64,000 bases of DNA from an uncultured Verrucomicrobiae bacterium. Its GTDB lineage: Bacteria > Verrucomicrobiota > Verrucomicrobiia > Chthoniobacterales > JAFAMB01. The stretch spans positions 608,001-672,000 of the forward strand of contig CAVXLD010000001.1 of assembly GCA_963762565.1 (NCBI GenBank), in the 5' to 3' direction. Shown here in pieces: positions 1-64,000 of this stretch. The translations under genes were made by a program, and so were the position numbers. The notes beneath the pieces were generated by a model. The model made no database searches. It saw only the letters and a program-made list of their open reading frames with translations, and was not told where the DNA came from. Position 1 is the first letter of the stretch. Each line of letters starts with the position of its first letter.

Positions 1-1389
1 TCGCGGTACATTATCCTGCAATAAAACAGCAAATCGACCAAGGGAAGGACCCAAGTGTGTCCCGGCCCCCAGAATATTGAACTCCTCCCGAATCAATCCA
101 GAACGTTGGACTCGACGCCAACCCTGCCCGCCGGCACGCCTTTAAGTCAGCCCTATTGGCTGCGCGAAGAAGGTACTGCAGGAATGTTCCGAGTTGATGA
201 TCCTTCATTGATCGGTCGCCCGGAGAATCCGCGCCCTTTCCCCATCGAATACGTTTTCGAAGTTGGCGGCCAGACACTGGTCATTCCGGACGAGCCAGTG
301 CAGATCACTACGAATTCCGAGAATAGTGAAGTTCACCGTCGCATGGAGGTGATTCCGCCGGTCTCGCTTGATTTTGCTTCTGACATTGCGCTGTTCGCTC
401 CGGGAACATCTCATCCGGTTGAAGTTGAAATCGTCGCGTCTCGCGCGGATTCGAACGGCACTTTGCGATTGGAAGCGCCTCAAGGCTGGAAGGTTTCACC
501 TGCCGAGCAATCATTCCATCTAAAGACCATCGGCGAACGGGCGCAGTTCACATTCACCATCACTGCCCCAGCGCAATCGGACACAGCCAAGATTATCGCC
601 GATGCGGAAATCGGGAAGGCGCATTACCAACCGGCCGCATCGAAATCAATTACCCACATATCCCGCCAATTTTGCTTCAGCCGCTGGCCAGTTTGAAAGC
701 CATCAGTCTCGAACTCGCAACTCGCGGTCACACGGTTGGCTATCTGCCGGGCGCAGGCGACAGCGTGGCTGAAAACCTGAAACAAATGGGTTATGCCGTC
801 AGGACGTTTGGACGATACGAATCTCACGCCGGAAGAATTGCACGGGCTCGATGCCGTGGTGATTGGCGTTCGCGCTTTCAATGTCCGCAACAATATTGGG
901 TCAGAATTGCCGGTGCTGTTTCGCTATGTCGAAAATGGCGGCACCATCGTTGCCCAATACAACCGGCCGGACGGGTTGAAAACGAACGAACTCGCGCCAT
1001 TTGAATTGCATCTGTCGGCCGATCGCGTCACAGACGAAACCGCGGCCGCCACATTTCTCGCCCCGGATAATCCGGTGTTGAACACACCGAACAAAATCAC
1101 CAGCGCGGATTTTGACGGTTGGGTGCAGGAGCGCGGAATTTATTTCCCGGACCAATGGGACGACCATTTCACGCCGATTCTCGCCTTCAATGATCCCGGC
1201 GAGTCGCCGCTCAAAGGCGGGCTCTTGGTCGCGCAATATGGCAAAGGTTATTTCGTTTATACCGGTCTGGTGTTTTTTCGGGAGCTTCCCGCCGGCGTGC
1301 CCGGAGCTTTCCGTTTATTTGCCAATCTGATTTCACTCGGCGTGGCCGACGAAGTGAAAGGCGGAGATGCGGCGAAGTCTGCCAAATGA
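1..1389 (+). CDS. LmbE/PIG-L family large deacetylase-like protein, C-terminal part (Ig-like/NEW3-type domain + class I GATase-like domain); 5' end outside window, two frameshifts
   Basis: ORFs 55-696, 672-1004 and 793-1389 join into one protein with SQPYWLR, VGYLPGAGDSV, DAVVIGVRAFN, FDGWVQERGIYF and FFRELPAGVPGAFRLFANL, typical of the long LmbE-like protein C-terminus; frame breaks near 635 and 805. Confidence 0.75.
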
Positions 1390-1527
1390 AACGTCCACAG
1401 TTGAACCTGAAAGTGACGAGACCGGCCTGCCGTGGTTGCGCACCTGGAAAGCGTCTATCTTTTGGTGATCATCCACTTCGTTCTTTGGATCGTTTTGCTG
1501 GTCGCCTTGACGGATTTCTTTTCATGA
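1386..1527 (+). CDS. small single-TM membrane peptide preceding the symporter (frameshifted in this assembly)
   Basis: Reading across two apparent indels gives ...ETGLPWLRTWKxVYLLVIIHFVLWIVLLVALTDFFS*; its stop overlaps the symporter ATG (ATGA at 1524-1527). Confidence 0.5.
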
Positions 1528-3237
1528 GCGCGCTGGATTTCGTTGTTCTCATCGGCTCGATGCTCGGCATCGCCGTCTATGGGATCTGGCGCACCCGAGG
1601 AAATCGCGGACTGAACACATACTTGAAGGGCGATAGCAAGACCGCGTGGTTCGCCATTGGTCTTTCGGTCATGGCCACTCAAGCCAGCGCCATCACTTTT
1701 CTATCGACCCCTGGGCAGGGATACCTGGGCGGACTTGGGTTTCGTGCAAATTTATTTCGGAATGCCGGTTGCCTTGATTATTATTGCCGCCGTTTTCCTG
1801 CCGATTTTTCGGCGGCTTAATGTTTATACCGCCTACGAATATCTTGGACGGCGTTTCGACACCAAAACCCGTCTGCTTGGGGCAGCTTTATTTCTTGTCC
1901 AACGCGGACTGGGCGCAGGGCTGACGATTTACGCGCCCTCGATTGTGCTCGCGACTGTCTTTGGCTGGCCGCTCGATTTGACGATTATCAGCAGCGGATT
2001 GGTCGTGATTATCTATACCGTGATGGGTGGGAGCAGCGCCGTCACCGTAACGCAAAAATATCAACTGGCCGTCATCTTCGCGGGCATGGTCACCGCATTT
2101 TGCCTGGTGGTGGCGAAGTTGCCCGCCGGGCTCTCCTTTACGGACACCTTTGCCCTGGCGGGTGGGTTTCAGAAACTCAACGCCGTGAATTTTTCAACCA
2201 ATGTTCATGAGCGCTATACATTTTGGTCGGGCTTGCTTGGTGGAACATTCCTGATGCTGGCGTATTTCGGCACTGATCAATCGCAGGTTCAGCGCTATCT
2301 TTCAGGCGCTTCTTTGCGCGAAGGCCGGCTTGGCCTCATGTTCAACGCCGTCTGCAAGATCCCGATGCAGTTCTTTATTCTGCTGCTCGGCGTGCTGATT
2401 TTTGTCTTTTATCAATTCGAACAACCGCCGTTGTTTTTCAATGCAGCCTTAAGCCATTATCTCGCGGAGCATCGCTCTGACGAACAGTTGCACGCTTATG
2501 AAACGGATTTCCATTCGCTCCACGATCAGGCAAACCAGCGGCTCAAAGAGTGGTTAAAAGCGAGACACGACGGCGACCGATCCGCAGCGGCTGCGGCATT
2601 CGCCGGCGCGCTGACCGCGCATCAACAGGGCGAGAAAATCCGCGAGGAGGCTGAGAAATCGTTGTCGCAGATAAGTTCCAGCACCACGGCGACCGACGCC
2701 GATTATGTGTTTATCACTTTTATCCTGCAACAATTGCCGCACGGTGTCATCGGTCTGCTGGTGGCGGCATTTTTCGCCGCTGCACTTTCCTCAAAGGCCG
2801 CCGAACTCAACGCGCTCGGTTCCAGCACCACCGTTGACTTTTATCGGCAAATCATCAAACGCGACGCAACGGATCAACACTGCTTGGTAGCCTCAAAATG
2901 GTTCACCGCATTTTGGGGACTGGTCGCAATTGCCTTCGCCCTCTACGCTCATCTGGTCGAGAATTTGATTCAGGCGGTGAACATTCTCGGCTCGATTTTT
3001 TACGGCGTGATGCTCGGTCTTTTTGTCGTGGCATTTTTCATACGGCACGTTGGCGGCACGGCCGTTTTTTGGTCGGCGCTGGTATCGCAGACACTCGTCT
3101 TTGTCCTCTACTTCACTCTCACCATTTCCTATCTCTGGTATCCGCTGATCGGCTGCGCCGCGTGCGTGATTTTAAGCATCATTCTGCAGAGCTTTTTTAA
3201 CGCCGTTGGAGAAACCGGTAAGAAAAGCAGGACATGA
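1524..3237 (+). CDS. sodium:solute symporter (SSS family), frameshift near 1740
   Basis: MSALDFVVL...GLSVMATQASAITFLSTPG in one frame continues as FVQIYFGMP...YTAYEYLGRRFD...YFGTDQSQVQRYL in ORF 1657-3237; many TM segments. Confidence 0.9.
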
Positions 3238-4004
3238 CGGCTCCAATCATTTGTTTTGGCCAGCAGCCGTGCGGGTTTTTCCCGAAGCGTTTTCTATTTG
3301 CAAAAATTCAAACTGCGCGCCGGCTGCAAAGTGAAATCGGTGGTGAGATCGTTTTCTTCTTTCACGACAGTGATCATGATCCGCGCGAAACCAGAACCAT
3401 CCTGCGCCACCGTAAAACCAATGAGCCGGCGCAACTTAACTTTGCTTTTAAGAATAACATTCAGCGCAGATTTTCACCGCTTTATCTCAAAGAAATTCCC
3501 GACGGTTGGCAGGATAAAACCGCGCGACAATTGCCAAATTATATCCGCCCTGATCTGACGGCGGTTTTTAGAAGAGTATCTGCCGCGAATGTCGCGGACT
3601 TCTGCCTGGAGATGTATCGATCTCTGGGCTTGCTCGATAATATTCGCGTCGTGCGTTCGAGTACCCCGGATTTTCGCCAGGCGGCTTGTAACATCCCGGA
3701 TTTTTTTGTGGACGTTCCACACGAAGATGAAATTGTCCGTGCCCGTTTTATCGACGGCGCTTTGAAACTGCACAAAGGCGGAGGCTCATTCTTGACCCTG
3801 CCGCTGACGGCATTCACCAAGCAGCAAATCAGTCCAACCCGCGATACCCGGTTGCGCTGGATGCAGTCTGTGGTGAATTGCAGCCATTACATTGCCGGCG
3901 CGGGCGAAAAGGATTATCTTTGTCCGGAGGAAACTCCGGAAATCAATTTTATCAATCGAGACCCCATTGACCGATCCGATGAAGCCTACACTGAACTCCC
4001 CTAA
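3234..4004 (+). CDS. compact BshC-like protein (putative bacillithiol cysteine-adding enzyme homologue)
   Basis: Motifs GQQP.GFF...K...ARRL, VFFFHDSDHD..E and HYIAGAGE..Y parallel BshC GQQ / VFW..EDHD..E / YVGGPGE..Y; lies directly upstream of bshB1-bshA; only 256 aa. Confidence 0.6.
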   Translation: MTAPIICFGQQPCGFFPKRFLFAKIQTARRLQSEIGGEIVFFFHDSDHDPRETRTILRHRKTNEPAQLNFAFKNNIQRRFSPLYLKEIPDGWQDKTARQLPNYIRPDLTAVFRRVSAANVADFCLEMYRSLGLLDNIRVVRSSTPDFRQAACNIPDFFVDVPHEDEIVRARFIDGALKLHKGGGSFLTLPLTAFTKQQISPTRDTRLRWMQSVVNCSHYIAGAGEKDYLCPEETPEINFINRDPIDRSDEAYTELP

Positions 4005-4714
4005 ACTTGCGCCATCACTGGCCTTTGGCGCGCACCCCGACGACATCGAATTTGGCTGTGGCGGTATCGCCGCCGCCGAAACGCAGGCCAGACGCCAGGT
4101 GCATTTTGTCGTTTGTTCGCGCGGCGAATCTGGAACGCATGGCACGCCGAGACAACGGATGGCTGAAGCAAAAAAATCCGCCGCCCTGCTCGGTGCGACG
4201 ATTGAATTCATCAAATTGGCCGGTGATGCGCACCTTGAAATTCGCGTTTCCTACACCATTCGATTGGCAGAAATCTTCCGGCGTATCCGTCCGGAAGTTG
4301 TGCTGGCGCCGAGCCCCGTCGAAAACCAGCATCCCGATCATGCCCGTCTGGGAAAATTAGTGCGGGATGCCGCGAGACTCGCCCGTTTCGGTGGTTTGCA
4401 GGAGTTGCGCGGTCAACCACCCCATGCCATCAAACAATTATTTTTTTATGCCATCACCCCAGAAGCTGAGCCGGCCAATATTACTCCGGTGCTGATTGAT
4501 GTTTCGGCGCCTGAAATTGTTGCTGCGTGGACCGCAGCCATGAAGGCGCATGCGTCGCAAATGCTCGACCCGCAATTACATCGATTTGCAACTCACCCGC
4601 GCCCGTTTGTTCGGTGCCCGCGCCGGAGTTGAGTATGCCATCGCTCTTTTTCCAAACGAGCCACTCGTCTTTGAGTCGCTAGCCCAGGCGGGACGAGGCG
4701 CGCGACGATTTTGA
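3979..4714 (+). CDS. bshB1: PIG-L family deacetylase, BshB1-like (GlcNAc-malate deacetylase); frameshift near 4565
   Basis: [21 protein letters not shown] metal motifs and HASQ; the C-terminus continues in another frame to ...ARRF* at 4714; adjacent to bshA. Confidence 0.75.
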
Positions 4715-4715
4715 T

Positions 4716-5853
4716 ATGGATTCAGCCGGCGGCCGATTGAGAATCGGCATCACTTGTTATCCCTCGGTTGGCGGGAGCGGCATTCTTGCCTCGGCGCTAG
4801 GAGAAGAACTGGCCGATCGAGGGCATGAGGTGCATTTCATCAGCTACGAACGTCCGTTTCGCATGCAGCGGAAAGTCTCCCCGGATCTTTTTTCATCCGG
4901 TAGTGATCAACGATTACGGATTGTTCAAGTATCCCGATTATACTTTGCCGCTGTCGGTGAAAATGGCCGAAGTCAGTCGGGACTATCACCTCGACATTCT
5001 GCATGTTCATTACGCTGTGCCCCATGCCACGGCAGCGATTCTTGCGCGGTCGATGTTGCCTCCTGAGCAACAGCCCCGCGTGGTGACCACCTTGCATGGC
5101 ACTGACACTACATTGCTCGGTCGCGATCCCGGTTATCGTCCGGCCATCCACCACGCATTGACTCACTCAGACGCGGTCACGGTCGTTTCGGAGTTTCTGA
5201 GACGGGAGACGCAGCGAGTGCTCAGTTTTGACGGACCGATGGAAGTCATCCACAATTTTTTTGAACCGCAAGCACCCCTGCGTTCGCGCGAAGAAGTGCG
5301 GCAGGAACTCGGGTTGCGCGAAGAAGTGCTGCTGTTTCATTCCTCTAATCTGCGGCCCCTGAAACGAATCGATTTGCTGCTTGAAACCGTCGCGCGCATC
5401 CGCCCGCGCGAGTCGTGGAAACTCGTCATTCTAGCGGGCGGAGATTTTTCACCATATCGCAGCGAGGTGCGCCGGCTAGGATTGGAAGACCGAGTGATCG
5501 TGCGGGAAAACGTCAGACAGATTGAAGATTACTTGCAAGCTGCCGACATCGGATTGTTCACCTCCGAAACGGAGAGTTTTTGTTTGAGCATTCTCGAAGC
5601 GATGTGTTTTGCCTGCCCAAGTATCGCGCCACAGGTGGGAGGAATTCCCGAAGTTGTTCAGGACAACATAACCGGACTGCTCGTCCCGTTCGGTGATACC
5701 GAAAAAATGGCGCTTGCCGCCGAGGATCTCATTCAGAATCCGGCGCGGCGCAAGACGCTTGGCCGTGCCGCTCAGTTACGTGCCCGGAAGGAGTTTTCCG
5801 CAAGCGTCATCGTGCCTCGTTACGAAGCACTGTACCATCGACTCTGTGGTTAA
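4716..5853 (+). CDS. bshA: N-acetyl-alpha-D-glucosaminyl L-malate synthase (GT4); frameshift near 4870
   Basis: [49 protein letters not shown] and [11 protein letters not shown] are BshA signature motifs. Confidence 0.9.
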
Positions 5854-5931
5854 TTACGTTTCTGTTGGCCGCGACTGCTAACTCGGATTGGCGCCCAAAA
5901 AGAGAAGTCACGTCTCATCTTGAGGCTTCCA

Positions 5932-6252
5932 CTACTCAACGACGTTCACCATCCCGGTCTGAATGTATGGCAGAGCTTGCAAAAGTTTAGGCATGAGCGG
6001 CCTGGTGTCGGCCAAGCGGTTGCTCGGTGCTCGCAGCACAATCACCTTTATTGGAGACGCGGCGAGATTCTGCTGGAAGGCGATGTTAGTGTCCATCGTC
6101 ACAAGAACCTCATAGCCGGATTCGCTAGCCTTTATAAGCAGTAGGCCATTCTGAACTCCGGCCCATCCTAGCCGCACAACCGACTCCACGTCATGCCCAA
6201 GCAATTCTCTGCCTAGCCGCCAATCCAGGTTTTCATCGAGTAAAATACGCAT
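5932..6252 (-). CDS. DUF5615/VapC45-like PIN-domain toxin
   Basis: MRILLDENL...LVTMD PIN-like motif; translationally coupled to the DUF433 gene. Confidence 0.85.
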   Translation of the reverse strand: MRILLDENLDWRLGRELLGHDVESVVRLGWAGVQNGLLLIKASESGYEVLVTMDTNIAFQQNLAASPIKVIVLRAPSNRLADTRPLMPKLLQALPYIQTGMVNVVE

Positions 6253-6461
6253 CAGTCATGCGCCAGCGCATGCACCTTCGCTTCCTCGAGCAAAACGAGA
6301 ACCTGTTCCCGCTTTACGCTCGGAAAACCTTCGAGAAAATCTTCGATCGAATCTCCGGCTTCTAGATGGTCAAAGAAGCTTCTAATCGGCACCCTAGTCC
6401 CTGCGAAGACCGGTTCGCCGCCGAGAATATTCGGGTCACGCAAAACGACTTTAGCCATCAA
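6252..6461 (-). CDS. DUF433 antitoxin
   Basis: DPNILGGEPVFAGTRVP...G.SIEDFLEGFPSV, the DUF433 consensus. Confidence 0.9.
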   Translation of the reverse strand: MMAKVVLRDPNILGGEPVFAGTRVPIRSFFDHLEAGDSIEDFLEGFPSVKREQVLVLLEEAKVHALAHD

Positions 6462-6571
6462 GAGAACTTAGTGCGGCGGTCGGTCTTTTTCGAGTCTTAA
6501 CTCTAGAACCTGATTTTTGTTTGTTCCAAAGCCGATTATTGGCTGCCCAGGGTCCCAAATTGAAACGTTAC

Positions 6572-7438
6572 TCAAGGTGCAGCGATATCGACGAACGCCT
6601 TAACGAGGTCTGGCACTGCAGATTTCGCTAAACTCAGAAACAGATATGGCTCGATCAGTTCCAGCTCCATCAGAGTGAACTTTCCGCCAACAGCTACACC
6701 GTCGACGCGGGCAAACAGAAGCGGTCCCTCAATCGCGTTTACGACATTTTGTGCAGCCTCAATATGATCTGGAGGCGGTATGGCTAAATCGAAACTTCCT
6801 CCATGCTCTATTTGGGTCCGGAATTCGCCTGATTTCGGCCGCTTCAATACCGCATGGCTATATTTCTTGTTAAAGAACAAGAGAGACCATTCCCCTTCGG
6901 TTTCAACCACGTCGAGATACTCCTGGATCAGGCCCCCCGACACACGAAATATTCGATCGATCTGCTCCTGGTCGAGGTGCTCGCCTCCGACCAGTACAGT
7001 GCGGTGGCCGGATGCTGAGACCCTCGGTTTCACTACGGCGCGCTGCCAACCTTGACTTCGCAGTACCTCTCTTAGGTCGATGCGGTCGCCCTTCTCGACC
7101 CAAACCGTGGGCGGTACCTTAAAACCGTTTTCGTGAAGTTCGCGTAGATAAATTTTATCGATGTTCCAGCGAATTAAGTTTGGACGGTTCCAGATTGAGA
7201 GTCCGAGCTCTTCGATTTTGGTGAGCCATTGCAGAAAGGCTTCATGCCGATGTTGATAATCCCAGCAGGATCGGATCACGATCGAACTAAACCTCGACCA
7301 ATCGACTGAGCCGTCGGACCAAACCGCCGCCTCGGCGGTGAGGCCAAGGCGGGCGAGCTCACGCAAAAGAAGTTGATCGTCAGGGCTCAGATCAGGCAGT
7401 CGTTCAAATGTGACAATCGCCAGGCGATTCCTCGTCAT
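6572..7438 (-). CDS. ATP-grasp ligase (RimK/glutathione-synthetase-like, DcsG-type)
   Basis: IRSCWDY, WNIDKIYL, VVKPRVS, GEWSLLFF, FARVD and LMELELIEP motifs. Confidence 0.8.
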   Translation of the reverse strand: MTRNRLAIVTFERLPDLSPDDQLLLRELARLGLTAEAAVWSDGSVDWSRFSSIVIRSCWDYQHRHEAFLQWLTKIEELGLSIWNRPNLIRWNIDKIYLRELHENGFKVPPTVWVEKGDRIDLREVLRSQGWQRAVVKPRVSASGHRTVLVGGEHLDQEQIDRIFRVSGGLIQEYLDVVETEGEWSLLFFNKKYSHAVLKRPKSGEFRTQIEHGGSFDLAIPPPDHIEAAQNVVNAIEGPLLFARVDGVAVGGKFTLMELELIEPYLFLSLAKSAVPDLVKAFVDIAAP

Positions 7439-7504
7439 GTTTCAAAGATGAAGGGAATTATTGCACAACAAGAAGGCTAAGGTCACGAAAGGCGAAAACA
7501 AAAA

Positions 7505-7576
7505 TTTCACAGCAAAGGCCCGAAGATACGAGACAGAAGATCCGTCTTTGTGGCCTTTGCGGCCTGTGCTGTGAAA
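7505..7576. repeat. gene-less hairpin of the CAAAGGCC 9-mer-arm family
   Basis: tttcacagcaaaggcccgaaga ... tctttgtggcctttgcggcctgtgctgtgaaa; arms and spacer resemble 44854-44936 and 48307-48387. Confidence 0.8.
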
Positions 7577-7772
7577 AATCATTACTGTGGCTGTCTTAGT
7601 TGCCTTTGCGTGAGACGACTCTGGGGTCACCGCCGTCTCAAAATGAGAAAAGACGTCTCAACTTGGGAGGTGTTCGTAAGCCTCGAGATCGACCGAAATC
7701 GTTTTTGTTGCCAAGCATGCGCTCGAGTGGCGGGTAATTCTCCAGAGATAACTCAGAAAGGTGCCGCATCGG

Positions 7773-7789
7773 TTGGCAGACAACTTGCT
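7773..7789 (+). promoter_or_regulatory. putative sigma54 (-24/-12) promoter of the ADOP permease
   Basis: TTGGCAGACAACTTGCT has GG-N10-GC spacing, about 35 bp before the ATG at 7825. Confidence 0.65.
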
Positions 7790-7824
7790 CTGTGATTACC
7801 AGACCAGTTTGGGGTCTAGGCTCC

Positions 7825-10293
7825 ATGCGAACCTTGTTTCACGATCTCCGCTTTGCTTTTCGTCAGCTCAGAAGGACGCCGGGGTTTGCAGTGACCGCGG
7901 TGCTGACGCTGGCGCTCGGCATCGGCGCCAACACGGCAATTTTCAGCCTGGTGAACGCCGTCCTGTTCAAACCGCTTCCAGTAACGGATCCCCAACAAAT
8001 AACGACCCTGACCTTCCGCCAGAACCACGGAGCCTTGCAGCGTCCTTTCTCTCTGCCGGAATTCGAAGCGATCCGCGCCCAAAGCCAGACCTCGTTCAGC
8101 GACGTCATGGCAGTCACGGCCGGCATAGACGGGTTTGCCGTCGAAGGGCGGAAGCCGGAACGCATCACGACAGCCTATGTCAGCGGTAATTTCTTCGATG
8201 CGCTTGGAGTGCCGCCGGCGGCAGGTCGGCTTTTTCTGCGGAGCGAAGGCGAGGTTCTCGATAGCGACCCGGTGGTGGTTCTTGACTACAACTTCTGGAA
8301 GAAGCGATTCAACGGGGATCCAAATGTGGTTGGACGGCACGTCACGATAGATGGGCATCCCCTCTCGGTTATCGGGGTAGCGCCTGAGGGATTTCATGGC
8401 TTGCCCAGTGTAGCTCTTAGAGTCGCGGCGTATTTGCCGCTGTCCCAGTTGACCCTCGAGGGGACTCCCGCAGATGTTCTGAATAGCTGGCAGACTCGGA
8501 GCGTTCTTCTCTACGGACGGCTCCGGCCAGGATTCAGCCTGACCCAGGCGGACGCTGAGCTGAATGTCGTTGCTCGCAACCTGACGCGCGAACAACCGGA
8601 TGATGAGCCCCAGCTGGAGTTGGCCGCTTATCCCGAGCAAAGTCTTCGCATCGGAACCAACCCGAGCGCGATCGTCCTGATATCCGCGATATTCCTTGGC
8701 CTGGCCGGTATGATTCTACTGCTGGCCTGCGTGAACGTGGCTAACCTGGTGCTCGTGCGAGCGACTGTGCGTGAACGCGAGATGGCGATTCGCGCAGCGC
8801 TTGGCGCCAAGGGTTCCCGGCTCCTGCAACAGATGATCACAGAGAGCGTAACCTTAGCACTGATTGGCGGCGCGGTGGGCGTGGTTCTCGGTATGTGGGC
8901 CAGCACAGCGCTTGGTCACGTCAACCTGCATCTCGATGTTCCGTTTTCGCTATCGGTAGAATTCGATTGGCGAATCTTTCTTTACGCTCTGGGGATAGCG
9001 GTGCTGGCGGGGATTGTGGTCGGGATAGTGCCTGCCCTTCGAATGGCCAAGGCTAATGTGAATGCGGTTTTGCACACAGGCGGCCGCGGCACGACCGGAG
9101 GACGTCATTGGATGCGGGACACTCTGATTATCCTGCAGATTACCGGTTCTCTGGTAATGCTGGTCGTGGCCGGCCTTTTCGTACGCAGTCTGGGAGCTCT
9201 CCAGGCAACAGATTTCGGTTTTGAACCGGGTCACGTGCTCAATCTCTCCCTCGCTACCAATTTGATTGGGATCAACGATTCGCATACCCAAGATCTGACG
9301 GACAACATCCGGGCACGCCTCCACCAACTTCCTGAGGTAATCGCCGTAAGCCAGGCCACCGAGGTTCCCATGGGCTATTTCAATGGGAATACCGCGATGC
9401 TAACGATTGATGGCGTCCCGGCTCCCGAAGATGCTCCGGCATTAACCGCAGGGTACAATGTGGTTTCACCCGAATACTTCGAAGTGATGGGGATCAGTCT
9501 ACTGAGTGGGCGCAGCTTCACAGACGGAGACGATGCACGCAGCAGAGATGTAGCGGTGATCAGCAAGGGTATGGCCAAGAAGTACTGGCCGAATGAAGAT
9601 CCCATCGGCCATACCTTCCGCCTAGCGAGCGAGAAAGCGCGCGGGCTGGAAGTGGTAGGAATCGCACCCGACGTGGAAATTTCGTCTACCCGCGGCGACA
9701 AATCGCAGCCCTACTTTTACCTCCCGTATGCACAACACGTTAAAGGAAATGGGTTCCTTACCCTGCAGTTGAAAACGCGAGGGGACCCACTGGTGCTAGC
9801 GCCAACCGCCGAAAAAGCGATCCACGAGATTTCTCCCGAGCTTCCCCTGTTTCAAGTGCAAACCATGCATGAAGCGCTCTATTCAATGAATGGATTTTTG
9901 CCTTTTCAGTTGGGAGCTAGCCTGGCGGCAACCATGGGTGGTCTCGGCTTAACGCTTGCCGTGATTGGCCTTTATGGCCTGATCTCGTACGCGGTAAGCC
10001 AGCGAGTACAAGAGATCGGCGTACGTATGGCACTGGGCGCTACCCGGGGATCGGTGTTTGGCATGATCTACCGTCAATCGATGCGGATCGTGGCAGTTGG
10101 CCTTGGGATTGGTCTGGTGGTCGCACTGCTAGTTGCGCAAACCGTCAGCAGCTTAGTGATGGTCAGCCCATGGGACCCTGTGACATTCGCCACCGTAATC
10201 TCAGCCTTGATTTTTGCCGCTCTCGCTTCCTGCTATCTGCCGGCACGCCGCGCCATGACCGTCGAACCGATGGTCGCGCTCCGCCAGGACTGA
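7825..10293 (+). CDS. ADOP-family (duplicated MacB/FtsX-like) orphan ABC permease
   Basis: MRTLFHDLRFAFRQLRRTPGF...LALGIGANTAIFS, two MacB-PCD/FtsX halves, EIGVRMALGA, PMVALRQD; no ATPase gene adjacent. Confidence 0.92.
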   Translation: MRTLFHDLRFAFRQLRRTPGFAVTAVLTLALGIGANTAIFSLVNAVLFKPLPVTDPQQITTLTFRQNHGALQRPFSLPEFEAIRAQSQTSFSDVMAVTAGIDGFAVEGRKPERITTAYVSGNFFDALGVPPAAGRLFLRSEGEVLDSDPVVVLDYNFWKKRFNGDPNVVGRHVTIDGHPLSVIGVAPEGFHGLPSVALRVAAYLPLSQLTLEGTPADVLNSWQTRSVLLYGRLRPGFSLTQADAELNVVARNLTREQPDDEPQLELAAYPEQSLRIGTNPSAIVLISAIFLGLAGMILLLACVNVANLVLVRATVREREMAIRAALGAKGSRLLQQMITESVTLALIGGAVGVVLGMWASTALGHVNLHLDVPFSLSVEFDWRIFLYALGIAVLAGIVVGIVPALRMAKANVNAVLHTGGRGTTGGRHWMRDTLIILQITGSLVMLVVAGLFVRSLGALQATDFGFEPGHVLNLSLATNLIGINDSHTQDLTDNIRARLHQLPEVIAVSQATEVPMGYFNGNTAMLTIDGVPAPEDAPALTAGYNVVSPEYFEVMGISLLSGRSFTDGDDARSRDVAVISKGMAKKYWPNEDPIGHTFRLASEKARGLEVVGIAPDVEISSTRGDKSQPYFYLPYAQHVKGNGFLTLQLKTRGDPLVLAPTAEKAIHEISPELPLFQVQTMHEALYSMNGFLPFQLGASLAATMGGLGLTLAVIGLYGLISYAVSQRVQEIGVRMALGATRGSVFGMIYRQSMRIVAVGLGIGLVVALLVAQTVSSLVMVSPWDPVTFATVISALIFAALASCYLPARRAMTVEPMVALRQD

Positions 10294-10498
10294 GAAAGCG
10301 ACGCGACTAGGGTCACGCGGACGGAGACCCGGGATCGTGTAGTGTTGCTATCTTTTCAGAATCGCGAATCGCCCTCGCCGCGCAATTACCTTGTGTTTAT
10401 GCTCGTTCGGAGCTAGAGATCCGGTCTAATATGTAGTGTCACTACGTCGTCCGACGCGCTCCAATTGAACGTCGGCCTTCCCCAGCCCCCATCCACCC

Positions 10499-11536
10499 AT
10501 GAAAAAGATTCCGTTCCCCTCGGTCCTCCTCCTCTTGTTGATGTTCGCGGCCGAAAATCTTCGCGCAGCGACATCGACCACGCTCGCGATCTCAATTCGA
10601 ACTTTATCCAGTCCTTATCAAGTCATGTACAAGGTCGGGGCTGAAGCGTACGCCAAACAGGTCGGTCTCCCGCTTGATGTCTTGACCACGGAAGCCAATA
10701 GCCAAAAAGGATTGACCGACATTAAAGCCGAAGTCGCCCGCACCGGAGCCAATCTGGCTTTTTACATTGATCCGAACGACGCGGCAGATGCAGTTCCGAT
10801 CGCGAAGACGCTGGATGCGGCCGGCGTTTATTTCGTCACTTGGTGGAGTAAACCCGCGGACGTAAAGGTTTGGGATTATCCGCATTGGATTGCGCATATC
10901 TCATTCGACGGCGTTGCCGCAGGGACTTACACGGCGACGGAGCTCTTCAAGACGTTTAAAACACCAGGGCAAGGCAAGATTATCGCTTTACAAGGACGCC
11001 TCGGCGACACGCCGAATGCCGAACGTTGGCAAGGTCTGCAACAGGTGCTTGCGCAAAACCCGGGAGTGAAATTGCTGCAGTGGGAATCTGCCATGTGGGA
11101 CCGAACAAAAGCTTATAACAGCACGAAAGCCATGTTGGTGGCTCACCCCGATATCGATGGGATTTGGACAGCGAATGACGACATGGCGATGGGCGCCATT
11201 CAAGCGCTCAAAGAGGCGAATTTAGCAGGCAAGGTTCTGGTTACAGGTTGCGACGGGATCCCGGAAATGTTCGATGCGATCAAGAGTGGCCTTGCGGCAG
11301 CGACGATTTTTAACGATGGCAAGTATCAAGCCGAATTAGGCCTCGCGATGTCTTTAGCGGCTAAACAAGGGAAACTCGACGTGAAATCGTTGCCGCATGA
11401 CCGCCGGCAATTCGAAATTCCGGCCGTTAATGTGAATCGCGAAAATGTAAATCAGGTGGTGCACGACTATATTGAGAACACCCCGACTTACGACCTCAGC
11501 GACTTTTTCGCGAAGTGGTCAAAAGCGATTCCTTGA
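10499..11536 (+). CDS. sugar ABC transporter substrate-binding protein (RbsB-like)
   Basis: Signal peptide; ANDDMAMGA and VTGCDG motifs; first gene of the ABC operon. Confidence 0.9.
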   Translation: MKKIPFPSVLLLLLMFAAENLRAATSTTLAISIRTLSSPYQVMYKVGAEAYAKQVGLPLDVLTTEANSQKGLTDIKAEVARTGANLAFYIDPNDAADAVPIAKTLDAAGVYFVTWWSKPADVKVWDYPHWIAHISFDGVAAGTYTATELFKTFKTPGQGKIIALQGRLGDTPNAERWQGLQQVLAQNPGVKLLQWESAMWDRTKAYNSTKAMLVAHPDIDGIWTANDDMAMGAIQALKEANLAGKVLVTGCDGIPEMFDAIKSGLAAATIFNDGKYQAELGLAMSLAAKQGKLDVKSLPHDRRQFEIPAVNVNRENVNQVVHDYIENTPTYDLSDFFAKWSKAIP

Positions 11537-11576
11537 GACAATTGAGGGGAAGAACAAAAGAAAGAGCCAACCGCAG

Positions 11577-12581
11577 ATGTACGCAGATGCTACCGCTAGC
11601 CCGGCGTCTTCGGTCAAGAAGGTGCAACAATGGTTGCGGCGAAGCGGAATCAGTGGCCAGTTATTTTGCCTGGTCTTGATAATGGCCATCTTCGGCATTG
11701 GCACTGGTGGCAAATATCTTTCCTGGGCAAATCTGCAGGTGATCCTCAGCCTGGCCGCTATCCCGGCTATCATTGCGGTCGGGGTACATCAGGTTGTCAT
11801 TCTGGGGGGAATCGATCTTTCCGTGGAAGGAGTGGTGGCGCTATGCGTCGTCGTCGTGGGAACGCTGGAGCAGAATCAATTCAACTCGAACAACGTCGGT
11901 CTTTGGATTATCCCGATCACCCTAATTCTCGGTGGCCTGGCGGGCACCGTGAACGGCCTGCTGAACACGAAATTGAAAATACCGTCTTTCATTGGGACGC
12001 TCGGCATGAGCTGGGTCCTTTGGGGGCTGGCGGTATTCGCGAGCAAAGGCCAAACGATTCCCTTGGTCGACAGTCCCCTGAGCGGCATGGTTAATGGCTC
12101 GTTGTTCGGGATTCCAGATCTGGCGCTAGTGGCGTTGGTGCTCGTCATCATCGTGCAGACGATTGAAGATCGGACCCGGTTTGGGCGTTATCTTTATGCC
12201 ATTGGCGGGGACGAAGTTCTTTCCGGACAGGCTGGTGTCAAAGTCGCTACCACCAAGATCATGGTGTTTGCGCTGGCCGGAATGTTCTACGGTCTGTCGG
12301 CGCTGTTTCTGGTGGTGAAACTCAACAGCGCTCAGGCTATCACTGGCAACAATCTGCTTTTTCCCGCGATCACGGCGGTGGCGGTAGGCGGAGTCGCGTT
12401 GACCGGTGGAATCGGCGGCGCCAAGAACGCAGCTCTCGGCGCCCTAATTGTAACCGCGCTAAACGACGGATTAATCCTTCTCGACGTGAATCCCTACGCG
12501 CAAGAAGCAGTCAACGGAGTTGTCCTGGTGATCGCCGTGGCGTTGACCATCGATCGGAAAAAGCTGGGCTTTATCAAGTAA
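11577..12581 (+). CDS. sugar ABC transporter permease (RbsC-like)
   Basis: GGIDLSV, IPSFIGTLG, FGRYLYAIGG and ITAVAVGG..LTGG motifs; start codon uncertain. Confidence 0.9.
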   Translation: MYADATASPASSVKKVQQWLRRSGISGQLFCLVLIMAIFGIGTGGKYLSWANLQVILSLAAIPAIIAVGVHQVVILGGIDLSVEGVVALCVVVVGTLEQNQFNSNNVGLWIIPITLILGGLAGTVNGLLNTKLKIPSFIGTLGMSWVLWGLAVFASKGQTIPLVDSPLSGMVNGSLFGIPDLALVALVLVIIVQTIEDRTRFGRYLYAIGGDEVLSGQAGVKVATTKIMVFALAGMFYGLSALFLVVKLNSAQAITGNNLLFPAITAVAVGGVALTGGIGGAKNAALGALIVTALNDGLILLDVNPYAQEAVNGVVLVIAVALTIDRKKLGFIK

Positions 12582-12593
12582 CACAGTCCGATC

Positions 12594-14138
12594 ATGCAGG
12601 AAGGACCCAAACAATTAGACCCCAACGATCTCGTTCTTGAATTACGCCGGATTACAAAATCGTATCCCGGGGTAATTGCGCTGGATGGAGTTGATTTAAG
12701 CATCTATCACCACGAACTGGTCGGGCTCGTCGGCGAGAATGGCGCCGGTAAATCGACTCTGATGAAGATCCTGATCGGCGTAGTGCAGCCAGATGAAGGC
12801 TCTTATAAGATCCGAGGAAAGGTGGTCAGATTAAAAGATGCAAGTCATGCCATTCGCCTCGGCGTAGGTATGGTCTTTCAAGAGGGTTCTCTGATTCCGA
12901 ACCTCTCGATCATGGAGAATTTGTTTCTCTGCCATGAGACCGAGTTTCAAAAGTTCGGAGTTCTGTCGAAGCGAGCGATGCGCCAAGCCGCCCTGGCTGC
13001 GCTAGCCCCGGTTAAAGTAACGGACGACCTGGATCAGCCGATTTCAGAGACCACGCCTGCGACCCGGCAGATGGTGGAGATCGCCCGTCTGCTTTGGCTC
13101 TCCCGGTTATACGGGCAAAAAAATCCCGTGCTTATTTTGGACGAACCGACCACGGTTCTGACCGACCAGGAGCGCGAAACTCTGTTCACGATCCTGCATG
13201 AGATCACGAATCAAGCTTCCATCATTCTCATCTCTCATCGGTTACAGGAAATCGTAGAGAACTCGGACCGGATTGTGATTCTGAAAGACGGCAAGAATGT
13301 AACCGAGTTCAGCTCCGCCAACGCCAGGATCCCTGAGATCGAGAACTTGATGGTGGGACACACTTTCTCGGAGGACCGCTACCGGGAGAGCGAACAAATC
13401 GAGCCGGGGACACAGATAGTTCTCAAGGTGGAGAAGCTTAGTAGAAAGGGGAAATTTCAACCCATCGATTTCGTGGTGAAAGCGGGCGAGATCCTGAGTT
13501 TGGTGGGACTGGTCGGCTCAGGCAAAGAAGAGTTATGCCGATGTATTACCGGATTAGACAAACCGGATACCGGTTCAGTTAGCATTAAAGGGAAACGATT
13601 TACACCAGGTTTTCCGAGCGAAGCGGTTCGTCTCGGAATCGGTCACGTCCCAATTGATCGGCGAAACGACGGGCTGGCATTAGGGATGAGCATTGCCCAG
13701 AATGTGAACTTGCTGGTGTTGGAAGAGCTCAAGACTGGAGGCTTTGTCAACCCGCTGCGAGAAAGACAGAACGCCTTAAGGTGGATCAACGAATGTAGGA
13801 TTAAATGCCCCTCCCCAGCGACCGTGTGCGGAAACTTGAGCGGGGGTAACCAACAAAAAGCGGTGATCGCCAAGTGGCTGACATCCCAAGTTCAGTTGCT
13901 GGTACTCGACCATCCAACGCGGGGCGTCGACGTGGGAGCGAAAGCAGAGATCTATCGACTGATTCGCAAACTCGCGGATGACGGCCTCGGAATGATCACT
14001 ATGTGCGATACGTTAGAAGAAGATATCGGCCTCTGCAGTCGAATGCTGATCATGAAAGATGGCCGGTTAGTCCGCGAAATTAACTGCCCCTCCTTCCAAA
14101 AACCTACCCCAAGCGAAATTATTAGTTCGATCGTGTAA
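12594..14138 (+). CDS. sugar ABC transporter ATP-binding protein (RbsA-like, two NBDs)
   Basis: GENGAGKST Walker A, LDEPT, LSGGNQQK and PTRGVDVGAK motifs. Confidence 0.95.
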   Translation: MQEGPKQLDPNDLVLELRRITKSYPGVIALDGVDLSIYHHELVGLVGENGAGKSTLMKILIGVVQPDEGSYKIRGKVVRLKDASHAIRLGVGMVFQEGSLIPNLSIMENLFLCHETEFQKFGVLSKRAMRQAALAALAPVKVTDDLDQPISETTPATRQMVEIARLLWLSRLYGQKNPVLILDEPTTVLTDQERETLFTILHEITNQASIILISHRLQEIVENSDRIVILKDGKNVTEFSSANARIPEIENLMVGHTFSEDRYRESEQIEPGTQIVLKVEKLSRKGKFQPIDFVVKAGEILSLVGLVGSGKEELCRCITGLDKPDTGSVSIKGKRFTPGFPSEAVRLGIGHVPIDRRNDGLALGMSIAQNVNLLVLEELKTGGFVNPLRERQNALRWINECRIKCPSPATVCGNLSGGNQQKAVIAKWLTSQVQLLVLDHPTRGVDVGAKAEIYRLIRKLADDGLGMITMCDTLEEDIGLCSRMLIMKDGRLVREINCPSFQKPTPSEIISSIV

Positions 14139-14151
14139 CCGCGAAAACTTT

Positions 14152-14404
14152 CCAACCGCAGATGAACGCAGATTTACGCAGATAAAGATTAAAGCATTAA
14201 CCGCGAATGGACACGAATGAACGCGAATATGCAGGGCGCTAAAGCAGTAACGGATTCATCTGCCGTTTGCTTTTTCTTTGCTTCCAAATCGCAGCCTGTC
14301 CGACGAAGCATCAGCTCCGCGATCTCGTTAGTTCCACACGTCGCGACGTCGGATGCATTCGCGGTTGATTCTTCCGTCTCTTATCTGCGTTCATCTGCGG
14401 TTGG
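14152..14404. repeat. nested inverted 9-mer-arm element inside the ABC operon
   Basis: Outer ccaaccgcagatgaacgcagatttacgcagataa pairs with ttatctgcgttcatctgcggttgg; inner aaccgcgaatggacacgaatgaacgcgaat pairs with cattcgcggtt. Confidence 0.8.
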
Positions 14405-14422
14405 CTTGATTCTTTTGTCTGA

Positions 14423-15442
14423 GTGATGCAGAAGAAAATGATTGAGGTGCAAAGGCAAGAACCAGGTGGGATAGCAGGCACATCTCGAACTGCTGGCGCT
14501 CGACGTAAGCGGGCCCGGGTTCCGGCGATTTATTTTTCGCTCGGGTTGTTGTTACTGCTGGTCGTGGTTTTCACTATCGGCAATGGGAATTTTATTTCCC
14601 CCTACAATCTCAATACCATTGCCAGTTACAGCGCGATTCTGTTGATGGTTGGTCTCGGCCAAATGAACCCGATTTTGATCGGGGGAATTGATCTCGCCGT
14701 GGGTGGTCTGATCTCGTTCATTTCGGTGATCTTTATTACCTTGTTGAAGATAATCGGACCCTGGGCGTTTCCCATCTGCTTGGTCATCGCCGTGGCGTTC
14801 GGATTCGTGAACGGCAATATTCTTACCCGGATCAAAATCCCCTCTTTTATTGCTACCCTTGGCACCGGAGGAATCCTCACCAGTCTGGCCCTTTTGATTT
14901 CGCCTTTGCCAGTCGACCTACCGCCCGCTGATTACGGGTTGTTGGGACTGGTTAATGGAAACATTCTGGGAGTGCCGAACCTGCTGCTACTGATGGTAGC
15001 CGGTTTCTTGTTTTTCTATCTGGTTCTGCGGTTCACCGTGTCCGGCCGCAGAATTTACTACACCGGCAGCAACATCAAGATGTCTTGGATGTCAGGAATC
15101 GACATCGTTAAAACGCGTAACCTGGCTTTCGCACTTTCGGGTCTGGGAGCAGGGATTGCTGCTATCATGTTATCTTGTACGCAGTTCGGCGGCGACCCGA
15201 CCTCGGGCAATGTCTATATCCTGCAATCCATCGCCGCGGTCGTGGTGGGTGGGACCGCCCTGACCGGCGGCACCGGCGGACCGATTAATACGGTCATTGG
15301 AACCTTGATTCTCGCGGTCATGGAAAACGGGATGAACGTGATCGGAGTAGACGCCTACTTCCAGCAGAGCATTCTGGGGCTCGTCATCATCATCAGTGTG
15401 GCCCTAACCTTCGACCGTAGTAAAACGGCGACGATTAAGTAA
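14423..15442 (+). CDS. sugar ABC transporter permease (second)
   Basis: GGIDLAVG, IPSFIATLG and SIAAVVVGGTALTGG motifs. Confidence 0.9.
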   Translation: MMQKKMIEVQRQEPGGIAGTSRTAGARRKRARVPAIYFSLGLLLLLVVVFTIGNGNFISPYNLNTIASYSAILLMVGLGQMNPILIGGIDLAVGGLISFISVIFITLLKIIGPWAFPICLVIAVAFGFVNGNILTRIKIPSFIATLGTGGILTSLALLISPLPVDLPPADYGLLGLVNGNILGVPNLLLLMVAGFLFFYLVLRFTVSGRRIYYTGSNIKMSWMSGIDIVKTRNLAFALSGLGAGIAAIMLSCTQFGGDPTSGNVYILQSIAAVVVGGTALTGGTGGPINTVIGTLILAVMENGMNVIGVDAYFQQSILGLVIIISVALTFDRSKTATIK

Positions 15443-15462
15443 CGAAAAGATCACAACGACGG

Positions 15463-15628
15463 GAATAGCCGCCAAAAGGCTAGAGCCTCGCGCAGAGGAC
15501 GCAAAGGACGCTACGAAAAGCAAGGAGGGAATGTGGGTTCTCCTGCCTTTCGTTGCGTCCTTTGCGTCCTCTGCGCGAGGTTTACTTCTCTTTCCTTTGC
15601 AATCTTTGCGCCTTTTTTGCGGCTATTC
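15463..15628. repeat. nested inverted repeat between convergent genes (may also act as terminator)
   Basis: 33-bp IR 15486-15518 / 15548-15580 (1 mismatch, 9-nt units cgcagagga/cgcaaagga) inside outer gaatagccgc...gcggctattc. Confidence 0.8.
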
Positions 15629-15715
15629 TGTCCTGGCTCTGCTTTTGGACTCCAGGTTACTGGCTCCTCTCCCGCTATCCCCCTCGAATTCTCCGACTTC
15701 GCAAAGCCGCAAAAA

Positions 15716-18700
15716 TCACTCCTTGATGAAATCGAAGATGCCGGCTCGGGAACCTATCCGTTTGCCTGTGCCGCGATTGCCCTTGAATTGGGCGGCTATA
15801 TCATAACTATACGGCGTTCCCGGCCGTGCGTTGTTCATACTGTACTGCTGTGGCCCCGTGGTACCGGCGAGATGTAAGATAGCGTTCCCATCCGGTTTTA
15901 TTTCCCCCCTGATTTGGAAGTGGCTGTGAACGTTGTACTCCGCGTATAGAACTCCGTTCTTAATCGTAGCTGCAAAATTAATGTGATAGCCCTTCGCAAC
16001 CGCACCGGTAACAGGATCTTTGTAATCGGACGTTTCCATTGTGACTGACCACAGGCCATCGAAATTGCCGGTTGCCCGCTGCTCAGTTGGGGTTGCGACG
16101 GGGCGACTTGGAGTTGGCGCCACTAACGCTAGTTTCCGCGAAGGTGTTGGCGTCGCGACACGAGTGGAGTTGGCTGTGGGGGTGGCAACCACTAAGGGAC
16201 TCGGCGTGGAGATGGGGCTGGGAGCCGAAGTTGTGGTCGCAACCGAAGGAGTCGGCATCGCGACTACGAGTGGAGTGGTTGTCGGGGGTAGCGACAACCA
16301 CGGGACTCGGCGACGGTGCTGTCGGAGCAGGGGTCGGAGTGGCAAGCGCCACCGGCGGCGGAGCTTCGGGAGCGATCGGCGATGGTGTTGCCGTCAGAAC
16401 CAAAGGAGCCTGGGTTTCAGGTGTGGTCGGTCGAGGACCTAAAAAGCGAATCGCGCCGGCAATCCCGAGCGCCACAAGGAAGAGGGCCCCAACGATCGTC
16501 CAAATGAGCACCCTTCGTTTTGGACGGGGCGCAGCAACCGGCGCCGGAGAAAGCTGGACGGCAGACGGCTCCGCGGATGCTGATACCGAATTGGTGGTTG
16601 GTCGGGCCGGTGTAGCGATGCTGTCATTCAGCGCATTCCAGAACTCCTGGCAGGTGCGATACTTGCCGTCGCGGCCGACGCACGCGAGTCGCAGGATCTC
16701 ATTACTGGCCTGATCCAGGACAGGCAAAGGCGTATAGGTTTGCGCATCGATTCTCCGAGCCGGGGCCCGGCCCCCGAGCAGTTCGTACACCAGCCTACCA
16801 TAAAGACGCACTGCTTTGGTCCCCTGGATCCCCGCCTCTGCCTGCGTCATAGAAAGAACTCGGCTGGCAGGAACGATGGTCTGACGATCCCAGCCGTTCC
16901 GGCTCCGGAACAGCAACGGAGCTACACTCAAAGGGTTCAGTTTCAAATGGCATTTACTCAATCCTTCGGCGTCACCCTTGGCTACAGCCTCAAACCCCTC
17001 GCCTTCGACCGGGCAGACGACCAAGATTTTTCGAACACTGACATCCACCAGCCCCAGCCCTTGACCAGCAACGAAATCGAGGGTCTCGGCCAATGGGTTA
17101 AGTAGGGCTCGCAGCTCAACCGGCTTTAACGACTGCCGCCATCGGAGGAGGTCGTAGAGCCCAAAGCCATGGACCCATTCACGCACAATGCAGGGGCCCT
17201 GCGAGGAGCGCTCCAGCCGGTAATAACGAATTAGATGCGGGTGCGTGCCTTGTTGGATCACGCCCAGCTCGTTCTCCACCAAATCAAGCAGCGCCGGGTC
17301 GGCGGCGATGCCCGGATGCAACAGTTTAATGCCCACTTCCGAGGGTTGATTGCTTGTGTTCTGCTCATCCATCGCCCGAAAAAGGCGCCCTCCGTTTCCC
17401 TCCCGCTCCTCCGACATCAGCCGATACCGGTCAGCCAGCAGGGTTCCCGTCTGCACCGCCAGGTAATTATCAAACAACGGCGAAGCCAGGGGTGCTCGGG
17501 CAATTGGTTCCAGATCCTCTTTTTGTTTCTCGCCGGGCAAAGCCTCCTTCTCGGCTTCGCTAACCACGGATCGCGAGGACGCGATCCCTCCCGGGGTTAT
17601 GATCCGTTCAGGCACGGCTCCGAACTCGGCTGAAAGCCGAGTCGCCGCTGCCTCAATCGCCTCTTGCAGTTCCGCAGGCGTTTGGAACCGGTCATTCGGA
17701 CTCTTTTCCAGCATCCGGCGAAGCACTGAAATCACCGGTTCCGGTACCTGAGTCAATTGATCGAACGGCGGAGGTTTGATCATCTGTGCGACCATCACTT
17801 CTCCGACTGAGCCGGAGAAAGGCCGCTTCCCGCTGAGCAGATACCAAAGCGTTACCCCAAGAGAGTAGATATCAGATCGGACATCGAGTTTTTTCGCTTC
17901 GCATTGCTCCGGGCTGGCAAACGCTGGGCTACCGACGAAGTCCTGGGTTCGAGTGATTTTCGCGGCATCCAAGGTGTCCGCTCCTGCGCCTTTGGCGAGA
18001 CCGAAATCAATGAGTTTAACGTCCAGAGAGCCTGACCGGTTCGCGATCGCCATGATATTGGACGGTTTGATGTCTCGGTGAATCAGCTCATGGGCCTGGG
18101 CCGCTTCCAAGGCTTGAGCAACTTGCAACGCCACTCGGAGCGCGGTCGCCGGTGAGACGGGACCATGCCCGGCGATATAACGTTCCAGATCTTCACCCTC
18201 GACAAACTCCATGGCGTAGAAGTAGGCATCTTGCTCTTCCCCGAATTGAAAGATGGTCGCGACATGGGGGTGATGAATTAAGGCGGCGGCTTGGGCTTCT
18301 CGCAGAAACCGATGTTTGGCTTGCCGGCTTTGCAATAGCTCGCCTGCGATCACCTTCAGCGCGACCGGCCGATTCAGCACTGTGTCGATCGCCTTGTAGG
18401 TAACACCCATACCGCCCTTGCCCAGCCGGAACAGGGACCCATCCGGGTGGCGCAGGATCCGGAAATGCGCAAACGTTTCTGGAGTCGCCTCCTCTGCCTC
18501 CTCGTCTTCGGGTTGCCTTGAAGAGTCCTTTAGTAATGCGCGCGCATGTTGGAGCAGAGTCGGGAAATGTTGGGAAGGGGGCAGAGGCCGAAAGCCGTCG
18601 ACCCATTGGTCAGCTCCCAGAAAATAGGCTAGATCGTCCGCGGGTGCGATCGGTTCGACTCGGAACGTTAACAGATGGTTCTGGCAATGAGCCGCCCGTT

Positions 18701-18977
18701 CCACCTCTCGCAACACATGCTTGGAGCGATTGGATGCCTGGGTTAGGACGAGAAGCAAGATGCGAGCCTCGCGAATTGCCTGGGTGATTTGCCCGGAGTA
18801 AGGGCGACCACCTTGTACATCACGGGGCGCAATCCAACAACGGACATCGCCGGCTTCGAACGACGCGCAGATGGCATCAGCGATAACCTGGTTTTCGCTG
18901 GCATAAGAAATAAAAACCGTATGTGGCCATCTGCCTATGTTCGCTGGACGCGCCAACGGCGTATTCGCTTCGCTCAT
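15716..18977 (-). CDS. TIR + Ser/Thr kinase + degenerate kinase + TM + Pro/Thr linker + small extracytoplasmic domain; frameshift at G5 run 16284-16288
   Basis: N-terminal VFISYAS...CWIAPRD...REVE (TIR); GKGGMG, VALK, HRDIKPSN, DFG, SPE (kinase); second kinase-like region lacks HRD/DFG; TM VLIWTIVGALFLVALGIAGAI; ORF 15716-16345 continues the VVATPT repeats. Confidence 0.85.
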
Positions 18978-19123
18978 GAATCGAAGTCTTTGTTAATAGA
19001 CGACAGAACAGAACGCGCTTGCGTTGAAAGATGTTCAGCCTCTGGCTCATGAGGTTAGCGACTAGGCCCAAAAGATTCAATATCTTACACCACTCGATCC
19101 ACGGCTGTAACCGGGTGATAACG

Positions 19124-19224
19124 GAGGCCGATGAGGGGTCGCCACCCGTGGAGCGCTGCCTCGCTTGCGAGGCCGATGAGGGGTCGCCAACCGTGAGAGC
19201 ACTGCCTCGCTTGCGAGGCCGATG
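19124..19224. repeat. tandem REP-like units (~45-bp period, about 2.2 copies)
   Basis: gaggccgatgaggggtcgcca.ccgtggagcgctgcctcgcttgc repeated; contains the GCCTCGC-TT-GCGAGGC hairpin. Confidence 0.8.
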
Positions 19225-19278
19225 GTGATCAGAGAGACTTTGTCGCCTTCCGGGATCTTAGGGATTGTTTTCCATGCC

Positions 19279-19298
19279 GTGACACGCTACCGTGTCAC
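19279..19298. promoter_or_regulatory. palindromic putative TA operator
   Basis: GTGACACG-ctac-CGTGTCAC directly upstream of the antitoxin gene. Confidence 0.5.
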
Positions 19299-19303
19299 AC
19301 ATC

Positions 19304-19627
19304 ATGGATGTTAAAAAAGACACACCGAAAAGGCGGCTCCGCATGCCAAAGACATCGGTAGGCAGCACGAATCTCAAGGCCGTGAAATCGGTCAGCATTC
19401 GGGCGCTTCGAACGGATTGGCGCCGCGTGAAAGCCATGGTCACGCGAGGAGCGAAGGTTGTGGTTACCGACAATGGGGTCCCCATCATGCAACTTGTTCC
19501 ACTCGAGCAGCCTGTCGGCGCCGAAATCGATTGGCTCGCACACCTGGAGAAGATCCGAGCAATCGCGGGAGGCAAAACCACAGGTGGAAACGCTGTCTTG
19601 GAGGAGAGAGCGTCTTATAAGTCGTGA
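19304..19627 (+). CDS. Phd/YefM-type (prevent-host-death) antitoxin
   Basis: VSIRALR...G..VVVTDNGVPIMQLVP Phd-like pattern; GTGA overlap with the PIN gene; start uncertain (19304 or 19343). Confidence 0.75.
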   Translation: MDVKKDTPKRRLRMPKTSVGSTNLKAVKSVSIRALRTDWRRVKAMVTRGAKVVVTDNGVPIMQLVPLEQPVGAEIDWLAHLEKIRAIAGGKTTGGNAVLEERASYKS

Positions 19628-20064
19628 CCTACTTCGATACAAGTGTTCTGGTAGCCTTTTACGCAAACGAAAGGTCCGCGCTGGAAGCAGCGAGGTCCCT
19701 GGCTGGCAGCCACCATCCGGCGCCATTTAATCGTATCTTGGAGCTCGAGCTCCGAAATGCGATCCGGCGCAAGGTTCCCAGGAGGGAAGCGACACCCACT
19801 CAAGTCCGCGGTTTTCTACGCCAGTTAGTTTCTGATTTGACTCAAGGAATTCTCGCGTGGCAGGTATTCGACTTCGACCGAGTATTTGATCGGGCTGAGA
19901 CCCTTGGCACCCGATTCACCGAGCAGCTCGACACTCGCTCATTCGATATACTTCATGTCTCGATTGCAATCGAGACCGGCTGTGACGCGTTTCATACTTT
20001 TGACCACGACCAGAGACGACTCGCTGCCGCCGCTGGCCTCACCACCAATCCGATTACTCGGTAG
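19624..20064 (+). CDS. vapC: VapC PIN-domain toxin
   Basis: YFDTSVLV, ELELRNA, RSFDILHV and FHTFD..Q..LA motifs. Confidence 0.88.
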   Translation: MTYFDTSVLVAFYANERSALEAARSLAGSHHPAPFNRILELELRNAIRRKVPRREATPTQVRGFLRQLVSDLTQGILAWQVFDFDRVFDRAETLGTRFTEQLDTRSFDILHVSIAIETGCDAFHTFDHDQRRLAAAAGLTTNPITR

Positions 20065-20102
20065 GAAAGCTGCCGGATCATGCGCTTCGTCTTGGCTATT
20101 GG

Positions 20103-22529
20103 TTATTCGCGAAGCGCGATCACCGGGTTAATTCTGATGGCGCGTACGGTGGGAATTAGACAGGCTAAAACAGCGGCTAGCGTAAGCGCGGCGATAACGA
20201 ACGCGATGGTCGCCGGATCATAACTAGTTATCCCGTAGAGCAAGCCCGATAGGGATTGACCCAGAACCAGGGCTGACACGATTCCCAACGTTAAACCGAC
20301 AAAAACGATCTTCATCCCCTGCCAGAACACGATCTGGACAACATCGATGATTTGCGCTCCAACCGCGACCCGGATCCCGATCTCCCGTGTACGCAGGCTG
20401 ACTGAACGCGCTAGTATTGCATACACACCGACCAGCGAAAGAGTCAGAGCAAACATCGAGAATAAGGTCACCACTAGCAGGGTTACCTGACGAGTCTCGA
20501 ACGATTTGGAGATGAGATCATCCAGCGTACCTGAAGCAGACAACGGCACATCCGGGTCCAGCGATGCCACCGCCTTTTGAATCGCGGGCAGCAGCGAAAT
20601 AGCATTACCGGCGTTGCGAACGACTAAGGTGCAGTCATTTTGCTCCTGTCGATAAGGATGCGGTTGCCCCAGTGGAAAATAAGTCTGAAACAAGATGTAT
20701 TGCCGTGCCGGATTCAGCTGATAGACCGTCGGAACCACTCCTACGATGGTGTAATTCGTACGGGTCAGCCCGAGGGTTTCACCAAAATCATGGATCTGTT
20801 TCCCGATGGGGTTTTGTCCGGGGAAATAGGTGTTGGCCAACGTTTGGTTAACAATCACAACTTTATTCCGGCCCAGCTGATCCTGAGCATCAAATGCGCG
20901 CCCTTGTAATAGCGGGATTTGGAGTGCCCGAAAGTAATCGGGCGAAATAACCTCTAAAGTAAATCTCGGTTTATGGCCGCTGTCAGGCTCGGGCTGGCCG
21001 ACAACCGCAAACGGTCCCGCAAAGCCCTCGTTATCTTCCAGTGAGAAAGGTAACACATCGGCGGTACCGACCGCCGTCACCCCGGGTAGTTTAAGGACTT
21101 TTTCAATAATGACAGCGAAGAAGGTTTTCCAGTCCGCTAGGGTTCGGTATTTAGACTCCGGAAGATAGATGTCGGTTATTAATAAATTGTTAGGATTGAA
21201 TCCTAATGGAACCTGGCGCAGCGCTTGAAGACTTCGAGCCAACAAGATACAGCCAAACAGTAAAATCGATGCGATCGCCACTTGACACACAATCAGTACA
21301 AACTGGGTTCTTTGCCGCTGCGGGCTACGCGTGCCGCCGAATGTTCCTTTAGTTCGGAGCGCGGAAGTGAGATCAACCCTGGATTGGGCAAAGGCCGGAA
21401 ACGAGCCGGCCAGGAGCGAGACGAAAACGGTGGTTCCAAGTACCAGCACAAAGGCGAGGTTGTCGAACTCGAGCTCTTCAAACCGGGGAATACCGGACGG
21501 GGCAAGGATCCTTATCAAACTAACGCCCCAGTGCCCCAGAATGAAGCCGGCAGCTCCGCCGGCCAATGAAAGGACCATCGTCTCACCCATTAGTTGCAGA
21601 ACGAGACGGGTTTTGCTGGCTCCGAGAGACGCCCGGATCATCATTTCTTTCTGACGCTCCAGACTTCTCGCGAGATGTAGCCCGGCGACATTGGCGCAGG
21701 CAATCACTAAAAGCAGAGCAACCGACCCTCCAATCAGCCAAAGTGTAGAAGGAAAATCGCCCACCACACTGTCCAGCAAGGGAGCAACCCGGACCGTGAT
21801 GGTCTTATGGTTATCGGGAAACCGGGCAGCCAAGCTCTTGGCGGTGATTTCAAGATCCGCCTGCGCCTGTCGGAGAGTCACCCCCTCGGCCAACCTTCCG
21901 ATGCACCAGCAGCCATGGTTTGCGCGATCGGTTCGAAGCTCGTCCAGCTCCGGCAACAGGTTAAACGGCAGATAAACGCTCGCAATTTCGTCGGACCGTT
22001 GACGGCATACACCGATTATTTCGTAGCTAACTTGGTTAAGCTGCACCTTGGCGCCTACAACTGTGGGATCAGCCCGGAAACGTTCGCGCCAGAAACGTTC
22101 ACCCAGAATGACGACCGTTGCTGTGTCCGCCCGGTCTTCACCGGGCCCGAACGGCCGCCCCGCCAGCAAAGGTCTACCTAGTGTTTGGAAATAATTTGCG
22201 GTAACAAAGCTTCCAGTGAGATGCACTGGATCACCTTGGCCAGTGAGAACCAGATCATTATTGTAACTAACCGCTAAGTTTTGGAACGAATGTTGATTGG
22301 CACAAAAATCCAGGTAGTCCGGATAACACATCCGAAACGTCTGTAAATTCCGTAGCGGCTGAAAGACCTCCACTAGTTGATCCGCCCGCGGATAAGGCAA
22401 CGGCTTTAGTAAGACCGACTCAATCAAACTAAAGATTGCCGTGTTAGCGCCGATCCCGAGGGCGAGGATTGCTATCGCGGTGATGGTGAAGGCGGGGGAC
22501 TTGAGGAGGAGGCGGAGCGTGTGGCGCAT
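20103..22529 (-). CDS. ADOP orphan permease, array copy 5 (distal)
   Basis: MRHTLRLLLKSPAFT...GIGANTAIFS...EIGIRVAVGA...INPVIALRE; intact ORF. Confidence 0.92.
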   Translation of the reverse strand: MRHTLRLLLKSPAFTITAIAILALGIGANTAIFSLIESVLLKPLPYPRADQLVEVFQPLRNLQTFRMCYPDYLDFCANQHSFQNLAVSYNNDLVLTGQGDPVHLTGSFVTANYFQTLGRPLLAGRPFGPGEDRADTATVVILGERFWRERFRADPTVVGAKVQLNQVSYEIIGVCRQRSDEIASVYLPFNLLPELDELRTDRANHGCWCIGRLAEGVTLRQAQADLEITAKSLAARFPDNHKTITVRVAPLLDSVVGDFPSTLWLIGGSVALLLVIACANVAGLHLARSLERQKEMMIRASLGASKTRLVLQLMGETMVLSLAGGAAGFILGHWGVSLIRILAPSGIPRFEELEFDNLAFVLVLGTTVFVSLLAGSFPAFAQSRVDLTSALRTKGTFGGTRSPQRQRTQFVLIVCQVAIASILLFGCILLARSLQALRQVPLGFNPNNLLITDIYLPESKYRTLADWKTFFAVIIEKVLKLPGVTAVGTADVLPFSLEDNEGFAGPFAVVGQPEPDSGHKPRFTLEVISPDYFRALQIPLLQGRAFDAQDQLGRNKVVIVNQTLANTYFPGQNPIGKQIHDFGETLGLTRTNYTIVGVVPTVYQLNPARQYILFQTYFPLGQPHPYRQEQNDCTLVVRNAGNAISLLPAIQKAVASLDPDVPLSASGTLDDLISKSFETRQVTLLVVTLFSMFALTLSLVGVYAILARSVSLRTREIGIRVAVGAQIIDVVQIVFWQGMKIVFVGLTLGIVSALVLGQSLSGLLYGITSYDPATIAFVIAALTLAAVLACLIPTVRAIRINPVIALRE

Positions 22530-22736
22530 GGTGGTGAAAGGTGATTGGTGATCGGTGAGTCGTGATTGGTAGGGCGAGGCTCCCGACTCGAGTCTAGGAC
22601 GTCTTCGCAAGGCGTCATAGTGCTTTTCTTGAAATGATTAGTTGCGCCCAAGACTGCCGAGCCGGTTCCAACGCGTGCAATCTCCTAGCGTTATTTGTCA
22701 GTTGTCATTTGTCATGCGCTTCGCCTTGGCTATTGG

Positions 22737-25161
22737 TCATTCGCGTAGCGCCGTGATCGGGTTGACGCGCGCGGCTCGAAGCGCGGGGATAAGGCATGCC
22801 ACTATGCCGGACAGGCCTAAAACCAGGATCGTTACGCCGAGCGTCATCGGATCAAGTGGACTGACTCCGTAAAGTAGGTTTGCGATGGCACGTGCAAAAC
22901 CTGCTGCACCAACTATACCAATTATCATGCCAAGGCCGATGAGCTTGACGCCGCGGAGAACCACCCAGTTTAAATGTTCATCTGATCAGCGCCCAGCGCC
23001 ATGCGGACACCGATCTCTTTCGTTTGCCGAGCAACATAACCGGCTAGAAGGGCATAAATGCCGACTACCGATAGCGATAAGGCCACAGCGGAAAAGCTGC
23101 CGGCAACCGTTAACTCCATCTTCCGGGTTACGAATTTACCTGCCAGCGTTTGGTCGAATGTCGTTAGCTGACCAATAGGGACATCTGGGTCGACCAAAGC
23201 CATTGCTTTTTTAAGCTGAGGTAGCAGGCGACTGGGATCGGCCTTAGAGCGCAAAAGCAGTTGTTCGGCGTACGCCGGGTCCTGCGTGTACGGGTAGTAT
23301 TCCTGAAATGGGGTATCACTATAGTCAGCCGTGTTCTGTCGCACGTGCGGTACAACTCCGACGATGGTAAAGATTGTGACCCCTCTCCCATCCGCTGTAG
23401 GAGAGCTAATTTGCTTTCCCAACGGGTCCATACCGGGGAAATAGCGATCAACCAGAGCCTGATCGACGATGATCACTTTCTGGCGATCCGACTTATCGTT
23501 CGCGTTGAAGTCCCGTCCTCGTAAGATCGGTATACCCATGGTCTGGAAATAACCCGGCGAAATCCGATAGGTATTGAATTTAGCGGTATGGGCGGGATCT
23601 GGTTCTGTTTGTCCGGTGACCCAGAACGGCGAAGACCAGCCATTACTACTTAAGAACGGAGGTCTGTCGTTCAACGCTGCGTCAGTGATCTCAGGAATTT
23701 GCCGCGTCTCCTCCAGCAGTCTGTCGAAGAAAAGGCGCATCCGACCTAGATCTGCGGTATAGTTGCGGTTGGTTAGTATAATCGGGACTGAGATAAGCCG
23801 GTTTAGATCGAACCCCGTGGGAGTATTCGCAACTGCTTGAAAACTGGAGATGAGCAGCCCTACTCCAAAGAGCAGGACAAATGCTAGCGCAACTTGGGCG
23901 ACCACCAACCAGGAATGCATTTGTTGCTGCGGCTTAGAAGCTCCACCACTATGGCCCTTTGGCAGCGATGCCAGGTTGATGCTAGACAGGTTCCACGCCG
24001 GCAATAATCCCGCCAGCACCGCAACCAAAACCGTGAGGCCAAGTACAAAGAGGAGCGCCGTCACGACCTAGATGAGCCTCTTGAAAACGATACAGATCTT
24101 GCGGACTTAAGCTTTTTATTACGCTCAAGGCCCACGAGCCTAGAACCATTCCGAAGAGCGCGCCGGCCGTTGTGAGAACGGTCGTTTCTATGAGCACCTC
24201 ACTAATAAGCCGGCGACGAGATGCGCCGACCGAAGCTTTGATGACCATCTCGCGTCGCCGCTCAAGTGATCTAGTAAACAGGAGGCAGCCCACGTTTACG
24301 CTCGATATCGCAAGCAGACCGACCGCAGCTGCAGCGAGCAGCCAAATAGTCGAATGATAGTCACTCCGTCATTGCATCCAACAACGGAACAATCCGAAGT
24401 ACGTATCCCTGCTCCGTTACAGGGTATCGACTGGCCACTTGCGAGTAGATACGACCCAAGTCTGCCTCTGCTTGAGCCGCATTGATTCCGTCTTTTAACC
24501 TACCAAAACAATCTATCCAGTGGGAGCTTCGATCCCACAGGTTAAGATTCAAAGTAGTTACTAAATTGTTAATGGGCGCATAGGCATCGATTGGAGGAGG
24601 TCCCCAATCATCGACTTGAGATTGCGAAACGCCGATGATCCGAAAGCTCTGACCGCTAAGCACGATACTTTTGCCAATAACGCCGGGATCCGAGTTAAAA
24701 CGCTTTCGCCAAAATTGTTCGCTCAGCACAATCAATAACGGACCGTTCGGAATATCCTCTTCTTCCGTGAACGATCTCCCAAGAATCAAAGGACGGCCCG
24801 TGACGCGAAATATTCCGGGTGACGCAAAGTCCACGTTGACGCGCGTGGAATAATCCCCTTCGCGCCAATCAAGCCAGTCGCCTCCATCACTAACGCACAA
24901 AGTATCGAAACTCCGTTGATCAGCAGCGAGGTCAATAAAATCAGGATAGTCGAAATTCGTTCGGCCACTGTTGGGAGCCCGCAGCACCACTTTGACCAAT
25001 CGATTCGGGTCGGGATATGGCAAAGGCTTGAGCAGAACTCCATCGATCAGACTGAAAACCGCGGTATTAGCGCCAATACCGAAGGCCAGGATTACGATCG
25101 CGGTGATGGTGAACGCTGGGGACTTAAGTAGGATGCGGAGCGTGTGGCGAAGCCCGAGCAT
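22737..25161 (-). CDS. ADOP orphan permease, array copy 4 (frameshifts near 24365, 24065, 22970)
   Basis: ORFs 24361-25161, 23982-24293, 22970-24064 and 22737-22964 are consecutive parts of one ADOP protein ending VNPITALRE. Confidence 0.85.
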
Positions 25162-25211
25162 GGTGAAAGGTGAGAAGTGAAAGGTGAAAGGTGAAGGAGC
25201 TAGGAGCTACC

Positions 25212-25397
25212 CGTGGAGCGCGCCTCGCTTGCGAGGCCGTGGTAAGCAGGGCTGAAGATTGGTCAGGGGCATCGTCGAGCTGCGCTCTGGGGTATGAAAA
25301 GGCAGACGTTCGTAACATAGAGTGATGAGCGTAATAAGGTGATGCGTTACTAGGTCCTTTGTTCACCACGGCCTCGCAAGCGAGGCAGCGCTCCACG
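25212..25397. mobile_element. REPIN/MITE-like element (~186 bp), copy A
   Basis: Terminal inverted GTGGAGCG(CT)GCCTCGCTTGCGAGGCCGTGGT arms; near-identical to 27906-28089. Confidence 0.8.
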
Positions 25398-25410
25398 TTT
25401 GCGCTATTGG

Positions 25411-27867
25411 TCATTCGCGAAGCGCAGTGATCGGGTTAATGCGCACGGCTCGTAGTGCAGGCAACAGGCAGGCCAAGACTGTGGCTATTCCAAGAACGAA
25501 CACCGCCAGGGAAAGCGCCAGGGGATCACTAGCGGAGACATTATAAAGGGCGCTCTCGAAGAATCGGACCAGGAGCAAAGCGGACATTAGTCCGATCGCT
25601 AACCCGAGTCCCGCTAACTTCAGGCCTCTCAGGATCACGAGCCTTAGGATATTGGACGATTGAGCTCCAAGAGCGATACGAACCCCTAGCTCACGTCTCC
25701 GTTGGCTGACAGAATAGGCGAGTACACCGTACAGACCCACTGCAGAGAGGCAGAGCGCAGCGCCGGAGATAATGCTGACTAAGAAAGCGCTGAATCGCCT
25801 GGTGGCTGACCGTCCAGCAATCAAGTCATCGAATTTTTGGATTCGATCCGCCGGAACATCCGGATCGATGGAAGCCACAATCTTTTGAATAGCGGGAGCC
25901 AGGGTGGCCGGCTCTCGATCGGTACGTAAAAGCAGGAATGCACGATACAGATTGTCACGTTGGCTATACGGGAAATAAGCTTGATAGGGTGCCAAGCTGT
26001 GATCAGGGGCATTGTGTCTGACTTGTCCGACCACACCAACAATCGTCCACGTCTTCTGGTCGTCACGCGTCGCCCAGAGATCTTCTATTTGCTTTCCGAT
26101 CGGATCTCCGCCTGGGAAAAACCGTTGTGCTAGAGCTACATCAACGATGACAACATGTTGGGTGTCTGCCCGATCGTCGGCGTCAAAATCGCGCCCGGCA
26201 ACGATCGGAATCTGCATGGTTTTGAAATAGTCCGGAGAAATATCTTGGGAGCAGAGACGTTGGCTCTTTACCGGGCTCCGTAACTGGCTGACCTGGAATG
26301 TGAAACGGTGCGTTCAAGTCACCGAACGTCCATTCAAAGGGTTGTTCTTGATTCATGGCGGCATCAGTCACTCCCGGAAGTTCCTTCGCCTTCTCGAGAA
26401 CGGCAGCAAACAGACGCCGGATTTGAGGCATATCGTTATATTTCTTACCGGTAGGATTGATGTTCGCGCTAACGAGATGATCCGGCGTTGAATCCAAGGG
26501 GGATTTCCTGGAAAACCTGGAAGCTACGGACTAACAACCCGGCTCCGATCAATAGTACACAAGCGGCCGCTACTTGACCGGTCACCAGGATAGATTGAGT
26601 GCGTTGCCGGTGCAGCCCGGTGGTGCCACCCCGATTACCTTCTTCTCGGAGGACCGTTTCCAAATTGATCTTCGAAAGACTGAGTCCAGGAAGTAATCCC
26701 GGACAACAAGGTGACAAAGGCGGTGATTAAGAAAATGAAAATTAGAGATGCGCTATCTAAATGGACGTCTTGAAATCGGTTCAGGTAATCCGGGCTTAAC
26801 CACTTAATCAATCCAATCGACCAAAACGCAATAATACAGCCGGTGACACCGCCTAACATCGAAAGGAATGCGGTCTCCAATAACAGTTTTCTAACCAGAC
26901 GAAAACGCGAGGCGCCTAAGGTCGAACGAATTGTCATTTCTTTGCGGCGTTCCAATCCGCGAGCAAAAATCAAGTTCGCCACATTGGCGCAAGAAATGAG
27001 CAAGAGGCATCCAACAGCCCCTCCTAGTAACCAGACCGTCGCTGAATAAGTGGCGGCTGTGCTGTCAAAGAGTGAAGCCACCCGAATAATGTAGTTCTTG
27101 TCGGCGTCAGGATACCGGGCATCGAGGTTGCTTTGAATGATGTTCAAGTCGGCGTTGGTCTGTGCCGGAGTTGCAGCCTGCTGCAAGCGTCCGAAACAGA
27201 GCAGACCGTGCGACGCCCGTTTGTTCGTCCATGGACCTCCAAAGTACTCCGATACATGGATTGGCACATACACAGCGTCGTCCGAAGGAGTGCTGACATC
27301 TTCGACCTGTCTTGGGCAAACCCCAACTACCTGGAAGCTTTCCCCGCTTAGAATGATGTTTTGACCGATGACATTTGCATCGGCATTAAAGTGATCCCGC
27401 CAGAGCGCCTCGCTGAGCACAGCGACCATGGGGCCGCCGGTTTTATCTTCGGCCTCAGTAAATGGGCGGCCTAATACGAACGGCAAATTCGTGACCTTGA
27501 ACAGGCTGGGCGACGCATAGATCGCGGTCAGCCGTTGCGGAAGCTGACGAGTCCCCAAATCTAGATAATCCCAGTACTCCACCGCGATGTTACTCAAGGT
27601 CTTCTGATCATCGCGAAGATCCAGATAATCCGGGTAACTTACCCCACCCCAATCCGACCGGTCCAACACAGAGTTGCTTGTTCTCGATTCAAAGATCTGC
27701 ATCAGCCGATCCGCTTGAGGAAACGGTAATGGATTTAGCAACACGGTACTAATCAGGCTGAAAACGGCGGTGTTCGTCCCGATACCGAAGCCGAGGATTA
27801 GTACCGCGGTGATGGTGAAGCCGGGCGACTTTAGCAGGAGGCGGAGGGTGTGGCGCAGGGGGGACAC
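25411..27867 (-). CDS. ADOP orphan permease, array copy 3 (frameshifts near 26700, 26490, 26240)
   Basis: ORFs 26635-27867, 26469-26717, 26183-26497 and 25411-26217 join into one ADOP protein ending INPITALRE. Confidence 0.85.
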
Positions 27868-27905
27868 GGGGTGATTAGTGATTAGTGATTGGTGATCGGT
27901 GATCG

Positions 27906-28089
27906 GTGGAGCGCGCCTCGCTTGCGAGGCCGTGGTAAGCAGGGCTGATGGTAGGTCAGGGGCATCTTGGAGCTGCGCTCTGGGTTATGAAAGGGCAGAC
28001 GTTCCTAACATAGGGCCTTGAGCGTAATAAGGTATGCATTACTAGGTCCTTTGTTCACCACGGCCTCGCAAGCGAGGCAGCGCTCCACG
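27906..28089. mobile_element. REPIN/MITE-like element, copy B
   Basis: Same arms and similar interior as 25212-25397, at the same position relative to the upstream ADOP stop codon. Confidence 0.8.
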
Positions 28090-28102
28090 TTTGCGCTATT
28101 GC

Positions 28103-30562
28103 TCATTCGCGTAGCGCCGTGATTGGGTTAACTCGGGTAGCGCGCAAGGCTGGTACGAGACAGGCGATCGCCGCGGCTACGGCTAGAATCAGGACGGCGG
28201 CCGCCAGCGATATCGGATCACCTCCGGAAACGCCGTATAAAGTGGTCTCCATAAAGCGGACAAGCAGTAACGCCGTTATCATTCCAATCGTCAGGCCGAT
28301 CATCACTAAGTTTAGTCCCTGCCGGACGACCAATCTGAGGATGTTCGACGACTGTGCTCCTAAAGCGATACGCACACCGATCTCTCGCCGGCGCTGAGCA
28401 ACGAAATAGGCGAGCACTGCGTATAGCCCGACCGCGGATAAAAAGAGAGCAACTCCGGAGAAGATAGTAGCCAATAGTGCCGTCAGCCTTCCGAGGGCGA
28501 ACTTTTCCGTTATATGATCGTCGAAGCGCATGACTTGCGTAACCGGCACATCCGGATCAAGCTCAGCCACAATTCGTCGGACCTCGGGAATTAGAGCGAG
28601 CGGATCGCCCGAAGTACGCAACAGCAAGAACTCCGTTCCAAGGACTGTCCTTTCATTATAGGGAAAGTAAGCCTGAAATAGCGGCATAGGGGTTTGAGGC
28701 CCGTTGTGGCGCGAATTCTGTACTACACCGACAATCGTCCAAGTGTCCTTTTTATCCCAAGCTCCTAACCATTGTATTTGTTTCCCGATGGGATTCTGGT
28801 TCGGGAAAAAATGTTCCGCTAAAGCTCTATCTACGATAACGTCCCTCTCGCTATCCGCGCGATCCGCAGAATTAAAGTCCCGACCTTGCAACAGCGGTAT
28901 TTGCATGGTCTCGAAATAGCCGGGCGAGATATTCTGAGCAATGAAGGTTGGTTCGTGACCGGGTTCAGGTGGAGGCACTCCAATCACCCGAAACGGAATA
29001 GTGAAGTCACCAACGGTCCATTCAAAAGGTACTTGATCATTCATCGCGGCCGCGGTGACTCCGGGTAAGTGGCGCGCCTTCTCCAAAACGGCGTCAAATA
29101 ATCGCTGGCAAGGTGCCGTATCGATATATTTCCGGCTGGTCGGGCTTATGTTCGCGCTCAGCAAATGATGCGGGTTATAACCGAGAGGCAGATCCTGGGT
29201 GGCTTTGAAACTGCGGATAAATAGTCCGGAGCCGACCAAAAGCACGCAAGCTAACGCGACCTGGCCCACCACCAGGAATGATTGGATTCGCTGTTGTTGT
29301 GGTCCCGCGGTGCCCGCGGTGCCGGACCGGCCGCCTTCATCTCGAAGAGCTAAACCCAATTTCAAATCGGAAAGGTTAAACGCCGGCGGCAGACCGGCAA
29401 GGAGCGCTACCAGCGTCGTAATCCCTAGTACAAACAACAGCGCGACCGGGTTGAACTCAACCTTTTGGAACGCGTAAAGGTAGACTGGGCTACCCCATTT
29501 GATGAAATCGATCGACCAATGCGCAATCAACACCCCAAGCGCTCCGCCGAGTAAAGAAACCAAGATTATTTCGAGAAGGATTCGAGCGATCAGCCTCAAC
29601 CGCGATGCTCCCAACGTCGCTCTGATCATGGTTTCCTTGCGACGTTCGAGTGCTCGAGCGAAAAATAGGTTCGCCACATTGGCGCTCGAGACGAGCAAGA
29701 GGCACCCTACCCCAGCCGCCAACGACCAAACAAAATTCGAGTAGTCACCCACCATCACGTCCGAAAGTTGAACAATGCGGGTGGTGTTGTTCCTGTCAGT
29801 GTCCGGGTAAAGAAAGTCCAGGTTATTCTGAATCGACGTCAGATCTGCCCCGGCCTGGGCGAGGCTGATACCTTCCTTTAATCGACCCGTACAGGCAGTG
29901 CCCTGCAGGGCACGGTCTTGCAGTGTTCCGCCCCACAACTCGGTAACATGGATCGGGACATACAACAGATCATCAGGCGGGGTACTAACTTCTTCCACTT
30001 GTCTGGGGCAAACTCCAATCACCTGAAAACTTTCCCCACTTAACAGCAAATTCTTCCCGATAATATTAGGATCAGCGTTGAACCGGTGTCTCCATAATTG
30101 TTCACTCAAAACCACGACCAATGGACCGCCGGTTTTATCCTCTTCTTCAGTAAATGGCCGGCCAAGAACAAACGGTAAACCAGTTACCTTAAATAAACTC
30201 GGCGTTGTGCAAACTCCGCTAAGGCGCTCGGGATATCTTTGACCTTGACCACCCAAATCCCAAAAAGTCCAGAATGACGCAGAGAGGCTTTCGAAGGTGT
30301 GCTGGCTTCTGCAAAAATCGAGGTAGTCGGGAAAGTCCACGAATTGGTCCGTGCCATCGGTCGTCGTTCCTTTTGACCGTGACTGATAAATCCTGACTAG
30401 CCGGTCGGTCTTTGGATAAGGAGTTACGTTAAGAATGACGGCTTCAATCAAACTAAAGACCGCAGTGTTTGCGCCGATGCCAAACCCGAGGATTAGGACC
30501 GCGGTGATGGTGAAGCCCGGCGACTTTAGCAGTAGGCGGATTGTCTGGCGGAGATGGCGCAC
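28103..30562 (-). CDS. ADOP orphan permease, array copy 2
   Basis: Intact 819-aa ORF with ADOP N- and C-terminal motifs; GTG start. Confidence 0.92.
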   Translation of the reverse strand: MRHLRQTIRLLLKSPGFTITAVLILGFGIGANTAVFSLIEAVILNVTPYPKTDRLVRIYQSRSKGTTTDGTDQFVDFPDYLDFCRSQHTFESLSASFWTFWDLGGQGQRYPERLSGVCTTPSLFKVTGLPFVLGRPFTEEEDKTGGPLVVVLSEQLWRHRFNADPNIIGKNLLLSGESFQVIGVCPRQVEEVSTPPDDLLYVPIHVTELWGGTLQDRALQGTACTGRLKEGISLAQAGADLTSIQNNLDFLYPDTDRNNTTRIVQLSDVMVGDYSNFVWSLAAGVGCLLLVSSANVANLFFARALERRKETMIRATLGASRLRLIARILLEIILVSLLGGALGVLIAHWSIDFIKWGSPVYLYAFQKVEFNPVALLFVLGITTLVALLAGLPPAFNLSDLKLGLALRDEGGRSGTAGTAGPQQQRIQSFLVVGQVALACVLLVGSGLFIRSFKATQDLPLGYNPHHLLSANISPTSRKYIDTAPCQRLFDAVLEKARHLPGVTAAAMNDQVPFEWTVGDFTIPFRVIGVPPPEPGHEPTFIAQNISPGYFETMQIPLLQGRDFNSADRADSERDVIVDRALAEHFFPNQNPIGKQIQWLGAWDKKDTWTIVGVVQNSRHNGPQTPMPLFQAYFPYNERTVLGTEFLLLRTSGDPLALIPEVRRIVAELDPDVPVTQVMRFDDHITEKFALGRLTALLATIFSGVALFLSAVGLYAVLAYFVAQRRREIGVRIALGAQSSNILRLVVRQGLNLVMIGLTIGMITALLLVRFMETTLYGVSGGDPISLAAAVLILAVAAAIACLVPALRATRVNPITALRE

Positions 30563-30817
30563 GGGGGGAGAGAGGTGAAAAGTGAAAGGTGAGAGGTGAA
30601 AGGTGAGAGGCTAGTAAGCAGTAATCAGTAGGTCAGTAATCAGTGTAGGAGCTAGAATCTAAGAGTTAGGAGTATGTTTTTCTTTGCGATCTTTGCGTTC
30701 TTCCGCCTTCGCCAAGCCTACGGCGCGACAGGTTTTGCAGCTATCTGTCATTTGGGATTTGTTCCGGCGGCTGCCGGATCATGCGCTTCGCCTTGGCTAT
30801 CGGCTATTGGCTATTGG

Positions 30818-30919
30818 TCATTCGCGTAGCGTGTCATTCGCGTAGCGTGATCGCGAGTTTCGCGTAGCGTGTCATGCGCGTAGCGTGTCATGCGCGTAGC
30901 GCCTTATTCGCGTAGCGCG
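30818..30919. repeat. tandem 16-mers duplicating the ADOP 3' end/stop codon
   Basis: tcat(t/g)cgcgtagcgtg, five copies (one degenerate), abutting the gene's own ttattcgcgtagcgcg. Confidence 0.85.
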
Positions 30920-33345
30920 GTGATCGGGTTAATCCGGGCCGCGCGTAGCGCCGGTAATAAACAGGCTAAGGTCCCAGCCAGCCCAAGAACAAGAATGGCG
31001 AGCCCCAGTGTAATCGGATCTGCTGGGGAGACTCCATAGAGTAGTCCTGCGATCAAGGGCGCTGCCACCAGCGCGGCGCCGATTCCTATCACCAGCCCGA
31101 CGCAGACGATCTTGAGTCCTTGTTCGGTGATTAGTCTTAGGATATTGCGGGATTGCGCTCCCAATGCGACACGGATGCCAATCTCGCGTGTCCGCTGGCC
31201 GACGGCATACGCTAGAATACCATAGAGCCCCGTTGCCGATAGGAAAAGCGCGGCGCCGGAAAACAAAGTTACCAGCAGCATGCATAATTTTCGAGTCGCG
31301 AAGTTTTTGGCAATGACATCGTCGTAAGTGCTCACTTCGTAGACCGGCACCCCTGGATCGATCGAACTGACTACTTTGCGAACCGCCGGAACCAAGACGC
31401 CTGGATCAAGGTCCGAACGCAAGATCAGGTACTCAGAATCAAAATTCCATTGGTTATAGGGGAAATAGGCTTGGAATGCGGTCTCCGTCTGACCGGGGCT
31501 TTTGTAACGAAGATGCGGCACGACCCCGACGATGGTGCAATTCTGCGTGCCCTGCATTTGCTGAACGGTGATGTCCTTGCCGAGAGGATTTTGACCCGGG
31601 AAATAATGTTCCGCCAGAGCAGCGTCGACAATAACGACGTCCGATTTATTCACGGTATCTTGCGAATTAAAATCGCGCCCCTGAAGAAGGGGAACCTGCA
31701 GCGTGCGAAAGTAATCCGAAGAAACCATCTGCCAAGCCAGAACCGGCTGGCGACCCGGGCCAGGGTCTGGTTGCCCGTCGATGGTGAAACGGAACAGGAG
31801 CTCCGTATTGTCTTTCAGCGGCGGAAAGTCATTTAGCGCCGCGTCGGTCACCCCGGGTAGCTGGCGGACCTTCGTGCTTACCGCATCCCAGAAGGCCCGG
31901 GTCCGGGCACCGTCGTTCTCGTATTTAGCGCTGGTAATAGAAATCCCTGCGGTAAGCAGATGATGCGGGTTGAAACCGAGCGGGATATTTTGGGCGGCTT
32001 GGAAGCTGCGGACCAGCAATCCCGCTCCAATCAATAGGACACAGGCCAGCGCCACTTGTGCGGTCACCAGAGCGGATTGGGTGCGATGGCGCTGCGGACC
32101 GCTAGTCCCCGCGCGGCCACCTTCATCTTTTAGCCCGGGAGCAAGGCTAGCCCGAGAAAGATTCAAAGCTGGGAGGAGCCCTGAAAGCACTGATGTGAGC
32201 AGGATTACCACAAATACAAACAGCAACGCGTTCAGATCGACGGTGAGCTCCTGAAAACGATATAGACCCGGCGGACTCAGCTTTTTTATAGTCTCAGCAG
32301 AACCAAGAGCAATCGCCAGGCCGAGTATGCTGCCGAAGAACGTTAGAACCATTGTTTCCAGAAGAAGCTGAGCAATCAGCTGCCGCCGACTGGCGCCGAG
32401 GGCAGTTCGCACCATCATCTCCCGGCGACGGTGCAAACCGCGCGCAAAAAGAAGATTGGCGACGTTCGCGCTGGAAATTAACAAGAGACAACCAACGGCA
32501 ACTCCTAAAAGCCACGTGGTGGCTGCATAATCGTTTACCATGCTATCGAGCAGCGGGATTATGCGAAGTCCATAGCCTCGATTAGTACCCGGGTACCGGG
32601 CTGACAGGTTGGTATGGATGGTCTCGAGGTCCGCTTGCGCCTGCGCGACACTCACTCCAGGCTTCAATCGGCCAAGGCAAAGAAAAAAATGGATGTCCCG
32701 AAGCGCCATGGCATCACCGCGATTGGTAGGGAACAATCCGAAAGGGGCAAGAGTATTGGCCGGCACGTAAACATCGGTTGCAGGCGGGCCCCAGTCGTTT
32801 ACTTGAGCAGGAACCACCCCGATCACCTGAAAACTGTGTTCACTGAGGGTGATATTCTTACCAATGATCTCCGGATCAGAATGAAACCGGGTCTTCCAAC
32901 AACGATCGCTTAGGACCGCGAGCAGAGGCCCGTTGGGAATATCCTCCTGATCAGTGAACACACGACCGAGAACAGCCGGGAGGCCGGTCACCTTAAAAAT
33001 GGTGGGAGAAACAAAACCAATCTGGAGGTGTGCTGGCTCCTTATCGCTGCTCAGATCAAGACTGTACCGGCCCACCACAGCCAATGCTGCGAACGTATGC
33101 TGAGCAGCGCTCATATCGACGTAGTCAGGATAATCAACGGCCATGAACGGGTTGTTCTGGTAAGGCTCACAAACCCGGACCAGCCGATCAGGCTCCGGAT
33201 ACGGCAGCGGCTTAAGGATAACCGCATCGATCAAGCTGAAGATGGCGGTGTTAGTCCCGATGCCGAAGCCCAGGATGAGGACGGCTATGATGGTGAAACC
33301 TGGCGATTTTAGCAGGACGCGGATGTTTTGGCGGAGATGGCGCAC
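30904..33345 (-). CDS. ADOP orphan permease, array copy 1
   Basis: Intact 813-aa ORF, GTG start, ending INPITALRE. Confidence 0.92.
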
Positions 33346-33524
33346 GGGGGAGTAAGAGGTGAAAAGTGAAAGGTTAGAGGTGAAAGGTTAGTAATCAGTA
33401 GGTCAGTGATCAGTGCGGGAGCTAGGAGTCTGTCTTTGTTTGTGATCTTTGTGTTCTTTTGCGGCTATCTGTCATTTGGGATTTGTCATCTGTCATGCGC
33501 TTCGCCTTGGCTATCGGCTATTGA

Positions 33525-33630
33525 TCATGCGCGTAGCGGCCCCTGGGTCCGGTTGGCCGGTGATGGTAAATCCCGGCGATTTGAGCAATAGCCGGAGCGT
33601 GTAACGCAAGGACGGCAGTAGGCGATCCAT
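33525..33630 (-). pseudogene. collapsed ADOP remnant at the head of the array
   Basis: ATG...[24 protein letters not shown], then GQPDPG, then cgctacgcgcatga (ADOP-type 3' end), followed by the same downstream motif as the full copies. Confidence 0.75.
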
Positions 33631-33660
33631 GGTTTTGCGAGGGTTGTCCTGTTATTAGGG

Positions 33661-33677
33661 CGCAGCTTACATGCCAA
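33661..33677 (-). promoter_or_regulatory. putative sigma54 promoter driving the ADOP array
   Basis: Minus strand TTGGCATGTAAGCTGCG (GG-N10-GC), 30 bp upstream of the remnant ATG. Confidence 0.6.
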
Positions 33678-33849
33678 CTCGATACCGGCAGACATCGGCG
33701 CCGGTAGAGATGCTAAAAAATTATATCTCTACCGATAAACTCTTGTGCTAGAGAACTAGTCGCGTGCAGAGCAGTACTCGGGACCAAAAGCCACCGGGGA
33801 CTCGAATGTCCCAAAATGAGAGCAATTTGTCTCATTTTGAGACGCTAAC

Positions 33850-34260
33850 TTACGAAAGCGCTTCGAACACCAGTTGCAATGCGCCCTTAACAGCATTCGT
33901 CCACGCTGCAACCGTGGCTGGATCGTTCTCCTCAGGATCATCCCAATTTATGGTAAACGCGGTAAAGACCCAGCGGTTGGAAAAGAACATCCCACCTGCG
34001 TAACCTAATGCGTGGTCTCCTGGGTAATCAATACTGCCACCTTTGCCGAACCCGGTTGCACCCAACGGCACCAGCAGGCGGACTGCACCCCCAAGGCTTA
34101 GAATGAACTGAAAGGCGTCCAACGTTGCCGCAGCCAAGAAGAAGTCGCCGACTAACGCGCGGGAATAGTACGAAACTAAATCGTTCGCCGAGGACGCCAA
34201 AGTAATCGTATTGTTGAGGGGCGGGTTAACAAGTGGAGCGTTGGTTAGACTACTGGAGCG
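33850..34260 (-). pseudogene. C-terminal fragment of a probable serine hydrolase / class A beta-lactamase-like protein
   Basis: ANDLVSYYSRAL...F.KGGSID...FTAFTINW resembles the KTG-box region; in-frame stops upstream and no SxxK motif. Confidence 0.4.
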
Positions 34261-34373
34261 GAGGCCTGTCCCTAACCAGCATCATCCGAACAGCTTGATG
34301 GGGATCCGCTAAACCCGATTTTGGTAAATTGTTGGGCATATTTCTCCGCCCAGTCGCCGTTCTCGGATTCGTT

Positions 34374-35888
34374 TTAACCGAGGTGAATCCAGACAGACTT
34401 TGTATGCGTGACGGTCAGCAAAGTTTCAAGACATTTATCTCGTCCGGTGCCGGACTGTTTGAACCCGCCCCAAGGCTGAGTCATATCGCCGTGGTCAAAG
34501 CAGTTAACCCAAATCACGCCGGCATCGATGTCCCTGGCCATTTTGTGAGCTGCGGTCACATCAGAGGTCCAGATCCCGGCAGCAAGGCCGTATATCGAAT
34601 CGTTGGCGATATTTACGGCCTCATCGAGGGTCGAGAAACCGAGTACGGCGCCAACTGGTCCAAAGATCTCTTCCTTGGCGATCTGCATCTGATTGTTCAC
34701 TTCGCTAAACAAGGTCGGCGCCACATAGGAGCCGCGGTTGTAGCCTGCAGGGATATTTCCCCCAAGCACGAGTTCAGCACCCTCTGTTTTGCCGATATCA
34801 ATAAACGAAAGAACCTTTTGTTGTTGGCTCCGGCTTACCAGAGGGCCCATGGTGGTAGCGGGATCAAGCGGATCACCTAATCGTACCGTTGCTCCTACTT
34901 TTTCCTTAAATCGTTCGATGAATTCGTGGCGAATAGTCCCGTCGACTAAAATCCGGGATCCGGCGCTGCACATCTCGCCTTTGTTCCCGTAGATTCCGTT
35001 GACCGCGTAGGCGACGGCGACGTCTAGATCTGGAACCTGGGCGGTGATGATCTGCGGTGATTTACCGCCGGTTTCCACCGTAACGCGTTTCAGGTTCGAT
35101 TCACCTGCGTAAACCATCATTAATTTGCCGACCGTGGTGGAGCCAGTGAAGCTGATTTTGTCGACATCCATGTGTAGAGCCAGCGCTTTCCCGACAATGC
35201 TACCGGCACCGTGCACTACGTTGAATACGCCCGGCGGGCCGCCGGCCTCCACGAACAGTTGAGCCAAGAGGGTAGAGGATAACGGTGATAGTTCGGCCGG
35301 CTTCAGCACGACGGAGTTACCTGCCGCTAACGCCGGGGCCACCTTCCAGGCGTTCATCAGTAACGGATAGTTCCAAGGTGTGATACACGCCACTACCCCC
35401 AGCGGCTGGCGCAGAATGTAATGGAAGGCATCGGACGCCGTGTTGGTAACGACTCCCTCGATTTTGTCGATGGTTTCTCCGAAGTATTGAAAGGTCAGCG
35501 CTGCGGCTGGGACATCGCCCGTGAGCATTTCTACCACCGGTTTGCCAACATCCAGCGAATCGAGCAGAGCAAACTCGAGCGCATGCTCATCGATCAAGTT
35601 CGCCAAACGATAAAGAACCTCCATGCGGGCGCGTGGTTCCATGCGCGCCCAAACACCGGACTTAAACGCTTTGCGAGCCGAGGCTACCGCAAGATCGACA
35701 TCTTCGCCGGTCCCTGCCGGCACCGTCGCTAAGACTTGATCATTTGCCGGATTGACGGTCTCGAATCGAGCTCCAGAATTTGTGTCCACCAACTCTCCGT
35801 TGATGAACATGCGCGTTTCCGGTTTTAGGGCCGCAGCGTACCGCCGAAATTCATCGTAACTCAGCGCTCTGGCTTCTTTAGCGTTCAT
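34374..35888 (-). CDS. NAD(P)-dependent aldehyde dehydrogenase (PuuC/betaine-aldehyde-like)
   Basis: ITPWNYP, FTGST, ETGGKSP, catalytic GEMCSAG, EEIFGPV and PWGGFKQSG motifs. Confidence 0.93.
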   Translation of the reverse strand: MNAKEARALSYDEFRRYAAALKPETRMFINGELVDTNSGARFETVNPANDQVLATVPAGTGEDVDLAVASARKAFKSGVWARMEPRARMEVLYRLANLIDEHALEFALLDSLDVGKPVVEMLTGDVPAAALTFQYFGETIDKIEGVVTNTASDAFHYILRQPLGVVACITPWNYPLLMNAWKVAPALAAGNSVVLKPAELSPLSSTLLAQLFVEAGGPPGVFNVVHGAGSIVGKALALHMDVDKISFTGSTTVGKLMMVYAGESNLKRVTVETGGKSPQIITAQVPDLDVAVAYAVNGIYGNKGEMCSAGSRILVDGTIRHEFIERFKEKVGATVRLGDPLDPATTMGPLVSRSQQQKVLSFIDIGKTEGAELVLGGNIPAGYNRGSYVAPTLFSEVNNQMQIAKEEIFGPVGAVLGFSTLDEAVNIANDSIYGLAAGIWTSDVTAAHKMARDIDAGVIWVNCFDHGDMTQPWGGFKQSGTGRDKCLETLLTVTHTKSVWIHLG

Positions 35889-35904
35889 CGCCAAAATCCT
35901 ATTT

Positions 35905-36434
35905 AGATCCGCAGATTACTCAGATTACGCAGATTTCTTTGGGGTTGAGCTAAGGTGTTGCGTCATGGGACCAGACAAAGCGCTGGTGCTGCAAACTTGT
36001 AGCTCCGAAGTTGAAGACCAGGCCCCTTTGGTGCCGGCCAGCTTTCAAGTAATTTAGAACTTGAGCTGTCTCTACGTCGCCGAGTTTGCCCAAGGCTTTG
36101 AGCTCGACGATGATTGAGTCGTAACAAAGCACGTCAGCTCGATAGGATGAGCGGAGTTCTCGGCCTTTGTAAAAAACCGGCATCGCGGCTTGGGGATAGA
36201 AAGGAATTCTTCGATCGGTGAGCTCGAGTTCGAGCGCCTCCTGGTACACCGGTTCCAGAAAGCCGCATCCGAGTTCCTTATGAACCTCCAGCGCCGCTCC
36301 AATGATTTGATAGGTTTGATCATCCATGCGAAATAATAACATATTAACATAATGTTCTCTACGTCGAATCTCAACCCCGGCGGTACCATTACTCCCAAAA
36401 CAAAATCTGCGTAATCTGTGTAATCTGCGGATCT
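35905..36434. mobile_element. putative GxxExxY element bounded by 32-bp inverted repeats
   Basis: agatccgcagattactcagattacgcagattt (35905-35936) vs aaatctgcgtaatctgtgtaatctgcggatct (36403-36434), 1 mismatch; interrupts the Rieske-ALDH junction. Confidence 0.65.
35950..36342 (-). CDS. GxxExxY protein (PD-(D/E)XK nuclease superfamily)
   Basis: IIGAALEVHKELGCGFLEPVYQEAL, YRAD, VELKA, AQVLNYLKA and NFG motifs. Confidence 0.92.
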   Translation of the reverse strand: MLLFRMDDQTYQIIGAALEVHKELGCGFLEPVYQEALELELTDRRIPFYPQAAMPVFYKGRELRSSYRADVLCYDSIIVELKALGKLGDVETAQVLNYLKAGRHQRGLVFNFGATSLQHQRFVWSHDATP

Positions 36435-36453
36435 TTTCGTTTTTGCCGGTTTC

Positions 36454-38754
36454 TCAAAGATCGAGCACAACCTCCCGTTCCCCGCCGGAAGCGGTCTGGG
36501 CCAGATCAGAGCGAGGAATCGAGCAACAGAGCAAAACTTCGCCTGGGCCGCGCACCGCCACCGGTTCTTCCAAGTAATCGACTGCGCCGTTGCTAATGCG
36601 CGTGGTACAGGTCCCGCAGATACCGGAGCGGCACCCGAACTTCGGAGCTAAACCGATCGATTCGGCAAGCTCGAGCAAAGTGCCTTTGTCGCGTGACCAT
36701 TCGGCGGTGGTTCCCGATTTGGCAAACCGAACCCGGACCGGAGGAACGTCAGCGTGACCAGGCTCGATCACTGTTTGCGGCCTTCTTTCCGGTTTCAGAA
36801 CCGTTGCCGGACCGAAGGACTCGTAATGGATTCGTTCCTCCCGGACGCCGATTCCGGTGAGGCCATCATAAAGCGATTTCATGAAGGGCGGCGGACCACA
36901 GAGATAAAAGTCGTAGTCGCCAAACGGGAGCATCTGTTTGAGTGTTTCGATGCTGATCCATCCAACGGAATCGCACTGATTATCCGGTCCTGCGTCAGGC
37001 TCCGGATGACTGTAGGCGATATGCACTTTCAGTCCCGGATGCTGGCCGGTGAGATCCCGGATATGCTTGGAGAACGCGTGCACCCTGTGGTTATGAGTAC
37101 CATGGATGAAGTAAGCAGGTCGAAACTTCCCCGTGCGGCGCCCCTCGTCGACCAGGTATTCAGCCATCGCGATCATTGGGGTAATGCCGACGCCGCCAGA
37201 AATCAGTACCGGTATTCGACCGTTAGAATTGAGAATAAATTTACCCCGGGGTGCAGCCGCCTCCAGTCGAAAGCCGGGCTTTGCATTGGCATGCAAAAAC
37301 GGTGAGACCAGTGCGTTTCCTCCTTCGCGGCGGATACTCAAGCGATAGTGATCGGCATTTGGAGCAGCCGAAAGTGTGTAAGTGCGTAACGCAGGCTCTT
37401 TTTGCCCGGGGATCGTTATCCGAATCGGTAAAAACTGGCCCGGTTCCCAAGGTTGAAGCGCCTGGCTGTCCGGACGCCGAAAATAGAAGGAAGTGATAAT
37501 ATCGCTTTCGGGCTCCACCTTAAACAATTCTAACTCGACATAAGCGCTCCGCTCAGTCTCTGAAGCCGCTGAAGAGGTCGGAGCGACCGAGATCGTTTCC
37601 GAAACTCCCCGCACGTCTTCCGCCATCGATTTGAGCGCTGTCGCGTCGCCGGCGACCGCGCTAGCAACCAGCTTTTGAAAATGACCAACCAGATGCTCAG
37701 CCCGGGTCAGAAACCTGCCCCGTTCCGGTATGGCCGCTCGCAATCCGCGCTGGACCGAGTCGGTAAGGACATCATCTTCGAGGCCGACCTGAACGTTGAA
37801 TCCAATCAGTTCTTGCGCGAATTCCTGCGAGACACCAGGGCCGAAATACTGTTCAGAGAAGCCCTTCGTGCCATTGGGGCCATTTGGTATCCAGACATCG
37901 ATCGAAAGATTCGGGAACCCAGGATTGATATTGACCGTCATGTTTGGCCAGAGCAGGTGATATTGGGCTTGGGCGACTTCACCTCTGGCGTCGTAAATCT
38001 TGACCTGGCTTTTACCTTCCAACGCGGACTGCCGTACCTGACCGACCTGACTCATGAACCAGCCGTGCACACCGAGATTGTAGTTCTCCGGTAAAACATC
38101 GATCGCGGCGCTGAAGCCCGGATGGGCTACGGCGCAGTGATAACATTCGAGATAATTCTCGAGCATGGTCTTCCAATTAGAGTAGGACTCCCATTCTCCG
38201 CGCTCGTACAAAACCAGAGAATCAAGATCGATCCCGCTCCCAGCAACAATCTCAAGCAATTTGCCGAATTGGGTCTTTACGGGTGAGGCACTCGGATCTG
38301 CGTTGACAAAAACCCACGGGCCCAGCGTATCGACTTTGAGCGGCAGAAGCGGATAATCCTCAAGTCGAAAGTTAGGTTCTGTCGCCGTTCGCGGCGCACC
38401 CTTCAGGCGGCCCGTTAGATCGTAGGTCCAGGCGTGATAACCGCATTGCATCATTTGGGCATTTCCACAGCCCTTCATCACTTCGTGCCGGCGATGCCGG
38501 CAAACATTGTTCAACGCGGTCAGACCGCCTTCGTTACGGATTACCACGGCGGGGATACCGCCCACATAACCGGTGATATAATCGCCGATATTGGTTAGCT
38601 GTTTGAGCGGGCCGATGTAATTCCAGCTTTTCCTGAAGATCTGACTAATCTCTCGGTCAGTGATCGAGGGATCGGTATACCAATACGCGGGTAGGCTTTC
38701 ACCACGGTCGAGGCCGGCTACCAAGCCGGCTAGGTTTTCACTAGATTGGTTCAT
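36454..38754 (-). CDS. fused Rieske non-heme iron oxygenase (choline/carnitine monooxygenase-like alpha subunit) + FAD/NAD reductase + [2Fe-2S] ferredoxin
   Basis: Rieske CRH...CGYH; mononuclear Fe ENYLECYHCAVAH...ED; reductase RTYTLS, GGVGITP, CGPPPFM; ferredoxin CRSGICGTC...C; single uninterrupted 766-aa ORF. Confidence 0.9.
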   Translation of the reverse strand: MNQSSENLAGLVAGLDRGESLPAYWYTDPSITDREISQIFRKSWNYIGPLKQLTNIGDYITGYVGGIPAVVIRNEGGLTALNNVCRHRRHEVMKGCGNAQMMQCGYHAWTYDLTGRLKGAPRTATEPNFRLEDYPLLPLKVDTLGPWVFVNADPSASPVKTQFGKLLEIVAGSGIDLDSLVLYERGEWESYSNWKTMLENYLECYHCAVAHPGFSAAIDVLPENYNLGVHGWFMSQVGQVRQSALEGKSQVKIYDARGEVAQAQYHLLWPNMTVNINPGFPNLSIDVWIPNGPNGTKGFSEQYFGPGVSQEFAQELIGFNVQVGLEDDVLTDSVQRGLRAAIPERGRFLTRAEHLVGHFQKLVASAVAGDATALKSMAEDVRGVSETISVAPTSSAASETERSAYVELELFKVEPESDIITSFYFRRPDSQALQPWEPGQFLPIRITIPGQKEPALRTYTLSAAPNADHYRLSIRREGGNALVSPFLHANAKPGFRLEAAAPRGKFILNSNGRIPVLISGGVGITPMIAMAEYLVDEGRRTGKFRPAYFIHGTHNHRVHAFSKHIRDLTGQHPGLKVHIAYSHPEPDAGPDNQCDSVGWISIETLKQMLPFGDYDFYLCGPPPFMKSLYDGLTGIGVREERIHYESFGPATVLKPERRPQTVIEPGHADVPPVRVRFAKSGTTAEWSRDKGTLLELAESIGLAPKFGCRSGICGTCTTRISNGAVDYLEEPVAVRGPGEVLLCCSIPRSDLAQTASGGEREVVLDL

Positions 38755-39959
38755 ATTATTTTCGCTGGTTTTTCGCTATTCCCATTAGCTAAAGCTTCCG
38801 ATGCGGGTGCTGGCGTGCCTTTTATCAGGAGTGGAAGGGAGAGAACCAGGACCGCAGAAACGCACAACAAGGTTTGATAAAATTGGAGGTGCCCCGCTGC
38901 AGTTGCTACGGCATTACTGGCCATCATCCCTATGGAGTAGGCGATGTTGTAGACTGCATAGACCGCCGTGTAACAACGGAGCCCGCGCCGGTCAACCGCG
39001 TTGCCGAGTTCTGCGGAAGTCGGGTTAAGCATGAAGGCAAACGACATGCTGACCAGACACAAACCGAATCCAGTAAGGACGATTCCTGGTAGGAGTCCAA
39101 GGAGCGGCAGAGTAATCGCCATAGCGAGGGTACCGCCAGCAATCACGATTTTAGTCGGCGCCAGGGTAGCGACCCGACTCACCACCGGAGTAATCAGCCC
39201 AAAAGCGATCGTTGATATGGTGAAAATCATCCCAATCGTGGAAGGAGTTGCCTCGGATCGGCTGAGATGTTCGGGTAGAAGCGGCTCCACAATTCCCCAG
39301 CCGAACGCGGCCAGGGCGACGGCCAATCCCGGCACCAACACTGATTTATCCACCAACAGCGCAAATAGTTCCGCGTTAGACCCGCGATAAGTTACTTTTC
39401 CCGGTAACAGAAAGATGCGTTGCACCGCATCGATCCCGACTAAGACAATCAGAATAAGAAACGGCAACGCGTAGCCGCCGGCTTGATAGAGGAATCCGCC
39501 GGCCACAGGTCCTAGCACCGAACCGGCCGTGCTACCCGCGAGGGCTAAACCCATCATCTGAACCCGGTTTTTAACGTAACCTTCCGCGATCAGCGCCAGT
39601 CCGGCGGTCCAGGTAGCGGCGGACGCGGCGCCCTGGCAAACACGAGCCAGCAATACCAGGGGAAAATTGCCGCCGAACCAGAATAGAAGCGTGGCCGTTA
39701 GGGATAACAGGACCCCTAAGATTACGATGCGCTTGCCGCCGATCTGGTTACCCAGCAGTCCGAAAACTGGGGTGGCAACAAAGACACCGATAGCGTACCC
39801 GCCATAGAGCAAAGCAAGTCCCTCGTGACCACTAATTTGAGCAGGAGAGTAAGCCGTCAGCGGTACAACCAACCCATAGATGAAATAATCCAGGAACAGC
39901 GCATACGTAATAACGTAAAACACTTTCCAGGAACCTAGCCGCCTGAACGAACCCAACAT
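38751..39959 (-). CDS. MFS transporter (DHA1/SLC18 amine-transporter-like)
   Basis: About 12 TM; ALFLDYFIYGLVVP, ARVCQGAASAATWTAGLALIA, GPVAGGFLY, EPLLP and YTAVYAVYNIAYSIG motifs; overlaps the Rieske gene start. Confidence 0.85.
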   Translation of the reverse strand: MLGSFRRLGSWKVFYVITYALFLDYFIYGLVVPLTAYSPAQISGHEGLALLYGGYAIGVFVATPVFGLLGNQIGGKRIVILGVLLSLTATLLFWFGGNFPLVLLARVCQGAASAATWTAGLALIAEGYVKNRVQMMGLALAGSTAGSVLGPVAGGFLYQAGGYALPFLILIVLVGIDAVQRIFLLPGKVTYRGSNAELFALLVDKSVLVPGLAVALAAFGWGIVEPLLPEHLSRSEATPSTIGMIFTISTIAFGLITPVVSRVATLAPTKIVIAGGTLAMAITLPLLGLLPGIVLTGFGLCLVSMSFAFMLNPTSAELGNAVDRRGLRCYTAVYAVYNIAYSIGMMASNAVATAAGHLQFYQTLLCVSAVLVLSLPLLIKGTPAPASEALANGNSEKPAKII

Positions 39960-40246
39960 TGGACATTAAGACCAAACCAATTAGCTCCTGCCGAAGAGCC
40001 GCAGATACAAAAGCGTCCTGGAAAAGAAACGGGGTCGTCCTGAGCGAACAAATCGGGGGGGAGAGCTGTAAGCTTAGTACTTCAAGATGACGAGTTCAAG
40101 AAGTTCTAGGAATTCTAGGATTTCTAGGAGTCCGGGGAGTTCTAGGAGCACGACCGTGGAGCGTTGCCTCGGTTCCTCCTCGGCCTTAAAACCGTCGTTC
40201 TCGAAAGCGTGTTCTTAGGGAGCGCTTCGAATTGGTCTGCAGCCGT

Positions 40247-40448
40247 GGAGGGGAGCCGCTTTGTAAGATGGCAAGTCTATCGGTTTCTAGCAGGCGGCTC
40301 CCGGAAACGGTCCCTGATGCGTTTGTTCTATCAACTCTGCAAGCCCCGTTTTCGAAAGGCCGAGCGGCGATGGAACACGCTGGGTCCTTCCCGGGAGCCG
40401 CCTGCTAGAAACCGATAGACTTGCCATCTTACAAAGCGGCTCCCCTCC
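40247..40448. mobile_element. MITE/REPIN-like element with perfect 58-bp inverted arms, nested in a GTGGAGCG REP pair (40156-40574)
   Basis: 40247-40304 is the exact reverse complement of 40391-40448. Confidence 0.8.
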
Positions 40449-40680
40449 GGCGCGCGGCACACCAATGCCGTACGCTGGGACCGAAACCGGATTCGAGGAC
40501 AGCTTGTCCGCCGAAGCCCAGGCTCTATTTCGTCACCCGCCCAAAGTCGGCCTCGCAAGCGAGGCGCGCTCCACAAGAAGTAATCGGCAAAGACGGAAGG
40601 ACGAGAACGAAGCGCCTTCTAAGTTTTGCGCCCTTTTTGCGGCGATCCCCAATCTTCGTATAGTCCTCCCGACTTCAGAA

Positions 40681-42003
40681 ATGCCAGCAGATGTTTTTAT
40701 CAGCCATTCAACCAAAGACAAAACGGTCGCCGAAGCTGTTTGTCACGAATTAGAAGCCAACGGCATCCGATGCTGGATCGCTCCTCGCGATATCGAATTC
40801 GGGTCGGACTGGACGGAAGGAATTACACACGGGATCGCCTCATGCAAGGTGTTCGTGCTGGTGTTCTCGGATTCCGCAAATACGTCGGATCATGTCCGGC
40901 GTGAAGTAGCCAAAGCGTTCTCACTCGGGTTGGCGGTGATTCCGTTTCGGACTGAGGACGTAGCGCCGAATCGGAGTCTCAGTTATTTCCTGGAGACGGT
41001 TCATTGGTTGGATGCATTCCCCTACCCGGCAGAAACCTATTTTGGTACGTTAGCCGATCAGATAAAGCGCTTGCTGGAACGACCTGCAGCCACCGGCGAG
41101 GACGGTGGACCAGCGGCGCAAACGATCGTCGCAGTCGCTGCTCCCGCGCAAGTTGGAGGCTCGCACCTGTCCTCCTCACCTACAGCGAAGGAAGAAGCGA
41201 GACGGGCTCCAGGCGTGCCGACCCCTTCGGCCGCACAAGCGGGGCGCGCTCCACGGAAGGGCGCGGGATTGAGGCGAACGTTTCTCAGATTTAATTTGGT
41301 GTTCTTACCCATCTTGGCGGCGGTTGTCGGCGGCGCAGCAGCGATTATCCACAGCCAACTGGAAAGCTACGCTCAACAGCAGATTGTGGCCGTAGCCCAG
41401 GTCATGTTAGAGACAGCCAAAGCATCACGGAAATATACAACCAAGCAGATTGCGCCCTTATTAGAAAGTCTGCAGTCATCAGATCAACAGTTTCATCCGC
41501 AATCGATCCCGTTTTATGCGGCTACAGAAGCATTCAATTATTTCCGACAGGCGCACCCCGATTTCGCTTACAAGGAAGCCGCGCTGAATCCCACTAACCC
41601 TCGGGATCGAACGGTGGATTGGGAAGCGGATATTGTGAACGCGTTTCAGAAGGACACCTCAAAAACAGAGCTGACCGGCCAGCGAGACACCCCTCTCGGG
41701 CCCTCTCTCTTTATCAGTACTCCGATCAAAGTCGATGACGCCAGTTGTCTAGAATGTCACAGCACGCCGGATAAAGCGCCTCCCGGCATGGTCAAACTTT
41801 ATGGGAGTGCAAATGGGTTCGGGTGGCAAGCGGGTGATATTATTGGGGCGCAGATCGTCAGTGTGCCTGCCGCGCTAACGGAAAAAATCGCGAGCAACGC
41901 GTTCCAATCGATCTTTTGGTGGCTGATCGGCAGCGCGATTGTCCTGTTTGCTGTAGCGAACGGAGCTCTGTTTTGGGTAGTACGCCAAGGAAGAGGCACA
42001 TGA
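40681..42003 (+). CDS. TIR domain - TM - Tll0287/DUF3365-like heme c sensor domain - TM protein
   Basis: VFISHS...CWIAPRDI...REV (TIR); TM FNLVFLPILAAVVGGAAAII; YKEAALNPTNPRDR...CLECHSTP...YG..NGFGW..GDIIGAQIVSVP; C-terminal TM. Confidence 0.85.
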   Translation: MPADVFISHSTKDKTVAEAVCHELEANGIRCWIAPRDIEFGSDWTEGITHGIASCKVFVLVFSDSANTSDHVRREVAKAFSLGLAVIPFRTEDVAPNRSLSYFLETVHWLDAFPYPAETYFGTLADQIKRLLERPAATGEDGGPAAQTIVAVAAPAQVGGSHLSSSPTAKEEARRAPGVPTPSAAQAGRAPRKGAGLRRTFLRFNLVFLPILAAVVGGAAAIIHSQLESYAQQQIVAVAQVMLETAKASRKYTTKQIAPLLESLQSSDQQFHPQSIPFYAATEAFNYFRQAHPDFAYKEAALNPTNPRDRTVDWEADIVNAFQKDTSKTELTGQRDTPLGPSLFISTPIKVDDASCLECHSTPDKAPPGMVKLYGSANGFGWQAGDIIGAQIVSVPAALTEKIASNAFQSIFWWLIGSAIVLFAVANGALFWVVRQGRGT

Positions 42004-42042
42004 TCCAGGCGGGCGCTGGAACAAATTGCCAAATGACAAATT

Positions 42043-42326
42043 TGGAGGGGAGCCGCTTTGGCGCGTTCTAGACGACCCCACCGATATTTTCCCGACGTTG
42101 ATTAGTCCGAAACGTGAAGTAAACAAGCGGCTCCCGGGAATAACCCAACGTTCGGCAGCTCTGCCGGCCAAAGTGGAATGAACAACAAGAACAGAACGAA
42201 TCCGCCCGGTGATAGCCTACGCTGGGTAATTCGCGGGAGCCGCCTGTTTTCGCACCTGTCGGTTGTTCCCGCGCAGGGAGTAACAGGGCGAGAGCATTAG
42301 ATATGCTCCAAAGCGGCTCCCCTCCA
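42043..42326. mobile_element. second member of the GGAGGGGAGCCGCTTTG MITE family
   Basis: tggaggggagccgctttgg ... ccaaagcggctcccctcca termini with internal gcggctcccg / cgggagccgc as at 40247-40448. Confidence 0.7.
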
Positions 42327-42332
42327 GTGCGC

Positions 42333-44756
42333 TCACTTTGCAATGACAGCTTGCACCGCAGCGACGGCATCGATTAAGCCAAAGCCATCGCCCGGCTGGT
42401 AGACGTGGGTTGCGGGGCCCGGCTTAAAAGCCCCAGAGATCGTCTGGCTCGAGAATCCGGACAAATTGGCGGTGAAGGTTGCGCCATTAGGAAGATCCAG
42501 AGCATCGACTCCTACTCCATAGGCGCTCTGGGTAAAACCTTTAAAACTTCCGGCCTCATTTTGTCCGACAGTGAAGCTGATGGAGGCCCCGTTCGTGAAC
42601 ACACCTTTCTTAAACTTAAGCGTAAACGTTGACGTGGCGCTGGAAGGAGATTCGACGGTCACTTCTGAGGAGCTGAATCCGTCTGCGGAGCCAATAATAA
42701 AATCTGCTGAGGTTGTATTAAAGACCAGACCAGCCGGGGAACCGTCGACGGTTACGCTATCAATGTATTCGTCGGATGGACCGAAATAATTAATGGTTAG
42801 GTAGTTCGGGCCGAAATAGAATGAGCCCAGCGCAGTAACCGAGATATTGCTTCCGCCATTCGAGCCATGAAAAGATGCTGATTCTTCAAAGCCACGTCGG
42901 GGCAACGCCGTATTTTCGAGCACCGATCTCACCCGGTCAGCATCGAGCGAAGCGGGTCCTCCGGCAGCCTGCAACATCAGCGCAACTACACCAGCGACGG
43001 TTGGCCCAGACGCGCTGGTGCCGAAAAATGCGAAAGGATAGTCATAGTAGCCCGGCTTATAAAAGAAAGTAGTAATAACGCCGTCTACCCCTGCCACCTC
43101 GGGCTTTAGCCGCACCTCGGGCGTGCTCAGGCGGACTCCGTTTTCATCGAAATAGATATAGGCTGGTCCCGGCGTAGTGTAGTTCTCTAGCTCAGGCTGA
43201 TACGGCGGTTCTGGTTTCCAGTTAAAGACATAGGCTGCCACTCCGATAGCCGACGCGGCGGCCGGATGCCCGTAAATGATGGGGACGTTCAAGGGAGCCG
43301 GTTGAAAATAGGTACCGGTCAGAATGCTTAATCCGTCCAGGCTGGTATACATTGCCAGTTGATGAGTGGCGGGTGGCGGTGGAGCCTTAGGATCGGTCTG
43401 CGTGGTCTTGGTAAAGGCAATCTGATAAGCGGTACCCAAGTTCAGGCTCCCGGTGTACTTGAAAGGTTCCTGGGTTTTGAAGGCATTGCGAGTGCCGCTC
43501 AACGCGCGCAAAAAGTTACCGTTTGCATCAAAAACCAGAAAATTATAGTTGGTGGTGATCCCGTCGTCCTGATCGAACAAATCATCCCATTGTAGAAAAA
43601 GGTTGTACAGATACTGGGAAGGCCCGGGTACAACCAAAGTCGTGACCGGTTCAGAACCGCCTTCGGGATTCCAGTTGTGCCATCCGCCAGCTGTCAACGC
43701 AGGATCCAGGTAATGAGGCGAGTTCTTATCGGTAACATCCAATTTAAGATTGCCATGCTGGCCTGCCGCCCGCACCTCAGCGTCGGACAGCTCGCGGTAG
43801 GCGCTGCGATAGCCGTTGTTACCATCATTACCGGCCGATGAAGTATAAATCACTTTCTTACCTGGCAAGGTTTTGCTCGTAACTACGGCGTCAACGGCTT
43901 GAGAAACGATGCCATCGGAAAAGACCGGCTCATCGTAATAGCCAAGGTCATCATCAATTACATCGCAATTCGCTTCAGTTCTAAGCCGAACGATATTATT
44001 GGCAAAACCGACTTCACTGTAATTGCCGGTCGCGAACGCTTCATTACAACTCGGCGCTTCCGCGTAAGCAATCTGACAGATAGCGCGCCCTTCATCGCTA
44101 CCGGGCTTGCCCGGTTTACCCCAGTCCTGAAGGACATTAACAACTGGCAAATAACCATCTTTTTCATCCACCTCAGCGGTGGTCCGAGGCGGATGCTTAG
44201 CATATTGAGCCGTGTTGAAGCTGTCGGATAGCACACCGATGGTGATGCCGTTCCCGGTGAGCCCCTGTTGGTTGAGCACATCGGTTTGCAACACTTCGCG
44301 GCTCTGAGAAGAATATTTACCGGCCCGCTTGACGGGCTCGTGTTCCATGGTTAAAGCGCGAACTCCGAGAATACCGGCAATATTGTCCAGTTGATCCGTA
44401 GGAACATAAGCGGCCAGAATGCCGTGACGGTAGGTGGAATTACGATCGAGAACGACTCCTTGCAAAGATTGGAGGTGCTGCGCGACCTGGTCCAGCGAGC
44501 TTCGTCCATCCAATAGCACATGAACCAGCACGCGATCCTGATCGTCGAATCGCCCGCCGATGGCCTCTTTGTCTGTGTCACTGACCTTCGCGATTTGGGA
44601 ATGCACACCCGAGGCGCCGGCCTCCGGCATCGACAACTTCGCGTGCTCAGACAAGGTTGCTAACCCCGAATCGAGGTTCTGCGCTGATTCAGCACTAAAA
44701 GCGGCGGAGGCAAACAAAAAGGAAGCAGAGATTGCGGCGTAACGGCTAAGGTTCAT
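42333..44756 (-). CDS. secreted subtilase (S8/S53-like, DEG-type), paralogue B
   Basis: Signal peptide and propeptide; GVLSDS, SDEGRA, SSAGN, FFGTSAS; ends GFGLIDA. Confidence 0.85.
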   Translation of the reverse strand: MNLSRYAAISASFLFASAAFSAESAQNLDSGLATLSEHAKLSMPEAGASGVHSQIAKVSDTDKEAIGGRFDDQDRVLVHVLLDGRSSLDQVAQHLQSLQGVVLDRNSTYRHGILAAYVPTDQLDNIAGILGVRALTMEHEPVKRAGKYSSQSREVLQTDVLNQQGLTGNGITIGVLSDSFNTAQYAKHPPRTTAEVDEKDGYLPVVNVLQDWGKPGKPGSDEGRAICQIAYAEAPSCNEAFATGNYSEVGFANNIVRLRTEANCDVIDDDLGYYDEPVFSDGIVSQAVDAVVTSKTLPGKKVIYTSSAGNDGNNGYRSAYRELSDAEVRAAGQHGNLKLDVTDKNSPHYLDPALTAGGWHNWNPEGGSEPVTTLVVPGPSQYLYNLFLQWDDLFDQDDGITTNYNFLVFDANGNFLRALSGTRNAFKTQEPFKYTGSLNLGTAYQIAFTKTTQTDPKAPPPPATHQLAMYTSLDGLSILTGTYFQPAPLNVPIIYGHPAAASAIGVAAYVFNWKPEPPYQPELENYTTPGPAYIYFDENGVRLSTPEVRLKPEVAGVDGVITTFFYKPGYYDYPFAFFGTSASGPTVAGVVALMLQAAGGPASLDADRVRSVLENTALPRRGFEESASFHGSNGGSNISVTALGSFYFGPNYLTINYFGPSDEYIDSVTVDGSPAGLVFNTTSADFIIGSADGFSSSEVTVESPSSATSTFTLKFKKGVFTNGASISFTVGQNEAGSFKGFTQSAYGVGVDALDLPNGATFTANLSGFSSQTISGAFKPGPATHVYQPGDGFGLIDAVAAVQAVIAK

Positions 44757-44853
44757 GAGATTGCTTCTAGGACGTCCCTGAAAAGCTTTTGGGATTCAAC
44801 AGGTTCAATCAAAAGACGCAATGAGTTGTCAAAGGTTTTCCACGGATTCTATT

Positions 44854-44936
44854 TTTCACAACAAAGGCCGCAAAGGCCACAAAGAGGGATTTTTCTGTCT
44901 CCTATCTTTGTGGCCTTTGCGGCCTTTGTTGTGAAA
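44854..44936. repeat. perfect 32-bp inverted repeat (CAAAGGCC 9-mer-arm family)
   Basis: tttcacaacaaaggccgcaaaggccacaaaga / tctttgtggcctttgcggcctttgttgtgaaa; a further right arm lies at 45530-45560. Confidence 0.9.
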
Positions 44937-45039
44937 TTTTGGGCTTCGACTTTGCGTTCTTGCGTGATATCCCTGCGTTTCGCTGTGACTCTGGTACTTT
45001 GCGGCTTTGTTGTGGCTTTGTCTTTTGGCCGGACTAGGA

Positions 45040-45437
45040 CTACAGAGCTTCCTTAAGGACTACGCGTCGGATTCCGTTCTTCAGAACGACCTCGTGAAAG
45101 TTGAACAAAAGGCCTAACGGCCTTTTGAGGAGCTTCATATAGCTCATGAGCTGGGCTTCGTGGATTGGGAGAATTTCTTGTACGGCCTTAAACTCAAGAA
45201 TCAGGACGTCATCAATCAGAAAGTCGAGTCGCAAAGGTTCCTCGAAAACGAAACCTTTGTACTCCAGTTCAACCCTCAGCTCTCTTACATATGGAATCTG
45301 ACGAAGCTCGCACTCCCGGCCAAAACACTTTTGTAAATCTCTTCGATTAAGCCGGGACCCTCGATCCGATGAACCTCTATAGCCGCCCCGATTACACCGC
45401 TGCTCCACACGTTAGCTTTCCGTAACGAATCCCACAT
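45040..45437 (-). CDS. GxxExxY protein with one frameshift near 45330 (error or pseudogene)
   Basis: MWDSLRKANVWSSGVIGAAIEVHRIEGPGLIEEIY in one frame, then RLDFLIDD.LILEFKAV..ILPIHEAQLMSYMKL...LLFNF in the listed ORF. Confidence 0.8.
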
Positions 45438-45640
45438 TTCGTTAACCTAGTGAATCCGACACTCAACAACATAGTATTTATATGTTTTATTCTATCAAGA
45501 AAACGGAATCAACCACGGTCGTTCTGAACCTTTGTGGCCTCTGCGGCCTTTGCTGTGAAATTTTTTCAGTGGACCTCGACAACTGCGCGGACCGGCAGCC
45601 CGGTCCGCGCCTTGTCTCAAGAAGTCTCGCTGTGCCGGCT

Positions 45641-48124
45641 TTACTTTGTGGTTGCGGGCTTCGCAGTGGAACTGACGGCTTGCACCGCAGCAACGCCGTT
45701 GATCAAACCAAAACCGTCCACCGGACTATAGCCTGTCACCGGTGAGCCAATTAGAAACGGAGCGGTCACCGTTTCACTAGTTGAACCGGGCAATGTCGCG
45801 GTAAAGGTGGCGCCGTAGCCTAAGTCTTCAGACTCACAACCAATTCCGAACTGGTCCTGGGTGAAACCCGTAAATGTGCCAGCCACATCTTGACCGACCG
45901 TGAAGCTGATAGAAGCGCCGGAGGTAAATACCCCTCTTTTGAATCTCAGGGTAAATACCGGGGTTGCCTTGGACGGCTTTTCAACGGTGACATCCGATGC
46001 AGTGACCCCGATCGTCGGTCCTACAAGAAATTCCTTCGTATTAAATGTCAGACCTGGTTTCGACCCATCAATGGTTAAGGTATCAATCGATTGGCCGGCA
46101 GGACCGAAATAGTTCAAGGTGAGATAAGTCGGTCCGAAAAAAGATTCAGCCAGAGCGGTAACAGACACAAAACCGCCACTAACCGAGCCAATCGCCTGGG
46201 TCACCTCCGGAGTACTGTTTCTGGGCTCGCCGCTGTTTTCTAAGGCAGTTCGTACGGTGTCTAGACTAAGGGAGCTTGGCCCTCCGCCCTCCTGCAACAT
46301 CAGTGCGACTACTCCGGCAACGGTAGGTGCAGCCGCACTAGTGCCAAAGAAGGCGAAAGGATAGTTGTAGTAGGGTGCACCAAAGAACGTGGTAAGGACA
46401 CCATCCACGCCGGCCACCTCAGGTTTCAGGCGAGTTTGCGGGGCAGGCAACCGATTATTGTTTTCATCGAAATAAATGATTGCCGGACCCGGCGAGGTGA
46501 AATTGTCCAGCTGCGGCAGGAACGGCCGCGTCGGTCTCCAGTTAAACGCATAAGCGGCAACTGCAATCGCAGATCGAGCGGCGGGATGCCCAAAGATGTT
46601 AGGAAGAGTTAACGGAGCCGGTTGAAAGTATTTGCCGTACAGCTGGCTCGCACCGTCCAGGAACGTTAATAAAGCAAGCTGGTGGGTGGCAGGGATTGGT
46701 CCGGCCAGCGAGTCCGTTTTCTTCGATTTAGTAATTGCGATTTGGTAAGTCGTCCCCAGGGAGAGGTTACCAGTTTGCTGATAAGCTTCTTGGGTAACAA
46801 AAGTGTTACTCGTGCCGCTCAGCTCCGGGTGGTAGTTCCCATCGGCATCGAATACCAGGAAGTTAAAATCGGTGGTAATACCATGGTCCTCGAAGAATGG
46901 ATCATCCCACTGGAAGAAGAGCATGTAAGAAAAGTTGGTCGGTCCGGGTGCCATGACGGCGGTGGACGGCTCAAACCCACCATTCGGATTCCAATTGTGC
47001 CAACCGCCGGCGGTCAAAGAAGAGGCTACATTGGTCAAGTTCAGGTTGCCGTGATTTCCGGCTCTTACAGAGGCATCGCTGAGATTCCGATAGGGATTTC
47101 GATAGCCATTGTTTCCTTCGTTGCCAGCCGAGGATGTATAAATAACTGGCTTGCCCGGTATGGTGGTACTATTGACAACCGTATTGACCGCCTGGGCGAC
47201 ATAGGTATCGGAAAAAACCCCTTCGTCAGAATAGCCAACATCGTCATCGATGACGTCGCAGTTCGCCTGGGTCCTGAGTGCAACGATATTATTGGCGAAC
47301 CCAATCTCGCTAGCGAATGCGGTCGCAAACGCCTCATTAATATGCGGCGCTTCAGAATACACGATTTGGCAAATCGCCCGGCCTTCATCAGTGCCAGGAT
47401 TACCTGGACCGCCAAAGTCCTGGAGAACGTTAACGACCGGCAGGTATCCCATTTTCACATCTTGGGCAGCGGTCGTGGCAGGAGGAGGCGTACCGAATTG
47501 GGCAGTGTTAAAGCTATCGGAAAGGACGCCGACGGTAATCCCGTCCCCGTTGAGACCTTGTTTGTTGAGGACGTTGGTTTGGAGGATCACGCCCGATTGC
47601 GAAGAAAACTTACGTCGTGCGATCGGAGGCGCTTCCATGGTCAACGCCCGAACTCCCTTAATCGTCGACGCGTTTTTGAGTTCGTCCGTCGGAACATAAG
47701 CGGCAAAGATCCCATGATGGAAATTTGGGTCCCGATCTAGCACCTGGCCCTGCAAGGACTCGATCTGTGCTGCAACGTCGTCAATGGAGGTTTGTCCGTT
47801 GAGCAGCACATGGACTAGGACGCGGTCCTGGGCGTCGAATCGGCCGCGGATTATTGCTTTGTCCGCAGCGCTCACCTTGGCAATTTGTCCGTGCACCCCG
47901 GCGGCATCGGCGTTTGGCATCGATAGGCCGGCATGTTGGGACAAGGTTAACAGCCAGCAATCGAGGTTGCTGGTTCCAGATTCTTCGGCACTGGAAACCA
48001 GGGCTGAGAATCCGAGGCAGCAGGCAAGGGCTAATGCAAACCTTAAGTTTGCTCGAGCGAATCGCTCGGTTAGGACTAATACACCATTAGCAGTCCCGGC
48101 TTTATCGTAGGAGTTATCGTTCAT
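45641..48124 (-). CDS. secreted subtilase (S8/S53-like, DEG-type), paralogue A
   Basis: GVLSDS, TDEGRA, SSAGN, FFGTSAAAP; colinear with 42333-44756. Confidence 0.85.
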   Translation of the reverse strand: MNDNSYDKAGTANGVLVLTERFARANLRFALALACCLGFSALVSSAEESGTSNLDCWLLTLSQHAGLSMPNADAAGVHGQIAKVSAADKAIIRGRFDAQDRVLVHVLLNGQTSIDDVAAQIESLQGQVLDRDPNFHHGIFAAYVPTDELKNASTIKGVRALTMEAPPIARRKFSSQSGVILQTNVLNKQGLNGDGITVGVLSDSFNTAQFGTPPPATTAAQDVKMGYLPVVNVLQDFGGPGNPGTDEGRAICQIVYSEAPHINEAFATAFASEIGFANNIVALRTQANCDVIDDDVGYSDEGVFSDTYVAQAVNTVVNSTTIPGKPVIYTSSAGNEGNNGYRNPYRNLSDASVRAGNHGNLNLTNVASSLTAGGWHNWNPNGGFEPSTAVMAPGPTNFSYMLFFQWDDPFFEDHGITTDFNFLVFDADGNYHPELSGTSNTFVTQEAYQQTGNLSLGTTYQIAITKSKKTDSLAGPIPATHQLALLTFLDGASQLYGKYFQPAPLTLPNIFGHPAARSAIAVAAYAFNWRPTRPFLPQLDNFTSPGPAIIYFDENNNRLPAPQTRLKPEVAGVDGVLTTFFGAPYYNYPFAFFGTSAAAPTVAGVVALMLQEGGGPSSLSLDTVRTALENSGEPRNSTPEVTQAIGSVSGGFVSVTALAESFFGPTYLTLNYFGPAGQSIDTLTIDGSKPGLTFNTKEFLVGPTIGVTASDVTVEKPSKATPVFTLRFKRGVFTSGASISFTVGQDVAGTFTGFTQDQFGIGCESEDLGYGATFTATLPGSTSETVTAPFLIGSPVTGYSPVDGFGLINGVAAVQAVSSTAKPATTK

Positions 48125-48306
48125 AAGTTGATGACATAAGGGGGAGAGGCCCCGGCAAACCCACCAAACAGCCTTTCAACCAGAAGAGACAAGCAATTGT
48201 CAAAGGTATTCCCGCAGATTGGATTTTATAGCAAGACCACCGCGTGCAGGAGCCGCAATCGAAAGCGCAGAAACCTCACGCAAGGACCCAAAGATGAATA
48301 CAAACT

Positions 48307-48387
48307 TTCACAACAAAGGCCTCAAAGGCCGCCAAGATAAGAGACACAGAAATCCCTCTTTGTGGCCTTTGCGGCCTTTGCTGTGAA
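48307..48387. repeat. gene-less hairpin of the CAAAGGCC family, inverted relative to 44854-44936
   Basis: Same arms; spacer taagagacacagaaatccc approximates the reverse complement of the 44886-44904 spacer. Confidence 0.85.
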
Positions 48388-48425
48388 CTATTTCTCTTAA
48401 TTTGGGCCTCTTGTTGTGCCCTCCG

Positions 48426-49517
48426 TCACCCTGGCAAACGGAATTCGGCCACGACCGGGAGATGGTCGGATAGATCTAACATACCATCCTGACGGACTCC
48501 GTATTTTTCGACGGAAACGGAGGGAGCGGCAAAGAGATAGTCGAGGGTTCGGACGGGAATTCGTTTGGATTCTGAGCGCACTGTGTAGGTAAAGAATTGA
48601 TCCATCGCTCTGTCAGTAGCGTCATGGACGGTGGGCACACCTTGATAACTCCGATAAATTTGAGTGATGGCAGAGGGTTCGGAGTACGTTCCTCGAGTTC
48701 CCACCGGCAGACGTGACCGCTGGCCTGGCGGCAATAGATTAAAATCGCCTCCGATGATCCACGGCCGATTCCGCTCATCCAGATGAGCGAGGAAGTGATG
48801 AATCTTGTTCACTTGCCGGTCCATAACGTCGGTGCCGTGCGGGAACGCATCCAAATGCGTGTTCAGCATCGCCAGCACTCCGCCATCGCGACTCGGTACT
48901 TCCACTTCGAGAATGGCTCGCTTGAGATTGAAGTCGTTGGCGATCGGATTACCTGGCCGCAGCGGTAAACGATACCTGCGGGCGGCTCCGAGGCGGTATT
49001 TTGAAAAGATCACAAGCTTGGTCCCGGCAGAGCCCCAGATCTTTGGGTGAGGTACAAATCTCGAACGCCAATAGTCCGCAGTTACATAGTTCCGCAAATC
49101 GAGAGGGAGAGCGTCGCGCAGCAAGCTCACTTCATCCAGATAGGCAGTTCTGCGCGCGCCAGCGTCAACTTCTTGCAGCAAAACGAAGTCAGGCTGCTCC
49201 TCAGCAACGAATTTAGCGAATCGGCTGATGGTCGTGTACACGTCTTCAGGGTTCACCAGTGTGTCCGGCCCACCGTCATAAAAGAAATTGTAACCAGTAC
49301 CGGCAAAGAACTGGGCATTATAAGTGATCACCTTGATGGCTTGGCCCGGGGAGAGCACGGGAGCCCCGCCGCAATTATGAGGGTGCATCGTTTCAACCGG
49401 CCGAGGATGATAGTTCAGAAATCGAGAAAGCAGGTATCCTCCGGCGACTAGCGCGCCCAGCGTAATCAACGTTTTATCTAGTTTGTCGTCTGCGTGATAG
49501 TCGGGTAGCGGCTTCAT
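48426..49517 (-). CDS. endonuclease/exonuclease/phosphatase family protein
   Basis: TYN, LLQEVD, NTHL, GGDFN, LDY and SDHLPV motifs; N-terminal hydrophobic anchor. Confidence 0.9.
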   Translation of the reverse strand: MKPLPDYHADDKLDKTLITLGALVAGGYLLSRFLNYHPRPVETMHPHNCGGAPVLSPGQAIKVITYNAQFFAGTGYNFFYDGGPDTLVNPEDVYTTISRFAKFVAEEQPDFVLLQEVDAGARRTAYLDEVSLLRDALPLDLRNYVTADYWRSRFVPHPKIWGSAGTKLVIFSKYRLGAARRYRLPLRPGNPIANDFNLKRAILEVEVPSRDGGVLAMLNTHLDAFPHGTDVMDRQVNKIHHFLAHLDERNRPWIIGGDFNLLPPGQRSRLPVGTRGTYSEPSAITQIYRSYQGVPTVHDATDRAMDQFFTYTVRSESKRIPVRTLDYLFAAPSVSVEKYGVRQDGMLDLSDHLPVVAEFRLPG

Positions 49518-49558
49518 GACATGGACAAGTTAGACCACACGTCGGGGGGCGCAATTGG

Positions 49559-49744
49559 CGGCGTGGCGTTTGGCGTTCGGCGTTCGGCGTTCGGCGTTCG
49601 GCGTTCGGCGTCGCTCGTGCTCGACGAATCAGGGGCGCTGGCACGGATAGGACTTATGGGACCAATGGGACTTATATGATGCATGCAGGTCCTCTTGGTC
49701 TCATAGGTCCTATCCGTACCACCGCGCTGACTCGACGAGCACGA
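49559..49744. repeat. (GGCGTTC)n heptamer run followed by an imperfect inverted-repeat element with 9-nt units
   Basis: About 7 heptamers, then tcgtgctcg...ggataggacttatgggaccaatgggac / gtcctcttggtctcataggtcctatcc...cgagcacga. Confidence 0.7.
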
Positions 49745-49753
49745 AAAAGCGCA

Positions 49754-50248
49754 TCATGGCGCGTTGATCACATATTCGTAGCGGGAGAGATGATACGGGC
49801 CGACATCGCGGTAGCTATGGAAGCGGAAGCCGAATCGTTCGTAGATAGCGCGAAGAGCTTGGCGATCGGCCTCACAATCCAGACGCAAATAAGAACGACC
49901 TAGAGAAGCCGCGTGATTCACCGCCCAATCGAGCATCTTGGTGGAAACGCCTCTGCCAGCAAATTGCCGCCTTACGGCGATTCGATGCACGTAGGCTGCA
50001 TCGTTCCCCGGTAGGTCAGGCCAGAAACGAGCATCTTCCAGTTGGAACTTAATCGTGCCGGCCGGTTCTCCGTCGTAATGGGCGAGATAGAACAAACCGG
50101 CTTCAACGTCGTTATGAACCCGATCGGGATTTAACTCCTCATCACGCCACATCGTGCGGCCAGTGGTCCGTAGCCAGTCTGCTGCTTCCTTCAGAATGGT
50201 CGATACGGTAACGAGGTCGGCCAAGGTAGCTTGCTTCAGTTCGATCAT
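49754..50248 (-). CDS. GNAT N-acetyltransferase
   Basis: YVHRIAVRRQFAGRG, LRLDC and YERFGF motifs. Confidence 0.88.
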   Translation of the reverse strand: MIELKQATLADLVTVSTILKEAADWLRTTGRTMWRDEELNPDRVHNDVEAGLFYLAHYDGEPAGTIKFQLEDARFWPDLPGNDAAYVHRIAVRRQFAGRGVSTKMLDWAVNHAASLGRSYLRLDCEADRQALRAIYERFGFRFHSYRDVGPYHLSRYEYVINAP

Positions 50249-50620
50249 CGCGGTGGAGAGAGATCATTTTGTCCGTTGAAACATGACTGGCAGAATAAAC
50301 TGCCGCTCTGATCCGGTGCAAACTTCCGATTCTCTTTCGCCCAACGCGCCGAAGCGGCTCCCAACCGTGCTGGCCCGCTGATGGGAACGATGTCAACGAT
50401 TCGTCCGTTCTTCACTGTGATCAGCAGACGAACCGGATCTCGAATCACCGAAGGCGACACTACCGGCGACGGTTTGGTCGCAATCGAGTCGTGTTGCCCG
50501 GATTCGCCTCCTGCTAAGACCGGCGGTGGTTGGTTGCAGAGGACAATTACCTGTGCGCCAGAACCGCCCGCTGGTAATTTTATCCCAGGAAGGCATGCCA
50601 CCTGTATCTCGGGAAGTTTC
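50245..50620 (-). CDS. possible TonB-C-terminal-like protein fragment
   Basis: Pro-rich stretch followed by VRLLITVKNGRIVDIVPISGP..L..AS..W....KF; upstream part overlaps a REP arm, boundaries unclear. Confidence 0.3.
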
Positions 50621-50793
50621 GGCCTCGCAAGCCGAGGCGCGCTAGCTCGGCAACCCAGCTTCCGTCGCGCGAAGACTGCGCCCAATGCCGTACGCCTCAG
50701 ACGATACGCCTCACGCGTTGACCCGTCATCTTTAATTGAAACGATTTCATCGTTGCAGAGCCCTTTTTTTTGTGGAAGTGAAAATGCGGGAAC

Positions 50794-51090
50794 ATGGAAG
50801 CAAAACAAGAAAATCAAACTCAAACACCGGTTATCAGCACAGGACGGCGCAGAAGAAAAGATCCAGCGGAAAATCTGCTGACCCACCTGACTCACGATAT
50901 CGGAGGATTGCTTAAACTCTTGTGGTTTGCGGTTGGGTCGTTTGTGTCGTTCTTCGGAGCGGTAATGACGACCATGATACCGATGAACTCGAGCGTGCGC
51001 TACCTCTGGCTCGGTTTCTGCCTGGCTACAGCCGCGATCTCACTCGTCTTGATGGTCAAGGCGCTGTCTACACCGGTAGTGGAAGAATAA
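50794..51090 (+). CDS. small membrane protein (2 TM), hypothetical
   Basis: ATG start and two hydrophobic helices. Confidence 0.55.
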   Translation: MEAKQENQTQTPVISTGRRRRKDPAENLLTHLTHDIGGLLKLLWFAVGSFVSFFGAVMTTMIPMNSSVRYLWLGFCLATAAISLVLMVKALSTPVVEE

Positions 51091-51263
51091 ACCTGCTTCC
51101 CCCCAGAACTTCTTTTAGCGATTGGTGAGAAGTGATTGGTGATTCGGCGCCCAGCAATCGCTCGCCTGCGAAAATCCCGACACCCGCTCGGCTTCTAGTT
51201 TAGCCTCGGGCGAACTCAGTCGACTCGCTTGGAGAAGTCCGCGAGGAAGACGATAACTTCCGC

Positions 51264-51737
51264 ATGGAAAAATCGGCAGTTAAAATCCGCGAAGCCGAAG
51301 GCCGAGATGCGCCTGCAATTCATGAGCTGTATCGCCAACTAGTAAGGCCGGTTGCGCCGGAGGTTCAGGTTGATGTGCGCGCCGAACGTATCGAACAGAT
51401 CAAGAGTGATCCTCACAATTCTCTGTGGGTACTGGAGTGCGAAGCCGGCGTGGTTGGCACCGCATTTGTCACGCTTTGTCTGGACCCCATGCACAACCGG
51501 CAGCCTTACGCCGTATTAGAGAATTTTGTGATCGATGAACGATATCGTAACAGCGGGCATGGAGCCCGGCTCATGCGTCACGTCGTGGATTTCTGCCATC
51601 GGGCCGATTGCTCGAAAATCATGCTGCAAAGCCACGGGTCACGTTCACAAGCGCACGCTTTCTTCGAGGCCCAGGGATTCTCTGCGGCCAATAAGAAGGC
51701 ATTCGTGAAGTACCGGGGACATGGAGGTGAGAACTGA
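51264..51737 (+). CDS. GNAT N-acetyltransferase
   Basis: LENFVIDERYRNSGHG, C.KIML.S and AHAFFEAQGF motifs. Confidence 0.88.
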   Translation: MEKSAVKIREAEGRDAPAIHELYRQLVRPVAPEVQVDVRAERIEQIKSDPHNSLWVLECEAGVVGTAFVTLCLDPMHNRQPYAVLENFVIDERYRNSGHGARLMRHVVDFCHRADCSKIMLQSHGSRSQAHAFFEAQGFSAANKKAFVKYRGHGGEN

Positions 51738-51965
51738 TCGGTGATTGGTGATTGGTGATTGGTGGGCCGGGAGATCGTGGTCGGTCGGCAACCTTTCGCA
51801 AATGCTGGCGCGCCTTCAGCGCTCGTCGCCTTAATTCGACGTCCTAGGCCTCGCAGACTCAGCCTCCGGCGACCACTCAGCCCGGACGACCATAAGATAC
51901 CCCCTTGAAGGGTCTGCGGCATTATGCCAGTCTCTGCACTTATCTTTTCCTTTACAGAACAACGA

Positions 51966-52733
51966 ATGCGTCGCTGCATCCTTTTCCTTTTCGCTATTCT
52001 CCTTCTGGCTGGTTGCCAGCATCGTCATCGTCACGAAGGACAACAACCACAAGCACACGTGCCGGTAGGGCCGCGCCAGGTCACGATCCAGTTTCTGGGG
52101 CACGCCAGCTTCCTGATTACCTCGTCTCTCGGGATCAATATCCTGACCGATCCGTTCAATCCTTCAGTCTTACCCTATCCGGTTAAAGCCGGAGAAGTTC
52201 CTTCGGATATCACCTTGGTTACCCACGAAGACGAGACGGCAAACTTCACCGACATGGCATCAGGGTCGCCAGTGATTCTGCGAAGCTCGATGGCAAGCGG
52301 CGTTAATCGCGCTAACGGCGTTTTGATTCGAGGGGTCCGCACCAGTTCAGAGAATCCGTCGGCCGCCATTAAGCTGAATGTGGCTTACGTTTGGTCGATG
52401 GACGGGATTCGCCTCTGTGACCTGGGAGCAATCCAAGACGCCATCACGCCAACCGAGGCGATCAGCATTGGGCACGTGGATGTTTTGTTTTTACCAGTGG
52501 GCGGGCCACCAGAGTTTACGGACCAGATGCGCAAAACCACGGTCGACCGCCTGCAGCCGAAGGTCGTTATCCCGATGATGTATTCGACGGCTTTCTCCGG
52601 GAAGGTGCCTCTCCGCGGTTTGGGAGAGTGGTTGTCACGCCAGTCCCTTGTGCAACGAGTTCCTAACAAATTCACGATTGCGCCAAAAGATCTCCCGAAC
52701 GAGACCACCGTTTTTGTGCCGGCCGTACCTTAG
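51966..52733 (+). CDS. metallo-beta-lactamase-fold lipoprotein with degenerate metal site
   Basis: Lipobox LLLAGC; FLGHASFLI, ILTDPF, DVLFLPVGG and PKVVIPM motifs; HxHxDH replaced by THEDET. Confidence 0.7.
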   Translation: MRRCILFLFAILLLAGCQHRHRHEGQQPQAHVPVGPRQVTIQFLGHASFLITSSLGINILTDPFNPSVLPYPVKAGEVPSDITLVTHEDETANFTDMASGSPVILRSSMASGVNRANGVLIRGVRTSSENPSAAIKLNVAYVWSMDGIRLCDLGAIQDAITPTEAISIGHVDVLFLPVGGPPEFTDQMRKTTVDRLQPKVVIPMMYSTAFSGKVPLRGLGEWLSRQSLVQRVPNKFTIAPKDLPNETTVFVPAVP

Positions 52734-52736
52734 ACA

Positions 52737-53996
52737 ATGAAAGTCTTAGTTGTTGGGGCTGGAGGTCGTGAACACGCTCTCGCGTGGAAGCTCCACCAGT
52801 CCGAGAGTGTGACCGGAGTTTATGTCGCACCTGGAAACCCCGGCACAAAGGAACTCGCGACAGCCGTCCCTATCCCGGCGGATGATATCCCAAGACTCGT
52901 ACAGTTTGCGCGAGATACGGCCATCGATCTGACTGTGGTCGGCCCCGACAACCCACTGGCAAACGGGATCGTAGACCAATTTCAGCTAGCCGGTCTGAAG
53001 ATTTTCGGTCCGGCTAAAGCCGCAGCTCGGCTGGAATCATCGAAGAGCTTTGCCAAGGAATTCATGGCTCGCTATGGCATCGCAAGTCCGGGTTTTGCGG
53101 TTTGTGATTCGGTTAATCAAGCGATTCGGGCAGTGGAGCGTTTCGGCTTTCCTACGGTGATCAAAGCGGACGGACTGGCACTAGGCAAAGGGGTAGTTAT
53201 CGCCCACAACACACGAGAGGCGGAACAGGCCATCCATCGGATCATGGAAGAGCGGCTGTTCGGTGACGCGGGCAACCGGGTCGTGGTCGAGGAATTTCTG
53301 CAGGGAACCGAGTGTTCGATCCATGCGTTGGTGGATGGCCAAAATTATTGCTTGTTCCCCACAGCTCAGGACCATAAAGCGCTTTACGACGGCAACCATG
53401 GACCCAACACCGGCGGGATGGGAGCGTTTAGCCCTTCACAAAAGCTCTCGGCTAGCGACCTGACCCTCATTGAACGGGAAATACTTGAACCCTTCTTGCG
53501 CGGCATCCAGGCCGAGGGAATCCCTTACCAAGGTTTGCTATTCCCCGGGTTGATGCTGACGAAGCGAGGGCCGGCGGTACTGGAGTTTAATGCCCGATTC
53601 GGCGATCCAGAGACTCAGGCTCTTCTTCCAAGGCTCTCCAGCGACTTGGTCGAACTCTTGGAGGCTACAATCTCCGGCCGGTTGCGTGAGGTCACTCCAC
53701 GCTGGAGCCCGGCAGCCTCCGTCTGCGTAGTCTTGGCGTCCCGGGGTTACCCGGACCGGGCCGAGACCGGCAAGCCGATTGTAGGGTTGCCTGAAGTCTC
53801 TGCTTTGAAGGATGTGTTGGTCTTTCATGCCGGAACCCGAGTGCAAGAAGGTCGGATTGTTACTTCGGGCGGACGGGTACTGGGGATCACCGGGTTGGGA
53901 GATTCGGTTCTGAGCGCTCGCCGTAAGGCCTACGATGCCGTTGGCATGATTGAATTCGACGGATGCTATTTCCGGCGGGACATTGGGGAAAGGTGA
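52737..53996 (+). CDS. purD: phosphoribosylamine-glycine ligase
   Basis: GGREHALAW, KADGLALGKGV, QDHK...GPNTGGMGA, EFNARFGDPE and GGRVL motifs. Confidence 0.98.
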   Translation: MKVLVVGAGGREHALAWKLHQSESVTGVYVAPGNPGTKELATAVPIPADDIPRLVQFARDTAIDLTVVGPDNPLANGIVDQFQLAGLKIFGPAKAAARLESSKSFAKEFMARYGIASPGFAVCDSVNQAIRAVERFGFPTVIKADGLALGKGVVIAHNTREAEQAIHRIMEERLFGDAGNRVVVEEFLQGTECSIHALVDGQNYCLFPTAQDHKALYDGNHGPNTGGMGAFSPSQKLSASDLTLIEREILEPFLRGIQAEGIPYQGLLFPGLMLTKRGPAVLEFNARFGDPETQALLPRLSSDLVELLEATISGRLREVTPRWSPAASVCVVLASRGYPDRAETGKPIVGLPEVSALKDVLVFHAGTRVQEGRIVTSGGRVLGITGLGDSVLSARRKAYDAVGMIEFDGCYFRRDIGER

Positions 53997-54093
53997 GGCC
54001 AAATCGTGGGCGGCGGGAGGCTCAGCCACGAAAAACAGGTCCCCGTTGGACTAAGAGCAAAATGCGGTTATTGCTTCCTACAATCCAAAAGAG

Positions 54094-55170
54094 ATGAAGT
54101 ACGCGTCCGTCGTTTCTGTATTGCTAGCAGGATTATGCTCCACAGCCCTGGCAGTTGAAAATCCCTCACCCAAGCCGACCGCCTCTCCGGCAAGCTCCGC
54201 TCAACCCGGTTCGTCCCACTTGATCGATCAGCTGGATCTTAACCAGCTAAAAGAGGTCCTCGACAACTTGCGCGAGAATTACGTCGATTCGCGAGCGCTA
54301 ACGAATGACGAACTAAATCAGGCGGCCATCAAAGGATTACTGGCAAAGTTGGGCCCGGGCGTTCGTTTGCAGACCCGCTCCGAGTTCGAACGAGCCATCC
54401 CCGTGCGCCCGTTTCGCTACGAGGTCGTGTCAAATCGGTTCAGCTATATACGGCTGGGAACGTTGAAGGATAACACTTTGACCCAACTGGATAACGCACT
54501 CGGTGAATCACGGTCTAGGAACGTGGAAGGTTTGGTTGTCGATCTACGGACGGTTTCTGAAGATTCCGACTACGATTTGGCCAACAGCATCATCAGCCGA
54601 TTTGTTGGCAATGGTGAACCAACCTTCGAGCTCACAACAAAGGGAACGGCCGAACCAAAAAAGTATGCGAGCAAATCAACGCCTCTTTACCAGGGACCGA
54701 TCGCGGTACTAGTTGACCGGCAAACTGCCGGCGCAGCCGAGGTCATCGCTGGCGTCCTAAAAACGAAGGACCGGGCCTTGCTGATCGGCCAGACTACGGC
54801 AGGTCGGGCTGTAAAATACAAGACCGAGCCCTTAGGCAATCTGCTGGTTTCAGTAGCGGAAAGCGAAGTTCAGATTGCGGGTCTGCCATTGATTTTTCCA
54901 GGGGGACTGGCCCCGGATATTATGGTGAATGTGGCCCAAGACGCAGAAAATCAAGTCCTGGCCGACAGCGATTCCGGGCCTCTTGATCCATTCATCACGG
55001 ATGAAGAACGGCCGGGTTTAAATGAAGCGGCTTTGGTCAACGGCACCAATCCGGAACTCGATGCCTACGAAGAACAGGAATCCGGCAAGACCCCCAAGCC
55101 CCAGTTGAAGGACGAGTGCCTGCAACACGCGATCGATTTTTTGATTACGCTGAGTCTGTATAAGAAGTGA
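54094..55170 (+). CDS. S41 peptidase-like exported protein, no PDZ, catalytic residues altered
   Basis: LRENYVD, YIRL, LVVDLR, VLVDRQTAGAAEVIA, IGQTTAGR, G..PDI and D..L..AID follow the CtpA layout. Confidence 0.7.
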   Translation: MKYASVVSVLLAGLCSTALAVENPSPKPTASPASSAQPGSSHLIDQLDLNQLKEVLDNLRENYVDSRALTNDELNQAAIKGLLAKLGPGVRLQTRSEFERAIPVRPFRYEVVSNRFSYIRLGTLKDNTLTQLDNALGESRSRNVEGLVVDLRTVSEDSDYDLANSIISRFVGNGEPTFELTTKGTAEPKKYASKSTPLYQGPIAVLVDRQTAGAAEVIAGVLKTKDRALLIGQTTAGRAVKYKTEPLGNLLVSVAESEVQIAGLPLIFPGGLAPDIMVNVAQDAENQVLADSDSGPLDPFITDEERPGLNEAALVNGTNPELDAYEEQESGKTPKPQLKDECLQHAIDFLITLSLYKK

Positions 55171-55590
55171 GAAGTGATTGGTGAGAAGTGATTGGTGAGA
55201 AGTGATTGGGTGGAAGGTCGTGGAGCATGGTAAGGGGATGGGCCATTGCAACACCTAACGCCCGGCCACGACCCATTTCGGAGGGGAGCCGCATTAGAAA
55301 CGCCGCGGCCTAGGATCGAGATAGGCCCATTGCGAGCCAGACGACAACACATGTGCATCCGCGGCTCCCTGCGCGCGTGAAACGGTCCAGATTGTTTCGA
55401 CCCCAGCGTGTTGAGCAGGCGTTGGGTCCCCGGGGCGTCTCGTCTATCCCAACGCTGCAGCTGCAACGATTTACAGGCGTCGACCACCGTCCAGTCCGCC
55501 TCCGCCAGGCCTACGGCGCGACAAGGCTGCAACCCGGAATGCAACGCCCCTCCGTTCCAGGACGTGGTCGCCAATCCGACCAGTTACAAT

Positions 55591-56541
55591 CTAAACCTGC
55601 ACCCGCAGTAATATCTTATCGCAGCCGGGCACCGCGGCGATCAGGAGCGAGAGTAGCATTAGCCAATAGACTCGGCCTCGAGAGACCTTTATCTTTCGTT
55701 CGGGCGAAGGGATGTTTTTCATTTTGCCCAACGTTTCTATGCCGATCAGGACGGGCAACGCGCATGCGAACCGCACCCTGATTGGGCGGATCGCTCGCAC
55801 GTATTGGGCGCCGGATTCAAGGTAACGCTGAGCGACGGAGCGCCATTCTTGAAAGATTGGTCCGACCAGGTTGGGATCTTCGGACAGGGCACCTTTAACT
55901 GGGAGATAGGAACGTCCGAGCCGCAGGTCCTGCGGGTAATCGCGCAGGATATTAACAAGCTGCAGCCCTTTGCCATACTGCGTCCCGAGGAGGATGATTT
56001 TTTCCGCGGACGTCCGCGAATATCGGGTCCAGGCGCGTAAACAAAGCTTGGTCCAAAACTCGCCGACTGAGCCGGCCACAAGGTAAATGTACTCCTCAAG
56101 CTCTTCCGGCGACCGCAGCGCGCGCAATGACGACGCAAGCTCGAAGCGCTCGATATCCAGGATCTGTCCGCGCATGATACTTCTGAGGACTTCGAGGAGC
56201 AGGCCTTGATCAATTTCTGGCAGCCGGCTAGCACAAGCCAAGATCTTGTCGAGTCGCTCGAGCAATATCCGTTCAGCACCATCCCGTTGCTGCTGAGCGC
56301 ATTCTTTCAGCCCGCGCTGCAAACTCCCGTCCATGGTGAAAAGTTGTGCTCGTAACTGGTTGAGGATTTGTAAGCGATCACCGGCCGCAAGCGAGTTGGC
56401 ATCAGCAATGGTGTCACTGGCTCTGGCCAACAAATATCCCAAAGCAATGGCCGGCCGGATGCGGCTCGGGAGAAAACGAACACTGAGGTAGAACGAACGT
56501 GAAACGCCCTTAAGTATTTGCCAGAGTTCGGGATCGATCAT
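55591..56541 (-). CDS. squalene/phytoene synthase family protein
   Basis: VSRSFYLS, YLLARASDTIAD, Y.YLVAGSVGEFWT and GKGLQLVNILRD motifs. Confidence 0.9.
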   Translation of the reverse strand: MIDPELWQILKGVSRSFYLSVRFLPSRIRPAIALGYLLARASDTIADANSLAAGDRLQILNQLRAQLFTMDGSLQRGLKECAQQQRDGAERILLERLDKILACASRLPEIDQGLLLEVLRSIMRGQILDIERFELASSLRALRSPEELEEYIYLVAGSVGEFWTKLCLRAWTRYSRTSAEKIILLGTQYGKGLQLVNILRDYPQDLRLGRSYLPVKGALSEDPNLVGPIFQEWRSVAQRYLESGAQYVRAIRPIRVRFACALPVLIGIETLGKMKNIPSPERKIKVSRGRVYWLMLLSLLIAAVPGCDKILLRVQV

Positions 56542-56574
56542 TTTTCACAGCAAGGCCGCAGCCGAATCAAAAAA

Positions 56575-56885
56575 CAACCGCGAATGGACACGAATTGACG
56601 CGAACAGCCGGAAAGAAAAAACCGAACCGCAGATGGACGCAGATTTACGCAGATAATTCGGCTTCGATTACGGTTCATTCAAAGGCTGCCAACGTTAGGT
56701 TTCAGGATGGCGCTCATTACTTTTGCCGCCCAAGCAGTTGAGCGCTCACACAGTCTAACGCCCAAAACTCGCAAACTCCTCTGAACCGAACGAAGCACCA
56801 GCACCGTCTCTGCGTAAATCTGCGTCCATCTGCGGTTGGTTGTTTTGAGGCTTTTATTCGGTCAATTCGCGTCCATTCGCGGTTG
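56575..56885. repeat. nested inverted 9-mer-arm element (CGAAT outer, CAGAT inner)
   Basis: Perfect 29-bp IR 56625-56653 / 56809-56837 inside near-perfect IR 56575-56604 / 56857-56885. Confidence 0.88.
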
Positions 56886-56891
56886 GAATCC

Positions 56892-57992
56892 TCACCTCAC
56901 GTCTCGAATTTCGATGCGCCCGAGCTCTGCATTGCCCAATTGCATGGAGCCAGCCGTCTCAACGTACTTCGCCGTTTTTGAGACCGGATCCATTTTGGCG
57001 TCGACTCGCCATTTATCGAGTTGTTTACACGCCACCTCGTCAATGGCGACCGGATCCTTGCTGGCGTAAATGGTTCCGAAGTGGATAGCATAGTTAGCGT
57101 CACCGAAGGGCGCACCGGCATAGAGCGCCACTAAACCGTCCATGATAGTGATCACTACCTTCTGACTGATCCTCGGGTCGGCGTACATTTCCGGGATCGA
57201 TGGATCTCCTGAGTCTGGCGGCTCGACCAGACGGCGCCAATTGTCGACGTTCTGCACGGTCATGTTGAAGAGCGCCCCCGAGAGACCGCAATAGATATTG
57301 TCGGCCAGGACCGGGACATTGACGACTTTGGTCACTACTTTCGTCAGCACTTTGCTCACATGACTTTCGTTACTGATGTTGATCGGCACCCCCTTTTTAC
57401 GATCGCTCTCAAGTTTGAGTTCGTCTTTAAGATCGGGAAGATTCTTTCCCACAAAAAACAAATCACCATAGATCAATTGCCCGGCCAACGGAGAACTGAT
57501 GGCAACCTGAGGATCGTAATTCCATTCCGACCAAAGGACGCGATAATCACCCACGCGTGAATGGAAGCCGGCCGTCTTGAGGAATCCTTCCTCTCGATCC
57601 CAAACCACGATATTATCGGCCGGCACTCCGGCTTCTCGAAGACCGTTGGCGATTGCCTGAACTACTGCCGGCCGGGTACTGAAAAGCGGCGCTCCATTGG
57701 TACAAACCTTGATGCCGACGATATCGCTTGGCTTTACCAGAGAGGACCAGGCGCCAGCCACACTGCCTTCGCCGGTCACGGACATGATCACGTCGTTCAC
57801 CATTCTGGCGACAACAGAGTTATTGGTCTTATAATCGAAGATCGCGTCCGAATTTTCGGTCCGAACGACGATGGAACGGGCCGGCAGCGGTGTCGGGTTC
57901 GGCACAGGCGCCGCTGGCGCCGGTTTCTCCGCGCCCCAACACAACGTTGTCGCAAAAACGACGGTTAAGGATACCTTGACGAGCACGGACAA
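56892..57992 (-). CDS. DUF362 family exported protein
   Basis: Signal peptide; D.VGIKV, VVWDR, VNVPVL, I.DGLVALYAGAP and S.DPVAID motifs. Confidence 0.7.
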   Translation of the reverse strand: MSVLVKVSLTVVFATTLCWGAEKPAPAAPVPNPTPLPARSIVVRTENSDAIFDYKTNNSVVARMVNDVIMSVTGEGSVAGAWSSLVKPSDIVGIKVCTNGAPLFSTRPAVVQAIANGLREAGVPADNIVVWDREEGFLKTAGFHSRVGDYRVLWSEWNYDPQVAISSPLAGQLIYGDLFFVGKNLPDLKDELKLESDRKKGVPINISNESHVSKVLTKVVTKVVNVPVLADNIYCGLSGALFNMTVQNVDNWRRLVEPPDSGDPSIPEMYADPRISQKVVITIMDGLVALYAGAPFGDANYAIHFGTIYASKDPVAIDEVACKQLDKWRVDAKMDPVSKTAKYVETAGSMQLGNAELGRIEIRDVR

Positions 57993-58130
57993 GTTATAGG
58001 TTATACGTTTTATGTTTTACGTTTTAAGTTTTAGGTTTGTACCTCGCAGCCACGATGTTTGGCACGGGCTTTCGCCAGCCTTGGACCTATAACGTAAAAC
58101 CTAAAACGTAAAACTTATAACTTAAAACCA

Positions 58131-59228
58131 GTGCCAGTAAGACATCTTTACGTTCACATTCCGTTTTGTCCGAAGGTATGCCCGTATTGCAGTTTCTATA
58201 AGGAGGCCTCGGACCGAAACAAAACTCAAGCGTTCCTCGATGCAGTCTTACTGGAGTTGGATAGATTCGGACCCGACCGGGTTCAACCGGAGACCATTTT
58301 TTTCGGGGGCGGAACGCCATCAGCATTGTCGCCCCGGCAACTTAGTTATTTGATCGGCGGTCTGCGGGACCGTCTTGATCTGAGCATTTTACGCGAATGG
58401 ACGCTCGAAATGAATCCAGCCACCGTCTCGGAGGAGAAAGGAGAACTCCTGTTATCTCTTGGTGTTAATCGGATCAGCATGGGAGTACAGGCCTGGCAAA
58501 GCGATTTATTGGACCGGCTTGGGCGCGTCCATTCGGCAGCTCAAGCGCTCCGGTCGTACCAGATTCTGCGCCGGGCCGGCTTCAAAAGAATCAATCTAGA
58601 CCTGATTTTCGGTATCCCAGGACAAACGCCCGCTCAGTGGGAGGAAACGCTTCTACGGACGATCAATCTTAGCCCGGAGCATATCTCGGCCTATTGCTTA
58701 ACCTACGAAGAAGACACTGAGTTCTTCCGGCAGCTCGCTATTGGTCACCTTTCTCAGAACGAACTCCAAGATGCGGAACTGTTCGAAATGACGATGGATA
58801 CCCTGGCCCGCTACGGCTATTGGCAATACGAGATCTCGAATTACGCTTTGCCGGGCGAGGAATGCTTGCACAATCTGGCGTATTGGAGTGGCAAGGAGTA
58901 TCTCGGACTCGGCCCCTCGGCGTTCTCTACTGTTTCCGGACGTCGCTGGCAGAATATTCCAAACACCAGCAGTTATGTTGATCAAATCGAGCGGGCCGGG
59001 AATGCCCACGCATTTTCTGAGTCATTAAGTTCGGAGACACAGCTTGCGGAGAAGATCGTGTTCGGCCTGAGAATGAATCGTGGAATCGCTGAGGAACTGG
59101 TGATGCCTTGGTCAGGCAATATTCAGGACCTTGAGAGCGCCGGATATCTGGAACGCCAGGCAGGCACTATCAGCCTGAGCCGTTCCGGCCGGATGGTGGC
59201 CGATGCGATCGGCGAACTGTTTGTATGA
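58131..59228 (+). CDS. hemW: radical SAM heme chaperone
   Basis: YVHIPFCPKVCPYC, FGGGTPS, YEISNY and HNLAYW motifs. Confidence 0.9.
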   Translation: MPVRHLYVHIPFCPKVCPYCSFYKEASDRNKTQAFLDAVLLELDRFGPDRVQPETIFFGGGTPSALSPRQLSYLIGGLRDRLDLSILREWTLEMNPATVSEEKGELLLSLGVNRISMGVQAWQSDLLDRLGRVHSAAQALRSYQILRRAGFKRINLDLIFGIPGQTPAQWEETLLRTINLSPEHISAYCLTYEEDTEFFRQLAIGHLSQNELQDAELFEMTMDTLARYGYWQYEISNYALPGEECLHNLAYWSGKEYLGLGPSAFSTVSGRRWQNIPNTSSYVDQIERAGNAHAFSESLSSETQLAEKIVFGLRMNRGIAEELVMPWSGNIQDLESAGYLERQAGTISLSRSGRMVADAIGELFV

Positions 59229-60277
59229 AGGATTGGGATGTTACGGTGATAGGTGGTGGACCAGCCGGCTCTACCGTCGCCGCCTTAACCGCCAAAGCCG
59301 GCCTCAAAACTTTGTTGATCGATCGGGCTGTGTTTCCAAGGGAAAAGGTCTGCGGAGACTGTCTTAATCCGGGTTGCTGGGAGGTATTTGATCGGCTTGG
59401 CGTCGCCACAGAGATCGCAGGACTGCCTTCCGCACGCCTGGAATGGGTAGCCTTCACCAATCTTCGCGGCCGCCGGGTCGAACATCGGTTCCCGAACGCC
59501 GGTCCGCCAGAGACGGGTATCCGGCGAAGCGTGCTTGATCATGCGCTTCTTAAGAACGCCGAGAAAGCAGGTGCAGAAATTTGGCAGGGCGAACCCGTCA
59601 CCGGCGTCGAACGACGATGGCTAGTCAAGACCGGTCGCCGGCAGATCAGGACAAAATTTTTGGTGGCCGCTGACGGGAGAAATTCGTCCGTAGCCCGATT
59701 TCTGGGCGTTTTTCCTAAGACTCGAACCGACCGGGTTGCGCACCAGACTTATTTTTCGGCTGATCGGCCCATGCATATCGCTTTGGAGCTCAATTCTCTC
59801 GGCTATATGGGTATAGGCACGGTCGGACGAGGCGCTGTTAATCTGTGCATTGTGGCGAGGCCGAAGCGGATCGAGGAACTCCGCTTACGGATATCGCGGC
59901 GCTTCGGGTTAGCGCCCGACCACCGTTGGAACACAGTCGCACCCCTTTCCCGCCGGCCGGTCGAGACCGATGACCCCACTCTCTTTTACGTCGGGGATGC
60001 TGCTCGTGTGGTCGAACCGTTCACGGGCGAAGGGATTTTTTATGCACTGAAGTCGGGATTGCTGGCGGCCGAATCGATCGTCGAATCTAATAGGAAGGGT
60101 CCCCAATTCCAGCATTGTTACGCCGAGCGCCATAGGCAGCTGTACACGGGACGGTTATGGATTAACCAATTGGCGCGTCTATCGGTCTTGCATCCGGGTA
60201 TCAGTAGCACCTGTCTGGAATTATTGCGGTTTTGGCCTTGGCCGCTGGATCACCTCACGCGACGAGTGGTGGGGTGA
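59225..60277 (+). CDS. FAD-dependent oxidoreductase (geranylgeranyl reductase-like)
   Basis: GGGPAG, FPREKVCG, ADG and VGDAA..VEPFTGEGI motifs. Confidence 0.85.
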   Translation: MKDWDVTVIGGGPAGSTVAALTAKAGLKTLLIDRAVFPREKVCGDCLNPGCWEVFDRLGVATEIAGLPSARLEWVAFTNLRGRRVEHRFPNAGPPETGIRRSVLDHALLKNAEKAGAEIWQGEPVTGVERRWLVKTGRRQIRTKFLVAADGRNSSVARFLGVFPKTRTDRVAHQTYFSADRPMHIALELNSLGYMGIGTVGRGAVNLCIVARPKRIEELRLRISRRFGLAPDHRWNTVAPLSRRPVETDDPTLFYVGDAARVVEPFTGEGIFYALKSGLLAAESIVESNRKGPQFQHCYAERHRQLYTGRLWINQLARLSVLHPGISSTCLELLRFWPWPLDHLTRRVVG

Positions 60278-60701
60278 TTGGTGATTGGTGATTGGTGATT
60301 GGTGGTGGTTGTTGAAAGGTGATTGGCGCGGCGACTTCTCTAGTTTGGTGGGGCGAGGCTCCGGAAAGACCTGCGGCGATTCGCGAAGGTATCGGTCTTT
60401 CGGCGTTCTATAGTGTGCGATCCCTTGGCGCGCGCCGAGCCGGACCCAAGGCGTGCCATTCAAATGCGCGGTTCGGTATGTCCAACCGACCCGAGCTTCT
60501 CGAGGACGAGGACGAGAACAAAATGTCTTGGGACATGGTTCGCGCTGGGCCCGGCTCGGCGCGCGATATGGTGCAGCAGACGAAGGAACAGCGGAAACTT
60601 ACGATGCTTCGCGAAATCGACCCGCTCTTTCGGGAGCCTCGCCCCACCAAAAGAAAAAGGGCTGTCGCCCTACCAATCACGAATCACCAATCACCAATCA
60701 C
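60272..60701. repeat. REP-pair element (26-bp IR) bracketed by inverted GGTGATT/AATCACC heptamer runs
   Basis: tttggtggggcgaggctccggaaaga (60344-60369) vs 60626-60651, 1 mismatch; lies between convergent genes. Confidence 0.75.
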
Positions 60702-60708
60702 CTTTCTC

Positions 60709-61398
60709 CTACCGCCGCCGTTCCCCGAAAATAGCGGTACCCACCCGAACCATGGTCGCTCCTTCTTCGATTGCGACCCGGAAATCGTTGCTCATCCCCA
60801 TCGAAAGTTCTGGTAACGGAAAACGGCATTCGCTGGCCAGCTTATCGCGAAGCTCGCGAAGGGCGACGAAGTAACGACGCGAATGCTCGGCGGCCGGGGC
60901 CAGCGGCGGAATCGTCATCAGACCATCAATCTGGACCCGATCAAATTTCACAATCTCTTCGACGGCCTCCAACAATTTGCCAGGGGCAAAACCGAATTTC
61001 GACGCTTCCCCGGCAACATTCACCTGTAGCAAGACCCGAGGAAAAAGTCCGAGGTCTCCGGCGACTCGATCGATATGCGCCAAAAGATCGAGGGAATCCA
61101 CACCATGGATCAACTCGAACAATGTAAGCGCCAGACGAACCTTATTGCTTTGCAGATGGCCGATCAGATGCCAATGCAGTTTGGCCGGTAGAGCCGTAAT
61201 CTTTGCTTGAGCCTCTTGAACGCGGTTCTCGCCAAATATTAATTGGCCGGCATCCACGGCTTCCTGGATTACTTCGACTGGATGCGTCTTGCTAACAGCA
61301 ATCAGACGGACAGATTCGGGCGAACGACCTGCCTGGCGGGCGGAGTCGCTAATCGTCGAAAGCACCTGGGTGAGGTTTTCGCTAGTCGCAGCCTGCAT
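60709..61398 (-). CDS. yggS: PLP homeostasis protein
   Basis: LIAVSKT, FGENRVQE, WHLIGHLQSNK, GLMTIPP, LSMGMSND and VRVGTAIFG motifs. Confidence 0.96.
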   Translation of the reverse strand: MQAATSENLTQVLSTISDSARQAGRSPESVRLIAVSKTHPVEVIQEAVDAGQLIFGENRVQEAQAKITALPAKLHWHLIGHLQSNKVRLALTLFELIHGVDSLDLLAHIDRVAGDLGLFPRVLLQVNVAGEASKFGFAPGKLLEAVEEIVKFDRVQIDGLMTIPPLAPAAEHSRRYFVALRELRDKLASECRFPLPELSMGMSNDFRVAIEEGATMVRVGTAIFGERRR

Positions 61399-61614
61399 GG
61401 TTCACAAATGCGCCCGCATTTGGGAACCATGCAGGCTATTGGCCGTCAGGCGGGCGCTACGCGCCAGCCTAACGGCCTGATGTAAGAGAAGGTACCCAAG
61501 CATACTATTTACAAACGCAAGTCAAAGAGCAGAATTATTCGGCGTGAGCCGGATAATTCTGCCCTAGCCTGGATCGTTCACAAATCCTTACAGATTTGTG
61601 AACGATCCAGGCTA

Positions 61615-62499
61615 ATGCAAATCGAAACCTTTAAAATCTTCCGCGATTTAGTGGAAACCGCGAGCTTTTCAAAGGCAGCCGAGCTGAACGCGATAAGCCA
61701 AAGCGCCGTTAGCCAGCAAATCCGGGCATTAGAAAAAAGGTTCAAGACCGCATTGATCCGGCGACGGAAAAAGAACTTTTCCATTACCCCGGAAGGAAAA
61801 GCTCTGCTTCAGGCGAGCCAAGAAATCCTACGGACGTACGAGACCCTGGGCGACCGTTTAGAGGAGCTGAAGAACCACGTTTCTGGCAACCTGATCATTG
61901 CGACCGTGCACAGTATCGGACTGCACGAATTGCCGCGGAGCTTGAAGTTTTTCCGGCGGAGTTATCCCTCCGTCGACGTTGCGGTCGAGTACCTTCGATC
62001 AGCCCAAGTGTACCAGAGCGTGGCTGCGGGAAACAGCGATGTGGGTCTGGTGGCCTATCCCGCCAGGCACCGCGGAGTAACCGTCGAGAGCCATTGGAAA
62101 GATAAGCTGGTTCTCATTTGTCCCCCAAACCACCGCTTGGCTAAACGCCAGAGCATCGAGATCGCTGCTCTTTCCGGCGAACACTTCATTTCATTCGCGT
62201 TCGATCAACCGACGAGAAAAGCCATCGATCGGATTTTCCGGGTTAACAATGTTACGATTCGGCGCTCGATGGAGTTCGACAATATCGAGACGGTTAAGCG
62301 AGCCGTCGAGATCGAGAACGGGATTGCCATTGTTCCGCTGGCCTCGGTCGACGAAGAGACCGAAAACGGTAGTCTGTGCGCGGTTGAGATCGAGTCACTT
62401 GATATGTGGCGTCCCATCGGGCTAGTTCAACGCCGAGGCGAACCAAGCGCAGCAGTCCGGGCTTTTGTCGGGTTGTTGCGGAAGAGGGACGTGTTGTAG
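61615..62499 (+). CDS. LysR family transcriptional regulator (CysL-like)
   Basis: SFSKAA...ISQSAVSQQIRALE HTH and substrate-binding domain with FDNIETVKRAVE. Confidence 0.93.
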   Translation: MQIETFKIFRDLVETASFSKAAELNAISQSAVSQQIRALEKRFKTALIRRRKKNFSITPEGKALLQASQEILRTYETLGDRLEELKNHVSGNLIIATVHSIGLHELPRSLKFFRRSYPSVDVAVEYLRSAQVYQSVAAGNSDVGLVAYPARHRGVTVESHWKDKLVLICPPNHRLAKRQSIEIAALSGEHFISFAFDQPTRKAIDRIFRVNNVTIRRSMEFDNIETVKRAVEIENGIAIVPLASVDEETENGSLCAVEIESLDMWRPIGLVQRRGEPSAAVRAFVGLLRKRDVL

Positions 62500-62677
62500 G
62501 AGCGAATGGGTGATGGGAGGGATCGCGTCCCCGCGATCCGTTGTTCGCAGAGTCGAGGGTCTTTGGGGGCGAGGAGTCAAAGGTGCCTGTAGGTCTGGAA
62601 CGTCGTTGCGGCGCGCGAGGACGCGTGCCCTCCCACGATTCGCCCCTTCGCCGGCGCGCCCATTCGCCGTTTCGCCT

Positions 62678-64000
62678 TCAATTCTCGCTCTCTAGGCTTG
62701 TAAAACCGACGGCGCCGGCGACTGCTAGCAGACTGACTTCATACGCGGTCAGAGATCCGGTCGATTCATCCAAAAAGCCATCCGATAGCTCGCGCCGGGT
62801 CAGCATAATCGGAGAGAGATGACTGCTGATCTCCTGGGCCTCTGGAAGCATCGTCGGATCCAGGTACCGATCGAGATCCGGCACCAGCGCATAGCCAAAC
62901 GCAAGCACTGGGCGAAGCATCGAGTATCCGCGATCAAAAAGCGTCGGTGTGTCCACGTACAAACGGAGACCCGAGATCTCCTGACTTGCGTCATTTTGAC
63001 CGGGGTTTTCAAGAAATGGTAGACCCACTTTCTGATCACGGATGGCCTTTACTGCTCCCGTGAAAGCCGCGGCACTTGTGGTGGCAATCAAATCCTGCCC
63101 CAGCACGCCCAGGACCAATTCCGTGCCCTCCTGGTTTCGAAAAGCGTACACCGAAAGCCCCTCCAAGGTCTGCTCCCGGTAACGATTGGGAAACTCCGCT
63201 TTCAGAATCATTTTCAGGAACTCATTCGCCCGAGCTCCATCTTTGGTTTCCACTAAGAAAGCCCCGCCGATCGCTTCTTCTGGACCGACCCGATTGAGCA
63301 CGAGCTCCACCCCTTTGACCAGATCGTTGAGCTCTGCAAGATCAACACCGGTTCGATTGACTTCCTCGAAATACTGTTTGGCCGTCTCCGCGATGCCAGA
63401 TTCTTTGGAAAGTGCATCCACAGCATCTCGGAGCCGCAGTATGTCCAAGCTCGTCGCTATATACAAAAGCGTTTTCTTGGTCGTTAGGAACAAGCCGGTG
63501 CGATCGAGTTCGTCAGACTGAGGAGTCTGCGAACAGTAGGCAAACACTGTGTCATGGATGTTAGAGCCATCGAGTTTGGCAGTAAAGATCAGGGCAGAAA
63601 TATCCGTTCGGGGAAGAAACGGCTTTAAGCCTTGTTCCATGAACTTCAGCCCATCCCCGGTCGCGAAACCGTAAAAGTCCGCGTCTTCAGATATTCGATT
63701 TCGGCACTTGAGAAAAAGCTCCGAGGTATCAAGTCCACTGTTTACCGCATTGGTTCGACGAAGGGCGTCCTGGAGATAGACTGGCTTTGGACTGAATAAA
63801 AGCCAGGAACCAGTTCTCACTCCATAGAGCATGCCCTTAGCTGGTTGCGTCTGAGTGAATTGATTTTGGTCGGACTCGGCGAGCGCCCTAAATTTGGAAC
63901 CAAATAATGTCGCTAGAGGAGCGGCCAGCTGGTTTTCCCAACTCCTTAGATCGCCGGAACAATGGACGCCGCAAATCCATTCGTCCCGCTGGAGGGTGTA
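62678..64000 (-). CDS. hypothetical protein, 5' end probably outside window
   Basis: Long open frame (at least 384 aa) with a C-terminal hydrophobic tail; no motif recognised. Confidence 0.6.
   Translation of the reverse strand, partial: YTLQRDEWICGVHCSGDLRSWENQLAAPLATLFGSKFRALAESDQNQFTQTQPAKGMLYGVRTGSWLLFSPKPVYLQDALRRTNAVNSGLDTSELFLKCRNRISEDADFYGFATGDGLKFMEQGLKPFLPRTDISALIFTAKLDGSNIHDTVFAYCSQTPQSDELDRTGLFLTTKKTLLYIATSLDILRLRDAVDALSKESGIAETAKQYFEEVNRTGVDLAELNDLVKGVELVLNRVGPEEAIGGAFLVETKDGARANEFLKMILKAEFPNRYREQTLEGLSVYAFRNQEGTELVLGVLGQDLIATTSAAAFTGAVKAIRDQKVGLPFLENPGQNDASQEISGLRLYVDTPTLFDRGYSMLRPVLAFGYALVPDLDRYLDPTMLPEAQEISSHLSPIMLTRRELSDGFLDESTGSLTAYEVSLLAVAGAVGFTSLESEN

Follow-up and report, generated by a model that had tools for sequence, protein, structure and literature searches.

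The mycothiol cysteine ligase, MshC, is a CysRS-like class I enzyme. As set out in reviews, it carries out a step analogous to the one considered here, placing cysteine on an amino sugar that is built by a GT4 glycosyltransferase and deacetylated by a PIG-L enzyme. The closest described protein is BshC (YllA; PDB 4WBD; TIGR03998, PF10079 with PF24850), the "cysteine-adding enzyme" of the last step in bacillithiol synthesis, which in its canonical form is about 500-590 aa long. Two papers state that nobody has reconstituted the activity of this enzyme or established which activated form of cysteine it uses (PMC5790435, PMC4360819). A further paper gives Verrucomicrobia as a lineage for which no low-molecular-weight thiol had been documented or predicted (PMC6282198), and among the papers listed in literature searches nothing relevant concerned a short BshC or bacillithiol in these taxa.

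Here we describe a verrucomicrobial operon in which a protein of 256 aa occupies the place of BshC. The window (the whole stretch of DNA analysed, 64,000 nucleotides) carries the following features:

1524..3237, + strand: sodium:solute symporter (SSS/SLC5), first gene of a four-gene cassette (PF00474, TIGR00813)
3234..4004, + strand: compact BshC-like protein ("mini-BshC"), 256 aa (structure, profile-profile comparison and homologues; without a Pfam or NCBIfam match)
3979..4714, + strand: BshB1-like PIG-L deacetylase, its start overlapping the end of the compact gene (PF02585; TIGR04001, 125.8 bits)
4716..5853, + strand: BshA (N-acetylglucosaminyl L-malate synthase, GT4) (TIGR03999)

The initial annotation had read the second gene as a minimal catalytic-core BshC. 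The predicted fold, profile-profile comparison, linkage to bshB and bshA, and the absence of a canonical BshC from the genome support this reading, and point to a hitherto unannotated, minimal member of the BshC superfamily.

The overlap with both neighbours and the motifs GQQ, DHD..E and Y..G.GE..Y, all noted at the outset, are borne out by the coordinates and the translation. The start codon (ATG, 3234-3236) shares an ATGA with the TGA of the symporter frame (3235-3237), the stop codon (TAA, 4002-4004) lies 26 nt within bshB if bshB begins at ATG 3979, and the translation reads G9-Q10-Q11, D47-H48-D49-P-R-E52 and Y219-I-A-G222-A-G224-E225-K-D-Y228. Homologues number 6911 at E<=0.001, thousands of them metagenome proteins; the best 120 of the 6911 are 254-257 aa long, and 23 of the 34 differences from near relatives listed within the ORF fall at third codon positions. 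Because homologues are many, lengths uniform and differences biased towards third positions, the ORF is more than a chance reading frame. Among the matches listed, the closest homologues bear Chthoniobacterales and Verrucomicrobia source names, which fits the first assignment to a probable verrucomicrobium. It was also rightly foreseen that the protein would be annotated as hypothetical: Pfam and NCBIfam are silent (nothing at E<=10) and the homologues carry that same label.

Unlike BshC, the compact protein is invisible to curated HMMs, reaching the cut-off of neither TIGR03998 (265.8 bits) nor PF10079 (27 bits). Searches of PDB sequences with phmmer and with a 12-sequence profile gave nothing relevant, and neither BLASTP nor hhalign against one canonical BshC was significant; the kinship is detectable by profile-versus-profile and structure comparison only. 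When 24 compact members were aligned with 30 canonical BshC sequences, hhalign returned a probability of 89.5% and an E of 2e-6 over 217 columns, pairing compact residues 5-230 with BshC 87-363. The compact protein can be paired with 32 BshC positions of 90% conservation or more, and at 17 of these the residue is identical (compact G9, Q10, Q11, K24, F41, D47, H48, D49, E52, G132, F157, S200, R206, Q211, G222, E225 and Y228). The two proteins thus have in common the motifs GQQ, K, DHD..E, S..R...Q and G.GE..Y. In protein-language-model features, the nearest clusters beyond those of the family itself belong to PF10079 BshC (score 0.91, 15 hits).

Comparison with the BshC structure, proposed as a check on the first reading, came out in its favour. 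The AlphaFold model of the compact protein (pLDDT 94.7, pTM 0.91) has BshC of B. subtilis, 4WBD, as its top Foldseek match in the PDB (E 2.9e-9) and as its best match by VIA-align (Z 20.3, rmsd 2.5, 238 of 256 residues, spanning chain residues 82-520), and the Rossmann-like core fold of 4WBD is present in the predicted model. The second-best structural match is class I LysRS (1IRX; Z 14.6 over 206 residues; Foldseek E 4.7e-4), but the compact protein lacks the anticodon-binding part and the aaRS motifs of that enzyme, and its operon context is thiol synthesis. Other aaRS reach Z <= 9.9. The model also shares with MshC the class I aaRS-type nucleotide-binding fold (Z 9.1 to a cysteine tRNA ligase chain), although this match is far weaker than that to BshC. 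Of the class I aaRS signatures HIGH and KMSKS, neither is found in the 256-aa translation, so that simple formation of Cys-adenylate, as in MshC, is not implied for the compact protein.

Absent from the compact protein are the N-terminal ~85 residues of BshC, its coiled-coil domain, its C-terminal conserved residues and some 50 residues within the core. In the profile comparison, 16 BshC positions of at least 90% conservation are left unpaired, among them the invariants R53, R382, Q507-E508-R509 and H539 (P0385 numbering), and the compact protein stops 26 residues beyond residue 230, the last position paired by hhalign, just past G.GE..Y. A bshC gene split between loci was considered and rejected, neither the PF24850 domain nor a BshC fragment being found elsewhere in the genome: in the organism's own assembly (93.7% complete), the best score for the PF24850 coiled-coil dimerisation domain was 12.8 bits, and the best for canonical BshC was 11.7 bits, at another locus.

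The compact protein is widespread in Verrucomicrobiota of soil and water, and the family is present in at least 586 species-level genomes. Among 301 genomes of the phylum, 22 have a BshA over the cut-off; two of these have a canonical BshC, 20 have the compact protein and none has both, and all 20 compact carriers have BshA within about 2.5 kb. A neighbourhood survey, likewise suggested with the first reading, was favourable: counting only loci with enough downstream DNA, bshB and/or bshA follow the compact gene at every one of 66 genome loci and, among metagenome loci, which include divergent ones, at 35 of 38; at the three exceptional metagenome loci a PIG-L deacetylase is still adjacent. 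The order compact gene-bshB-bshA parallels the bshC-bshB-bshA of G070 and G247, the two genomes with canonical BshC. Like BshC, the compact protein is encoded upstream of bshB-bshA and co-occurs with BshA. Genome by genome, the compact protein replaces canonical BshC, its gene taking the position of bshC in an operon with translational coupling. In the organism's own genome we found neither gshA nor gshB, no YtxJ, no BrxA/B and no YpdA above the cut-off.

The partner genes confirm the order given in the initial annotation, with the compact gene ahead of bshB1 and bshA, but that account overlooked the one-base frameshifts in bshB and bshA. Relative to its relatives, the window has a one-base insertion in bshB at about 4565-4567 and another in bshA at about 4870-4872, each splitting the gene. 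In the relatives bshB is a single ORF, which corresponds to frame 1 over 3979-4563 and to frame 2 over 4559-4711; their bshA corresponds to frame 3 over 4737-4865 and to frame 1 from 4858 onwards. The symporter is also split by a frameshift, at ~1726-1742, a 569-aa relative (L026) corresponding to frame 3 over 1524-1742 and to frame 1 over 1726-3234. The BshA pieces score 66.8 bits (N-terminal, profile positions 2-46) and 322.5 bits (C-terminal, 41-373) against TIGR03999, with a cut-off of 273.7.

These interruptions could mean that the operon is decaying at this locus, the three frameshifts being real, the pathway dead and the compact ORF a remnant. In favour of this, no homopolymer lies at the bshB site, and contigs of all four soil runs compared are one base shorter at both 4565-4567 and 4870-4872. 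These contigs belong to relatives that are 88-99% alike and need not be the same strain, and for that reason cannot settle the matter. At most 0.16 of the stretch was found in sequencing runs. The compact ORF, however, has no indel against the relatives' contigs, the bshA site falls within a short A/G run, and the MacB-type permease genes at 22973-27984 are likewise fragmented, consistent with widespread indel errors in the assembly. We therefore regard decay of the operon as unlikely, and the frameshifts in bshB, bshA and the symporter as probably assembly errors.

Somewhat less likely still is a pathway with the same fold and operon and another product, in which a different amino acid or thiol acid is coupled, or an imported carboxylate replaces malate, to give a variant thiol. 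The deacetylases form a divergent BshB1-like subgroup: that of the window has BshB1 as its best NCBIfam match but lies under the 182.5-bit cut-off, as do the partner deacetylases of compact genes (108-164 bits), whereas one adjoining a canonical BshC scores 207 bits. These scores allow that the pathway may differ in detail. The conserved fourth gene, a symporter, directly precedes the compact gene at 71 of the 73 genome loci and, among metagenome loci, at 34 of 46, and its closest solved relatives (SMCT1, SMVT, NIS and SiaT) carry carboxylates and anions; the divergent deacetylase and this symporter set the compact operon apart from that of canonical BshC. A variant product would also be in keeping with the GNAT acetyltransferase found directly upstream in some divergent loci, recalling MshD, and with the loss of several BshC-invariant residues. 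Against it, all 23 sampled downstream glycosyltransferases exceed the equivalog cut-off for BshA, the GlcNAc-malate synthase (345-424 bits), and the aligned conserved BshC positions largely keep their residue (17/32).

Based on these observations, we consider it likely that the compact protein is a minimal BshC-superfamily member performing BshC's job, with substrate, product and chemistry inferred. BshA would form GlcNAc-malate, the BshB1-like deacetylase would free the amine, and the compact enzyme would then join cysteine to GlcN-malate, giving bacillithiol or a very close relative. As the protein has nothing beyond the core, whatever cysteine donor or partner it requires must bind to that core. 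An accessory or unrelated role, as a non-catalytic partner of BshB and BshA, a regulator or an aaRS-like relic, with another enzyme ligating cysteine, could appeal to the lack of about half of BshC, to BshC activity never having been shown in vitro (PMC5790435, PMC4360819) and to an ATP-grasp ligase-like gene nearby on the opposite strand (6572-7438), but is very improbable given that compact protein and canonical BshC are mutually exclusive across the 22 BshA-positive genomes, that the conserved compact positions are those common to the BshC core, that no other BshC or coiled-coil domain was found in the genome and that the ATP-grasp gene, rejected as a conserved partner, has no tblastn match in any of 160 related loci.

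A natural half-size BshC points to a smaller possible essential set, namely one Rossmann-like core and about 17 conserved positions. It would serve as a simpler model of BshC, one more readily approached by enzymology and crystallography. On our reading, Verrucomicrobiota and some Obscuribacterales are predicted to make a thiol of the bacillithiol type. It would also close a pathway hole, as surveys requiring a full-length BshC cannot detect carriers of the compact protein. More tentatively, the compact protein may be a self-sufficient minimal cysteine ligase and the symporter-compact BshC-bshB-bshA cassette a mobile thiol-synthesis module. The N-terminal segment, the coiled coil and the C-terminal QER/H positions of BshC would then be dispensable for catalysis, the unreconstituted reaction could be solved with this small, probably coiled-coil-free enzyme, and the module would provide Verrucomicrobiota, and by transfer Obscuribacterales, with a bacillithiol-type redox buffer not previously predicted for them.

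A scan of positions 1-6600 for promoters and terminators gave sites no more frequent than in shuffled sequence. Longer forms of the compact protein are few: of the 14 recovered, each stands alone in its cluster and is fused to an adjacent gene, and none is of canonical BshC length. Four are fusions with the deacetylase, three of them with obviously frame-shifted stretches, and P0391 is the sole apparently clean compact-BshB fusion.

The compact protein is the Rossmann-like core of BshC without the N-terminal segment and coiled-coil domain, and with about 50 fewer core residues. Its gene lies in the following cassette:

1524-3237: sodium:solute symporter, first gene of the cassette
3234-4004, + strand: compact BshC-like gene (256 aa, from the ORF listing)
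3979-4714: PIG-L deacetylase (bshB), best NCBIfam match BshB1, 125.8 bits (cut-off 182.5)
4716-5853: BshA, C-terminal piece 322.5 bits (cut-off 273.7)

The initial annotation had described an ORF overlapping both neighbours and retaining three motif sets, and we confirm this observation. As read from the sequence, the upstream stop and the compact ATG overlap as ATGA (3234-3237), the next ATG falls at 3979 and the compact TAA (4002-4004) lies 26 nt beyond it; the motifs are G9-Q10-Q11, D47-H48-D49..E52 and Y219..G222.G224-E225..Y228. Such overlapping stops and starts would couple translation of the operon genes. The placement ahead of bshB1 and bshA is confirmed as well: a PIG-L deacetylase, with BshB1 as best match at a score under that model's threshold, and a BshA over its cut-off do follow.

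The compact ORF is a gene. A word-indexed search returned 6911 matching proteins (E<=0.001); the best 120 of them have lengths of 254-257 aa and show 78-100% identity. When 50%-identity representatives were searched exhaustively with HMMER, 239 clusters of relatives came up, whose full-length members reach down to 33% identity. Third codon positions hold 23 of the 34 differences listed, by hand count, between the ORF and its near relatives. It was rightly expected to be annotated as hypothetical: those of the 120 matches listed that have a source name are all so called, and Pfam and NCBIfam gave zero matches at E<=10. Longer relatives comprise just 14 single-member clusters, each fused to a neighbouring gene; one metagenome protein (P0391, 495 aa, 2.4-kb contig) appears to be a clean in-frame compact-deacetylase fusion, and in three further fusions of this kind some stretches are frame-shifted.

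Zero PDB sequences were matched by the single compact protein or by a 12-sequence profile, and comparison with one canonical BshC was not significant. The 12-sequence alignment was used to build an AlphaFold2 model (mean pLDDT 94.7, pTM 0.91), which retrieved B. subtilis BshC (4WBD) first in a Foldseek search of the PDB (E 2.9e-9, TM 0.62 on the query), followed by class I lysyl-tRNA synthetase (4.7e-4). VIA-align bore out the proposed likeness to the BshC Rossmann core, aligning 238/256 residues over BshC residues 82-520 (Z 20.3, rmsd 2.5); LysRS reached Z 14.6 and every other class I synthetase Z <=9.9, and neither HIGH nor KMSKS motifs occur in the compact translation. At the profile level, 24 compact members and 30 canonical BshC sequences (26-67% identical to the query that collected them) were paired by hhalign over 217 columns (probability 89.5%, E 2e-6), compact residues 5-230 with BshC 87-363. 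There are 48 BshC positions conserved in >=90% of the 30 sequences; 32 align with the compact protein and 17 of these have the identical consensus residue (G9, Q10, Q11, K24, F41, D47, H48, D49, E52, G132, F157, S200, R206, Q211, G222, E225 and Y228). Most of the 16 unaligned positions fall within the N-terminal ~85 residues or beyond residue 363; R382, Q507-E508-R509 and H539 are among them. In a protein-language-model search, PF10079 BshC clusters ranked right after the family's own (0.91, 15 matches).

The compact protein thus resembles BshC in its homologous core, its common conserved residues and its slot before bshB-bshA, but is half the size, is not recognised by the curated models of the family and is without two of the parts that define BshC, and is therefore a variant of BshC rather than a member of TIGR03998. 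A separate coiled-coil domain was not found in its own genome (6.1 Mb, 93.7% complete), nor was canonical BshC.

In a sample of 301 genomes from across the phylum, 2 have canonical BshC, with the order bshC-bshB-bshA, and 20 have the compact protein, with compact gene-bshB-bshA; none carries both, and these are exactly the 22 genomes with BshA over its cut-off. At E 1e-20 the BshB1 model lacks specificity: 110 of the 301 genomes match it. When each species was represented by a single genome, a scan gave at least 586 relatives. By record labels, the best 80 of these loci (67-83% identity) are 59 Verrucomicrobiota, 12 Melainabacteria/Obscuribacterales/other cyanobacteria and 9 other. The expected linkage was upheld: bshB and/or bshA lie on the same strand in 66/66 loci with >=2200 nt downstream (bshB 64, bshA 65), and in 35/38 among 80 metagenome loci whose members are divergent (sharing about 40-70% identity with the protein of the window), a PIG-L deacetylase adjoining the compact gene in each of the three exceptions. 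The symporter is directly upstream in 71/73 genome and 34/46 metagenome loci. All 23 downstream glycosyltransferases sampled pass the BshA equivalog cut-off (345-424 bits); BshB1 is the best match of 17/19 neighbouring deacetylases, yet at 108-164 bits, below cut-off, whereas a deacetylase adjoining a canonical BshC scores 207.

In a quick midpoint-rooted IQ-TREE tree, the 12 cyanobacteria-labelled sequences, from MAGs with the whole cassette (L033, L042, L057, L058, L073, L083, L085, L086, L088, L093, L094 and L101), cluster together (SH-aLRT 96) within the verrucomicrobial sequences, which suggests, but does not prove, lateral transfer of the cassette. The 9 otherwise-labelled sequences are scattered and may represent mislabelled bins. 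Four loci (L073, L089, L119, L134) have bshA after the compact gene with no deacetylase tblastn match between, as do L110 and L173, where the downstream sequence is too short to count. Some divergent metagenome loci have a GNAT acetyltransferase directly upstream (L104:4407-4949, L146:4439-5002, L148:5783-6550), and one deacetylase at such loci is closer in score to BshB2, MshB and Mca than to BshB1; these loci are reminiscent of the mycothiol pathway (MshD) and may point to acetylated variants.

The initial annotation had missed that bshB and bshA each occupy two frames in the window. Single ORFs of six relatives match 3979-4563 and then, in another frame, 4559-4711 for bshB, and 4737-4865 and then, again with a change of frame, from 4858 for bshA. 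One-base frameshift sites lie at about 4565 (bshB), about 4870 (bshA) and about 1726-1742, where the symporter frame is split. Four soil metagenome runs gave contigs (88-99% alike) that all have one base absent at 4565-4567 and one at 4870-4872, with no indel within 3234-4004. Real decay of the operon at this locus, a question separate from function, is unlikely; because the symporter and MacB-type permease genes (22973-27984; two genes, at least six pieces) are split too, general indel errors in the 15-contig assembly are the likelier cause, and the pattern is more like that of an assembly prone to indels than of selective decay.

BshA and the deacetylase would make GlcN-malate, to which the compact protein would add cysteine. 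We consider that it probably performs this BshC step, its substrates and product being assigned by inference; the proposal of a minimal BshC core is supported, computationally, by fold, common residues, operon slot and exclusion with canonical BshC. According to PMC5790435 and PMC4360819, the BshC reaction has never been reconstituted and its cysteine donor is unidentified, and in the crystal structure citrate occupies the canonical site while a second pocket contains ADP. Among solved structures, the closest relatives of the symporter are the SLC5 carboxylate/anion carriers SMCT1 (1e-36), SMVT, NIS and SiaT; that it supplies the acid substrate is only a guess. YtxJ and BrxA/B are absent from the own genome and YpdA has no match over cut-off, which counts against a Bacillus-like bacillithiol system. 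Searches of this genome for gshB and E. coli-type gshA were negative and thus revealed no other known thiol pathway. A variant thiol as product is quite improbable. An accessory, non-catalytic role for a protein keeping these conserved residues is very doubtful.

Our literature search found no paper describing a compact BshC-like protein. PMC6282198 states that no low-molecular-weight thiol is documented or predicted in Verrucomicrobia, and a 2025 survey (PMC12719100) accepted only matches similar in length to its query, a full-length BshC. By performing the BshC step, this widespread, unannotated half-size protein would, on computational grounds, close a hole in thiol synthesis across the phylum and give easier access to an enzyme that is still unsolved.

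Other genes of the window include:

5932-6252, - strand: DUF5615 protein, adjoining the ATP-grasp gene
6572-7438, - strand: ATP-grasp protein, best NCBIfam match DcsG (D-cycloserine synthetase), 145.8 bits, far below cut-off
16086-18992, - strand, and 40318-42000, + strand: two TIR-domain proteins
7738-10290, 20106-22637, 28106-30610 and 30907-33387: four paralogues, all intact and about 830-850 aa long, that contain both MacB-like periplasmic core and FtsX permease domains

The ATP-grasp protein has a weak glutathione-synthetase likeness; neither its gene nor the DUF5615 gene is a conserved neighbour of the cassette among relatives. In one TIR-domain protein (969 aa) the fusion partner is a Ser/Thr protein kinase domain, in the other a Tll0287-like domain, and the fragmented MacB-type copies lie besides the four intact MacB/FtsX paralogues.

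Follow-up and report, generated by a model that had tools for sequence, protein, structure and literature searches.

The window, by which we mean the whole stretch of 64,000 nucleotides analysed from an uncultured Verrucomicrobiae bacterium, contains a locus in which an MFS transporter precedes a Rieske/NAD-binding/2Fe-2S fusion gene (36454-38754, minus strand) and an aldehyde dehydrogenase gene (34374-35888, minus strand). Between the fusion gene upstream and the dehydrogenase gene downstream sits a GxxExxY/PDDEXK_3 nuclease-fold gene (35950-36342, minus strand; 130 aa as listed), enclosed by two arms of 32 nt each (35905-35936, plus strand; 36403-36434, minus strand) that are complementary at 31 of 32 positions (97%). 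The left arm consists of the head AGATCC and three 9-nt units, CGCAGATTA-CTCAGATTA-CGCAGATTT; the right arm reads inward as CGCAGATTA-CACAGATTA-CGCAGATTT, and both belong to a repeat family that we denote A. A single arm has no structure by itself (-0.2 to -0.3 kcal/mol, z +0.9), that is, it forms no hairpin. The core of the original prediction, an intact GxxExxY reading frame inside inverted arms of three 9-nt units, is confirmed by this complementarity and by the TIGR04256 and PF13366 matches given below. The inner 9-bp inverted repeat that it described (35941-35949, plus strand; 36370-36378, minus strand) does exist, and its left copy resembles an inward extension of family A; however, the repeat is asymmetric, is one of six perfect 9-nt pairs within 1.2 kb, and may be due to chance. 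The host fusion gene encodes a single 766-aa protein in which a Rieske oxygenase is joined to FAD/NAD-binding and 2Fe-2S domains, and no full-length orthologue of it was found in about 300 genomes of the phylum.

The limits of the inserted unit are given by a congener, G003 (88-91% identity here), the only one among 61 genomes with the operon. In G003 the Rieske and dehydrogenase genes are 13 nt apart, and positions 35894-36446 of the window (553 bp) are replaced by one base, gene and arms being absent together. The orthologous operons thus do not all retain the gene, and the same operon minus 553 bp means that the window unit represents either an insertion or a clean loss. These are not polarised by a single empty site at 88-91% identity, and insertion is the parsimonious reading of the sequences. 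No second orthologous operon was present in 43 genomes of the family or 301 of the phylum, and G019 has the Rieske domain alone, in another context. Relative to the empty site the insert reaches 11 nt past the left arm and 12 nt past the right arm. The search for an empty site in related operons was rewarded in G003, but no target duplication is evident there, although one of 2-3 nt could escape detection at 88-91% identity. The TTT noted on both outer sides falls in both copies within the 553 bp missing from the empty site; TTT and GCC were both rejected as target duplications, since the empty site does not support them. In five arm families there was no sign of a long duplication, shared words of at least 6 nt showing no excess.

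The cassette lies between the Rieske and dehydrogenase genes, as predicted, but it does not stop short of the putative dehydrogenase ribosome-binding site. An AGGA word (35897-35900, minus strand), which would act as a Shine-Dalgarno sequence 8 nt before the dehydrogenase ATG (35888), is inside the insert, so the cassette supplies this word rather than sitting upstream of it. Within the cassette, two overlapping sigma-70-like promoters are predicted by consensus match alone (36333-36374, minus strand; 2 found, 0.5 expected), and a palindromic, putatively operator motif, AACAY-N9-RTGTT (36338-36356), stands 10 nt before the likely start of the gene, an ATG at 36327 that gives a protein of 125 aa. 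No intrinsic terminator was found at the cassette. Contigs of a near-identical strain (run X2, possibly from the source campaign) bridge both the dehydrogenase-arm-gene and the arm-Rieske junctions, which makes an assembly artefact unlikely; contigs of four sequencing runs gave no supported joint across the whole insert. The runs containing the window sequence are soil metagenomes, with no RNA run among those listed.

The window protein matches TIGR04256 (GxxExxY; E 4e-40, 136.7 bits, cut-off 35) and PF13366 (PDDEXK_3; E 5e-38, 130.5 bits, cut-off 22). No other domain, and so no known transposase domain, was matched down to an E value of 0.1. All of E30, D70, E80, K82, Q94 and Y98 (130-aa numbering) are present, forming a pattern that we take to be the E..D..ExK..QxxxY motif; in 126 sequences E30 and D70 are invariant and the other four are at least 90% conserved. 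A structure model built from these 126 sequences reached a pLDDT of 89.5 (51 for an earlier model from 13 sequences). Its top Foldseek match is Cas4 SSO0001 (PDB 4ic1; E 3e-4, TM 0.56), and the leading rows of a wide structure search are PD-(D/E)XK nucleases (best Z 8.0), while a sequence search against solved structures returned 0 matches. The predicted structure is thus that of a PD-(D/E)XK protein with intact active-site residues. It is like Cas4 SSO0001 and the RecB and lambda-exonuclease-type nucleases in modelled fold and in the E..D..ExK..QxxxY residues, and unlike Cas4-type nucleases in its size of 125-130 aa, in having no conserved Fe-S cysteine columns and in having no CRISPR context. 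Ten homologue pairs gave dN of 0.02-0.16 against dS of 0.18 to saturated, which indicates that the gene is under purifying selection. The family is very large, with 39,539 clusters at 50% identity, and many homologues of 240-390 aa have two matched stretches (P0121-P0143), apparently tandem GxxExxY domains. According to the available part of a published survey, PDDEXK_3 is of unknown function and has undergone multiple transfers (PMC3424549).

The arrangement seen in the window is repeated throughout the genome. There are 13 GxxExxY loci, fragments included, and 8 further intact genes were confirmed as TIGR04256. Inverted repeats scoring at least 18 occur in the 220-nt flanks of 11 of the 13 loci, each with arms of 8-10-nt units and each with a different word; at a twelfth locus the arms are slightly farther out than these flanks. 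Such repeats accompanied 3 of 300 long ORFs (1 periodic) and 41 of 1,816 small ORFs (29 periodic), and the 29 periodic cases comprise 8 GxxExxY genes, 5 four-helix-bundle genes and 16 ordinary genes. That GxxExxY genes are flanked by arms more often than other genes, as had been proposed, is accordingly upheld: 11 of 13 against 3 of 300 long and 16 of about 1,800 small ORFs, an enrichment of roughly 100-fold over other small ORFs. A de novo scan recovered 1,583 inverted repeats in the genome, 599 of them periodic, against 0 in 2.58 Mb of shuffled DNA, and arm copies numbered 221 in the genome against 1 in its shuffled version. For 16 hand-defined arm families the genome contains 2,313 matching arms and 592 pairs that face inward; gene-less doublets occupy 77.5 kb. 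For each gene there are about 30 pairs without one, and such pairs are found nested within one another. The second clade-A gene of the genome sits in compound arms. Some GxxExxY copies are frameshifted or deleted; in one of them (C13:1374-1636) the middle of the gene is missing, and what remains is its start, its last codons, the upstream motif and the two arms.

Several of these elements are in the window itself. A second, frameshifted GxxExxY cassette of another clade (44857-45557, minus strand) has its own arm family, E2; two subtilase-like genes in tandem flank it, and in G002 this site is occupied by an intact homologue. Gene-less doublets of families B (14154-14402), F (15487-15579) and E2 (48309-48385) are also present, as is a nested pair in which family C (56576-56884) surrounds family B (56625-56837). 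Nested J, M and L arms occupy the spacer (about 30613-30821) of two convergent ABC-permease-like genes of about 815 aa (28103-33345), and further REP-like families are abundant, for instance near 30700 and at 40250-40570. Elsewhere in the assembly, families J and O (218 and 176 arms) have no enclosed cognate gene that we could find, and a family-N (TCGTCC) array appears to lie inside coding sequence (L028:5613-5751; C3, about 795,100-795,250), where congeners have different inserts.

The arm word was compared with protein phylogeny in 177 distinct GxxExxY genes, 170 of them with full flanks. The repeat test was passed by 83 of the 170 homologues, 87 staying below threshold, and by 0 of 130 shifted windows. 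On a tree of the 177 proteins the arm labels require 66 changes, against 122 when shuffled (0/200); this was a quick tree with 86 of 174 forks open, and the labels were partly adjusted after the repeat-test data had been seen. Labels of clade-A type span at least 12 phylum names. In a blind test, matrices were trained on the arms of this genome alone and calls were accepted above a shuffle threshold. Among 75 cross-phylum loci, all retrieved with a clade-A query, 67 were called (58 A, 4 B, 4 C, 1 J). Within the phylum 57 of 85 were called, 37 of them exact matches to the family of the nearest paralog and 43 matches to its family group, where 12.4 were expected (0/5,000 permutations), a statistic that is overstated because kin are not independent. 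In the reverse test, 3 of 125 metagenome arms found by DNA pattern alone, among the matches listed, had a GxxExxY gene inward, all of clade A. The predicted co-variation of arm sequence with protein phylogeny is thus found, both in the label changes (66 against 122) and in the 58 of 75 loci assigned to family A across phyla. On this evidence the arm word follows the protein clade and not the host, each GxxExxY clade being tied to its own 8-10-nt word, present as two inward-facing arrays of 2-3 units. Co-inheritance of one cassette would be equally expected to produce such co-variation, which is not proof of recognition.

Comparison of congeners shows how these cassettes behave over time. The window copy has no flank in common with six close clade-A homologues; in clades C, E, F and H the site is often kept across congeners, and two common sites have the cassette in opposite orientations within its arms (in-place inversions, in L151 versus L152/L153 and in L175/L176 versus L177). 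Orthologous spacers carry different families and interiors in different congeners. Exact ends could not be recovered from congeners at 75-85% identity, where spacers are too diverged or refilled. The cassette is a unit that is present or absent at a site, occupies other places in close relatives and can turn round within its site, and its movement is slow, with vertical retention. Slow movement with vertical retention has been described for RAYTs, according to the available part of that work (PMC5581495). The claim that the element is autonomous is favoured by the empty site, the gene-less population and one internal-deletion derivative, but the word overstates the rate, because many paralogous cassettes are site-stable across congeners and there are no near-identical family-A interiors.

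Family A comprises 157 arms and 58 pairs in this genome; 57 pairs are gene-less, and the window cassette is the sole one longer than 330 bp. The interior measures 92-99 nt in 33 of the 58, with smaller groups at 142-143 and 189-192 nt. Interiors have a mean identity of 33% and a fold z near 0, and their profile is mirror-symmetric, with an own complementarity of 0.325 against 0.312 across elements. That interiors are RNA structures was rejected, for they have neither a fold nor own-partner pairing. Subfamilies reach roughly 65-90% identity over aligned parts, but no two family-A doublets are near-identical throughout, the closest pair matching at 131 of 167 positions, which argues against a recent burst. 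Three related family-A doublets with 189-191-nt interiors lie within 7 kb (C3:791245-797966) in alternating orientation, which suggests local hopping. Of 34 doublets listed from four congeners, 23 come down to 93-98 nt (a hand count, with a pattern that allowed a limited range), whereas the matches listed from mixed metagenomes have interiors of anything between 8 and more than 200 nt; a universal 94-nt ruler was rejected, spacing being lineage-specific and metagenome interiors variable. Both arms of another family enclose 12 of the 58 family-A pairs.

These doublets bear on the claim that gene-less arms derive from the gene-bearing cassette. The genome does hold a large gene-less population and one internal-deletion copy, but the gene-less arms of the window belong to families B, C, E2, F and K. 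Moreover, a typical family-A interior is unlike the cassette interior (best score 30, null maximum 31), so the gene-less arms did not arise from the window cassette by simple deletion. That origin was rejected for all interiors but C13:1374-1636.

The first alternative to be weighed places the function of the arms in RNA: as in intervening sequences (IVS), they would form a stem by which the insert is looped out of, or cut from, a transcript in the manner of RNase III, the gene being a passenger or an RNA binder and movement being left to recombination. When folded, the whole cassette does form a long stem from its arms (z -7.5), and family-A doublets lie mostly (51 of 57) between co-directional or convergent genes. 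On the transcribed strand G.U exceeds A.C weakly in the pooled 8-10-nt families (52:31, p 0.028; 8:5 in family A alone), but sense-strand deamination would likewise produce G.U. At variable arm positions of family A the own partner fits no better than a foreign arm (69/71, 55/55 and 91/92%), and the same is true of families B and C, whereas J, K and L fit their own partner slightly better, and the two bases just outside the head match the own partner better (60/40 and 65/46%). How many units one arm has does not depend on the other arm (21/19/7 observed, about 20/21/6 expected). Arms that match their partners no better than foreign arms favour DNA binding sites over an RNA stem; in addition, the arms vary freely in unit number, the interiors are unfolded, a clade-specific word that spans at least 12 phylum labels is nothing that a stem would call for, and the cassette is not located in rRNA. 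A precedent is the Coxiella 23S IVS, a 28-bp terminal stem around a four-helix-bundle ORF, cut by RNase III according to the available text (PMC4990558), and members of this protein family are found inside arms in the present genome. All in all, we regard the RNA reading as unlikely.

A second alternative is that the protein is a domesticated host function that binds its word for repair, defence, chromosome organisation or autoregulation, while arrays spread by slippage and gene conversion and not as cargo. Strong purifying selection, the vertical retention of clades C, E, F and H at shared sites and the maintenance of about 10 paralogs in one genome would all fit, as would the absence of viral matches to the window protein (59 pattern matches in viral contigs, none a relative). 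The common operator-like motif points the same way: AACAY-N9-RTGTT recurs in different GxxExxY clades within this bacterial family, lying upstream of 41 of 69 genes and downstream of none, and its stricter form precedes 0 of 104 GxxExxY genes of other lineages. Its 66 genome sites compare with 24 in shuffled sequence, so weak sites are partly noise; other sites are at C1:118986, C9:102208, C10:17845, C7:409163, C1:1345694 and C5:395806. The motif was rejected as an SOS box, since neither lexA nor recA scores and lexA bears TGTTC-N4-GAACA, which we take to be the verrucomicrobial LexA box. Against a host function, whole cassettes are present or absent, relocated and flipped, copies are frameshifted and deleted, and inward pairs at set spacing are not a product of slippage; we therefore hold it to be improbable.

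The same design is shared by a second protein family. Inverted arrays of 6-8-nt units enclose 6 of the 8 four-helix-bundle (PF05635/TIGR02436) matches, and each such gene (for example at L024, L025, L026, L027, C5:382068-382597 and C7:441090-441548) has a word to itself, which also occurs in dozens of doublets without a gene. To our knowledge this family has no nuclease fold, and a nuclease may therefore not be required, which is the main doubt about the nuclease as the mover. In the accessible part of one report, the PF05635 family is said to resemble Avd (PMC10053308). Two unrelated families with one design could also mean that GxxExxY and four-helix-bundle genes are both cargo, their doublets being moved in trans by the Y1 (HUH) transposases of the genome, of which there are 12 Y1_Tnp matches, located apart from the window cassette; AACAY-N9-RTGTT scores at least 13.6 bits before 6 of these 12 and also precedes 2 of the 8 four-helix-bundle genes. 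However, Y1 genes are flanked by palindromes of their own that mostly lack periodicity, the arm word changes with the GxxExxY clade, and the single arm lacks the hairpin that TnpAREP requires according to the part of the study available (PMC8266576), so that transfer in trans by Y1 enzymes seems very improbable. Five of the Y1_Tnp genes (C7:408772, C3:712536, C3:55497, C9:102253 and C1:119032) have long non-periodic inverted flanks of REP/RAYT-like appearance. Finally, coincidence, that is, common host repeats lying beside any small gene, could invoke the 2,313 arm matches of 16 families and the 16 ordinary small ORFs with periodic repeats on both sides, but is refuted by the roughly 100-fold enrichment, the clade-specific words and an empty site in G003 that lacks gene and arms together, and can hardly be entertained.

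The reading that we prefer, and consider somewhat better than even, is that the word is recognised as DNA by the protein, which pairs two arrays and makes cuts alongside them, host repair then completing the copying or insertion. Its first step is quite probable: the word would be recognised in DNA with one protomer or dimer per unit. The protein might then bring two arrays together and nick or cut beside the arms, and pairing of two arrays would account for the constant interior length in this genus (93-98 nt, about nine helical turns). Host repair or recombination would copy or insert the arm-bounded piece, often into an existing foldback and without a long target duplication. Whether the nuclease is the catalyst of this copying or insertion is nearly an even question, on which we lean slightly to the negative. 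The gene cassette would be the rare self-carrying form, slow-moving, partly domesticated and restrained by a host regulator acting at AACAY-N9-RTGTT. Binding, cutting and mobilising of the arms by the nuclease is what we infer from sequence. In its boldest form, put forward tentatively, the proposal is of a new class of mobile element: a minimal Cas4-like nuclease would read tandem 8-10-nt double-stranded words, pair arrays across set helical turns and cut, the unit being copied into new spacers or older foldbacks, with a parallel four-helix-bundle system and one host regulator.

Through these arms a very large family of unknown function, PDDEXK_3/GxxExxY, gains a candidate substrate that can be read from the flanks of the gene, which makes binding and cutting directly testable, with cognate and non-cognate controls from one genome. 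The partnership also offers a cause for unexplained short-unit inverted arrays in intergenic spacers and ties these arrays to ORF-bearing rRNA intervening sequences. Were the nuclease the mover, a repeat-spreading chemistry other than HUH or DDE would be at work, and the family would amount to a naturally occurring collection of 125-aa nucleases, each sequence-specific and with a target that could be predicted.

Among known systems the closest is RAYT/REPIN (the REPtron), to which the original prediction had likened the element. According to the available parts of the reports, both have one enzyme gene flanked by cognate repeats (PMC3116915, PMC5581495, PMC8266576, PMC3733652), several repeat families in one genome, each with its own enzyme next to it, inverted doublets that lack a gene and keep a family-specific spacing (here 33 of 58 at 92-99 nt, and not universal), insertion into existing doublets, and a mostly vertical, slow-moving gene; the repeat family co-varies with the enzyme clade in both. 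The likeness in cognate repeats, doublets and co-variation therefore stands, but the cassette, while it works like RAYT/REPIN, fails three defining features: (i) its enzyme is of the PD-(D/E)XK type, not an HUH Y1 tyrosine transposase; (ii) its arms are non-palindromic tandem arrays with the head ATCC, not GTAG/CGTC; (iii) its interior is unpaired and without compensation, whereas REPIN spacers, in the text available, are hairpins with compensatory changes. In addition, the whole gene cassette changes site and orientation here.

IS elements with MITE derivatives have terminal inverted repeats around a gene. The cassette resembles them in these repeats and in one internal-deletion derivative (C13:1374-1636), and departs from them in having no DDE transposase, no detectable target duplication and no identical copies, and in ending 11-12 nt outside the repeats. 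The 23S rRNA IVS with S23p/four-helix-bundle ORFs is similar, in the accessible description, in placing a small ORF within a loop closed by a terminal stem of about 30 bp and in being sporadically present (PMC4990558), and its protein family lies within 6-8-nt arms in this genome; here, however, the inserts occupy intergenic spacers of protein operons and have a nuclease-fold cargo and periodic arms specific to the clade, and dozens of copies without a gene are scattered about. The window cassette is thus neither an rRNA IVS nor a standard IS/MITE. The GGGAATC repeats of Xanthomonas and the Nostoc heptamers are likewise intergenic short-unit tandem arrays, often in convergent pairs (70 in Xcc), but they have G-rich units studied as quadruplexes, and no linked gene is reported in the part of that paper available (PMC4692102).

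The literature searched, mostly outside subscription journals, contained no description of a partnership between GxxExxY genes and repeats. The gene-arm layout is real, general and undescribed in that literature, and gene plus matching gene-less word pairs point to an undescribed gene-and-repeat partnership; that it is categorically new, which would follow if the nuclease is the mobiliser, is a possibility that we rate below even. Beside the systems compared here, what is new from this genome is the blind test across many paralogs, the fixed unpaired interior, the absence of own-partner matching and the common upstream motif.
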